The notes: generated by a model from the sequence alone, not told the origin. A stretch of 64,000 nt of DNA from Blasia pusilla (GCA_050084515.1 CM114271.1:38440001-38504000), one strand, 5' to 3'; shown: positions 1 through 64,000, numbered from the stretch's first letter. Translations and numbers: made by a program.

Positions 1-600
1 ATTCTTCAATAATGGAAAACGAACACCAAGTTCTATTCACCTCATGGACCAGCCCCAACTCCAAAACTTTTCGGACTTGCTACAATCTGAATTTGGAATC
101 ATCTCTTGCCTATTGGATGCTATCACATACATACAAATATCTCGGTATATATGTGTAACCTTCATATTCATCTTTCATTCATAAATATGAACATGACTAG
201 TCAAGTATTAGTAACTAAGTGTTATGGCTACACTTGGTCTCTAAATTCTTGAAGGTATCTACCCTACTTTTCTACACATAGATGCCTATGGTTGTCAACT
301 TTAAACCATGTTGCCTACACATTGAATATCATAAGAAAGATTTTTGTCAACCATCAGGTTGGTGTATGGTGGCAGTAGATTAGTATGCATCTTCAAGTAC
401 TTTTCCACTTGAGAAAGAGATCCGAAAAATACTTGCCTATGGCTAAATTTAGAAGGGCAGTGGAACTGAGTCCTTCATCTAGATGTAGAAGAGAAGCATT
501 TCCCAATAGTGCCTTGTCACAAACATCGGTCTGGTCGATTACATATATGCTTTTAGCGGTCGCCTGATGACCCAAGGGATAGGACCCTTGCTATCAGAGG
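1..600 (+). pseudogene. Heavily decayed non-LTR retrotransposon (LINE) ORF2 fragment
   Basis: YKYLGIYV (tac aaa tat ctc ggt ata tat gtg) at 132-155 is the motif that ends LINE RT domains. Surrounding frames are broken and the boundaries are guesses. Confidence 0.3.
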
Positions 601-2707
601 TGGACATTCCTCTTTAATGGGATTTAGTATACAATCTTGGGCACCGTGTTCTCTTGCGCTGCCTCCGTAAACCCTAAGATTATTCAATCTTCCAAGTTCA
701 TTTGGATTGAGGATGTGAGTGCTTGCAGACTATATCTGCTAACAAGAAGTCATTATACATAGTAGCACTTGCTATGTATAATGAGGCTTATCCATGTCTC
801 AACCGATCTTTGGTTCCCTAATAGGAAACTTGTAACGTTCTCCAATTTTTTCACACTTATTTCTAGGGACTTTGAGGAATTTGGGCTGGATAGACATGCT
901 GCAGGTTTCCTTTGGGAAAATCTACCTTTAACCTACCTTTCCTACTAGCTCAAGAACACTGAATGGCGATAGGAAGATAGAAAGAGCAATCAGGTCCGGA
1001 TCCGGTCTAACGCTACACAATAAAGACATAACCCAATTGTCTAAGGAAGCAGAGATGCAACATCAAGAAATAATTGAAAGGATGCATCCGAGAGCAGACA
1101 TAACGAAATCAGAAATCTTGCCAGCAAAAGTTCCTAAACATATTTCCTACATTTAGCAATGAACTTTAGCAGACTATGCTTGGAGCCCATCCCTTCTTGA
1201 ATGCACACGCAGTATTCACCCCCACCTCCGAGCCAAGCTGCCCCAAAGCTTTGAAAGTAAGACAACCTACAAAGATAATAGGAGTGAAACTCGTCCCGAA
1301 ACTTGAATACAAAGAACACATCAGAAAAGAACCACGGGCCCAATCCCTGAACGGAGGAGGGATTTGATCGTCGCATCTAAGGTGGCCTGCGCAAACGTGT
1401 ACCACAGGTGCTAGAAGAACGCAAAAGCCTTTGCCCAAGAAGGCTAGACGTGACAAGGACATGCAAGCTAAGGAGATCTTGAGACTGTTTGCAAAGAGGT
1501 AAATGCAAGATCTACAAGACGATCGATATATAAGATCAGACAAGATCTACGAATGCCACAAACCGACCCTACACGCGACTAGCAAGGAAACCTTCACGGT
1601 ATAATTACACCCCGGCTAGCTAGGCATGGACATTTGAAGCTTGACTATATAAGTACCTTACATGTAAAATTCTTAAAAAACCTAAGCTCTTTGACTCAAC
1701 TTTTCCCATTGAGAGCTATAGAGAGTGAAACAAATCGATGACATCCTAAACGTGAGCCACATGATGAGCAAAGAAGTAGACAAAAGAGACAGAATTCAGG
1801 TTGACCAAAACGTGACCACACTGAACATGCAAACTAGAATGAAGGAATGTCGAAGTCTATTACCCGTTGCTCTCTCTACTTAGAAGTTTGACAGACTTCG
1901 TAGAGGCTCCACTCAAAGTTCGCCCTACTTCCTAAATGCTTCAAACTCCAAATCATGGCAGCAACTAAAGTTCTCCATGCTTCCTAAAGGCTCCACTCTC
2001 CCTTCCTGTCTCGATTGATGAAGAGCACACAAGAGCAAGGAAAGTAGGGGGCTGGGCCAAAGCTAATACAGACTAAGAAACATATATTTCGTTTCGTTCC
2101 TTCTTGCAGACCCTTTCACAGTTCAGAAAAAAGAGAGGCCGAAGCTTGCACTTACAGATGAACTAGAAAAAAACAAGGAGCCAAACGGGAACAGAGATAG
2201 ACAAGGAGCAAGAAAGTGAAATAATGCGCCAGAGCGACGAGCGATAGAGGCTAGACTTACAAAGCAAGACAAAACGTCATAGCTACCTCGCACAAGACCC
2301 TAAACGCATGACTTTCGCTCTGAGAGAGGAAAGCTTGCACCCTTCCACTGTTTGGAAAGGAGAGATCCCACAGTTTGAAAAGGAGAGATCGGCCGAAGCT
2401 CGTGAAGAAGCTTGCACTTACACTTACACACGAACAAAGTACCCGAGAAATAGAAGAAGCAAGACACGAACATAGATAGACAACTAGCAAGACCCTTAGC
2501 GCACAACTTTCGCTTTGATTGATGAGAGCTTGCACATCTATATCTATCTATACTATAATAAGCGACCCTACATCTACAATGAGACAAACTAGTAAACTGC
2601 TCGGGTGAAAGGATATATCACCTTATAGAAACTACACCTGTTAGCACGTTGTATACATGTCAACTTAGAAGGAAGGGGATTTCAAATCCCATCCTCTTTT
2701 AATAATA

Positions 2708-2893
2708 CTAGTTGGCGGCTCATGTCATGTGCAGGAGTGAAGGGATTAATGACATTTCACACAAAATTTATGTCAGGGGAAATATTTTCTTACTACCCGT
2801 AGGATAGGGGACATTTTCTTGCTGCCCCGATGCCACATATCAAGCAAAGAGGTGTTTGCAAATCAAGAAGGCACTCTCCAATAATAATATAGA
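2708..2893 (-). mobile_element. Non-autonomous mini-Helitron (~186 bp)
   Basis: Minus strand reads a|TCTATATTATTAT at 2893 and ends CTAG|t at 2708, i.e. an A^T insertion with no TSD. Its 5' ~65 bp recur at 7064-7127. The 3' hairpin is weak. Confidence 0.55.
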
Positions 2894-3906
2894 TAGATAG
2901 GAAACATAATCACACAAGAGGTGGATTTTTGATATGCCAAGATAGTAGCGATGATACTCGTTTAAATCCTTGGGATGGGGAGTGGTGTAGTGGGAGGGGA
3001 AGTAGTGTATTAATTGAAGATCTTCTATTTTATTTGACCTTAAAAGTTTTTATTTCTGTAGTGGGGTATTTAGTGGGGATATTATTTGGGGAAGGAGTAG
3101 GATGTGTATTAACAACCACCACCACTCCAATTTCCGGTATAACCAAGTGAGAGGTAATTGAAGTGGGGGACTAAAAGTTTAATGGTCTTGGGGTGCACTT
3201 TGAACTTGCTACGAGCATATAAAAACTCAAGTGTATGTTGCTTGCATATTATCACCTATAGGAGTCTTGCACCTTCAGCATTGCACTTTGAACTTGAGCA
3301 TTGTAATTGAGATTTGAGCTTCAACATTCCATATTTTAGCATCCAAAAGTAGGAGCAAGATTCGCTCTGAGCATTCAGATACTTGAGTAATCATAAGTTA
3401 CTTTTCTTTATTGGTACACATTACACAGAGGAGGCTTTGCTCATTCATATGAAACACAAGCTACCATCTTGAAATGAAGTATGTTTAATGATTGATGTTT
3501 AATTTCATATGCAAGTGAAATCTGCAAGCAGAATATTGGGTATTTCAATATTTTCAAGCTCTATATGTGTAAGTAAGACTACTACTCCAAAATCAAGACT
3601 CGGTAGTCACAGTCGATTATTGTCTCATCCTCAGACTCTAATGATGCAACTCTAGAGAGAACTCGTAATCATATACCTCATGCTCATTTTCACCTAATCA
3701 ACACTATGGTAAGTTCTTTGGTGGATTCTTTGAGAGTCCAATAATGCCGCTCCGAGATCCTATTCTTGCCACCATACCCATACAGGTTAAAATGTAGGGA
3801 AGTCCTTTTGCCCATTGTGTTTTCCATGATTGTCAAGAAGGCAACACAAAGAGAGATAACACCCCTAAGTATGTTCCTACAATAGTTCCTCCAAATGCGT
3901 CCATAA

Positions 3907-4710
3907 AGTACTATATGCCAAGAATTAGAGTTACTCCAAGTCGAAATAGGTTGAGACGCGTGTCGTCTTATCAAGAAGCAACCAAAGCCCCAAGCGATTT
4001 TCATATGAACAGAGAACCAAAAGGCGAGCATTTTAACATTCATTCAGAGAGGGAAGATCGGGGATGGAGGCCGGATGGCCCAAAACATCAAAGGCCATAT
4101 AAGAGGGAAGCTCTCACTGTACATCACACCGCCTTTGACAACAATAGTACTAGACTTCTCTCGCTTGCACCAAATTATGTGTTAGATAGAGAAGTGAATC
4201 ACGACGAGGAGGAAGATACGATGAGTACCGCCACTTCATCAGCACCTCGGGAAAAGCTTTTGCTCTAGAGGCTTTCCAACATTCTATCCCACTAGTTAGC
4301 ATACCCATGCTTGTGCACGAAAATTATTTTTTAATAGTTTAGAAATATTTTTTATTTCAAAATTGAAGTACGATTTCCACTTTCTTAGAGTAATATAGAG
4401 TACTATTTGCTAAGAGTTAGAGTTACTCCACGTCGAAATAGGTTGAGGCGCGTGTCATCTTATCGAGAAGCAACCAAAGCCCCGAGTGTTTTTCATCTGA
4501 ATAGATAACTAGAAGGTGAGCGTGTTAGACATAGAAGTGAATCACGACGAGTACTGCCACTTTATCAACACCTCGGGAAAGCTTATGCTCTAGAGGCTTT
4601 CCAACATTCTATCCTACTAGTTAGCATGTCCATGCTTGTGCATGAAAATTATTTTTTAATAGTTTAGAAATGTTTTTCATTTCAAAATTTGAATATAAGT
4701 TCCACTTTTT
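3907..4710. repeat. Tandem duplication (3907-4385 and ~4398-4710); the second copy has internal deletions and each copy contains a Helitron-like 3' end
   Basis: agtactat.tgc.aaga.ttagagttactcca.gtcgaaataggttgag... and ...ctcgggaaa..gctctagaggctttccaacattctatcc.actagttagcat occur twice. CTAG at 4292 and 4617 is followed by a catgc-ttgt-gca(c/t)g hairpin. Confidence 0.85.
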
Positions 4711-7126
4711 TTAATCTTAAAAGAATAATAACATATCACTTTTAAAATAATTCTACTCTTCAATTAAAACTTGAATAATATCCAACCCCCCTAAATAATT
4801 TCACTCCTCCATAAAAGTTTAAACAATATCTATTCTTCCCTTTCCATTCTTCCGCCAAAATAACATCCACCAATTAAATTATTGGTTCATTTTAATAAAT
4901 GAAATAATTTTCCTTTTCTAATTTATTTTTCTTTCCTAAAATACAAATGTGAATTAACATGATTATTTCAAAAATAATTATACTTTAAATCCCAAACTTT
5001 TAATAAAATTTTCAATTTCTTAAATCTTAGAAGAGTAATAACATTCCCATCTTCTAAGTTATTTCACTCTTCAATTAAAACTTAAGTGATACCCCACTCC
5101 CCTAAATAATTCTTCTTTCCATAAGATTTGTACGCAGATCTATTCTTTCTTCACTAAAATTCATTTCCCATTTCAATGAAACATGAATAAAAAATTAATA
5201 GTTATTAATCTTTTGTTTCTTAATTGTCTCACTACTTCGTCTTAGGATCATTTATTATAATATAAATTGATTAAATTATTAATTACTAAATTTCTTTTAA
5301 ACTCAAATTCATTTTCTCTATCCATCAAATATGAAAATTTAAACATATTGTTATTTGGTTTTATTGTCGGCGTTAAGATAGATAAATTTTTAATGATGAA
5401 TTTAGGAGATTGGTGTGATTGTATTAAGAAAAAACTGATGCATGTAGGCTATCATTGAAGTAAATGTGGGTCTATCCTCGGCCCTATGATAATGGACAAA
5501 CACCGTAGGGTTTGTCAATTGCAAAGGACAAGCCCCGAAAGAGAGCGAGAGAGCAAAAAGAGAAGAAGCGCACATTTTTGCCCACATCGGTTATTTTTTT
5601 CTGATCTAACCCAAGCACAACCAAGTTCACGAAGCTGCAAAGTCCTCAAGTGTTTGCTACGAAGGCAAACAAACCCCCAACCTGCAAACCTGTGCGCGTT
5701 GGGATGGAGCACAAAATCCTTGTGCTTTCAAACTTGCATTGTACTTGTTGACTTGCTGTGAACACCCATGTGCCTGCATGTTAATGAACGGCGAGATTCT
5801 GGAGCAAGCCACTACTACGCAATCAAGAATCAAGCTCTACTACCCAATGCCATAGCTGGCATCAAGGTGAACGAGCCAAAGATGACTACGAAAGCCTTTC
5901 TACAAACTCGAGCAAGACACGAGGTAGTAGGCAACGTGATCTTGCTTCCCGGCCGCGAGCTCTGAACTCGAATCAAAACTGCAAAGACGAACCAAAATTT
6001 CGGGAGGAAGGATGGAAGTTGCAACAAACTATGCTGCCGTGAGTGTAGCCACGAGCGCCGCCGTGATCTCAGCCACACCTCCTTCCCAACGCGATTCAGT
6101 CCAACTCCGACCTCAAACCCTCTCATGGCGGATCTCAGCCGCGACCTCAGCCCCGCGCTCCCTCTCTCTCTCTCCCCACCGCACTGGGAGCTCATCCGCT
6201 TGAACTTTGCAAGGAAATCCGCAGCCGCAAAGTGGTGGGAGAGCTGCCACGATCTCAGCCACACCTCCGCCCTAAGTCCAACTCCGACTTCACTCAGCTA
6301 GGAGCTCAGCCCGACACTCCCTGTCTCTGCGGCTGTGGCTCAGCCACTCTGTAACAGAGGCCCATGCACGAGTGCGATGCTCTGCCACATCAAGCTCCAA
6401 AGGTGGACCACGCCTCCAGCGGCCCGACCCAGCAGTGCTCGGCAAGGATTTTGACGCATACCGGTACTTTACCGAGAGAAAGATCAAAGTAATCGGCAAT
6501 TTCACCATGATAGCCGGTTTTCTTTTAATTTAACAAAGAAAACCTACTTTTCTCGTCGGGAAATTTCCTAAAGTTTCAGACTTGAATCGGAAATCACTCA
6601 TTCTCAACCGGCTTCTTTTACAAAGAATGCCGGTTCTTTCCGAGCATTGCGACCCAGCCACCCGAGCCCAATACCTCCTCACAAGCGGTTGTCAAAATAG
6701 CCGCCGTCGATCTCGAAGATATGCGTTGCCCTAAAGTGAAGGACTAAGTATTAGCTTGATTGTGGTGTTGTTTTTGCGTTTTAATTTCAGTGCAAAATAT
6801 CATTTTCCTCTTTTTTTCTTCAAATTTCTAATTTATTCTTCCAAGTGCAAACATTTTTTTTATAATTTATTTAATTTTTAAATTTTTGTTACTAAATTTT
6901 ATTTCACAATTATTAATAGGGTGCTCGTGCGATGCACGAAAATAAAAAAGTGTTTGAAGAATTAGTGTATAGTACGTGAAATGAAGATATTAATGATGCT
7001 GCATATAAATTCAAATTTTTTCCTATTGCCCGTAGCATGTGAAACATTTTTTTGATGTCCAATTGCCACATATCAAGCAGAGAGGTGTTTGCAAATCAAG
7101 AAAGCACTCTCCCATAATAATATAGA
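4617..7126 (-). mobile_element. Composite non-autonomous Helitron (5' end at 7126; 3' ends at ~6920 and 4617)
   Basis: a|TCTATATTATTATGGGAG on the minus strand at 7126; TCGTGC-gat-GCACGA hairpin at 6925-6939; hairpin plus CTAG|t at 4617-4650. Which ends belong together is inferred. Confidence 0.45.
6433..6649. mobile_element. hAT-type MITE, 217 bp
   Basis: Imperfect TIRs CAGTGCTCGGCAAGGA and (revcomp) CAATGCTCGGAAAGAA; perfect 8-bp TSD CGACCCAG at 6425-6432 and 6650-6657. Confidence 0.88.
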
Positions 7127-8204
7127 TTGAGGAAACCTGTTTGCATGGTGCGCAAGCACTTGAAAAATCATTTTCATGCGCAAATATGAGCTTGCTAACT
7201 AGTACACAAAAAAACACGGCAAAATGTAAGGCACAATTAAGAGCGCGATCCCATGGACATGCATAGAGGTTTCCGCAAGCTCTATTTCTATGTCTGAAAT
7301 AATCTTCCAATGGCTAATGCAACAAAATGCACCAGTCCCTAATAACTACCTCTAGTCATAAATAAATTGAGGTTGCGAGGCCGCTAGACCATTTATGTGC
7401 CCAAAACTTTTGGGCGCATAAAAACGAGGGACCCTCTATGGTTGCCAATTCCTAGTGTGCATGGGATTGGCCCTAAACAAGTAAGCTCGAGAGACAAAAG
7501 TTGTGCCCAAGCAAAAGAAAGCTCAGATAGCTGTGAAAGCAGAAGCAATGTGAATCAAACACCAACAATCGTCCGGAGAGCATCAAGGCCGCGCGTGAAA
7601 CCCAACTCCTTCCGTCGCGTCCACTCCTAATGGACGGATGCCTAAAATGGAATTAGCGATGGAAAATAAAATACAAGCGCGCCTAAGGGCCTTATCCCAT
7701 GACCCCGTTTCTTGGGGTCATGTGCAACCCCTAGAAACGAGCTTGTGGATGAACTTATAGCATGTCTACCTCCCTATTTTGGTAACTGAATGTGCAACTT
7801 TCAGTGGCGGAAACAATAAATCCCTCCGCCCATCCCTCTAATTGAAATTCCCCCCACCACTATCCCTCCCACCTCCCTTCTCCCATAAATCCCCTTTTCA
7901 TCATAACCCCAATCCGTCCCCTACTCCAACCTTCTCTTTCTCTTTCTCATTTTCTTATCTTTTTAAAAAAAATTCTTGTTTCTCATTCCACCCTCCCACC
8001 TTCTCCAACCTCATTCCTCTCCTCCCCCATAAATCCCCGTTCCATCTTAACCCCAATCCGCATTTCCCTCCACCCTCCCCCAACTCCGACATTCTCTTTC
8101 TCTATTTTTCTCTCATTGTTTTTTTACTCTTTTTTTTTACTTTTTTTTTTTTTTTACTTTCATTGGTCTTCTTTTCCATCATTTTCCTCCAATTTGTTTC
8201 AATC

Positions 8205-9519
8205 ATGGACGCTTTAGATCTTCGGAGAAATGATGAATCATATTCTTTGATTACATTCTTCCTGCTTCTTAATTTTTTGCTTGCAAATGAAATTCTTTCT
8301 CTTCAATGTCTTCTTTCTTATTGTAGATGTAGGAGGTCCCTCCTTCGTTCTCCTGCTCTCTTTTGCTTCCACTTGATGATGATTAACAGTGCAAGTATTA
8401 TGCCACGTTGTGTCTCCTCCCCATCTTATATTCTACCATGATCCATAGGATTTACATGTCTTTTAATTGATGACAATATTGTAAGAAGAACGTTTTATAG
8501 CTTTCTTTCGTGTGAGTGTCAACACATTTGACTTCCTTTGTGATATGCTAAGGACTTGATTGACTACTGGTCCTATGCATTCGTTAAGAGTCTTACCAAA
8601 TAGGTTGTTGAGTGTTGAGAGACAACTTGCTATCACTCTACGACGTCTTGCCACAAGGCATCATACAAAAGGGATCATAGAGCTTTTTTGGTATCGGGCA
8701 GTCTATAGTTGTGCAAGTTGTCCTCAGAGCTATTAATACCCTTGTGAAGGTGGCTCATGGGGCAGTGAGTTGGCCAAAAGGAGAACATATTGAGAGGGTA
8801 AAATCCGATTTCGAAGCACAACATGGCTATCCCAATTGTTGCGGTGCAGTTGATGTAATTCACTTACTCATGGAACTACGAGTAGGTACAAATTCAACAG
8901 CATGGTATAGTCATAAATATAACTCTTATGCATGTGCGATGCAAGCTATTGTTGATTCAAGACTGAGGTTCTTGGATGTGTTTATCAGATGTCCCGCTTC
9001 TATTCATGATTCTCGAATTCTTCGAAACTCCCAATTTTGCAAAATGCCACTTCATACCAAAGGGTCCTCAGCAAAATTCGAGTTCATGTAAGAATGGTGA
9101 GACAATTCTGGTGTATATTATTAGTGATGCAGGATATCCACTCTTGCCATGGCTTATAGTTCTTTATCCCGGAGCATCTATTGAATAAAAAGGATACTTG
9201 GAACTATTATCATTCTTCCATAAGGATGTACGTGGAGAGATCTTTCGGCTGATTAAAAGGGATATGGCGCTCACTCAATCGACTTAGTAACAAGCCCACC
9301 GTACAAACACTACCAAAGACTATCTTCACTACATGTGTTCTTCATAATATCATGGTAGATAGAAAAGATCAGATTGTCAATGGTTTTATAGACCCCTCCT
9401 CTTGGACAGGGATACATGTACCAAGAGGTTGTAACAATCCTCCAAACAATGAAACAACTCATGATGGAAAGAGAAATCTTAATGCTCTTTTTCAGCATGT
9501 CATGGCAAAACCTCAATAG
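8205..9519 (+). pseudogene. Harbinger/PIF DDE transposase (HARBI1-like), decayed
   Basis: Pieces in several frames: ...LSVERQLAITLRRLA, GYPNCCGAVDVIH, MQAIVDSRLRFLDV, HDSRILRNS, ISDAGYPLLPWL, VERSFG.LKGIW, CVLHNI. Frameshifts and stops are present. Confidence 0.92.
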
Positions 9520-9648
9520 TAATTTCAACATGTCAATAATTGTATATCATGTTATAGGTACATTATACATGGATATTTTTGTTTACTTTGTCTTACATAT
9601 GACCTATGACAACATGTGAATGAAATTGCATCTCGTCATGAACGTTAT

Positions 9649-10970
9649 TCATAATCTCAAGATATCCCTTTCAAATATCCTACTAATGACATGAGACAAT
9701 GCTTGAGAGATCATTGAGAATGCATCCGCATTCTGTTGTAGGACTTGTGGTTCTAGTGTTCGTAGCTCAAGGTCGTCCCTATGAGCATGCTCCATGAAAT
9801 GTACTATAGAATCAGTGGAGAGCCCGATGGCTTGGCCCATGGAGCTTCTACGTCGCCGTTTTCCTCTAATCCAAACATTAAGGCTCTTCTTTTTCACAAA
9901 TCCCTCTTCACAATACCACATTACCACAAAAAATGTTATTAGTTCAAGTGAAAATCACCATATACATATCAATATAAATAAATATTCCATGTAGCCATAA
10001 TGTGGAAGAAAAGCATTGTTATAAGAACCTTGAATAGAAGAAGATCCTACTGGTGGAGTGCTTGAAGGCGGTTTGGTAGACACCCCTTTTGAAGGTGGAA
10101 TCTCCACCACTACATTAATAAACAAGAAATAAGTAAGAACCCATATTTTCATCATGTGTCATGTTCAATAATGAAAAAACATTGTCATTCATATTCATGT
10201 ACGTGGAATCATGAGTGGACTTTTGGAAGTGAAGGATAGACTTGTGGGAGTGAAGGTTGGACTTGTGGGAGTGATCGGTGGAAGTTTGGTTGCATGAGGA
10301 GTTTCCTATTTTGTTGGATATGATCCATAAGAACCTGTACTTCCTGGACAATGTGAAAATATGTTAATATCATCATTAAGATCAGGGAGACTAGAAGTAT
10401 CAAAGCACGACACTCCTATGCTCTCAAGGTCCACATCTTGTCGTCTTGGAAGCCAATCTACTAAGTCTTTATAGTAAATTAAATCAAAATTTAAGGGCAG
10501 ATCTCGTGCTTTCCGATCCTTCTTTAACATGCCAATGTCAAAGTAGGATAACTCCCCACTCGCCGCTTTCATTTCCCAATCATGAACCTGTAATAAAAAA
10601 TGACATGAGTGAGATATGAAAAATGAAAAGCTTTCAAGATGTGAGATTATAAGTTTTTGCCAAAACCAAGTTACCTTTTTGAAGTCTTTGACAATAGCAC
10701 TCCATTTCTTCTTACATGCTTGTCCATCACGAATTAGTTCAGTCATGCCATTCTTGAAGCAATAGTCATCCACATTTTTCCACTTTTGTTTTAAGGGGGC
10801 CGTACTAGATTGAGCAGTGTCATTCAACTCCCTTCTTGCCAGCTCATCTCGTTTTTCTGCAATCAAAATTCTGATGTCCGAAGGCGTCCAGGGAATCGAC
10901 TTGACATTACGCAATGGTACTCGAGAGTCAAGTTCCATGCAATCCTCAACTCCATGATTTTTGACCTACA
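9649..10970 (-). pseudogene. Harbinger-associated Myb/SANT (trihelix-like) DNA-binding protein, multi-exon
   Basis: WTPSDIRILI...KWKNVDDYC...RDGQACKKKWSAIVKDFKK|VHDWE...SYF...RKARDLP. An 87-nt in-frame GT-AG intron lies at 10588-10674, the C-terminal helical exon at 9649-~9915, and a premature TAG at 10306. Further upstream exons to ~12.6 kb are possible but unresolved. Confidence 0.85.
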
Positions 10971-13900
10971 ATGCCAAAGAAGCATATTAGCCAGTTTGTT
11001 GTCCTTGTCCAATAAATAAAAATAGTTGATATGAAAGAAGGAACGAATCATCATACCTGCTCCATATGAGAATGCTACACAATCCCAAATATTTGAAGGT
11101 AGACAATTCAAACTCTGATACCTGCAAGACAAGAATAATATCAAGAATAATTCTTGGGCTATAAATGATAATAAACGACCTTTCTTCATTTATAACTTTC
11201 CCTGTCCATTCCTCTCCCTGGCTTACCACAGGCAGCACAGTTGACACCAGGAGGCAGTCTCACAGTTGAGTTTTAAAAGAGGGAGCTGGGGTGTGTCTTC
11301 TCAAATACAGTCTTCCATTTGAGGAGTAGGGTCAGCTCTTAGAATTTGAGCAGGTGTGAATCGCGAGGGTCTTTTGAACTGAGAGCTGAACTTTTCCTCT
11401 GAGGCACGTGCTGGTAAGAAGCTACACAAATTGTGTGTAGGCTGGACCCCGAGCATGCGAATTTTTAGAGAGTTTTGATATTCGGCAGTGCTGAGGACAT
11501 GGTACTTCTTTATTTTGATATTGTTTCCAACATAGTGATGGAAACCATGTGGAGCAACGGGTATTCATTCTCGTTTGAAGAGAAGAGTGTTCTTGCTGAC
11601 AGATGAGAGGATGTGTCAAGCAAGAAGTTAAGAGGTTGGAGCATCGCTGAGAATGAGGGGAACAGAGGGACAAAGGCAAGCTACCTTCATGCACACTAAG
11701 ACATTGCTTCATAATAGGTAGTCCTCTGCATTTTTGTAGAATCATACAGAACCAACAAGCAAACCACACCACCTGCCACAAGACGTGGACTTCAAAAACA
11801 TGTGCATAGTACCCAGAGAACTATTATGATAAATGAGATTCCTACCCTCCATCTAGACTCAAAGATGCCTCATCAGCAAGAAGGAAGCCTCGGATCTGTT
11901 TATCTCTGATGTGGCAAACACCACGCACATTTTTCATTTATTTCAGGGCAGAGCAGATCCGAGAAGAAATTTGAAGACAATGCAGATACTTCACATTGTA
12001 TGGTACCACTAATTCTCCCTTCTCCCTAGCGGTTTATCCACATTCTCAGGTCCAGTTTCTTACTAACTCCATTCTCCGAGCAAAAGATGTATCTCCTGAC
12101 ACCTTCCGGGGAATAAAGTAGTTATGGAGAGCAGTATTATTTCTGTTTCGTAGGAGGACTCTTCTTTTCATTGAAATCAAAAGGTCATCAATAATCGAGG
12201 CACCTCACCGTACCTGAGACCATAACGTTCAATGGACTTTAACAGATTTCAATTCCCCGTGATTAATGCAGTCCCAGATTGCGGGTCGGTGGTTGATCGT
12301 TTCCTTATAGTTGGAAGTGTCAACAAGTGGTTGGAATCGGTTTGACAAGAATATATAGCCTCTCAACGATTCTTGATACAGAAGAAGCCATCGTATTCTG
12401 GACAGTCTCCACCTCGCGAGCTAACCCTCTTGCTCGAAATCTCTTCTGAGGAACCCCGTGAGAATTATGGAATCTGCAGTAATCGTCGCGAATCCTGAAG
12501 GTCTGCGGCAGTAATCAATACGACTTCACCGCGCTGCACCGCAAGGCGTTGCGGGAACTCTCAAAACGGATGCAGTCGGGACATACATGGGACGATCGCT
12601 CACCCATCAATGCGATCATATCTCGTGAGATCGACAGGCCGCTCTCAAGTGGAGTGAATCCTGAGCTGAATTCCCGACTTAGAAGATTGAATCTTTGAAG
12701 GTCGACCAAGCAAGAGCGCTAAGAACCTGCCCGGGAAGTGTGCCTTTGTTCGCGAACAGAGCACGAGCACGCGCACGGGCTCGCAAGCACGCAAGACGGT
12801 CGATTGGTGGGCAGTCGGTGATTCCCTACTTAAACCAGTTATCTGAATACGGTGAAATCGATGTCCACGAAAGAAGCAGAGGAAACGACATCCATTCTCC
12901 GAAAATGCTTCGCTCGCGGTTCTCAACACTCACCACCACTAACCCCTCGCGCCGGAACGGAGGGAAGCGAATTCTTTTCTAGACAGAGAGCAGCCGGTTT
13001 CTTAGAACTTTTCACAGGCTGGGAGGGCGACCCTTTCTTGGGCCAAAATTTTTGGCGCCAGCAATATGGTGTGAAATTTCCGCCACTCATGAAAAAATTT
13101 CTTAAGCCGTTGGATCACTATCATCACCGACGTTGGGATAAGGGCCGGGTCCCATGGGCCGCAGAATGAGGTAGCCCTTATTCGGCCCTCATTTCCCAAC
13201 CAATTTATATTTCCGAACGACAAATCAAGAAAATAAGTAGGTTCTTCATACAAACCGTTAGACATACAATAACAAGGGTCGCTAGGACGCTGGATAATCT
13301 CAACGCACAAAAAAAATGGCGACCCCCCACCCATGGACCATTTTGAGGGTCCTGAGATCTTAATTTGATACAATCTATGGTGGAGATTTATGGACCTTGG
13401 AATGGCCCTTGGTCCTTCCACGCTGCAAAAATTGCGGTGCGGAATCATTAAGGACGATCCTTGTCGCGTCAAAGCACTATAGCTGGTTCCAAACATTCTT
13501 GCTATTTCCGATTGCCGGTTACCTTTCCGTCTCCTCCGTAAGCTCTTCGAAGGTCGTCACTGGGATTTCGAACACTCACGCCAATGGTCTTTCTCCCTCC
13601 ATCAACGGTGGGAATTTTGAAATTCAAACTTTTCTTTGTTTGAACTTGGGCAGTTTCTTGATCGTCAGCATTGGAATTTCAAATTTTCAGAGCCGAAGGA
13701 TGTCTTCACCAACTTGCTTGTCTCTCGTTCACAACGTGAGGACTTCTATCATTCGAGTGGACATTTTTGTTTGCAATCTACTACCTTGGGAAGTGCGTAT
13801 CGGGAGTTTCATTATCGATTTCTCCTTGTTTATCCATGAAGTCAGCATCCTTGGTAGGTCCATCAAGCAATTGAAGATTTTTCTGAAGATCTTGTTTGGC

Positions 13901-14084
13901 AGAAGCAACCGCAACAAAAGATTTTGTGAATTGTAATTTCTTCACTCTCTCCTCCCATTCGTCCAATTGGTTTCAAATCAGTTTCTTCCACACATCGTAC
14001 CCTGTTTGTCTCTATTTGGCTGTCAAGAACAGGCTATACGTGAATGTGCCATACGTGTGCACTATGGAAATGGACCGAAGCCTG

Positions 14085-14929
14085 CTCGATATATATTCCT
14101 CAAATGCTCTTGTTATATCTCAATGGAACCGAAGGACCAACCAAATACCTTTCTCCTTGAATTGCTCTCTTGTACAATTCGGACTTTCGAAGGAGTCGTG
14201 TGTCATGAACACAAGGTGGATATCCTACAAATACATCTAAGAATCTCAACTCTGAATCTACAACAACTTGCATAGCACATGCGTAAGATTTACTCTTATG
14301 AAAATACCATGACATGGCATTTGACCTGATGGTAAGTCAATGAGAAAATGAGTGGCATCTATTGCACCACAACAATTCAAAAAACCATGTTGTGCTTGAA
14401 AACCAGCTTTGACTCTTTCTAATCGTGCTCCAATAGGCCAACTCACAACATCATGAACCACGTGCACAAGGGCGTCAATTACTCTATGGACAACTCTAGT
14501 TGTAGTGGAGCGTCCAAGATCAAAGAGTTCTCCAATCCCCAGTAATTGATCAATTATGGCAAGACGACGTAAAGGGATTGCTACTTGCCTCTCAACACTT
14601 AGCAATCTGTTTGGTAGTTGTTGCATTGATGTCTAAGGGTTTGCAGTCAATGGATCTCTCAATATGCTGCAAAGCAAATCGGATGTCCCAATCGAGATTC
14701 GGAAAAACTCTTTGAAACGCAAGGGATTATCTCTCCACACAATGTGGTCATCAATGAAGAGAGTTGTAAAGCATATAGATCTTGGTTTTATATACCAAAG
14801 ACCCAACCTAGAATCACAAGAAATCTTTGCCCTATTCAACAAGTGTAAACATAAGAGTGTGGGTGGAAATCATCTCAGACAACACAAGCATTATAGAAAG
14901 GCACATAGCTAAGTCAAAAGAGTCATCCA
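14085..14929 (-). pseudogene. Second Harbinger/PIF DDE transposase, truncated before the DxGY motif
   Basis: FKEFFRIS, LPNRLLSVERQVAI, GFLNCCGAIDATH, YACAMQVVVDSELRFLDV, HDTRLLRKS. Clearly paralogous to 8205-9519; homology stops after GIYI at ~14085. Confidence 0.92.
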
Positions 14930-15177
14930 TGATAGTGGAAGGTAAGAGGAAGAGGAGGAAAAATGAAGTATGAAGAAAAGAAATGACAAAGAACTAGTAG
15001 GAAGGGCAAGTAGTATCAAGGAGGGGTCTCCACGGAGGTGTATTAAATAGGGAGGGGCTCAAACTCCTCTATGGTATCTTGGGCTTTACATCCGGAACTC
15101 CAATTAGTTATCAATTTTGTAGTTGGAAATGTTTTTGTTAGAACTAACTAAGTCTTTCAATTACAGGGAAAAAATTT

Positions 15178-17508
15178 TGTTACTAATAACCTCGATTTTT
15201 GGTTAACAAGTTTTTAGCTTTCAGTTTAGGGTGAGCGAATTCAATTTCAATTGACATCATGAGCACAAGGGATCTGAAGAGCCAACTTCTTGCAAAATTC
15301 AGATAGGAAAAGCCAGCTTCTTGCAAGTGCCAACTTCTTGCAAGTTCAATAAGGTGGAAAAATAAAGTTTGATAAGGTGGAAGACCTGGTCTTGAAGTAT
15401 CAGACATGATACTTATGGAGGAGGCTTTTGTTTTTGTGTCATGTCGTCAGCCCTTGGTCGTCTCTCATATGTTCTTTGTGCATATTTATGGGTTCCTGCT
15501 TGCTAGATCCCTTCTTTGAGCGATCTTGATTGCCAAAGCATCCTCCCTTATCTTGTGTCTCGGCTCTAGGGCGGTGCGTTGTAGTCGTTGCTGCCTTGTA
15601 TGATCGGGAGGAGAAGTGTAGTGGAGATGATTGCGTTGGAGATCCTCTGAGAGTTTTGATTTTCCAGTCATAAGATCAAGGCTATTGATTTCTACAGGTT
15701 AGCGCTAACTCCCGCAATGGCTCTTTTTGCAAACTGGTTCTTGAGCTCTTTCCAAGCCATGAATCCCTTACCCACTAGTTACAACATCGATTTGAATTTT
15801 TCGGCCTTAGCCAAACGATTGATTCCAATCACAACACTGTACATGGCACTCTTGTTATTTGCATCAGAGTCGAGAGCGGTTCTGACATTCCCATTATAAG
15901 GTAAATGTTACAAATCGTAGCAGAGTAGATTATATGCCAATGTTGTGACCAATTTGGAATTGTCATAGGTGGTGAGACAGCCATTGGCTTGGGATTCAAC
16001 TTGCAAGTGCGTTAGTCTTTTCAGGTGGTTGTGAGTTATGAGGCCGACCTTAAAAAAAGAACAAGTCAAAAGAATCTTGAAGCCCACTTCATGGGAAAAC
16101 ATCATTAAGGACTTGCAATGTTTCCATGGGCAGCATTCACGAGTATCAACAATGAATTACGTATCAACGAGCGACGGACAAGCCAAGATTCCAAGAGCTC
16201 ACATGCTCCAATTAAGGCGATTCCATAAGTGATACCCACCCGTTACTTGTTTCCAGAGGTTTTGAATTGAGACTCGTATTGCATGCTCGTATCTACAAAG
16301 CTCTTGTTAACACATACGAACACAACTTAAAAGACTTTTGCAGAGGGCCGTGAAGGTGAAGGTGATCACACTGGAAGTGCCCGTGCACAAGCAAACACTA
16401 CGGAGAGCAAATCCGGATTTAAGTTGTAACCACTACGAGGGACCTAAATGCCACACAATGAGCTCTAGACGCACATCACTTGTCGTGACCCTCATAACCA
16501 AACAACACCAAATAGGCGCCAAGCAGAACATCATAACTCAAGTGGATTCACGCCGCGATGTTTGCGCTTTTGAGAGGCGTTTGGAAAGGTCTCTTGGAAA
16601 AGTCCAAGAGACAAAACGCGAAACAGAGTTGTGCATTTCATGCCTTAGTGGTTGCGACCAGGAAAACTAGACCAAATACGAACCAAGACTTGAGATGAGT
16701 TGAGTCTTGGAAGGTTGGTTGCCAAAGAGGTGAGAACTAGTTTGGAACACGACTAGCGTTTGGGAGAATCTTACTGTGTTTAGGACCATAACGTTGAGCT
16801 CCAAGATGCGTTCGGACAAGAAAGGGTGCGTTGGAAAGCTTATCTTGAGATGCTTCCAACGCATCAAAGATCTCAGCAAACGCATAAGTACATGCTGAGA
16901 TATTGGCCAAAAACAATTGTGAGAGCAATCGGGTTGAGGGCCAATTGGAGAGGCCCGGGTGTCTTTCCCTAAATGTAGGGGGGCCCCAGAGATTCCTTGA
17001 AGCACTAGTAAGGGAGGAGTCTCTCCGAGATGTCTCGAAACACGAATCCCCATTTTGAGCGCCAAACGTCCTTTCAAAGGCACGGGATGGAACGGGAGTT
17101 TGGTGTTGGAACTCGAAACCCAAACCCGATCCAAGGGAGTGGACTTTGTGCGCCACACTTGGATTCCAACCCGAGATTCACTTTGTGCAAGTCTTGGTGA
17201 GGAACTCATTGGATGTCCATTGGAGAGTTGGAACCGCCTGGTGCGAAACGCCCTTCAGGTTCCTGAACCGACCAGAAAGTATGTCCCAAGTCTTCCGAGA
17301 CTTTCCCGTGTTGTAAACTGCGAAACTAGGAAGGTTGAGCTTGATGAGAGACCGAGACAAGAACTTGGAAAGTTAGCCCGCTGATTGATCCAAGACCTGA
17401 CTAACCAGAGTGCGTGTTTGGATGCAGATCAGCGTTGAGAGCGTGACCTATTGAACGCACGCTTTCGCAACAACAAGATTAACGTTCAAGGAGAGTAGGC
17501 GCACAACA
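15178..17508 (+). mobile_element. 5' LTR region of a Ty3/gypsy retrotransposon (3' edge firm, 5' edge tentative)
   Basis: Ends ...GCGCACAACA two bases before a PBS-like site, and the same terminal 37 nt recur at 38683-38719. The 5' TG at 15178 is only a candidate. Confidence 0.55.
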
Positions 17509-17510
17509 CG

Positions 17511-17522
17511 TGCTATCATAGT
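17511..17522 (+). promoter_or_regulatory. Degenerate tRNA-iMet primer binding site
   Basis: TGCTATCATAGT versus canonical TGGTATCAGAGC (9/12), located between the LTR end CA and gag. Confidence 0.7.
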
Positions 17523-17746
17523 GAATCCTTGATGAGCGTGAACTTGGGGTCGTAGAAGATCTGGATGTTTGGGGAGAACTCAAGGTATCCGGAAGACCGC
17601 GAAGCCTAAGGAGGAACGCAAGAGGCGAGGAGGAGATCTGAGAAAGCGAAGACTCGCAAATGGCGACCAAGGGCGAAGGACCGAGGAAACCGCGAGTCAA
17701 AGCAAAAAAGCCGAGAGACGAATCAATGATGGACCGTGAGCCATAG

Positions 17747-20590
17747 GTGGAAATAACGACTCCCGAAGTGCCGAGTCCCAGACATGAGGATGTTCCGAAC
17801 GAAAATCTTTCAGCGGGACCTTCGGTTCCAAACTCAAACGATCCGGCCTTTTATATCCAAATGATGGGATTGATGAAGGTGATGGTGGACCAGATGGCCG
17901 AACTAAGCAAGGTGATAATAGAATTGAAGTCAAATGAAGCCTCTAGTTTCGACAAGAAGCTTTGTAAGAAAATTTGCCAACGCCATTCACAGGAATGGGG
18001 CGTTCTCGAAAAGTGAGCGAATTTATGACAGAACTTGAACTTTATTTTGAAGCGCAAAAGGCAGATGAACAAGACAAGGTGATTGTAGCGGTCACATTTC
18101 TGAAGGATCACGCTCTCCAATGGGGGACGGCTCATCGTAAAGAACATCTAGACCGTTGAGTTGGGAAGATTTCAAGGAGTTGATTGGGAACCGATTCACT
18201 CTGCAATATCAGGAGTATCGCGATGGCATGGAGGTTTTGAGGTTGCGCCAGAGCAGATCCCGTACCGCTTATGTGCGAGAGTTTAGTGCACTCATGAGTG
18301 CACTTTCCACTGATGAACATACGAAAAAGGTGATCTTCTTAAGTGGACTCAAACCGAGCGCCGAAAAGGCCCTCTTTCGTATGCCTCAAATCCCGAAGAT
18401 GTGCGCGGATCTTTTGAGGCTAGCAGAGCGGATTGGGGATGATGAAGCCCAACACCAAAAACCCTTTGAGCCAAAAAGTTTTTCTAAGTTACCAAAAAAC
18501 AAAGGGACATCCAAGAGGGTTTGGAATGGGGGTGAGCGCGACCACGGAGGGTCTCTTGCCCCAGCACCAAAATGAGTGGAACTCAACGCGAAGCCAAGAG
18601 GGCCACCGTTCACAAAGTCAACAAATGCCAAAGTGATTTGCTCAAACTGTGGCAATTTCGGGCATATGGCTAAGGAATGTGTAAGGCCCAAGGTTAGTAA
18701 ACCAAGTATGATTTCGTTTGCTGCTAAGCACTTATCGGCAGGAGATCTAGATACATCTCTCCAAGTCACCAAGAGAATGCCCAATTTGGTTTACCCAGGA
18801 TCCAAGATCGCTAATCGCAATGTGATGTTGCTCATTGATATAGGTGCTTCACACTCATTCTTGAGTCCGAGAATTGTGAAAACGTTGGGATTGCCAACCA
18901 CCAAGGTGGATGAACCCATTAGAGTAGGATTTGCGGGAGACAAGTCCCACCAGACCTCAGATCTGGTTTTAGGGCTAGTTGTGGGATGCGAAGTATTTGA
19001 GTTGAAGGAGAATTTCAAAGTTTGCGACATGGACGAAATTAACGTAGTCTTGGAGAACACGTTCTTGGATGCGTATGAGGTGGAACTGAGGCGAAGACCT
19101 TTGAGGTTGAGCGTCTTGGTTAACGGCAAACGGACGGATGTCAGATTGGTTCGTGAGGTTCCTAGGAAGACGGAGTTTGTGAACGCAATCACGAGGACGA
19201 GTTTGGCCGAGTTAGAGGAAGGATTCCTTTGCTTGATGAGACAAGTAGAGGATGATGCAAGCGCGAGACGCAGAGATCAGAACTCAGCTTCAAGGGGAAT
19301 CCCTGAAACACTCAAGAGAAATGTGAAAGAATTTGGAGATGTGTTGACTAAGGAGCTTTCGACTGAGTTGCCACCACATAAGGCGGTTGATCATAAGATT
19401 GAGGTGATACCCGGATCTCAACCACCTTCAAAGGCACCATATAGGTTGAATCAAGAGGAACTTGCAGAGTTGAAGAAACAGTTGGGTGAACTCCTAGAGA
19501 GGGGTTACATCTGAACTAGCAAGTCACCTTATGGGGCGCCCGTCCTCTTTGTGAAGAAGAAGGATGGGAAGTTGAGACTCTGTGTTGATTACTGGGAGTT
19601 GAATAAAGTGACGGTTAGGAACAACTATCCTCTCCCGAGGATGGATGACCTATTTGATCAATTTTCAGGTGCCAAGTATTTCAGCCGGATTGACTTGAGA
19701 TCAGGATATTATCAGATTCGGATTTCCGAAGCGGATGTAGAGAAGACTGCGTGTAGAACGAGATACGGTTCGTTCGAGTTTGTGGTAATGCCTTTCGGTC
19801 TTTGTAATGCGCCTCTGATGTTTACCACTTTGATGAACTCCATCTTTCATAAGGAGACGGATGAGTTTGTGATCATCAACATTGATGACATACTCATCTA
19901 TTCGAAAACACTAGAGGAGCACGCTCGACATTTGAAGACGGTGTTTGAGAAACTCAAAGCGAACAAGCTGTATGCGAATGCGGATAAGAGTGAGTTCGGT
20001 TTGAGAAAGATCAAGTTCTTGGGGCATGTGGTTAGCGCAGATGGAGTAAGTCCAGACACGGAGAAGGTAAGCGCAATTTCTGAATGGGAACCGCTTTCCA
20101 CTGTGAAGGGGATGAGGTGGTTCATCGAAGCGGTCCAATTTTACCGGACATACGTGAAGAAATTTTCGGGAATAGTGAAACCTCTCAGGGATTGGACCGC
20201 AAAGTCTGCCAATACTACATGGACGGAGGAAGTGGTTAAAGCGTTCAATCGAGTCAAAGAGATCCTCTGGCAGGAACCAGTTCTGAAGCTGACGGAGTTT
20301 GACCAACCGTTCGAGGTGCACACGGATGCTAGTGATTTCGTGATTGCAGGAATGTTGGTGCAAAAAGGAAGACCTGTAGCATACGAGAGCAAGAAGCTTA
20401 GCGACACTGAAAGGAGATGGCCCACTCACGAGAAAGAGTTGTTCGCGGTGGTTCACTGCTTGAGGAAGCGGCGTCACTATCTGGGACTTCACAAGACTCG
20501 AGTATTCATCGATAACATATCGCTCAAGTATTTTGAGACCCAGGATCGCGTAACACCAAAATAACTTCCATGGCATGATACCTTGAGTGT
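17747..20590 (+). pseudogene. Ty3/gypsy gag-pol (gag, zinc knuckle, protease, RT, RNase H); integrase and 3' LTR missing
   Basis: Gag (PTPFTG...AVTFLKDHALQW), CSNCGNFGHMAKEC knuckle, LIDIGASHSF protease, RT (KKKDGKLRLCVDY, DLRSGYYQ, MPFGLCNAP, NIDD for YIDD) and RNase H (VHTDASD, EKELFAVV). Stops at ~18157, 18573, 19512 and 20562, plus a gag frameshift. Confidence 0.96.
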
Positions 20591-20763
20591 ATTTTTATGA
20601 GACTAGTATGGAGGGGTGAGGAGGGAAAAAAAACTTCTCCCATAAATATTTAATCTTTTTGATTTAATTATTCTTTACATGTGATGGGTGTAAGCACAAT
20701 AGGCGGTTTGAAAAAAAATCTCAACACGGGAGGAGGATTTCTCTAATCTCATCCTCTTAATAA

Positions 20764-20918
20764 TCTATACCATATTTTGAGGAGTGTTTCTAACATGGCG
20801 ACACGTGCAGAGCATGACACACATATCACCCTAATCTGGCGTGTATTTCAAAAGGGCGTACATGCACGGGGCACGCAAACATATGGGACGGGGCATATAT
20901 GCACATGACACTAACTAG
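20764..20918 (+). mobile_element. Non-autonomous mini-Helitron (~155 bp)
   Basis: a|TCTATACCATATT at the start and CTAACTAG|t at the end (A^T site), with a short gcat-at-atgc palindrome ~12 nt before CTAG. Confidence 0.55.
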
Positions 20919-21094
20919 TAAAAATTAGTTGGATGAGTTACATTCGTGTTTGCAGGTGAGAACTTTTTTATTAGAACTTTGCAAATGTTCTTTATTTTCG
21001 AATCCTTAAAATTGCAATGCAATCTTAAGACTTAAGTGAACTCTGCAAGGGTGAAGATTTGCAAAATGGAATTTTTTTTCCAATCTATTTTGTA

Positions 21095-21131
21095 AGTGTG
21101 TGGACTGCAATATATTTGCAGTCCACACACT
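21095..21131. repeat. Perfect 16-bp-stem inverted repeat
   Basis: AGTGTGTGGACTGCAA-tatat-TTGCAGTCCACACACT. Confidence 0.95.
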
Positions 21132-22270
21132 ATGAAGTGAAGTCTATGGGAACTCTACAATATACTTGCATAGTTCTCACTCTTAAGTAACTTACAAATG
21201 AGATTTGAGCATTAATTGGGTACTAGCTAGCCCCTACCCCACCCCCTTTTATATCTCCTTACAACATAAGTGTGAATCCCAAATACCACATCTTGATAAT
21301 ATCATCTTATGCCACAAACTAGTTGAAGTAGAATTTAGAACTTTAAATACCTCTCTCAAAAATGCTATCTCAACTTGTCAACAAGGTCATCCAAAATATT
21401 TAGGGCCCTTTCCGGGGCCGGGCAATATGCTATCCAACATACTTGGTTTGTATGATTTCAATCGGTGAGAAATTAATTGGATTTATATGATACTTATATT
21501 AGAGTGATTTAATTCTTGTACGATTTTGAATTTCAATACGAACTTAAAATTTTAAGTTTATGTATAATTAGATTAAATAATTTTCATAATGGACATTTTC
21601 AGGTCCATCGAATGCCGAAAAGTCTTTCACATGTGAACTTAGAAAAAGAAAAAAGAAAAAGGAAATATACAATACAATCCTTACTACTGCTAGGCGATTG
21701 AGTGACATCGTGAGAAAGATGGGGCCCGCCGCATGTTCTCCTGGCACCGTAGCATTGAGACAAGTGTCCAGGCTCCAAAACACGGCCAAAAAGCACACCT
21801 TCAAGCGACCACGTGGAGATCAATGAGTGACAGAGAACACCCCTCGGTGCGGTGCTGGCAGACTCGCCCATGACACACAGCTCTCTTCGAGGGCCCCACG
21901 AGAAATGAGTCCCTTAGCTCGCTCGCCACGTTAAGAGAGAGTAAGAGAAAAGAACTGCAATTCAATTCGATGGATTAGCAGGGGAAGAGAAGAAACGAAT
22001 TTTGATTCAATGGATGATCTGTTGTTGTGCGTTTGTTCTGCGGATTAGCATCGGAAGGGAGAGGAACAGAAGAACTGGGATTCGATTCGATGGACGATCT
22101 GTTGTTGTGCTTTTGTTGCGCGGATTGACGAGACAAAGAGAGAGAGACAAAGAGAAAGAGAGAGACTGTACTCATTAAGTAGTGCCTGTCGTACCCTTGC
22201 GACCATAGACCCCGCGCCCTGGTTGGACGGTGCGAGAGAGAGAGAGAGAGAGAGATACAGACAGAGACAG

Positions 22271-22672
22271 ATGGGGATGTGGAGAAGCTTCAAGTCATGG
22301 GTGAAGAGGTCGGTCCTGCGAATGGTGATGAGAGTAGTGCGAACGAGGCTATACGGGATATTGTGCAGGACCGGCAGAGCGTGTGTGGTTCCACTGGCAA
22401 TCGCCGCTGGAGGAGCTGGTGTGGGTGTGGCTGTCGCCTCTGCGATCGGTGAGTTTCGCATCACGTCGTCTCGCTTTCTCGAGAATGAGCCAATCATGCA
22501 TTGCAGCCACCACAACTGCTTTCTGCAGAGATCTGCAGATCTCTCACTTCATGGAATCAGGTGTCCATGGAACGTCTGTAGGTTGAACGTCCAGGACTCC
22601 TTTTGCAGGGAATTTTCTCACAGGGGTAGATTCTACAATCTCGACAATAGGCCAATGCATTGCAGCCACTAG
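22271..22672 (+). CDS. Possible N-terminal part of an unknown gene or pseudogene (basic N-terminus, Gly/Ala-rich hydrophobic segment, then the 99-bp repeats)
   Basis: ATG after a (GA)n-rich leader; MGMWRSFKSWVKRSVLRM...VVPLAIAAGGAGVGVAVASAIG. No family recognised. Confidence 0.3.
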   Translation: MGMWRSFKSWVKRSVLRMVMRVVRTRLYGILCRTGRACVVPLAIAAGGAGVGVAVASAIGEFRITSSRFLENEPIMHCSHHNCFLQRSADLSLHGIRCPWNVCRLNVQDSFCREFSHRGRFYNLDNRPMHCSH

Positions 22673-23360
22673 CAATACTAGTCTCCGAAGCCAAGACTCC
22701 TTTGGTGGAAATTTAATCATGGAGGTAGATTACACAATCTCAAGAATACGCCAATGCATTACAACCACTACCAAAACTAGTCTCTGCAGCCAAGACTCAT
22801 TTGGTGGAAATTTGCTTATGGAAGTAGAGCCCACGATCTCAAGAATAAGCCATTGAATTGCAGCGACTAGCACAGCCAGTCTCTGGAGGCAAGACCCATT
22901 TGGTGGAAATTTGCTATTGGAAGTAGAGTTCACAATCTCAAGAATAAGCCATCGCATTGCAGCCACTACCAAAACTAGTCTCTGCAGCCAATACACATTT
23001 GGTGGAAATTTGCTAATGGAGGTGGAGTCCACAATCTCAGGAATAAGCCGTTGCATTGCAGCCGCTAGCACCACTAGTATCGAGGTCGAGGCAAGACTCA
23101 TTTGGTGGAAATTTGCTAATGGAGGTAGAGTTCACAATGTCAAGAATAAGCCAATGCATTGCAGCCACTAGCACAAGTAGTCTCTGCAGACAAGACGCAG
23201 AGTCCACAATCTCGAGAATCTACCATTTCTTTGCAGCCACTGCCTTCACCACCACTAGTTTCCGCATATCTCTTCACTTCATGGAATCAGGTGTCCGCGG
23301 GACATTTGTAGGTTGAGCTTACAGGACTTCTTTGGTTGAAATTTGCTCACAGATGTAGAA
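22480..23360. repeat. 99-bp tandem array (~6-7 units) bracketed by a ~90-bp direct repeat
   Basis: GGTGGAAATTT anchors at 22704, 22803, 22902, 23001 and 23104. The block tcacttcatggaatcaggtgtcc...gtaggttga occurs at ~22540 and ~23270. Confidence 0.93.
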
Positions 23361-24262
23361 AAGGCAAAATGTAGAGGAGGTAAGGGTAGAGAGTGGCCCC
23401 TCACAGTGATAAGGTAGTGGATACTGTGGTTCCTCTCAATCGGTTGCTCAGGAACTGTGGAGATGGGAGCTGGGATCAGTGGAGAGGGCTTAGGATTACG
23501 ACTAGAAGTGATCAGAAGCTCATGGAAAGGTGGGATTTGAGCTGAGCAGTTCTCAGAGGGTTTTATGACTGGAAATTGGGCTGTTCATCCCTGAGGATGA
23601 AGCTACAGAGATGGAGAAAGGTGCGTGATGGCTAAACTGTCTCGTATTGTGCTTGCACAGTCTCAGATGGGAGCTGGGTCAGTGGAGCACTGCCTTGTCT
23701 GGCTTGAGATGGCAACAAGAAGTCGGCAGAAGTTCAAGGGAGAGAAGGATTTGACTGGAGCGTTGCTTAGAGCATTCTTATGATTTGAAATTGTGCTGGT
23801 CCTCCCATAGAGATTTGAAAGTCACTGAAGCCACAGATTCAAAAGTCATTACAGCGCGTGCTAGACGGGGGAGAGCACGACCTCTCCTCACGAATACCAT
23901 CAATTCATAATGTGGATGTTCCCCAAATCTCCATGTCCGTAGCTTGCACACCAACATCAACCAGACCAATTCCATTCGATGGTTCCCTGCCCGGGCATAC
24001 CTTCCTGTGATCGATCCTAAACCCAAAACGAACTTCACTTTTGATAGATCGTCATCCCAAGAGCGGGGAAGAATTCCATCTCCTTGTTGTGAGCCAGCGA
24101 TGGTCATCCGACTTCCCACACCTCTTCTCCTCTCATCATCATCATCATCATCATCTTGCTGCCACAGTGCGTACGCACGTAAGAGCGATCTCAACTGGTG
24201 ATGTCCCAAGTCGTGAGTGATGTCGCTTTTCGCACTCCCGAATCTCTCTCTTTCCTCCGTCC

Positions 24263-24736
24263 ATGGCTGAATCCCATCTAGAGGAGTTGCGTGCATTCCT
24301 CGACATCTGGCATTGCCGCCTGCAGTGCTCGACATCTGGCATTCCTGTATTCCCTGCATTCCTTGCTCGACATCTGGCAGTGCTGCCTGCATTGCGAGTC
24401 GGGAAGGACGGGCGAGGCAAGAGAGACACGGAGGGATTTCTGACCATCGCGTGGGTTCGTCGTGGAGCAGCTTGCCCAGTGGCATATGGAGCACTGGTCG
24501 GGGCGGGAGCAGGACTGCTGGCGACACTGGCGACGTACAAGTGCATCGCGTATGCTGCGGCCCAGCGAGATCGCAAGAAGCGATTAGCGAACAGCAAAAT
24601 TCTATCTTCCATAAAAGTGAGCATAAAATGCCTTACGTGTGTGTCTTGCTGTTACGTGATCTTACTGCTGGAGAGAGAAATTTTGGCATATAGAGAGACA
24701 AGTAGTAGCCGATTGAGGGTCCTCTTTGGTGAGTAG
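24263..24736 (+). CDS. Possible coding segment with one transmembrane helix followed by a basic patch
   Basis: VAYGALVGAGAGLLATLATYKCIAYAAAQRDRKKR in GC-rich sequence; possible splice donor gtgag at ~24617. No family recognised. Confidence 0.3.
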   Translation: MAESHLEELRAFLDIWHCRLQCSTSGIPVFPAFLARHLAVLPALRVGKDGRGKRDTEGFLTIAWVRRGAACPVAYGALVGAGAGLLATLATYKCIAYAAAQRDRKKRLANSKILSSIKVSIKCLTCVSCCYVILLLEREILAYRETSSSRLRVLFGE

Positions 24737-26510
24737 TTTTGTTAAGTCCTTAATAATGGTGGTTGTATTTACTTATTTAGATTTTGTTCCTCTCTCTTGA
24801 TTTTGTTTTTTTACAATGTGGGCCCATTTATCTTTCTCTTGTGAATTAAGAGTCGTAGCCTTTCTTTCAACCAAGAAACTCTCACAAACATGGATCCCCA
24901 TACGGATTTATTTTTAGTCCACGTGAAGCAGCTGGACCGATGAATATGAGTGACATTGCATCTTCACATCTAGGTTTTCAAACACTAATCTATACTATTA
25001 AGGGCCTCCTCGTCCTACAGCCACTCGTCCACTAGGGTTCTTATAGTAAATTGAATAGAAGTAAATATATATTTTTTAATTTCAAGATTTCAATGTCACC
25101 CACACTCTAGTGGTTGACGGGGAAGGGACGTGGTTTCTTCTTTTACTGTAGTTATTCAAGTCACATAAAGCATTCTCTCAATCCCATGGGTCATCCATCT
25201 ATGCCCATGCTCTAGGCACTACCACTATCCACGGTGGACACCTGTCCATGTGGACTGTCAACAAGTTCAAGCTCACTTTACCCTCCACAGAGAAAGAATG
25301 AATGAGAGCTTTTGTGCGCGGGGCCCAAGAGGCCCATGGAACTCGCCCACTAATCTAGACTATTAAACTTGACATTGATGAGTATTTAGAGAGAGAGAGA
25401 GAGTCTATGTTCCCAACTTTCACCCGTCGAATGCACATTTAAAAAAGCACTCGTACTGATCATGATCGTCCCGTGTTTATGCGCATCTTCACCTTTGCAG
25501 GAACGTACCTCAAACCGACGCAACGGACAAGCCTCAACGAGTTGGATGCCGTTCTGAACTCTGTGACCACTCATCGAGCAAAATTGCCACCTCGCCTCCA
25601 CTGAAACCAAAGATAGTAAGTTGGAATCGACCTCCACGAGTTCCACATCCTTACGTGTTGGGATTACGTATGACGACCCGTTATGCGAAGTCCAAATTTG
25701 GGCGTTTTGAGTGTCACAAGTTCCAACACGTGATACAACAATCCAAATCGGAACATTTGGCGGACTTGTAAATCCGGGAAGACTCGTGTAATAATATAGA
25801 TGAGGGAGGCTTTCAAGGATGTCAAGAGTTAATCATTATTTTTTAAATTTTTAAATGAAAAAACTAAATTTATCTAATTATTAAAACCTTCCCCTCATTA
25901 TACTTTTCTACTCAATATGAGGTAAAATGAAAAAAAATTCCCAAAAAAGTGAAACCTCTCTAGAAGTAGTCATTTGAAATTTCCTCTTCTAAGAAAAAGA
26001 TGAAAAGAAATCAAGACTAAAGGGAAACTCTCAACGGCCCTATATTTGAATGAGATATGATTTTATTTGATTTACATCGGACACATATGAAATTAATAAT
26101 AAAATAATAATATTTTGGAATTAATAAGTTGTGGTGCGCATACACAACGCTATCATCCAACATACACGATCCCATGCTAACTCATGATACACACAACGAG
26201 AAGTACCAAAATATACCCCCTTCCCTCTCCCAAGCCCTCTCCACGATAACCTATGCTTGCATGTCACATCCTTGGCTCTTGACTTGCTGTAACGGGTCAA
26301 GGATCACTTCCCAAAGTGGAAAGTCAACTATATTAAAAATAATAGCTTATCTGAAATAGTAAGTTCCTCACTATGGCTCCAAATGAGTCAAAACTAAAGG
26401 GAAACCTGCTCTCTCAGATTACCTGTGGCCTCAACTGGTCATCCTTGACCTCCTGAGGCTATCCTCAAGTCTATATAAAGGCGCTCTATTAGATCTCGTC
26501 GATCTGCAAA

Positions 26511-26514
<4 letters not shown>

Positions 26515-26598
<84 letters not shown>
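26515..26598. repeat. (TC)n microsatellite, ~42 units
   Basis: Direct reading; it follows a TATA-like CTATATAAAG at ~26471. Confidence 0.98.
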
Positions 26599-26601
<3 letters not shown>

Positions 26602-27327
26602 CATACAAAAACTACTCATTGTATACTCTCTTTTGCACATCTACTTGTGCGTTTGCTTTAGGATGACTGATTACAAAGGTCATCAAAATTGCTATTCAAT
26701 CGCTTCAAATTCTTGTCATTTCCAACTCCAACTCGTCGAGCATTTCTTCCTCTGTAGCAACTTCCTCCTCCTTGTGCAAAGCCTTAATGAACACCACAAC
26801 CATAAACTTCTGCTGTAGAAAATCATTGATCCCTTTCCCCTCCTCTACCTCTCCCATTCAGCAACAATTTTGGTTGTTGTTCTCCTCTGCTCCCAACTGA
26901 TCCCTTTTCTTAATCTAAAAATTCGTAGCAAGACCTTCAAATGCTCTTAGATCCTTGTCTTGCTACTCCTTCTTACTCGGTTGCTTTACCTCTACTCTAC
27001 TCTATGGCATTGGCCTATGTGCTTCCTCTTTTCAAGTCCAATTCAATCCACGATTCCTCATGACCAAGCTCGTGACTAAATTGTAAAATGGCTTTTGAAT
27101 CTTGCCTTCAATTCCCTATCTTTGTCACTCCTTCCTCTTTCTCTCTTGCTTCATCTTAGACTTCTTTGCCTAGTCTCATGGATTCCTCTTCATTTCATCC
27201 TTTGGTGTTCTCTCCTCTTTGCACAAAGCCATACCAACAACGTTACGAGAGGGTGATCAAGACAAATGGTAAATAGATCAAGCACGTGGGACCCAAAGGG
27301 TCAAAAGGCTGAAGAACACATTAAAAG

Positions 27328-29450
27328 TCATTCATTCACTGACCCAGAAAAAGATCATAAAGACCTTCTCCTAGCTACAGCCTAGAGCACTTGAGCGATG
27401 AATAATGACGTTCCTAATATAACAATCTAAATCATAAGGCACTAGCTGTAGTAAAGAATAGAAATTCTCCACATCTATTTTATGAGCTAGTCTAATCTCT
27501 TCATACCTTGGACATGTAACAAACACATGCTCTTCATCCTCAATATTTTCTCCGTCACATAACCTACAAATTCGTTTACTTCTATCAATATTAATATTAA
27601 ACCATCATCCTTCCTCAATTCCTAGCCTATGAGACCCAGATCTATGTCGTGCGATAATATGACGTGAGAACGTGGAGATCCCCGCAAGTAGGTATTCTTG
27701 TTCACAATATACAAGCATAAGATTAACATGAAGTTGATAAAACTCCATTTTGGTGCCCGGTCTGTTCCAAATAATGTTGAGAAATTGCTTCTATAGATGC
27801 TCGCGGAGTGCCATCGGTTTCAAGTCCCAATCGCGTTCCGCCACATTCCACTTTGAAGACCAATTCACCACATCCGCCATCCACCCTATGGAATGTGTGG
27901 CTCGCAAATCTTGATGAGGGAGGCGAGAAACATCAAGATATCTCACCCTTGTGATGTAAGTGATGGTCAAGTAAAGAGCTTCAACCTCTAGAGGAAGAAA
28001 ACATGTTTCCGCAAGAAGAATAGCATACAGAGTTTGGTTTCTTATACCTAATTCTTCTTGTAGAAAGATCTTTTGCACCCTCTCCACGCGCTCCCAATCT
28101 GTCTTCTTACAACTAGGGCCCCAAACTTGGGTCCAATATAAGACCACCGGCAACACTAAGCTCCTAAATAAGAATTTCCTAAGACCCCAAGACACAAGAT
28201 GAGCTCTTCTACACCGGTTTAGAAATGAATATAGAGCTTTGTAACCAGCTTCTACTCTCTTTTGCACACAAAGTGTCTAATTATAGTCATGAGAGAAATC
28301 GATGCCTAGATATTTGTAACTCTTCACTTGTTCTAATTGTAGACCTTTGTAAAAGAACGAGAACTTGGATCTAGTACCCAATATAATGACTTTAGACTTC
28401 TTCATATTAACCTTCATCTGATTCTGGGTACAAAACCTTGCCAAAGTGCCGAGGTGTTTTTGTAAACTAATGCCATCAAGTACTAGTAATATAATATCAT
28501 CTGCATACAATAGAGCTTTGATGACAAAGTCCCCAAGCTTGTCACCTTCACTATCACATTCCTCCAACCACTTTTCAATATCATCTATGAAAACTCCAGA
28601 GAGAGTAGGGGAGAGAGGACAACCTTGAATGACTCCGATTGTACTCAAGATCTCTTGAGTTTGTGAACCTTTGATCTTGGCCCAAACGGAATGGTATAAC
28701 GTGGCCACGGCTGCTAGGAGATTTGGTGGTACTCCAATGGCTTGCAGCCTTTCCCATAAGAGCTTACGAGGTACAATATCAAAAGTTTTCTTGAAATCGA
28801 TGAAGCCGCAAAATAAAGCTTTTCCATTGCCCTTAGATTTCTCTCATAAAACATGCAAGGCCAAGATATGGTCGATGGTGTTGTATGTTGGGCGAAAACC
28901 AGCTTGGACCCGTGCTCTCTTTTGGAAAGACTATGTCCATGTGCTTAACTTTGACTCCACCAATTTCCCAAAAAACTTGGCAAAAACACTACCCACCATG
29001 ATAGTGCAATAGTTTGTCACCAAGTCCTCCCTTTCTGATTTGTGAATAGGAACAATCTCCCGTAGCGACTAGGTTGAAGGAAAACCATAGATAGCAGCAA
29101 CTCCCAATACTTTGGTGAGGATCGGTCCAATACAATCTCCTCCCCACTTGAAAAGTTCAATAGAAAGACCATCCAAATCCTCACATTTACCATTCTCTAA
29201 TCTTCTTAGTTGAGTCATCACCTCTGCTTCAGAGAATAAGCCAGGTATTCCTTCACAATGTGGCATAGATGTAGCGTCGGGGATGAAATAGAGCTTTTCG
29301 GCAAAAGATATCAAAGACTTGGGATCAAGAGTAGTTTTTGAAGACCCTACTACTACCCACAAGCAAATAAAACAAACTTTGTTAAACATAGCATTTGCAA
29401 CCTTGACCAGATGTTGCCCATATGCCTGTGACTCTGTCATACTCCCCAAA
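27328..29450 (-). mobile_element. 5'-truncated non-LTR retrotransposon (RT plus C-terminal CCHC finger; RTE-X/L2-Daphne-like architecture), decayed
   Basis: QAGFRPTYNTIDHI, FIDFKKTFD, GVIQGCPLSP, LLYADD, YKYLGIDF, then GSHRLGIEEG...ICRLC...IEDEEHVFVTCPRY. A short (TGAA)n tail lies at 27328-27339. The clade assignment is inference. Confidence 0.9.
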
Positions 29451-29949
29451 ATCTCTTTGCCCTCCTTTCAAGGAGGGCAAGGAGCTAATACTAACTCCTC
29501 CTATTGTGGAGTTGGTATTAGCTCTTTCACTCTATAATAATCTATCTTGTGGCAGGAAATTTGGCAATTCTATTATCTCCTTCTACTCATATTGGGCCAC
29601 TTCGTAATCACCGCTCTTAGAAGTGTCTACTTGGCGCAATTGATTCATTGCAACTATAAGAAGCATAAGAGAGGGTCTCCTTACCATTCTATAGTTGGTG
29701 ATGGAGTTCTTATACATCTTTGAGTTTTTGGGTCATAGGAATGAGTATCTTCTAAGCAATCTACAAGGTTACACTCACGTCCATTAGTTGTGGCTATTTA
29801 TCAATTATAACCTAGGGCCAAATCTTTTGCTTGCATCTATGGTAGAGGTTGCGACTTGGAACGTACTACGTGAAGTGTTATGATATTAAGACTTCCAACA
29901 TCCAACATTTATTTTGTGCAATTTCTTTTGAGAAGAAATTCAATGGCTT

Positions 29950-32830
29950 CCATAGAGGTCTCATTGACATCTATTTTAGATTCTCCTTTCATTGGTTTCA
30001 ATCTTAATGACAATATAGTTAAGCTCAAACCACATGACCACCCAGCATGATCAATCTGCAAGTTAATCCCTTGTACAGGGATTACAAAACCTTGATAGAG
30101 TTTCGGAGTCCTACTTTTGGGTTGGTCATTCTTCCTCAATCATCTGTCCAAAGAATAGTTAAATCTTCACAAGATAAAGGACAAATTACCCATAATATGA
30201 GCCACAATCCTTACCACCCTAATTTGAATATCCTCCAAGATGTTGCCTATTCTCTACCTGTTGAGAGGCCAACTTCTATTGATATTATTTACAATGGTAG
30301 CATCTGCTTTCATGCAAGCGTATATTTAGATGACAACTTGCTTATTGATGTATCTAGTGCATCGCTTGATCTACACCTAACAATAGAGACTGCCTCTTTC
30401 TTTCTTGTTCCCTTTCCATCGTGGTTTCTTCACAGGCGATTCTACATTCTTTAATAACATGCGATTAAGATCTTGATAGTTATTAAACCCTTCTCATTAT
30501 ATAAGCCATACCTACTCCTAATGTACTAACTTCAAAAATCTATTGCATTATACTTTACTTCAAAGACCTTTGTTTTAAGTAGAGAAGTATATTGGCTTCG
30601 TAGGGATAAGTCTTATCTATTTGATGAAGCCTTATATCATCACCTTCCAGTGGTACATGTAGAGTTGTATGTTTGATAACTCTTAATCTTCCTGAGGCTT
30701 GTTCTGGTTCTTTTTCGCTAGTTCTCACAGTCGTTCACCTAGCTCCCCCTGGAGGCAACATTTTAGTGAGCTTAAATTGTCCAAACATTTTCGGGTGATA
30801 TATTTTCTCTATGCAATTGCTTACTATGATTGTGGGAAGAACTTGTTCTCGAGTGGTTCTTTCCCGACGGATAGAAAGTGTGTAGGTGGCCATGGCAAAG
30901 TGAACGGGCGTTCCAACATGAGCTTCTGAATAACAAACCCTCTAGACAAAGAGCATACAAACACATCCTCTGAATCTGCAATTCAATTATTGCTATCTCA
31001 AAACTGAAATTGATCTTCATTTCTATACTAAGCTTTATGTGCTTCCAATTTTTTGCAACTCACATGTCAAGAAGAGGTCTTCTGTCCTCTTGAGGTATGC
31101 CTTACTTTGTATCTCAGAAATGGCAATTTCAACTTTTCCTTCTTTATAGTTTCATATGTGGAGTGCACTACACACATCTTTGTGTGCTGATTACTGTAGA
31201 GAACATTTCCACCGTACCCACAACATTGCATTTCTCTAAATGTAGAGGAACATATGTTCTTCCATTTAAGTAGGTAGCTATCAGCGAATGACCAACCATT
31301 ACAATAGGGTTGGCAATGTTGTTTTCTACGGTGGGAAATTTGTTTTTGGTTAATCTTTCTCTGTATTGCTAAACGAGTCTTATTGAATGTATAGGATTGT
31401 CTTCTTGAGATTCTGACCATACTGCTCAGGTTCAAGGAGACTAAGCAATTTAATTATAGTAAAGAAGGAGTTAAACATAATAAGAAGTAAAGGTTTATTC
31501 TGAACTCCCTGGTTTGGTCGACATATGGAATAGTGGTCAGCAGAGTAGAAGTCTCAACAGAGATTAGAGAGCTCATGCAGAGTAGAAACTTGTGTGAGAG
31601 ATATAATAGAGTGTGGAGAGAGAGACAGAGATGGATTGAAAGACTAAAACAGAGATGGGTAGATGGCACATTGGAGCCTAATCTAAATACTCGGTTAGTC
31701 CTCAAATCCTTGGTAGTTCTCCGTAGCATAGACACTATATGAAAGGTCTGAAAGTTATGGTACACAAATGGGGTATGCCCCATTTATTCCTTCCTTCAGT
31801 TCTGGTGAGGTCTCAGCAATGAGATGGATTGAGTTTAGTGGTATTGAATCCATACCTGCCCAATCATTCATCATACCTGCATCAATCCCACATTCACTTG
31901 GCATGATGCTCCAACTGATTGTGCACAAATTTTTTCACACTCGACTTTATTCCTTCATTTCCTTACTCATCTTCTCAAGGCTGCAAATCTTAGGGAGGGT
32001 ACAAGACTATTTATCGCACTATGAGTTGCAAGGTAGATGGAGTTTACATTGCCACATAATTCTATGGCTTGATATTGAAGATGTTAAACATGTCACATCA
32101 TAAATTTGTCCATACATTCCATATTGTGATGAAGTTCTCTCGGCGTATTTTTCCCTAGAAGCCATGCCAATCTAAGTGATGCTTTCTTGCAATTAGTTTT
32201 GCATAAGAAATTGCACAAATGCAAGAAGGGCGTTTCTATTTTTAGGAAAAAGGCACAACGACCATATAGATGTCTTGGCTTCCTTTCATCCCTTAAGCTT
32301 GAGCCATTCATTAACCTACTTATAATGAAATAGAATTATTATATGCCCTCCACATAGGACCGTATTGCGATCCCCTATTATCCTCTTTTGTTGTTGTAGC
32401 TATGGGGAGCTCACACGAGCATCGATCCAACGGGTTATTTCATTTTTATCTGCTGAAATGTGCTTTAAAATTAGAACCTACAAGATGATTAGACATTGAT
32501 AGAGAATCACCAAAGTGCCTTGGGCTTGGTGGACTCGAAAACATTAGATTGCGCCTAGTCTACACGAATGTCTTAAGTAGGTATGTATCCTCCACACATG
32601 TTGACGTAACTTGGCTCCAGATTCCCATTATTTCCAGGTCTCGGGTTATCCATTTTATTGACTACAATCCACCGTCTAAGAGAACTTATCTCTACAAGTC
32701 CGCCTCTGTTCTATGGATCCATCCAACTGTGTTGTATGCTAATAGACTAGCCATCCTTGATCATCTTACCTTTCCTTCTTTTTGGTCCAATCACGAGTTG
32801 CTCAAAGCATATCCAAAAGTTTTCACTAGT
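29950..32830 (+). pseudogene. Helitron RepHel protein, Rep (HUH) part, decayed and split by a ~1.1-kb unrelated segment (~30650-31735); no helicase seen
   Basis: LQVNPLYRDY; FLFPFHRG; KWGMPHLFL (motif 1); DAPTDCAQIF.TR; LGRVQDYLSHYELQGRWSLHCHIILW (HUH motif 2); IPYYPLLLL*LWGAH; FYLLKCALKLEP (decayed YxxKY motif 3); RYVSS. Confidence 0.85.
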
Positions 32831-32834
32831 AAAG

Positions 32835-33195
32835 TTATTGGATAACTTGGGAGATATTGTAAGTAGAAGATCTCCCAACTTTGAGCTTGCTACCAACCAG
32901 ATTTAGAGAGTTTTCAGTTCTGACTCGACCGTTCAGCATTGGCAGCTGGTGGAGGGAGCTCAAAAAGGAGATGAAGTTTCTGCAGCATAAAATGTGCAGG
33001 ATCTCGAGCCTAGACAACTTTTCAAAAGACTCGGGAAAGGTCAGCAAGCTTGGGAGGTCAATAAGACCAAGATGTTGAAGTTGGTCCAGATACTCGATTG
33101 ATTCAGGTAGAGATCGTAGGCGTTCCCAGTGCCATGGGCCTAATTCCTCCAGCTTAGAGAGGTAATGGCCAAAAGCACTGGGTAAGGTTTCGACT
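32835..33195 (-). pseudogene. Isolated leucine-rich-repeat fragment (~3.5 repeats of ~24 aa, NLR-type)
   Basis: One open frame: VETLPSAFGHYLSKLEELGPWHWERLRSLPESIEYLDQLQHLGLIDLPSLLTFPESFEKLSRLEILHILCCRNFISFLSSLHQLPML. Confidence 0.85.
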
Positions 33196-33258
33196 CACAT
33201 GACACTACTATACATTCAAGATGGTTGGAGTAGATGAAACCTTAAAGTAAACCAAACC

Positions 33259-33430
33259 GAGTCGGACACCAGCAATGTAGATGACAGGGAAAGACGTTCC
33301 CAGCAATCACCGTAGTAAAAACCGACAAAGCACAAGGCAGAACAAAATTGAGTCGGCCACCAACACTGCAGATGATAGGGAAAAGACGTTCCCAGCAATC
33401 ACCGTAGCAAGGATCGACAGAGCACAAAGG
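33259..33430. repeat. Two-copy ~91-bp tandem repeat
   Basis: gagtcgg.cacca...agatga.agggaaa.gacgttcccagcaatcaccgtag occurs twice. Confidence 0.9.
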
Positions 33431-35572
33431 GAAAAAAGAAGCAAAAAGCTTCTCAGAATGGCACGTCGGAGAGAGCACGCCGCAGTTAGAGGCAATCTGA
33501 GGACGATCACAAGAGTGGCTTAACATGAGTCTCTCAATCAAAGACAATCACAAGAGTCGACAAACAAACATCAAGAGCACAGAAGCAAATGACACAAGGG
33601 CGGCAAGAGTGAGGGGGCAGACTGGGCGAATGGAGATGGAAGAGAAACTAAGCGTCCGCCGGTTTCGAACTACAGTTGTAGCACACGCTTGGAAAGTAAT
33701 GAGACATCGATCGCAGCACGCTTGAAACCTGGGAGGAATCCAGAATCAGATTGCAGCACACGAGAGCGAAGCGACACGGAAGAGAAAGAACGACGGCTTA
33801 CGTTCGGCTGCTTCAGCTGCCGCGCATCTATTGCGTTCACAATTGTGGTAGAAGCTGGGCTACTGTGCGAGGCCCCCCTATAATCAGATTAGCTAATCCG
33901 GGAAAGCCACATAACCACGCAGTCCGGATTGAGTCCCTGCGCGGCGAGATTGCAGAAAGATGATGTGGCGCAGTCCCTAGGATCCAATGCATTTAAAGCC
34001 TATTAATACATGCCGTAACTAATTTGAGACCCTACATATTTTTGTTATTTTGGCGACTGAGAAACTGACACACCAATCCGGCTAGCTAAACACGTAACCC
34101 CGGTTCTCCCCGGACATTGGGGACGGGCCCTTTTGATCTCGTTTTGTTTTGTTTTCGTAGCAGAAGGATATTTCGAGGACGGCGGCTCGTCGAACCGTGG
34201 AACGGTCCGCGGTCCAGGTAGTGTCGGTGTTGATGTGGATATCGATGGTCACCGTCGGGCTGTCTACAATATCTACATTAATCCGGACCTCGTGGATAAT
34301 CGAGCCCGACGTACGGCGTTCGCGGGGGTCTTGCCCACAGCCGTCGTCTGTAGAGCGCGACGCGCGTCACAATCGACAGTAGCACTCAGCGCTCACCACT
34401 GTCACTACCTCGACCGACGCACGTGCACGACTTCATGCTCTCTGTTGCTCCGCATATTCGAAGTTCGCACTTTGTCGCAGTTCAGAGATCAAACTCACCA
34501 CTTCGCGGAGCCGGGACACGTCGAGTCCTCCCCAGGGATGGCCCGCCCCACAGCCTCTCCCGAGTCCCGACCTCCGAGTAATAACACTCAATCGTATAAA
34601 TGTAAATAACAGTAAGTCGTATAAATAGACGGACCGGACCGAAACGAACTTAAGGAACGAGAACGCGCGGGGCGCAAACTGCTGGAGTTTAGCAGGAGAC
34701 GCGCCGCCGACTGTACACGTCGGAGGAACAGGCACGACTCCCGGCGGCGCGAGATAAACGTATATACAGGAACTCGCACATGCGGCATTAGAACATACTG
34801 TAGTAACTGTACGTATCTCCGACGCGAGATACGGACCTCAGCGGACCCGTGACCGAAGCGTGAAACGACGCTCTGGCCACAAGCGACAAACTTTGCGAGC
34901 TCCGTCAATGCAGTCGCCTGTTCAGATGGGAACGGCTGTGCGAACTGTGGGGATGGCAGTGGGCACTACCTCATCACGATCGGTTTGCCGCCGCGCAATC
35001 TGTGAATCTGTCAATTCCTGTGGAGCCGAGTTGAGACCTCACGTACGGTATCGACATCGCCGTACATGAGTGACTGCGGGCTGCACTCAAGGTCATCTGC
35101 CCAGAACTTGCGGGGAATGCATGTGACTGCCTTTCGTGGTACGTGATGTGCGGCGATTCATGAGCGAAGGATCGATTACTCACTTGTTGCGTACACTCCT
35201 TGCGCTCGAGTGCGCCAGCTCTAGAGCGCAATCGGATATGGGTAGCTCGTCGCAATGCCCGTTTCTGGATTGGAGTGTCCGTGGGGCGAGGTCTCATGAA
35301 GGGCGTCTGTTAATGGTGGGCGCATGTTCGCGCAGTGTCCGCTGCACGTTCAGCGGGAACATTGCTTGTAATCCTTCCGTGGCGAACATGAATCGCCCAG
35401 CTTCGGCAACGAATTCCGGCCCGATGATGGTGGATCATTCTTCAGGGGACTACTTATGGTGCACTCTTGGCTCACACCTTCATCGCATCTTTGGTGCTTC
35501 TAGTGTCCGCCTCCCATCTGTCTGTTCCACTCCATCTCAGTGATTTTTGTTTCAGCGCTCCCGGTGTCGGAG

Positions 35573-36611
35573 ATGATGAGCTCTCGCAAGCAGGGAGGAG
35601 GCAATGCACTCCGCGCGTTGGCGGTGTTGCTGTGCGTGATGGCCCTGGCCGAGTGCTCCATGGCGTCACTCGTGACGGTAGGGGGGGGAACCAAGGGTTG
35701 GACTCTCGGCTACAACTACAACTACTGGTCCAGCCACACCAGAGCCAGGCCTTTTGACAACATCTGTAAGTGGATCACTGCAGGCCGACCATGGAATTGG
35801 CTTCCAGCACTTCGCTTCTGTTTTCGTCAGTCCGAATTGAATCAAACCCTAAGCCAATCACTGACTAGTAGAACGGGTCCATCTCTCCTGCGGGTCCACG
35901 ACTTGCTACCGAAACTGTGACCTTCAGCTCATTTCTCCATGACCCATGTGCTACTGATCGACGTAGATCATCTATTCGCTTTGCATTCACGGATCCAAGC
36001 AGCTTACATTCTGGACTTAGGTTTTGTACATGCACACGTATCGTTCTCTTCTTCATCCTCAATGCTACTGACAGAGCCATGTTAGCTGCGAACTTGACCC
36101 AAAGTCGTCAGGATTCCAAAGGTAGATTTTAAGAATAGTGTGCAGCAGTGTATATATACATAATGCCACTTCTTCTTCCTCCTCTCTGTTACTGACAGTG
36201 CCATGCTATCTAGCCATGCTAGCTGCGCACATCGAGCGGAATGGTCAGTCAAGAATTCTGGACCTAGATTCTTAGGGATGCTTGGAGTTTTCTTACGTGT
36301 GTACACTTCACGTTCTTCGTCTCCCTCTCCCTTCTCTTCTTCGTCTTGCAAGCATTCTTGGGTTTGGTGGGACTGAGTGAGCTGGAAATCTGCCGGTGCT
36401 TGCAGTGTTCAAGTATGATCCCAGGTTACACAACGTGCTGATGGTCAGCAAGGCCGACTTCGACATGTGCCGGACCTCGAATCCGTGGGTCAAGTACACA
36501 TCCGGGAGGGATTACCTCAAGTTCACGAGGCCCGGAAACTACTACTTCATCTGTGGCATTCCCAAGCACTGCGCCGCAGGAATGAAGGTGGCTATCAATG
36601 TCAGTTGGTAA
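35573..36611 (+). CDS. Plantacyanin / basic blue copper protein (phytocyanin), 2 exons: 35573-35765 and 36406-36611
   Basis: Signal peptide; VTVGGGTKGW; a phase-1 GT-AG intron joins DNI-L-FKYD; type-1 Cu ligands H(NV), C(GIP), H(C), M(KV); disulfide cysteines; no C-terminal AGP/GPI tail. Confidence 0.95.
35589..35609 (+). promoter_or_regulatory. miR408-like target site in plantacyanin 1
   Basis: AGCAGGGAGGAGGCAATGCAC versus perfect complement GCCAGGGAAGAGGCAGTGCAT; miRNA positions 7-12 are paired. Confidence 0.8.
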
Positions 36612-38682
36612 TTAAGCTCACTCTTCACCCAACATGACACTATGTAATAACATGCACGTCACAAATATTCCAGCACGCAGATTCGCTGGTGATGGAGAAA
36701 AACGAACTGGCCCAGGAGTCCATCGTAATTGAGAATCTGCTTGGAACTACGACGTCTATCGATCGATGGATGCTGAGTTTTCTCAAATACTAGAGGCTTT
36801 CGAGAATAAATTAGGTGAAGTCGATCGAGAGATCTTGGTATCACTCTGACTGGGGCCATGAACAAACTAGTAATATGTTTAAGTATAACCATTATGTATA
36901 GTCTGGAAGGCAGTGGCTTTCTCCCAGACTCTTGTTAACGTCGGTCATGTCAAATCGACGGGTTGACTGGAACATGCAGGTGACTCTCATATACGTAGCC
37001 CTGCAGCTAGAGACCTTCGCGCGCATCTTCACCTGAGTCATGCCCTCGCAGGTGACTTAGGTGTGCTGCAGCGGTAGCATCCATGTATCGTGATTATTGA
37101 ATCAATAAAATTTCTGAAGCAAGACATGTGTGAACTTGTTATCCTGATAAGCTTTGTTATCATTAGTTATTACTATCATTTATCATTAATTATATATTTT
37201 TATATATATATATCGTTTTGTTCATCCAATTTATTTATTTTCACGCTAGAGAGGCCGAGTTTGATTCAACCTCCTTGGGATGCTTATGATAGATCTTTAA
37301 TGTGTGTTAATGATATCGCATCCCATAAACAATTTCGCTTCTAGAGTGCAAGCACTTTTTGATGGTTTCTCATGTGAGGAAACAAGTGGTTCCCAGAGCG
37401 CATAAAAGTCACATGCTTAAATCTCACACTCGAATATTCATAAGGAGTTCTCTAGAGTAATCCATGCACCACTAAGTCCACGCGAATACATACCCACTAT
37501 GGGTTGATCTCATGGACTAAAGGGAGAGGATTGACTTGGTAGTAGAGAGTGCGAGAAAGACTATAGCCAGCACCCAAGGATCATAGATTGGGGCCGTGCC
37601 AGAGATTGGGCTCTATCCTGTTGAAGAAAGTGTTAGAGGATGTGTTCATGAATCTGCAGAAATAAAAAGTTCCAGCCATGGTTTAATACGCAGTAGAGAT
37701 CATATATTCAAGCCATATCTTCACAAGCAGTGGAGGCCATCGATTCGAGCCATGTCTTCATACGCAGTAAAGGCCATCGATTCAAGCCATGGTTTCGTAA
37801 ACAGCAGAGACCAGGAATTCGACTCATTGTTTCATGATGCAGTGCGTTTATTCCAGCCCTTGCTCCATCAAACATATGCTTCAAGCCATGGCTGGACGGC
37901 GGCAGATTCCCGGTCTAGGGCGTGGGAGGAAGAAGGAGAGAATCTAATACCTTCTGAGATTATGAGAGAGGCAAGAGAGGCTCCATGAATCAAGTACCAT
38001 TGTAGAATTGGTCCCATAGATTTGGATCATGGTTGCTTGACAATGCCAGCTAGAGACTTGGCAAAATCGTAGAAGCATCATGATTCAAATGAATTCTGAG
38101 ATTGAAAGAGACTATATTCACAATCACGGAGTAGTAGAAACCGTAGTTTATTACTTCGAGCCATGGCTCTATACTACCAGAGACTGGGAATCGGTGCATG
38201 AGGCAGACCTTCGACTAGGGCGAGGAAGGCTGCTTTTCTCACTATCTTACGGATACGCAGCGGATACCATGGATTACGCTTGAATGGATTCGGGGACGGA
38301 TGTGGTGGACGCCGTTGAACGGTGAGGGCGTCCAACATGCGTCCGAACCCTTTTCTCTATGAGCCGTGGAAGGTTGTTCTAGTGAAGGCCTTGGAGTTGC
38401 AACCGGGAGTGTATGCAGTCCATTTGATCTCATTTTAAGCAAGTTCTTAGCCCGGGAGTGAGAGCAAATTACACACTTTTGGTAAGTCCACAACACCCAT
38501 ATGACTACCACTAAGTGGGTCTTTAGCATCGGCGGCACCAAAAGCCCCTTTGATTTGGGCAAGTTGCAAAGCTAGGGAGATGTGTTGTCTAAAGAATCTC
38601 AAAAGTCAATGATAATCCATTGTTGGACGGGAGATGATATGCACAGTCTGTAACAAGCGAGTCAAACAATATACCTCAGATT

Positions 38683-38719
38683 AACAAGATTAACGTTCAA
38701 GGAGAGTAGGTGCACAACA
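38683..38719 (+). mobile_element. 37-bp remnant of the gypsy LTR 3' terminus
   Basis: 36/37 identical to 17472-17508 and ends at the same CA; flanked by a 17-bp direct repeat. Confidence 0.88.
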
Positions 38720-41700
38720 ATATACCTCAGATGAGGTTCATTTGGAGCTCATCTCCTTAGGATTGAAGACCTTTGTTGGGATCCGTGATACAGCGCGGCT
38801 TGCATGTATTGAGCCTGGATTCTTTCTTGAATAGTGGGCTAGGAGTGATCAATAAGGAAATCACACATTTTGGGAATCCTTGTGTATATTTTCTCTTGCT
38901 GTTACACCAGTGTGTATCAAAATCATGAGTATGGTTGTTTGGATGAAGCAAGGTTGATTGCAGATTTCATCAGAGTTTATAGTGCGTATTCAACTTTATA
39001 TTGGGGTTGTCCAATCGTTCATGTGTAGAGATCTTAGGATTCATAGCTAGATGGATCTTAGCCATGTGTGTGCATGAAAACCGATGTATGTTGGCAACGA
39101 TGTGTATTCGCACGACATTGATGGTGCTAGATATGTGTATCTAGCATCGATGGTGCTAGATATGTATAGGATAGTAGATCATGTGAGGTACATAGTTGTT
39201 TACTATCTGGAGTTAGGGGGATCCAACTGCCAGCTATGGGGGTGGTTGTGGGGTCTTGGTGTATATGCGTGAGTGTATTTCGTTTATGTGTGGATCTATC
39301 CATATGTTGGGGAAGATGAGTTTTGTGTGGTGTGTAGATGTGACCAGCGATGTGGGTTGTGTAGCGATGTGTATCCACACGATAACTGTCACATCTTATT
39401 TTGACGTAGGTAGAGTTCTATCGCGTCGAGAGCATAGAGAGTCAACGGGTTGTTCGGGTGTAACTTCGTCTCGAGATGTTGGATGAGGTTGGCAACAGGT
39501 CTGTTGCATCGAGAACGTCGTTTATGGCGATTTCCCTATTTTGGTTTTAGTTCCCATATGACTCATTGACCAAGTCAACGATCACCCAATAACCTATGCA
39601 TGCAAGTTATCGTTGGTAGGGCTATTTTTGGGGTAAGATCCTTTTAGCTCTTCCCAAGGATATAAGAGAGTAGAGTAGATTTTTAGTCCACGGGAAGTTG
39701 ATCTGGCTTATGGGACCCCTTCTACATATGTGAAATTGACATCGCATCCGACATGGCACCTTCACATCTAGATTTGGGGTTCTCACTCAGGAGTTTTGGT
39801 TTTTGTTTTTTTTGTTTTTTCTTTTGTGAAGGCCTGGAATTTTATCCAGATTTTTAACCTAGGAGCATAGTCAAGGCACACAAGGCGTTCTCTCTCTCGA
39901 ACATGGACCATCCATGCCCTAGGTAGGAGACGCCAGTGCCCTGGGGTTGAGACTCCCCCCAGTGTCCAAGGGGAGAGTTGAACCCAAGACCTCTTCAAGA
40001 GGACCTTATGTTTGTTCAGCTAACCTCTTGGTCATCTACCGCTTGATGAGAGAGAGAGAGAGAGAGATGGATTTCTGAAGCCATCTTTCTCATGTTGAGC
40101 CTTAGGAGCACCTCTCTTGCATGTACGTATCTGGGTGTGTGTAAGAGTTAGGGTGCTAGCGTCCGGATTCCATCATAGCAGAGGGTGGATGTGATTCGAT
40201 ATGCCTATGTAGATTCATGAATGGAGTTTTAGGCCGGATGAATCATTTTTTAACTCAAATTTTGTTGTGGGATCTCGACGTACATGAATGAATATATTTC
40301 ATTTATGTATGGATTTACCCGTATGTTGGGTAAGATCGATAATGTGTAATGTGACCAACGATATGAGTTGTATAAAGATGCGAATGCACACGACAAATGT
40401 GAGAAAATGTGATTTTATTGATTTTGTTAAAATTGGTATTAATAATTCTAGAACTATTATCATTTATGCAAATAAGATTAGAAACATTAAACTTGCTTAT
40501 AATCCTATGTCCCATGCTTGAAGATGATATGGGCCTCTACATGCTTTCTTCGAGTGATTGTGCATCTAGGTGCACAAGTATTTTGTTAAGAGAAAAATGT
40601 TTGAATGAGATATGGATTTTGTCTAAACATGTAAAAATTAACTAGTTTTGAATAGCTTTAAAAAAATATTATTTGGAGATAAATTTGAAATGCTTAAACA
40701 CGAGTTTAACGTAAAAGATATGGATAAGCTTACGAAGAGTATCAAAGATTGGGTATGAAAATTTTCACTGGAAATTGAATTTAGGGTTAAGGATGTTTGA
40801 GGTTCATCCTAGCGGGCCCAATTGGCACACGAATTTCTCACACTTAATTTTCTATCTATGATACATGTTACTTACTGCGCGACATTGTGGAAATATTCTG
40901 ACCATTGTCTCACTATGTTGTATAAATTTGCGATGTAAAGACCTCTTGTCTGCTTATTATCGGCCTTTTGTGGACGTTCGGTGCTATATTCTCTAGAATT
41001 TGATGTGTAGCTGTCGATACTTTTCATTTTATCAGCTTCTACCATACCATTTTCAGAGCGTTGACAGGCAGAACGCAGAGAATGGCAATTTTGGTCGTCT
41101 GAATAATTGGACATTCGCAAATGAATTATTGAACTGATGGATGGGAGTAGATTTTACGTTACTGTTTTCATAAGCCATGTAACATTGTTCACATCGGATT
41201 TGCATGGGGTTGGGATGTGTAATGTTCTTCTCACTGTATTCAGTTTCTTACATTCAAAGTTTGAATTTTTTCGGTGCTCTTCTCCCTTCCTTCGTCACCC
41301 TAAGAGATTATCCACATCATGAATTATTCACAAAAATATGATTGGGGAGAGTGTGAATGACAACGCACGGGTGTTCTACTCAATGCTCCGATAACGCTGG
41401 CTTTGAAAAGAATTCTTGTATACAAAAGAGCTCGGAGATAGGACAGTTTTGTTCAGACACGGTACACGGCACCGCTAGAAGCTACGTTCGATAGAAACGA
41501 TTCTCTAGAGTTTATGGCCATCTTCCCAAGCTCAGGCGATGGATCGAGATCTCTACCTCCGAACGAAAGCACACACACAAACCTATGAAAGAGAACACCT
41601 CGAGCTTCCACGGCTGAAACGACGTTTATGATACATATTCTTCAGCAGGGACACTTCCATATCTACGCCTGCATCCGACCAAAGCTTACCTCCATGACAT

Positions 41701-41902
41701 TCAGCTAATTCGACAAGCTGCACGGCCCCTGTTTTCAACCTCAGTCGATTGAGCACACCCATCTCGCAGCTCCTCGCACTACAGGGAACCACGGACGCCA
41801 ATCGACCACCTCCGTCACCAGAGGAACAGCGCAGACCAGTCACCTTACACGTGCTCACTTAAGTGCACGCGTTCAGGACAACTGCTCGTGACCAGGTCAC
41901 CT

Positions 41903-42579
41903 TCACTTCACTTTCAGTGCAACCTTCATCCCTTGAGAGCAGTGGTTCGGAACTCCACAGATGAAGTAGTACACTCCGGGCTTCGTGAACTTGAGGCGGT
42001 CCTTCCCGGATGAGTATTTGGCCAAGGGATTAGAGGTCTTGCACGAATAGTAGTTGGCCTTGCTCACCATGAGCACGTTATGATCCCTGGCGTCATACTT
42101 GAAGACTGCATGGCACACCAAACACACACAGACACAGTACAACCGTAAGCACTCTATCAGTGGGAGCGCATATAGACAGGGCTACGACGACTGAGCTGCG
42201 GGAGATGTTCGAGAGAATTATTCATCAGTACCGTCATGCACATACAGTCAACGAGACAACTGCAGCTACATATGGTCGGCAGTGCCTGCCAATTCGTGGA
42301 AGGAACCTTCGGATCGGACGCAGCCCAATTCGCTAACGATCGACACCGTGACGAGGGTTGACGAGCGGAGTGATCGAATGACTTTGACTTACGGATGTTG
42401 TCGTTGGTCCTGATATTGGCGCGCGTGGACCAGACCTTGTAGTTGAAACCGAGAATCCAACCCTTGCCTCCTCCGACCGTCACGAGAGCTGCCAGGGTGC
42501 AGTCCGCCATCGCCATCACGCACAGCAGCAGAGCCACGCAGCGGATGGCATTGCTTCTTCCCTGGCCGCGGCTTCCCAT
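41903..42579 (-). CDS. Plantacyanin / basic blue copper protein paralogue, 2 exons: 42579-42393 and 42105-41903
   Basis: MGSRGQGRSNAIRCVALLLCVMAMADC signal peptide; VTVGGGKGW; same phase-1 intron position; HNV...FICGVPNHCSQGMKV Cu site intact. Confidence 0.95.
42546..42566 (-). promoter_or_regulatory. miR408-like target site in plantacyanin 2 (weaker)
   Basis: GCCAGGGAAGAAGCAATGCCA; mismatches at miRNA positions 1, 2, 6 and 10 of AUGCACUGCCUCUUCCCUGGC. Confidence 0.7.
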
Positions 42580-44599
42580 GGCTACCGACGTGTAGAGGAA
42601 GACGGAGAGATCGGACTCTGGAGGCGGAAAAGTGAGGAAATGTGGACGAAGGGAGTACGTAGAGAGTGAGCTGAGGATGCGATGGGATGTGTGCAGCAAG
42701 AAGGAGGTATAAGTAGTGGTGTCCGGACCATATGGGTCCAGCAGCCGCTGATTGCTTCCTCCGATCCCGCGCGGGATGGGGAAGAGTCGTGAGTGTCGTG
42801 ATGGGCGCCGGTAACAATTGGATGTTGCGTTCACGGCGCGCAGTATGCTCTCGGAGTTCGGCGTTCGACCTTCGTCGATCCATTGGTCTGACTCGAGTCT
42901 TGACTCTCGATAGTCGGATGGTGTCGGCGCGGGAACCTCACAAGCGAGTCGCAAGAGACCGGTTTTCGAAGAAGATCCATCTTTGTGGCGATCACTCACG
43001 TCGGTAGAGGACCCAGCGACTGGAGCCCTCGATTGCCAGAGATCGACCGCTTCTCCGGTACGCGCAGGTCCACGAAGGGACGTTGATGCGATGCAATGGC
43101 CACGAAAGGGTTGGCCTCATCAATTCGTGACGTTGACCGGCTTGTGCTGAGCACCCACTCGAATGTTGACATGCTTTACAATTTCATTGTGCGGCGGCTC
43201 ATGCATGGCCGCACAATCAACAACAACAATCATGCCTGGAGCTCCCTCCTTGGAGACTTGGACCTATACGTATAATTCAGCCCCAAGTTACCTCCTTGGG
43301 TTGGTAGCTCCTTGGACCCAAGATCCCTCTTTGGGCTTCGGAAGTCGGACGTGGTTCCTCAATTAGCCCTCACCCTCTACGTACAGTACCTTTCTTTTCG
43401 TTCCGCCCGGATGACAAAATAACGTGCGGCGGCGGCCCGGATCGTGACAATGTAGTCCGCGACTACCGACGGTTGTCAGCGTTATACGGGCTGCTGCCGC
43501 TGCACATGAATGCATTTTGCCACGGTATCATTAGGATAGGCATTTGCATTTATCATGACTATGGTTCTTTTCAGAAGTCGGTGGTTTCGGCCGGGAAATT
43601 TGGGGTTGCTTTCTGAAGAAGATAAGATTTTTTTTCTTTATTAAGGAATTCGTTTTGAATTTTCAGTAATTTCGTGTGTATTACTAGCATATACGGCACT
43701 TACAAGTTCTTCATGTCTTTTTAACCTCTCCACTTGTTTTAAATACATGTTTGATAATTATTTTCTCTCCCCATCCGTCTCAAAGGTAGTTGGGCTGGTC
43801 TTGTGTTTACCCTACGATCACTCTCTCTAGTCTCTACGAGAGGGTCTATCTATTCCTCTTGGTAGAGAGAGGGATCATTTTGATTATATATCTCCCTTTT
43901 CCATAGAAGAGAGTGGGGTTCTTTCATCTCCATAATTTTCTCCATCATCCATTCAAGTCTTATAGTTATCTTGAGTTTGGATAACTCTTATAGTTTCTAA
44001 GTTTTGTAGAATGATGGATCAAAAAGTGACATATGAACAAGTCATGTAAGAACTATGATGGGATTACTACTCTTGCTAGAGGGAGTAATCCCTCCAACTT
44101 TGTACTTTCCCTCTCTCTCCCTCCCCATACTCTTGATATAATGAAGGGTTCTTTCACCAGCCACCCTCCCTTTCCTCGCCCCATCGACATCATTATCATT
44201 CTCTATCCTCTTTGTAATTCTATTCTTTGAGAGATTAGAAATGATTCATCACTTCCCTCTCTGTCAATCCCTTATCATTAACAATACTCCCCTCCCCTCA
44301 CCTATCTTATATGCCGATCGAAGTCGATCCCTCCATAGAGGATATATAAGAATTGAGTTGGGGGCTTAAAGATAGATTATCTCCCTCTACAAGGATACTT
44401 TCTATATCTCTGTAGAGGGATAGAGAAATTTGATTGATATCCCTTCATTTCCAAAAGAATGGAGATGGCAAAAGGAAAGTGGATCCATTCCTCCTCTCCA
44501 ACCATTTGGTGTTCCCCTATTTCCCCTTACCTAACCTATTGAAAATTTCATCCTTATCTCTACTTACCCTTCCCATCGAAAATATAGATTTTTTAGATT

Positions 44600-45480
44600 C
44601 AAGATGAATTACATTTCTTCCATTAGGGATAAAACTTCAATATGATAGTTCCTCAAAGTTTTGTGCAATAAGCCCATCTCTCCAGAAACCATAAAATCAT
44701 AAGTTGGTTTCTTATACGGCTATTAGACCTTTTTAAGAGATAACACATGTGAGATTTTTCTATTGAATAATTTTCTTCCATTGGGGATAAAACTTCATAA
44801 TATAATTTCTTCCATTAATTTCTAATCGTCCTCCAATTTCTTCAAATTAGACCAATCCCTCCCAAAATCATAAACTCATAGTCATGATACAATGATCATA
44901 CCCTTTTAAAAAATAATGTCTCGTAAGATTCTTCACATAACTTTCTTGTTCCTAGAAGACTCTAAGTTAGTGGTGAAATTAGCTTCATGTAAGTCTACTG
45001 TTTCTCAAAGTTTGATGTAAAATTACTATCCCTCCCAAAACCATAAATTCAAAAGATGATATGAGATAAGAGGACTATACCTTCTTAACCAATAGTTTCT
45101 TTATGATTTTTAAAAATTGAATATCATAATCCTCTAAGTGTTGAAATTTTTGGTAAGCTTAGTTATATTTAAAATAATATTCCTCAAATTTTCATACAAT
45201 CCTCCCCTTTATCACCAAAAAAATCACTTGGTGATTTACTCTAGGGCGATCATACCTATAAAAAATCCTATATGATTTTTTGATTGAATAATTTCCTTCC
45301 ATTGGGGATGAAACTTGATAGTATGATTACTTACATTGATGAATATTATTTCTAAAAGTTTCATGCAATATGTCCATCCCTCCAAAAACCTCAAATTTTT
45401 AAGGCAATTTGTGATATGATGGCGATAAGTCCATTTTGCATAAACTTCTCCTCCATGACTTTTCACTTCAAACATTTTCC
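44600..45480. repeat. Degenerate ~160-175-bp tandem array
   Basis: ttccatt(a/g)gggat.aaactt at ~44618, 44777 and 45297; ccctcc.aaaa.c.t.aa at ~44857, 45029 and 45377. Confidence 0.7.
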
Positions 45481-45539
45481 TCCCTTGGGTTTCCGACATA
45501 GTAGTAGTATTATTTGAATGCAATTCTAGTATCTCTCAA

Positions 45540-48000
45540 AGTCTCTTGGCCACGTTTATGATTTCTTGAGCTCGCTCCCAAACCTACGTCTCTTTCTTGC
45601 AATTATGAGCATGGTGTATATGTTTATTGTTTCAAAGCCATATTGGAAAAAAATGTAGTGCTAGAAAATTGAAGGAAATACCCTTCATAGTGTTTGAAGC
45701 CAAAGTGTGATCAGGTTTATAGCTACAAAGCATATTCATATCTACACGGTTGATTTGTAATTTAATGTGTTAAATCATTCACATAAAGACATTCTAGGAT
45801 TGAAAGGACACATGGATGTTAGATATGTGTGGATGGTAACCAATGCATGTTGGTTAGCAATATGTATTCCCTTGATAGCCAAGATCTTGTCGCAAAATTC
45901 TCATATGCTTTAACTTTGGTTTTAGAGAAAAGCTATTTTGTTATCATCCCAAGTGGTGATGTCATCAAGAAATATACGCATCTACCCATCCAATGATTTG
46001 TCAATATAATCTTTGAACAACGTGAAAATACCCTCGGCACAAATTATAACTACAAGTTTAATACCATTGGTGAATCAAGCCAAGAATTCTTATAGGTCCT
46101 TCTTGGCAATGTATTTCTAATTACTTAGTGTTGAGTTGAAGTAATTAACGTATCGATTTCTTTGGTCTTCCATTATGTCTAGCTTATTTATAGGATTTTT
46201 TAAATGATTTTTTCTTTTGCAAGGGAAGTAGATATTGATGTGGGTAATTTCCACCAAAACCAATGAAGTTTTTCTTCATACTGAACGAGAAATTTCTTAA
46301 GTTGCAATGAAGTAATTATGAATCAAGTGATAAGCTTGACTACTATTAGTAACAAACCACGATATTTTTTAGAAGAGAAACGTTCCACTATTTGTGGGTA
46401 AGAATCTATAAATCTATTGTAGTCCTCATCATGGTTGTCGCAATTAGATTTTTAAAGGACTACACCACAATGACCACATTTACATATTATCTTCTTCCTA
46501 TAAAACAATCACATGGAAATAGTAATAATCACATTCAATACTCATTAAGTCTATAAGAAGGGAATCCCGCCTCTAGCAAGTATTTCTATTTAAGTAAAAT
46601 CTTGCCAAAGGAATACAATTATTGTCATACATCAAAGATCCTCTCAAATTAGAACTCTATGTTTAACTAGTTTGTGTGAGAAGGTAAGTTCATTTGGGAT
46701 CCTTTCTTAGTGAGCCCTCCACATCTTATTTCTCACTATATTGTCTGTCTCTTTGATACAAACTATATTTCATAGTCTATTTTACGAGATTCTTTTGGAT
46801 CCTTCTTAGCCTTCAATTCTAGTGCCTCTTCTATACAAATGTCACGTGATAGTCTTCTATTAAAGATCCCTCTAGATCATGCTTGGCCCCTAATTCCTAT
46901 CTTTCTTCTACGTTACGCATACCCGATGGCCAGCAATACTCAACCCTTGAGATCCTTATAAATTTCACCATTACCAAAGTCTCTTTAATATATGGCACAG
47001 TTTGTGGTCATGGTTCTCTAGAATATATATATATCCCTCTAGATCTTTCCTAACCATCATCCTCAATGTTTTTTTTACGTGGATCTTATTTGATGATTAA
47101 CTTTAATATATATCCTCTAAATTCCTTACCTCCACTACATTTGATGTCCCTTCCATAGAGGATCCGGTCTCTTGGTTCTAAACCTTGATCATATTACTTT
47201 ATCAACATTCATTCTTGTATACTTTGTATACAATGTTTTTTATAACCTTCACGATTTCTTTGTCCATATCCTATATATTTTCTCATTGTTGTAACCTCTA
47301 CTTTAGCTTAAGTCATATCCTTCCACTTTTCATTCATATGTTAGCTTCATTTTAGTAGAATATAAAATTGCTTATAGGATTCTCTCCTCATATTTTGTCT
47401 CAAATTCCTTCCTATCTTGTTTGCACTTAATGATTCTCCCACATAAAAGTTCTCACGTTAGTTGGCCTCTTTTGACACTTAGTAAATATTTAGTGAGCTT
47501 CTTGGTCCCAATAATTTTGACGTAGAAGATGGTTTCTAAGCTTCAAGACGAGCTATATTGCTTATTTCTTTAGGAGATGTGGGACTCTCCTCCATATTTG
47601 CAACAAAACCATAAACTATTTTTGGGAGTTGGCCTTTGGTTGCTTATATCATGATTCCAAGGATATTCACCCATATATTTTGATGGATGATGTGGCCTAC
47701 TTTTAGGAGGGAAATCTATTATTCCAATAAAAGTTGACATAATTTAGCCTTTCCATCTATATCGTATACATTTCTTGTGTGAATACATGCGCTATGACTT
47801 AGCTTGCTACAAATCTTCTTATTGCTCCATTTCATCTTTTATGAAGCATGTTCTTGACAAGATTACCATGATGCCTTGGAATACCTCATCTTTATCTTTT
47901 GGGTGGACCTAATTGTGTATGTGGGGAGCCGAGTGAAGCAAAATATATCCATATTCTTTGATGTGCGTATAATGGAGAGCAAACCAAGAGAGATGATGTG
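45540..48000 (-). pseudogene. Very decayed L1-like LINE ORF2 (tentative)
   Basis: Only traces: a zf-RVT-like ET...HNCKKET*VWE near 45570-45640 and a GIR-G-like trace near 46885. No long ORF. Confidence 0.25.
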
Positions 48001-48254
48001 ATTACAAAGGAATAAACCTCAATGCCTCATGCTACATTTTACATTTTTGGTAAGTATATGTCCCATTATGAAGATATACTTGATAAAAAAATACACCTAG
48101 TTATGACTCGAGGTGATTTTCTTCTATTGGGTGATGTAGTGATTTTCAATCATATACGATTTGATCGGTATCTTGAGCCATAAATATATAGCATTTAGTG
48201 GCCAATGAAACATTAAGAATGAAGGAATTAAGTTAATATGTAGTAAGAGATTCT

Positions 48255-48900
48255 TGTCACGACCCTCAAAGCTGAGCGTGCGACGATGTGGAACATTAGA
48301 ACTCGAGTAGGCTCAGACTCGCATGGAAGCACGTTTGAGACTCTAGAATGAGACATGAGTTGCAAGCGAGATGCGAGCCTTGCAGGGCGTCTCAAATGAT
48401 GATGGTCGTGACCTATTACAACAAGATCAAATATTAAGTAGTTCTTGAGAGAAGCTCAAGTGCAAGTCCCACTTGATGGATGGAGAGGTTGTCTTCAAGA
48501 TGTGGACATCAAGCCAAGTCGAGGGGGATTTATTATGGATATGAATCTTGAATCTTGATACGTGACTCAGATATTGGATCATGGCTAGAGAATCATCCAC
48601 TTGGCAACTTGGACCACCAGGTGCGCTAACACTAGTTTAGGTTCTTGGACTATTAAGGAAGTGTGTCCCAAATCTTGAAGGAATTTCTTGTGTTTGGGAA
48701 TGAAGGGTTAGGTTGGTATCTGAACGCGCTTAGGTCTGTTGAGATTGAAGGATACCTTGAGTCCAAGATTTCGAAGAGGCAAGACTAGTTGACCCAAATA
48801 GCAAATAATGTGAGTATGTTTGGATGGAGATCAATAAGGAGAGTGTGACCTACTGAATGTACGCTTCTAAAATACATGAGGTCAAATTCCAAGAGGAATG
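48255..48900 (+). mobile_element. LTR-retrotransposon fragments
   Basis: Starts TGTCACGACCC (a common plant gypsy LTR start); PPT-like GAGGGGGATT at 48521; locally higher GC. Lies between two copies of a ~75-bp direct repeat (48123-48197 and 48919-48994). Confidence 0.4.
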
Positions 48901-50499
48901 GGCGTACTAAAAATTTTGTCTATTGGGTGATGTAGTGATTTCCAATCATACACGTTTAAATTGGTATCTTGAGCTATAAGTAAATAACATTTAGCCCCCA
49001 AGAAATTCACCCAACCTATCAAAATGACACAACATCCTCCATGTTCATCTTGTGACTGTTTGATTTTGATATGGTTCATTGGTTTTGCCCAATTTTCTTT
49101 GTGTTAGCTATCTGCCAAGAGTGCCCTTCATGTGTAGAGTCTATTGCAATAGCCTTCCTTCTTGTGTAGAGCCTACTTTGTGGCTGCTCTTTTATTTTTG
49201 CTCTTTGTTACTTGCTTCATACAAAGTTGCTCATCTTTGGTGATGTCCAATTATTGTACATGATTATGATTACTGCCTTGCAATTTCCTTGTGGGATCAT
49301 AGAATTTCTTTGTTCAAAGTTTTGTGTACGATGCGAGATCTAACAAGTTAGTTCAAGTTTTTTTAGATCAAATTCTTGGTTGATTTGTGCTCTTCCTTCT
49401 CTTCTCATTTCATTCCATGTATTTGAAGCTCTTTGCTTTATCCTACGAATTATTTTCAGAACTTTGTATATTAATTTCTCTCCAAATGGTGTTACTATAT
49501 CTAATTCTCTCAATAAACCATGACATTATTAAAATCATTCTATCATACAAACATTCATGATCAATCTAGAATATCCAGCGTAAACCTCTATATTTTTTAC
49601 TTACTTTCCTTCTGAATCTCTATATTCTTGCACTTTCACATTAGATCTTGAACCTCCATCAACAATATTCACTTCACTACATACATTTCTCAAGGTTTCC
49701 CTATTTTTCTTATTCCAACTATATTGTACAACTTACAATATCTATCCCCAATTCAATTTGTATTATCTTGGCCGCATATTAGTTATTAATAGTGTTTATC
49801 AATGGTATTATTATATGCATAAGCATTGATGTTGATACATTGATCCAAAGTAGTTGGCGACAACTCATCCTTTTGTCCATTCATATGCAAGCAACCATTA
49901 GACTTCATGTCATATTTGTTTCAAGTGTTGTATTGTATTGATCTTTGATATCATTTTCTTATTTTCCATTTGGCATGTTATTGTTTTCTTTTTGTATTTT
50001 GGATCTTTTTCCTCTCTTAATAAGTTTTTAATTTTATTTTTTCCCTATGTTTATTTGCCTGATGAATTGGATTTCTATATTAGCCTCAAAAGATCTCCCT
50101 TTCTTTTATAAAACAAACCTCATAAGAGGACACATAAAATCAACAACATCCCAAGAGGAGAAGGATATTAGGTTGCATCAAAGAAATGCCAAAATAATCT
50201 AATTCTTTGTGAGAAGCTCTTAAAATCGATAAAGACCTTTTATAATCAATTGATTGAAATGGGGTATAATTTTAATTATTCTTTGGATAATATATCTCTC
50301 TCCTCCATATAGGCCAGGTGATCCATCAAGATAATTGTATCTCCTTAGATAAACTTAAAATGATGATGGGAAAAATACCCCAACTCCCCAAAAACATTTG
50401 TAATGTATTCGTGATTGTGGAGGAAATCCCCTTACCTCCAAAAGAAATAAGAAACACGATGTTCTCCAAGAAGCTAGGACTTCTTAGAGCAAGCAAATA

Positions 50500-51430
50500 G
50501 AAGTTTTTTTTAGAAGAAAGTGGAATTCATATGATGACTTGAATCAGGAAAAGGAAATATTGATTTAAAAAAAAAATCATGGAAAGTCAAGATCTAAGTC
50601 GTTCATGTAATATCTTGTGGTATTTTTATTATATTCACAAAGTTTGAGTCATATCCAACAACCACTTAAAAACTAGAGTTCAACCCTACCTTAAAAAATG
50701 GACCCTAGAGTGAATCGATTATTACTTGTTTTTCTTCTCTTCCAAGTTGCTTCCTTGCCCCTTCAATCCCTTAAAGTGCTCCAAAATTTATGAAACGTTG
50801 TGATAATATATGGGAGGCATACATGGAATCAATAGGAGGATTTCTATAAGAAAATGAAAATCATATGTTGTATTTAAAGTGAAAAAAGGAATATATGAAT
50901 TTTTTTCTTAAAAATTATATAGGAAAATCAAGATTTAAGGTATTCATAAACTTCCTTATACTATGTTTTGAACATCCTCAAAATTTTAGTCCCAACCATC
51001 GGCCACTTGAAAACTAAGGTTCAATCCTATATGAAAAAAATGGAGTTTGGAGTGAATTGCTTCCTTGCCACTTCAACCTCCCAAAAAGTGATTATAAATT
51101 CATAAAACTTTGTGACAACATGTGTGGAGACACGTGGAGTCTTAGGAGGATCTCTACAAGAAAGTGGAATTCATATGTTGGATTCAAAATGCAATAAAGG
51201 AAAGATTGAACTTTCACTTTTATTTTGAAAAGAATTTTGGAAATTAAGATCTAAATCTTTCATAAAATGTCTTATGTTGTTTTTCTTACGTCCACAAAGT
51301 ATCATCCCATTAGACGAGACTTAAAAAATCTGTTTTAATCCTAAGTGGAAAAGTGGAGTGTGGAGTGAATCGGTCATATACGTCTTCCCCTTCTTCACCA
51401 AGTTGCTTGCTTGCCCCTCCAACCTCTCCA
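50500..51430. repeat. Three degenerate ~310-340-bp tandem units
   Basis: gagtgaat anchors at ~50708, 51051 and 51363; tcatatg at ~50527, 50861 and 51171. Confidence 0.75.
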
Positions 51431-51553
51431 AAAGTAATATCTTTTGCTAACACTACCTACGACCCTTGAGCTCGTATTGTGGCAGTAGAAGGAATTCAGA
51501 ATTATTCCTCCGAGTCTAGTGTACCATAAAGGGATTCTCCACCACAATCTTTG

Positions 51554-51720
51554 ATGTTCGATTCTCAACATCTACTTCTCTTAGTACCATTAATTTGATT
51601 GACCTTCTTATATGAGAAGAATCCTAGATTGATGGTTCCGACTTAGACGTCAAAGGAGTCATAATAATATGACATAGGTGGTTTGTGGAGTAGCGTTACT
51701 AGGATTATCTATCCCTATTT
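51554..51720. repeat. ~165-bp dispersed direct repeat, copy 1 (copy 2 at 57251-57418)
   Basis: attctcaacatc.acttctct...ctagattgatggttcc.acttaga.gtc...ggagtcata...ttactaggattatcta.ccctat at both places. Confidence 0.92.
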
Positions 51721-52479
51721 TGAAAACCCTAGCTTCTCGACTAGTCAAATAGCCGAGAGCCGCAAGGGCAGCGTATTCTCGTATTTCAAGTTATCTCCAT
51801 GTTTAGGTTCCATCAAAGCTCTTTTGTGAGCGTACGGACGGAGTAGGCCACTTTGTATCTCAAAGATATGTAAAATATTTCACTGATTTCATCACATTTT
51901 ATTTTTTCACATTTGAATGTTGAAAGAGTGGACTTGGTAAATGAGCCTGATGATAATGAGGTACTTATACCTTTTGTTCAAAAATTTAAACCTATCAATA
52001 ATGTCATGAATAGTTCATAATTCTCCTCCAATCATGAAACAATTACAATAGGAAATCTTTGCCAATCCACCCAACTTAGAACTCTTGAGCCACCCAATTA
52101 CCGCTTACATCCAAGTCCATCGGATCCAACCATAGACCTAGAGGAGTGGTGTGATTCGTGATGTTAGTTAAACAGATCAGTAAATAATTGTTGCAAACTC
52201 GTTTTGTAAAGAGTATTGTAAGAATGTAATTTTTTAGACATTCCTTTTTGAACTATTCTCGATAATAAAGCAATATTTTACATTGAAGCTTAAATCGAAA
52301 AGTACCATTTTGAGGAGATAATTCAAAGATTTTGTTGCACTTTTAGTTTCCAAAATATTTTTTAGGGAAGTTATCATCACTTTCCAAAATACCAAGAGAG
52401 AGAAAGTTTGAGATGAAGATATAATTTGTGGAAAAAAGATGAAGAAGATTATAAATGGACACACCCTCTTTCCTTCCAA

Positions 52480-55080
52480 GGTTTTATCACGTGGGTCCAA
52501 AATCCACTTATCCACCTTCCATTTCATTGAAATCTTGCAAGAAGCTTATATACACTTGGATGATGAAGTGGCCCAAATTCAGGATCAAGATCACAAACTC
52601 GAACAAGGTGAATAATAGATAGATATCTTTCCTTCAAAGGAATAATCGTGTTGGTAAAAAAACACTTATCTATCTCTTCTCTTTTGGTCATAAATCAAAT
52701 TTCATTGAAATTTTACAAGAAGCTTAGTTACACTTGGATGATCAAGTGTCATAAATTTTAGGTCAATATTACATACTTCAATAAGATGAAATAGAAGGTT
52801 TAATTTCGTGGGTCCAAAAACCACTTATCCAATTTTTGGTATTTGTTCACAACTCCATTTTCACTAAAATTTGGTGAGAAGCAAACATACACTTGAGGGA
52901 CCAAGTGTCCCAAAATTCAAATCAAGATCATATATTTGAACAAGATAAAAATGGATAGACCCTTTTTCATTAAAAGGTTAATTAAATCGTGCGGGTCAAA
53001 AAACAATTATCTATGTATGGCCTTCGAGTCAAAATTCCATCTCTATTGAAAGTTTTCAAGAAGCTTAGATATACTTATGTGACCAAGTTTCTCAAATTTC
53101 AGATCAAGATCATCACCTATTTGAAAAATATGAAAAGTGGATAGACCCTTTTTTCATTAGATTGTTAAATTGCAAAGGTCGAAAAACACTTATCTACTTT
53201 TGGGCTTCTGGTCAGTACTTCATGAAGTGTGAAAATTTTCAGATGAATATCATATAATTGATTAAGAAAAAACATGGATAGACGTTCATTTCTTATAATA
53301 TTTAATTCACACGATTTAAAAACAGTTGTCCATTTATTGGGTTTTGGTAAATGGAATTATGACTTCATTTTCATGGATAAGTGACTTTGCATGACATGAA
53401 GTTTTGATTAAAAAATAAGGTGGCGGGAATTTCACATGATTTTTGACTTATAAGAACTCAATGAGAAATGGACACACCCTCCAATGCTAAAAGGTTCAAT
53501 CATTTAGGTTCCAAAAAAATGTATATCTTTTTGGGCTTTTGGTCATAATTCCATTTTTATCAAAACTTTGCATGACACCTACATACACTTAAAGGATCAA
53601 AGTGTCCAAAAATTCAGATCAAGATGAATTCATTGACCAAGATGGAAAAAAGAAAGACCTTTTGCTAGTGTCCCAAATATTAGGTCAAGATGAAATTCTT
53701 GAACAAGACGGAAAATTGAAAGACCCTCTTTTAATTTGCTAGAAGATATAATTGCACGGGTCCAAAATCCATCTAAATATTTTTGGGCTTTTGGCCCCAA
53801 CTCCATTTTCCTTGAAATTTTGCAAGAATTCTATATGCACCTTAAGCATCCAGTGTCCCAAATTTTATGTCAACATGAAATCCTTGAACTAGATGGCCAC
53901 AATCCTATTTTCCTTGAAACTTTGCAAGACGTCTAGCTATTCCTTAAGCATCAAGTCTCCAAAATTTCATTGCAAGAGGAATTCCTTGAACAAGATGGAA
54001 AATGGAAAGAATTGCTTTCGCTAGAGGATCTAATCGCGCGAGTCTAAGAACCACTTAAATATATTTGGGTTTTTGGTCAGGACTCTTTTTTCCGTGAAAA
54101 TTTCCAAGAATCCTAAATATACCTTGAGGATCAATTATACCAAAATTCAGGTCAAGATGAAATCCTTAAATAAGTTGAAAAATGGAAAGATCTTCTTTAG
54201 CTAGAAGGTATAATCAAGCCGGTTAAAAAACCATCAAAATATTTTTGGGTTTTTTTTCAAAACTCTTTGTTTTTAAAATTTTTTAAGAATCTTTCATACA
54301 ATGTGAGGATCAAGTGTCCCAAATTTCACGTCAAGATGAAATCCTTGAAAAAGATGAAAAATAGAAAGACCTTCTTTTGCAAGAAGGTCGGATCGCAGGG
54401 GTCCAAAAACCACCTGCATATTTTTGGGCTTTTGGACATATTTCTTATTTCCGTGAGAATTTGTAGGAAGTCTACATACAACTTAAGCATCAAGTGTCCA
54501 AAATTTCAGGTCAAGATGAAATCTTTGAACAAGATGGAAAATAGAAAGACTATATTTTGTTAGAAGGTTTAATTGCACGGGTCTATTAACCACCTATATA
54601 TTTTTGGGCTTTTGGTCACAATTCTATATTCCTTAAAACTTTGCAATTATCTTTGATATCCAATAAGTATCAAGCGTCCCAACTTTTGGTTTAGGATAAA
54701 ATACTTGGAGAAGATGGAAATAAAAATACCCTCTTTTGCTGAGAAGGTTTAATTGCGCAAGTTAAAAAACCACATATCTATTTTTGGGCTTTTGGTCATA
54801 ACTCCATATTTCTTGAAACTTTGAAGATAGCTTTCATACAAATTAAGGGAAAAGTATTCCAAATTTCAAATTAGGATGAAATACTTAGTAGACGATAGAA
54901 AATAGAAGGATCTTATTTTGCTAGAAGATTTAATAATAATGGTCAAAAAACCACTATAAATTTTTTGGGATTTTAGTTACAACTCCATTTTTCAATGGAA
55001 ATTTACAAGTAGGTTAGATACATTTAGATTATCAAGTGGTTCAAATTTCACATATATATTACATAGTTACGTATGATGAA
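52480..55080. repeat. 180-bp satellite-like tandem array (~14 units, some truncated)
   Basis: caagatgaaatc-type anchors at 53973, 54153, 54332, 54512, 54692 and 54872 (spacing 179-180); more diverged units lie to the left. Confidence 0.92.
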
Positions 55081-55979
55081 TAATGGACACACTTGTCTAT
55101 TTATTATTTTTTGGGAAGAAATAACTTAAGACAATACGAGAGTGTGTCCATACAAGAAATCTTCCTCAAATTTTTGAAAAATAAATCAATTTGTAATGTT
55201 AAAATATTTTTGTTATTGGGATGTGGTTCAGAAAATATTTACATATTTTAAAAACAATCTAAAATTGAGGGGCATAATTAATTCTTACCCTATTTTTATG
55301 ATCTCTTTTCCTTTTTTTTCTTAACCTTTTGAGAATTCCTTTATTTAAAATTTCATATTTTCCATTAACTTTTAGTACTTTTCAAAGCTCTATTGTAGGC
55401 GCATACTTAATTTCTAACTCATGTTTATTATATTCTAACCTTATCAATTTCTTAATAAATTTTTAATCTTTCATGTCTAAAATATTGAAGAACAATTTTT
55501 TTTTCAAGTTTTCTTTAGTTAGAAGTCATATTATTAATCATCCCTATCAATATTGATTCACTAAATGTTTTTATTATTTTATGATATTGTTTTAGATAAA
55601 TTAATATTGACATGTAATTTGAACTAAGTATGCATTATGTAAGCTCCGAAATTAATCATTTTATTTCATAATATTTTCGGACATTTTAAGTATGAAAACC
55701 TTCCCCTCGTTCTACTTTTCAATTTAGTATAGGCCCATAAGGTAAATTTTAAAATAATACTTATATAAAATAATAAGTTTTTAAATAATAAATAATATAT
55801 CTTTATGAAATATAAATAAATAATATTCTTAATATGAAAGCATATTTAAGCTCTACTAGATACAATTCTAAATTTTTTTAATCAAGCAATCCTTTTCCTC
55901 ATTGTACTTTCCATTTTACCCAAGGATAATCCTAGAGAAAACTTAGGGACGTTTTATGAACTCACTTCATGGATAATTT

Positions 55980-58135
55980 TTTTTTTCTATATTTTTCTTG
56001 TGTTCGTTGTGTTTGAAACATCTTCCAATCTCTCTCAAAAAATCCAATGAGTTCCTCTTGCATTCGACGAGGCTAATGGTTTGTTTATGGATACCCCCTT
56101 CCATCCTTTGAGGAACATTTTGCCATAAGAAAGATGACAAATCAATTCGAGGCTCCTCAATTCATGATCATCCACCGATGGATTTTATGGATCTTCTAGA
56201 CAAGTTATCAAGTTGTGTTGAGGGCATCCTAAACTTCTAGTGGATGTTCATGAAGAAGAAGAAACAAAGAAGAAGTTTTCCGCCTCTCGATTTGGAGGCC
56301 TAGGGCAATTTTGTGAATAAGTTCTCCCTGAATATACATATCATTGAAGTGGATGAGCATCTATGTGCATTTCAGGTTTATAATTAGATTAGGGACTACG
56401 ATGTGCCAAACTGAAAGTGAGGTTGTCTTGCTCTTGGGATTTTTTGCGATACAAAGCTAGTGCATTACTATCGGGCGCGCGAGAGGATATGCCAAAACGG
56501 TGATACAACCTTCATGATGAAGGTTGTCTACAAGTTGGACACCAATGTGATAGTACTATGGCCTTTTGAAGACAATATGGATGCCAATAAGAGACTTTAC
56601 ATGTGCCTTTCACATAGCAACCTTCTACGGCAATGCAGTTAGAACAAGTCATGCACTTCAACTAGTTGTATGGCATGAGGATCCCTCCTTCAGCTATGGC
56701 GATTGCCTTCATGCAATTAGGCATATCTTACTCTTGTATGCTCGGATTGAGAGGTGTTGGTGCCAACATCATTGAAGCATAGTTGGCGGCGTTTGGATCC
56801 ATTACATTATCCCATGCTGCACGTGGAGCATGTGGCCACAACTACTTGATAGGTTAAAATAAGATCATATCAATCTTCTTCACAAGATGACCCTCATGTA
56901 GAGTTGTCTCAAGTGTGAGTTCTCGCACGTTTCTCCTAACTCTCCATCGAAGCTCTTCATTCATTTCTTGTTGTTATCTTGGCATGATGGATTCATATGC
57001 CCTCCTCCATTGCTCCATATGGTCTGCCATTACTGCTCTTTCTCTTCTATGTAGCTTATCTCTAGCAATTGACTCATTCACGATCCTCTCCATCTCTCTT
57101 TTTAGTCTCTTGTGCTCCTTAGACAAATATTGGTGCTTTCCCTTCAAAATGTTGAATTCGGCTTCCAAATCAAAAGTGCGTTAATTGGGCATTCTTCATT
57201 GAACTCTCCAAGTATGGTAGTTGAAAAATAATCTTGTTGTTGTCCAAAGTATGTTGGATTCTCAACATCCACTTCTCTCAACACCATTAATCTGATCGGC
57301 CCCCTTATATGAGGAGAAGTCTAGATTGATGGTTCCCACTTAGATGTCGGAGGAGTCATAGTAATATGACGTAGGTGGTTTATGGAGTAGGGTTACTAGG
57401 ATTATCTAACCCTATATTGCATCAGGATGGGAGGTACCCTAATGCGTCGCAGATATCTGCGGGCAAAGCCCTTGGTATGCCAAGACGACACGGGGGTCCG
57501 GGTTTAAGTTTTCTTCGTTCCTATAAATATAAACAAAGAAAAATAGATTCCTTGCTCTCCTCCATCTGGCGGAGAACATGATGGTTGATGTTGATGTCTT
57601 GGGTGTATGCCCATACTTGTAAAGTTTTTCAGAGTATAAAGTCTTAGTTATTTTTACTACACTAGTGGGTTATTTCATCTTATGTTCTTGATCTCTTATC
57701 TCTTTGTGAAGACCGGTCCTCCACATCAATGTAATAAACGTCCATGTCCTTCATCAACTCCACGACTTTGAGCTTGACAAATACCTTGGTCACTAACTTC
57801 CTCTTCTTTGGCAATATGTCATCATGATTTGCAAGGTCATTGAGTAAGGCCCAATCCTTCTACCATTCATGTTCTCCCACTTTCCTTGCAAAATCACCAA
57901 TTTTACGATCCGCCTTCTTGAGCCCCGACTTCTTGAACTCTCTTAAGAATATCAGGATCAACGATGCTATTCAAGTGTGCCTTCAATTTATCGTCGGTGA
58001 TAATTTGTGAGACCGTCTTCTTGTTCATCTTTGCCGCCGTTGGCTGACTCAGTACATCGTGGGGTTCTTCCCTCTTCCTTCAAACTCTGTGTCATGAGGA
58101 ATACGGTCTTCATGAGGCGGAAACTCCATCTTCTA
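55980..58135 (-). pseudogene. Decayed gene with a coiled-coil segment and a RING-like zinc finger
   Basis: 56974-57168 is a charged helical ORF; 56655-56521 reads CMTCSNCIAVEGCYVKGTCKVSYWHPYCLQKAIVLSHWCPTCRQP. Further coding-like frames with stops occur at 57600-58130 and 55980-56200. Confidence 0.6.
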
Positions 58136-58426
58136 TTTGTATTATAGCAAAATCCAAAAAGAAAAGGTCACTACAAAAATATTTCAATAGTAGTGACACG
58201 ATGACACATAATATATCCATGCATCATACATCCGTGATCATTTACAATCATTGAGAGTCACACTCACATTTTGCAATCATGTCTTATATTCATTGTGAAA
58301 AGTTTAAAATCCTCAAATGGATTTATAGTCATACTATCGTCGTAACAAAAATCCCATCACCATACATTCAATGAGTATATTATATGCATGGTCTTAATCC
58401 CAAATCTTTATTTTCTACACCTAATG

Positions 58427-59230
58427 CTAGTAAGTTCTTGCTCGTGCGATGCACCAGGAGACATGATTGGGAATGAAAAGACTCACATATGGAAGATAAT
58501 AAAATGAAATTAATGCACACACGTTGAATAAAGTTTAATCTTAAAAAGTATGACAAAAAATAAGAAAGATAGATTTTTTTCTAAAATAAATCTAACTTGG
58601 CTCAAGAGAAATTTTCATATATTTTATTTTATTAATTATGGAAAAAATAATTTATCGCTTTTCCAATCCTCGTCCTTCAATAAGTAAAATAAAGTCATTT
58701 ATTTTGATGAATATTTTTCTCAAAAGAGGGATTAAAAATTTCTCCCCATCTAACTTGAAAATTAAAAATAATATATAAAAAATATGTCTTCCATTATTTT
58801 GAAGAATAATTCTTGTCCCATTAGTGTCCTATTATCCTTTTCATTTTTTCCCAAAAGGAAAATTAAAATTAAAATTTAAAATTTAACTTAATTTTTATCA
58901 TAATTTTTTGGCATGAAACTTGAAAAACTATTTTTAAATTTCCAAATGAGGAAAGATAATAAGACTTAAAGAGATTTCATGGGAAAGATAATTGAATTTT
59001 AATTTGAATTAATAAATTAATTATTCATAATTAAAAATAGATAAATAAAAACCTAATTACTAAGATCTTACCCATTCTTGCTTTCTCCTTAGTATAGGGT
59101 AAAATTAAAAGAGAAAACGTCCTGCACCGGCTTCAAAAAAATATCATGTGTCATTCGTTCATTAGTCTTCATAATGAGCTAACACGCTTAATAGTATGAT
59201 TTTTGCATTTTCTCTTATATATGTAATAAT
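58427..59230 (-). mobile_element. Probable non-autonomous Helitron (3' end visible, 5' end not resolved)
   Basis: CTAG at 58427 followed by gctcGTGC-gat-GCAC, the same hairpin family as at 6925, then ~750 bp of very AT-rich DNA. Confidence 0.45.
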
Positions 59231-59249
59231 CTATTCTAGGCTTTTGCAA

Positions 59250-60080
59250 TCATAGGGTAGGGGTTCACAACTTATGCCCATGCACTTTTGAATCTTTTCC
59301 AAATCAGTCCATCTAACATTCGAGTAAGCGTCCTCGATAACAAGGTTGTATATCATTTAGCTCAAATGTTTTTCACAATCATTCCTATTGCAAAGATTTC
59401 TGTGGCTATGCTAAAAGGAAGATTCTTACGCTCTAGTGTCAACTCCGGTGCAACCCAACATGCTTTTTTTTGTTCATGGGGACACCATCTTTAGGGTGAG
59501 ACTAAGCACTCATCATCCGATAAAGCATTTCCCCAATCTCCAATCCTCATGTATGGCTCAAAGTTGGATCCAAAATGGATGAAAATTTTCCTAGCATGAA
59601 GGTTGGTAAGAAAAACTCGAAGCCCACGCTTGTGGACAATCTCCATGGTAACAAGCAAGGCAAATACAAGCTAGATAACATTTGATCCCATTATGAGACA
59701 TCTGATATTGTGCAACTCTCCTAAAGTCACCCCTCCGTTCTTCAAGGTATGGCATGTTTGCATGTATTATTCAAGGTGCCCACCATTCCAGCATGGATAG
59801 ATGGCACGCAATGGATCCTCAATCGACCTTCCTACCATAGGAACCATTCCTCAACGTAAAATAGTAGCAAACATCTCCTCAGACATCATTGATTATCTTG
59901 AATATAATTGAGATGTTTCCAAAAACATCTTCATGCAATAGCAAATGTCTTCACTAAAGCCAAGGGTTTGGTTTATTTTACAACTTGAGCCTAAAGTATC
60001 TTGAGGATCAACTCCTAAAACTACATGCTTATTAAAAATCCACATATATCCATGTGGAACTACCAATACCTTCCCCACTG
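59250..60080 (-). pseudogene. Protein-kinase-fold pseudogene, intronless, a single frame with in-frame stops
   Basis: In subdomain order: VLGVDPQDTLGSSCKI, YCMK, EEMF, IYPCWNGGHL, ALLVTMEIVH...FLTNLHARKIFIHF, IGDWG, WVAPEL, FSIATEIFAIGMI. Confidence 0.8.
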
Positions 60081-62329
60081 AATTGTTACGTCCCCTAAAA
60101 AGATGTTTCTTAAGTATTTCTTAACTCTGCACAAAATCTTTCTAGTAGAGTTCGTCCCTACAAGGATGGGCCTCTCCTTCTTCCATGTCTTGAGCTTAAC
60201 ATATGCTCTCTCCAAATCAATGCCTTATTGAGCACAAAATGCACTTAACGTCTTGGCCTCTTTGGCATCGAATTCCTAGTTCCAAGCCTTTGAAACTCAC
60301 ATAGTCAATCTTTTTTTCAATTCCAAGGTATAGTCATGGAAACCATCCATACCCTTCAAAATGTAGGATCATCTCTTCTCCAATGTAAGCTGGAAAAACC
60401 AGTCTAGCCATGCCTCTCTTACAACCATGTTGAACTCATTTCTAGTATTGACTCTTTACGAGCCCACGCATGGCCTGCACTGGTCCACGACTCTACATAG
60501 GGCATGCATAAGGCTCCTATCGTCCGCATGGCTTGCATCTACCGTGGGGCCGATCCAAGCCATGCGTGAGCCCAATGCACGCCTTTGTGGGCCTTTGTAG
60601 TCTATAAAATTGGTTGCAAGAATGGGTGGTGGATCATTGGACTAAGGTGCGGGTTGGCCGAGCCTCGATCTCAATTGTGAGCGGTAGGAATCTAGGCATG
60701 CATGGACATGTCCTTGTGCAACCTTCCAATTCACATATTTTGTATACTTATTCCTTCTTCTTCTCATTTCCCAACTTACTTACCCTCGCATTCTTGTCCA
60801 TTATCATCTTATTCATTTCCCTTATCTTCCCATTTTAACCCTTCTCCTTCTAAATCTATATTTAAGATTCATTATATACCTTGTAAAGAATATGTTCCTA
60901 CTAGGATCAAAATAAGTTAGGGATATTGTCAATCTAAGTACGCGGCTTCATACCCTAACCCCATGCACCCTTACGTTACGATTCTTGCCTCAATGACTTG
61001 AACATGGTAGAGCCATATTGATCTCCTTTGCTCTTTTCATCCCAATCTCCTTAGGTAGATAGGGATGGAAAGAGCTAAGACGAGACATGGTCTTAGATTT
61101 TACAAATGGTTTTCTATCGCTCTTTATATATCTTATCAACCAACAAACATTGCTTTTCCCTGTGGAAAGGTTCATGTATGATCCTCTAGATATGAATGTT
61201 TGGTATTTCCTATTATTCTTTCCTTAATATTTTTTAGCCCTCCTTCCGATGGAAGTTCCAATGGATTATCACAAAAATTTGTTGCATACTCAAAACATCA
61301 TGTTAGGAGACCCAAAGAATCTTAAAAATGGGCAATAAGCAACCATTCGTTCCATCTAGTGCTCCAATCACGAGAGGACTTCAATACAACAACGCCTTTG
61401 ACGTGTCTTAGTTTTGGGGAAAGTTGGTAGATTTTTATATAAAGCTCAATCTCTAAGATCTCTTCCGTTGTGGTTTCAAGTACAAACATAATGGCATTCT
61501 TAGAAGCGTTTCATCCTTCTTCAAGTGGTGACACTCTGTCTTTTCTTTTAGACTGCACAACAAACCATAACTTGGAGGTTTTCATGAGTGCATTTCCTCA
61601 CACTCCTTGCTTCTCACTATTATTAGTCTATAGATTATTAAGCATAGTTTTTTAGCATCTCTAAAATTTCCATATCCCAAAAAATATTGTAAGTGAATTT
61701 ATCTCTCTTTTTAAGGTATACGCAAATACTAGATACATCATCTGGTGTATTCGATGTGTAAGGTGCAAGGTGCTTGTTATTTATTGACCATAGATAAGTC
61801 TCCCTTTTATATAGCCTTTTGGCTATTAGAGAGGGATTACACCGCTTGGTTAATCGACCGCTTTTCTTGCAATTTATTCTAACTTCAACACCTACTTATT
61901 TCAATATTCATTTGAAGTAGCTATCCTTGGTAGATGTGAGACAATGGTTCCTAGGATATACTCCATTCTTGATATCCATCCACATTTGGTTGCAATTCAA
62001 GTGGAAGTAGGTAACACATTCAATTTATTTTCTTGTGTTACTATATTTAAAGAGTTATGCTCTACAAGAGTGTAATAAGCGATGATTGTTCTTTTTTTTG
62101 CTCTTTTTTTGCCTATGATATACCATTTATCTATTCTTGGCATGAAATTACTGCTTTCGGAAAATAGAATTTTCTACAATCAACATACATTAGAAGAAAA
62201 GTATGGTTTTTTGACTCAACAACAAATTACTTGTGAAAAAATGACCCAAATTTCAATTGGTTGGATTAATTTCATCTTCTAACTTACCAAACTAATACCA
62301 TCGAGTTGGATGATTTCATGGAGGAGTTT

Positions 62330-64000
62330 GATAGTTGGTGCGATGCATAGAGGATGCAGAACCAGCAGAGATTCAACCCCTATATGGCGTGGAAGGGACT
62401 TTTTCAGCATCTAGAGGGCCCTTCCATGGATGATTACCACGAGTTTTGGATTCTCCATGAGGTAGAGATGGAGGCATGGAGACTATTTTGGTCTCCAAGA
62501 TATGTGTCCCTCACAGGGCATGCGATGCATGATGTGGCGGCTGCAGTAGCACCCACTAACCCCACAGAGGAGACACTTGGAGGAGTTGTTGACTTGAGTC
62601 TTATGAGTGTGACCAGCCGAGTACCACCTGCGTTCAACCCATTGGTTGAACGTTCAACCTAACAGTTGAGAGAGTTTTTGAGAGGTCTATGCATGGCTCT
62701 GATGGTTGATCACAATGACTCATGGTGTGACAGAGGCGCAAGCGGTTCAGTTCTGGTATGCGATACTAGACCGCGAGTTGCATAAGACAGTGTGAGATGC
62801 AACTCTCTTACATGTTGGTTCGCCTACTCTCAAGTTTTTATTTTTGTTGGCGGAGTGCATTGAGCTCAACATACTTGAGAGAGTTTTGATGACAGGCATG
62901 TCATCTTCCAGGGAGACCACACAAGTGACAGTTTCTCCATGAGTGCCGCAACGCACTACTCAAGATAGAGTCATGGGACCGAGGGCTACGGGAGGATACC
63001 AAGAGCCACGACCACGACCAGTTCAGTCATACGCTGGGCAGCAAGGCTAAGGTATTTCTTGTTGGACGTGTAGAGGATCACATCGTCTGCGAGATTGTAG
63101 ATAGCAGAGTGGAGTGCAGGCAACACCATCAGCTGTATATGAGGCGGCCCAGGGGAGGCCACCCTTACCTCAGTGTAATCATTGGCAGAGATATGGGCAC
63201 TCACGTGAGAGATGTTTCGAGCTCCACCCTGAGCTATGCCTAGAGGGAGGTCGAGGACCTGGAGGTGGCAGAGGACAAGGTGCAGGTGGTCAAGGACGTG
63301 GTGAAGGCAAGATCCCACCACTAGCCAAAGCGAGTGCAACATTTGCATCAGAGGCAGCTTTGGCGAGGATTGCTCAGTTGGAGCAATGCATTCATGCTAT
63401 GACGGCACAACAGGCATCTACGTTAGGTGTAGGGGGCACGTTGACTTCCGGATCTGCTCGGGCCTAGGCAATGGCGGGAGATCTAGGAGGTATGGGATTT
63501 TTGTGCAACATCGCACAAGTGGATGCAGTGGTTACGAGAGGCGCGGTGAGAGCTTTTGAGCCACGAGGATCCGATGTGGAGTTGGATCCCAGAGGGGAGA
63601 GGCTTGCAGGCTGGCTAGACTTCCCCAGTCTTTCACATTGTCAGAGGCTCTTCGGACCCCAGCGATGGTCCCTAGACGGCCTTTGAGGAATGTTGTTATC
63701 GTAGATGCCGATGCAGTTAGAGGAGGGGGTGAGGTGACTACGTCTACTAGGCCTATGGAACATTCAACAGGGCCTATTACTAGCATGTTATGAGAGATGG
63801 CGACGGCTTTGTGTAGCGTCTCACTATTTACGGGTAGAGATTTTTTGACATATGGAGGTCGACCAGTTGAGGTTTTTTGGTTGGTGGCGATGCTCTGTGA
63901 GAGCGATGAGTTTAGTTCTTCTAGTGTTGAGACGCGCACAGGAGATGTGGCAGAGGTACCCTTGGAGCAGGTTCTCAGGATGAGAGCCATAGAGAGTTGG
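62330..64000 (+). pseudogene. Decayed LTR-retrotransposon gag region, running off the window end
   Basis: Zinc-knuckle-like QCNHWQRYGHSRERCFELHPE at ~63171-63233 followed by a GRG-rich stretch; gag-like VQFWYAILDREL...LAECIELN upstream; GC-rich with many stops. Confidence 0.6.

Follow-up and report, generated by a model that had tools for sequence, protein, structure and literature searches.

The 55.6-61.4 kb interval of a 64,000-nucleotide stretch of Blasia pusilla DNA (the window) is read here, with moderate confidence, as an old and methylation-decayed copy of an element of moderate copy number, and the protein kinase remnant within it as a cargo or accessory gene of a DNA transposon. As part of this explanation, the kinase family would play the same role in cut-and-paste DNA transposons elsewhere in eukaryotes. 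The initial annotation had described a decayed cassette at this position, made up of a kinase, a coiled-coil/RING protein and a PHD-like trace, and had proposed it as the cargo of a mobile or viral element. The features that were recognized are as follows.

51554-51874, plus strand: second truncated fragment of the high-copy element also present at 57251 (depth up to ~1,080).
52521-55080, no strand assigned: tandem arrays of 180-bp units, with ~320-340-bp spacing in the left part (depth 2-22x).
55641-56400, no strand assigned: downstream part of the repeated stretch (~9-51x at listed positions).
56401-57180, minus strand: charged, coiled-coil-like helical region and, after it, a Cys/His cluster resembling RING-H2, from the translation and PDB matches.
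57251-57546, plus strand: truncated piece of a distinct dispersed element with a very high copy number, from a self-match and depth.
57650-59200, no strand assigned: AT-rich spacer (GC 0.31) between the kinase and the coiled coil, of the same depth as the kinase and with no coding signal.
59365-60066, minus strand: dead, intronless kinase-domain remnant, from exhaustive search, tblastn and a family HMM.
60100-61363, no strand assigned: stretch upstream of the kinase, repeated (20-28x bins) and without recognizable coding.
61644-62300, minus strand: right-hand part of the claimed PHD-like region, with no coding evidence and far fewer copies (depth 4.9x).

The presence of a kinase remnant was borne out. 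An exhaustive phmmer search among 1.84 billion representatives returned eight proteins at E ≤ 1e-3, the best being P0001 (E = 1.2e-15), and all eight are Pkinase proteins (Pfam PF00069). In tblastn, relative P0026 matched the window across 60066-59365 (E = 1.4e-19), and positions 188-402 of the 467-position family HMM matched 59985-59365 (i-E = 3.4e-30). The family, which has no name, was taken to comprise P0001-P0008, P0026-28 and the kinase ORFs of loci L012 and L013. Its members carry WNGG after beta-5, H.DLH..N..HF at the catalytic loop and GDWG in place of DFG. The window motifs CWNGGH, IFIHFG and IGDWG align in register with these, and family membership is established by the E-values of the phmmer and HMM searches together with the common WNGG, HF and GDWG motifs. 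Two other readings of the motifs were rejected, namely HFG as the catalytic HRD motif, as the family alignment sets the catalytic loop at LTNLH, and DWG as a product of decay, as it is a family trait.

More general resources gave less. The window translation had no Pkinase match in Pfam at E ≤ 0.5-1, and Pfam searches of all six frames of the cassette gave no confident match, the sole line being HALZ (E = 0.15) on the coiled-coil/RING trace. Against the PDB, the kinase matched RAF kinases at E = 0.011, and these alone were found with all three minus frames over 55.6-62.4 kb. In the ESM Atlas, relative P0007 matched nothing but generic kinase clusters.

The readable frame runs from ~60099 to ~59200 on the minus strand (codon starts 62799-3k) without a frameshift and is interrupted by 10 in-frame stops per 300 codons. 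In the family alignment, the catalytic Asp is replaced by Asn and the Mg-binding Asn by Lys. With both residues gone and the frame not open, the window kinase is a dead member of a divergent kinase family. The N-terminal helical region of the family (~160-250 aa before the kinase domain) may have decayed past recognition in this copy: HMM positions 1-187 were unmatched upstream in the window, and a 600-aa window query matched relatives only from residue ~337 onward. The decay attributed to the remnants was confirmed by CpG observed/expected ratios of 0.39 (kinase) and 0.51 (coiled-coil/RING trace) versus 1.05-1.15 in host genes, which indicates decay of the silencing type. The most frequent indels among other copies preserve the reading frame (6 nt at 59617, seen in 21 of 43 reads; 3 nt at 60311, seen in 12 of 17), pointing to past coding constraint.

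Copy number was estimated from the depth of 7,698 sequencing reads bearing the same species label that were placed on the window; their donor is distinct from the assembly, and just 13 of the 7,698 are at least 99% alike to it. The single-copy baseline of ~0.54x is the mean of seven bins over 42301-46969 and corresponds to ~17 reads. Depth at individually listed positions over 55.6-61 kb was ~9-57x, and 5,497 of the 7,698 reads were less than 90% alike to the window. The stretch is thus a repeat of tens of copies, mostly less than 90% identical. Bin means over 55641-61643 were 18-36x, save for one bin at 75x and one at 358x that contain high-copy pieces, and the check on multi-copy status proposed with the cassette was thereby answered in the affirmative. 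A RING copy number of ~140, as computed from the 75x bin mean, was rejected, the four listed positions in that bin having depths of 12-24x. In the spacer, bins were at 35.5-36.3x and listed positions at 13-24x, and neither Pfam nor PDB matches on the minus strand nor Pfam matches on the plus strand were found. A breakpoint relative to the other copies lies at 61364, where 152 reads have a loose end (agreement 0.93). Within the downstream part, a 45-bp island at 56200-56245 is matched by RNA reads from elsewhere and has loose ends at 56200 and 56245.

A repeated, intronless kinase might also arise if the mRNA of a host or transposon kinase gene had been recopied by LINE machinery into processed pseudogenes, the RING trace and spacer being unrelated to it. 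This is unlikely, although the single kinase frame lacking introns and frameshifts would fit. So would the relatives in Riccia, whose paralogs are dispersed and decayed over three chromosome-sized contigs with short gene models, and those in another eukaryote, where at least six distinct decayed kinase paralogs are alike over only 1-2.3 kb around the kinase. Such limited sharing fits retrocopies and transposon cargo equally. Against recopying, the repeat, about equally deep in kinase, spacer and RING region, extends over at least 4-6 kb, which exceeds the mRNA of a 450-560-aa protein. No poly-A tract was noticed by eye in the translations, and one family member, that of L012, is framed by DNA-transposon ends.

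The surroundings of the relatives favor the transposon-cargo reading. At L012, matching ends enclose the kinase, an ORF of 276 aa and a hAT transposase (DUF659 plus Dimer_Tnp_hAT). The 13 terminal bases of these ends are identical when one end is inverted, and both ends also carry 16-bp arrays and, subterminally, AAACG motifs. L012 is a single contig, and no clean 8-bp TSD was seen there. At L013, the order is kinase, DUF6729 and a 657-aa ORF whose nearest ESM Atlas clusters are DUF6729 (0.96, 0.90) and MULE transposase (0.89). With the DUF7869 gene, three kinds of transposable-element gene (hAT, DUF6729, DUF7869) adjoin relatives, a diversity that could merely reflect kinases residing in TE-rich DNA. 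For L016-L029, searches around the decayed kinases gave no TIR or LTR. When the six frames of the window were compared by tblastn with all 33 loci, the kinase alone matched. In narrow phrase searches of the literature, no account of a transposon-borne kinase of this kind was found, and nothing was found on DUF6729 or DUF7869.

The carrier was sought in the window itself. Among 207 ORFs of at least 70 aa, the only transposase matches in Pfam were fragments of DDE_Tnp_4 located over 40 kb away, and the L012 hAT transposase, the L013 DUF6729 and 657-aa ORFs and the L016 DUF7869 protein had no tblastn match in the window at E ≤ 1. No inverted repeat of 40 nt or longer was present in 44-64 kb. Comparison of 44-56.5 kb with 60.5-64 kb yielded chance-level TIR-like matches of 11-15 nt only, a weak test since the element ends are undefined. 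In and around the cassette, neither a transposase nor a TIR, TSD or LTR pair was seen, and the earlier remark that no transposase or viral hallmark gene stands beside the remnants held for window ORFs and cassette frames alike. The proposal of mobile-element cargo gains from the repeat status and the transposon-linked relatives and loses from the lack of a transposase or terminal repeats at the window; a relic of such cargo, with a putative carrier and a putative linkage of kinase and RING, is plausible and partly supported.

Pack-MULEs and Helitrons are known to capture genes in plants, and the kinase and RING could likewise be passengers, as captured host fragments, in such an element or in a LARD-like LTR element. 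The window is rich in suitable vehicles (Ty3/gypsy, a second RT fragment, Helitron_like_N and DDE_Tnp_4 fragments by Pfam), the traces all point the same way, as is usual for captures by Helitrons or Pack-MULEs, and tandem arrays are near. Nevertheless, this is rather improbable. No ordinary host-type kinase is close to the remnant, all of its matches at E ≤ 1e-3 belonging to the odd WNGG/GDWG family, and searches around the cassette showed neither a Helitron end nor a MULE TIR. Self-comparison of 55-62.8 kb with the whole window found a 169-bp piece and no LTR pair, and Pfam found no RT, IN or gag in the cassette.

An origin from an endogenous giant virus (Nucleocytoviricota), of which kinase and RING genes would survive as traces, is very improbable. 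Giant viruses do encode kinases and RING proteins and their relics are known in bryophytes, and the nearest named relative of the window kinase is a liverwort protein. The 11 kinase matches from IMG/VR, however, were weak and generic, with 23-43% identity over short stretches, and none of the 11 loci has the signature VY.G..D[WF]G. No viral family and no viral hallmark (capsid, polymerase, packaging ATPase) was found in the 207 window ORFs or the cassette frames, and the relatives adjoin transposases. The suggestion of an endogenous viral element is accordingly unsupported.

The tandem arrays described earlier were found at ~52.5-55.1 kb, with the 180-bp period and the ~320-340-bp spacing on the left, and have a low genomic abundance. 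A very AT-rich gap of ~0.5-1.3 kb separates them from the coding traces, and depth falls to 2.1x at 54974-55640, between arrays and cassette. Given this dip and the lack of terminal inverted or direct repeats, the reading of the arrays as subterminal repeats of the cassette element is not supported. The repetition of part of the RING gene region reported at 51554-51720 does exist, as a 169-bp duplicate (51554-51722 and from 57251; 86% identity, unrelated flanks). Its position is upstream of the coiled coil, and it belongs to a very high-copy dispersed element, not to the RING gene. The 57251-57546 fragment has a terminus at ~57252, starting TGTTGG, and depths of ~1,160-1,250 at 57337 and 57391. 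Its left flanks are variable (agreement 0.46), with fold-back and skip joints among the reads. The copy on the left ends at 51874 (551 loose-ended reads, agreement 0.94), and joints 57546→51723 were seen.

The coiled-coil/RING identity of 56401-57180 is suggestive, as judged from the translation. Its reading frame is the same as that of the kinase and contains six stops. The Cys/His cluster (CX2C...C...H..C...CX2C; core 56530-56655, minus strand) is itself stop-free and has seven of eight metal ligands, with spacing off by one. This ligand pattern and a PDB match to Arkadia speak weakly for the RING claim, and the lack of any Pfam RING match at E ≤ 1 speaks against it. PDB matches were to Arkadia (E = 0.045-0.15) and RNF4 (E = 0.06-1), interspersed with chance matches to eS26. 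The strict eight-ligand RING-H2 (C3H2C3) pattern with canonical spacing does not occur in the window. A relaxed seven-ligand pattern, fitted post hoc, occurs once versus 0.065 times per shuffle.

The kinase alone may be real, the coiled-coil/RING and PHD traces being chance patterns and the cassette illusory. This carries an appreciable, though lesser, probability. It is in keeping with the absence of Pfam RING or PHD matches, PDB E-values of 0.045 or worse amid those to eS26, the missing ligand, and the absence of a RING near any kinase relative among the relatives and loci examined. In addition, a word-based protein search with the coiled-coil/RING translation gave no match of near length, a profile of P0001 plus window 56401-60099 (lengths 143-2158 aa) found Riccia kinases only and no RING-fused form, and the 276-aa ORF of L012 has no similarity to the trace. 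On the other side, the seven-ligand pattern, selected post hoc, occurred without a stop in none of 200 shuffles, the top-scoring matches, C-terminal RING-H2 ligases, align over the whole finger, and the RING region is repeated at about the depth of the kinase. The PHD-like trace is unsupported, as neither Pfam nor the PDB (three minus frames over 55.6-62.4 kb) gave a match to a PHD finger in 60.1-62.4 kb.

On the transposon-cargo reading, a DNA transposon, or a transposase-less deletion derivative of one, would have carried the intronless kinase and probably a second ORF encoding the coiled coil and RING-like finger within the same unit. The element, including the window copy, would have been moved in this way and amplified to tens of copies in Blasia pusilla. 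The copies would then have been silenced, decayed by C-to-T changes and later struck by other insertions. The kinase might have acted, for example, on host or transposon proteins. More doubtfully, the WNGG/GDWG kinases could form an undescribed class borne by several transposon superfamilies (hAT, DUF6729/MULE-like) in distant eukaryotes, land plants among them. The window would then preserve a plant form of such an element that also bore a RING-type ubiquitin-ligase gene, the two genes making up a module that acted on host signaling or silencing proteins.

Transposons carrying non-transposase enzymes reveal the ways in which mobile DNA manipulates a host. If a kinase, possibly paired with a ubiquitin ligase, were a recurrent cargo, the known cargo would gain a signaling enzyme, and the family HMM would provide a handle for finding these elements in the genomes of plants, liverworts and other eukaryotes. 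If the copies were plain retrocopies, the finding would be ordinary. In genome annotation, the finding accounts for a family of kinase-like pseudogenes missed by Pfam.

Compared with hAT elements of the Ac/Ds type, L012 is alike in its short TIRs, AAACG-type motifs, short arrays and transposase with DUF659 and dimerization domains, while differing in its lack of a clean TSD; the window has no trace of a hAT transposase or TIRs. RAF/TKL kinases, the closest solved structures, align in the C-lobe from the catalytic loop to subdomain IX at an E-value of only 0.011. The family differs from them in having H.DLH..N for HRDLK..N and DWG for DFG, plus WNGG, and the window copy in lacking the catalytic Asp. 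The RING-like trace shares with the RING-H2 ligases Arkadia/RNF111, RNF4 and RLIM the ligand order and a C-terminal finger after a helical region, and departs from them in its ligand number, spacing, borderline E-values and lack of a Pfam match. Pack-MULE and Helitron captures resemble the window in that gene-like pieces share one orientation within a silenced repeat, but they are made up of fragments, with exons and introns, from ordinary host genes, whereas the window has an entire intronless domain from a rare family. As accessory genes, ULP1-protease genes occur in plant MULE/CACTA elements. TET/JBP dioxygenase genes are described as being carried in fungal DNA transposons (PMC12730594). 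The present case is unlike these accessory genes in that the enzyme is a protein kinase and that the carrier at the window was not found. It is like them in that a host-like enzyme lies in or beside hAT (L012) and DUF6729/MULE-like (L013) elements, and in that the WNGG/GDWG kinase is multi-copy and often decayed.

The kinase remnant proposed in the initial annotation was confirmed by sequence searches. The domain occupies a single minus-strand frame (codon starts 62799 − 3k) from about 60099 to 59200 with no frameshifts. Pfam gave no match for its translation, and phmmer against the PDB returned only RAF kinases (E 0.011–0.3). An exhaustive search of 1.84 billion representatives yielded eight proteins at E ≤ 1e-3, all eight of which Pfam calls kinases. 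The top match, P0001 (E 1.2e-15, 27% identity), comes from the liverwort Riccia fluitans, where its source names it a hypothetical protein; the remaining seven come from short contigs. A family HMM of 18 sequences matched at 59985–59365 (i-E 3.4e-30), its sole match within the window, and tblastn with the relative P0026 aligned to 60066–59365 (E 1.4e-19).

The aligned family has WNGG after β5, H.DLH..N then ..HF in the catalytic loop, and G-D-W-G replacing DFG. The window kinase has WNGG, the ..HF after the catalytic loop and G-D-W-G. As the alignment shows the same motifs across the family, the apparent decay of this copy is partly a family trait. The claimed decay is confirmed: 10 of the 300 codons are stops, and CpG observed/expected is 0.39 compared with 1.05–1.15 in neighbouring host genes. 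Relative to the family alignment, the catalytic Asp is changed to Asn and the Mg-binding Asn to Lys. Judged from its sequence, this copy is dead. In other copies the most frequent indels preserve the frame, with a length of 6 nt at 59617 (21 of 43 reads) and of 3 nt at 60311 (12 of 17), hinting that the coding frame was constrained while the family spread. RNA depth over the cassette was 0.5–1.9×, on the strand sense to the kinase and from reads that could derive from any copy, compared with about 80–100× for the phytocyanin gene. In each run, 25–50 RNA reads matched a 45-bp island at 56200–56245, with two fixed A>G differences and with sequence to either side that is uniform but foreign; a transcript made elsewhere shares this short piece.

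The window, from a land plant, was annotated with Pfam on ORFs of at least 70 aa; other sources are named in the list.

Features of the window
36381–36608, plus strand: phytocyanin-type (Cu_bind_like) piece
41906–42181, minus strand: second phytocyanin-type (Cu_bind_like) piece
51554–51874 and 57251–57546, same orientation: two fragments of a high-copy element (reads and self-comparison)
52.5–55.1 kb: 180-bp arrays, with ~320–340-bp spacing at the left (repeat analysis)
57180 to 56401, minus strand, in the kinase's own frame: charged helical stretch, then Cys/His cluster (translation)
Within the window: PIF/Harbinger-type DDE_Tnp_4 fragments
Within the window: Ty3/gypsy gag–protease–RT–RNase H run
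Within the window: second RT fragment
Within the window: Helitron_like_N fragment
Within the window: LRR piece

The two Cu_bind_like pieces lie in opposite orientation in GC-rich DNA with about 5 kb between them, and the minus-strand phytocyanin gene is well expressed, its RNA depth being read at 42301–42967. A GC-rich plus-strand ORF at 63105–63464 has a knuckle-like Cys-X2-Cys...His...Cys motif followed by Gly/Arg-rich repeats and recalls a retrotransposon gag; it had no Pfam match at E ≤ 0.01.

Copy number was assessed only from publicly available reads labelled with this species, by mapping ~1,966 million letters of one WGS run onto 42301–62300 at 80% likeness. The baseline was a mean of 0.54× over seven bins at 42301–46969, with both mate orientations summed (~17 reads). 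Successive bins over 55641–61643 gave 18.3, 75.3, 358, 36.3, 35.5, 34.6, 27.8, 21.9 and 20.5×, and the final bin, 61644–62300, gave 4.9×. The cassette stretch, for which a multi-copy state had been raised, is thus present in tens of copies, at 18–36× in most bins up to 61643. The 358× bin contains the high-copy fragment at 57251–57546. The 75× bin is uneven, with 12–24× at four positions listed singly, so that its mean is probably raised by a short stretch of high copy number. Depth at listed positions was 17–57× in the kinase and 13–24× in the AT-rich spacer. Bins and positions together indicate that kinase, spacer and RING region are repeated at a similar level, roughly 20–100 genome equivalents. 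This similarity fits one unit of at least 4–6 kb with putative linkage of its parts. The main rival account, amplification of the kinase gene as retrocopies, would agree with the gene being intronless and with the short unit common to the decayed paralogs described below, but it accords poorly with 4–6 kb of even depth. Capture by another carrier is also possible. Of the 7,698 mapped reads, 5,497 fall below 90% likeness and only 13 reach 99% or more, which shows that the family is old and that the individual sequenced is not identical to the assembly. Relative to other copies, the window copy has a breakpoint at 61364, seen as a loose end in 152 reads (agreement 0.93).

Kinase relatives were found at 22 loci in metagenome and WGS contigs. 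One of them, L012 on a public contig of this kind, looks like an entire hAT transposon some 7.6 kb long (143–7726). Its ends carry 13 identical bases in inverted orientation (143–155 and 7726–7714); AAACG motifs lie subterminally, and a 16-bp palindromic unit is arrayed at 234–339 and 7529–7589. The interior encodes a kinase of 507 aa, an ORF of 276 aa and a transposase with DUF659 and hAT-dimerisation domains. The 8-bp flanks do not match each other, hence there is no clean 8-bp TSD. A second locus, L013, is a candidate MULE-like element that includes a kinase: at 491–5518 a 565-aa kinase, a 326-aa DUF6729 protein and a 657-aa ORF follow one another on one strand, and the Atlas clusters nearest the last are DUF6729 proteins (0.96, 0.90) and a MULE transposase (0.89). 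No TIRs were found at the contig ends. On this sequence evidence, the kinase family appears to ride DNA transposons outside the Blasia genome.

Loci L016–L033, AT-rich eukaryotic DNA (GC 0.31–0.37) from related metagenomes, hold at least six distinct decayed kinase paralogs, 70–82% alike, with a common segment of only 1–2.3 kb around the kinase. A segment of 8 kb, on which MADF-like and DUF7869 ORFs lie, interrupts or extends the kinase unit of L016 (957–2496 and 10522–10831); L023 looks like a deletion derivative of this segment. In Riccia fluitans the paralogs (among P0001 and P0026–P0028) lie on three chromosome-sized contigs, are 87% alike and have truncated gene models; the single relative in R. 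sorocarpa has an internal deletion of the kinase core. The initial annotation had also offered an endogenous virus as carrier. Beyond gene content nothing speaks for a viral origin, and the 11 kinase matches on viral contigs were weak and generic, all without the family signature.

The coiled-coil/RING trace was upheld in part. Its Cys/His cluster (56530–56655) is stop-free and has seven of eight RING-H2 ligands, but with spacing off by one, and Pfam found no RING in the translation. Top PDB matches were C-terminal RING-H2 ligases, Arkadia (E 0.045–0.15) and RNF4 (E 0.06–1), with ribosomal eS26 zinc ribbons scoring about the same. A relaxed ligand pattern, devised post hoc, occurred once in the window versus 0.065 times per block-shuffle, and was stop-free in none of 200 shuffles. 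Taken together, these data are only suggestive of a RING finger. No RING was found in relatives of the kinase, and no relation between the 276-aa ORF of L012 and the window trace. The PHD-like trace was not recovered: 60.1–62.4 kb gave no match to a PHD finger or other domain in any minus frame. The plus strand at 57.2–62.6 kb had no Pfam match.

The reported repeat of the RING region at 51554–51720 is a real duplicate, 57251–57419 matching 51554–51722 at 86% with unrelated flanks, but it belongs to a separate, very abundant element. Reads over its fragments are ~1,100–1,250 deep compared with the baseline (~1,160–1,250 at 57251–57419). Left flanks of reads at 57252 vary (agreement 0.46), indicating a true element terminus starting TGTTGG. 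Read joints show both window copies to be shortened variants of a longer element, which has fold-backs among its genomic copies and RNA reads from the plus strand. The 57251 fragment does not code for the RING; it has inserted there or is a neighbour.

The arrays are real, with the 180-bp unit and the left-hand spacing listed above. They are low in abundance (2–22×), a 2.1× bin separates them from the cassette, and no inverted or direct terminal repeats were found bracketing the latter, which does not support the suggestion that they are subterminal repeats.

The best-supported account of this stretch is a silenced, decayed mobile-element copy with the kinase as cargo. What carried it in Blasia, how the RING-like ORF fits into that carrier and any function of the kinase are presumptive. 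Narrow phrase searches turned up no paper that treats DUF6729, DUF7869 or kinases carried by transposons. It is known that DNA transposons can carry accessory enzymes (for example PMC12730594); a version with a kinase appears to be new.
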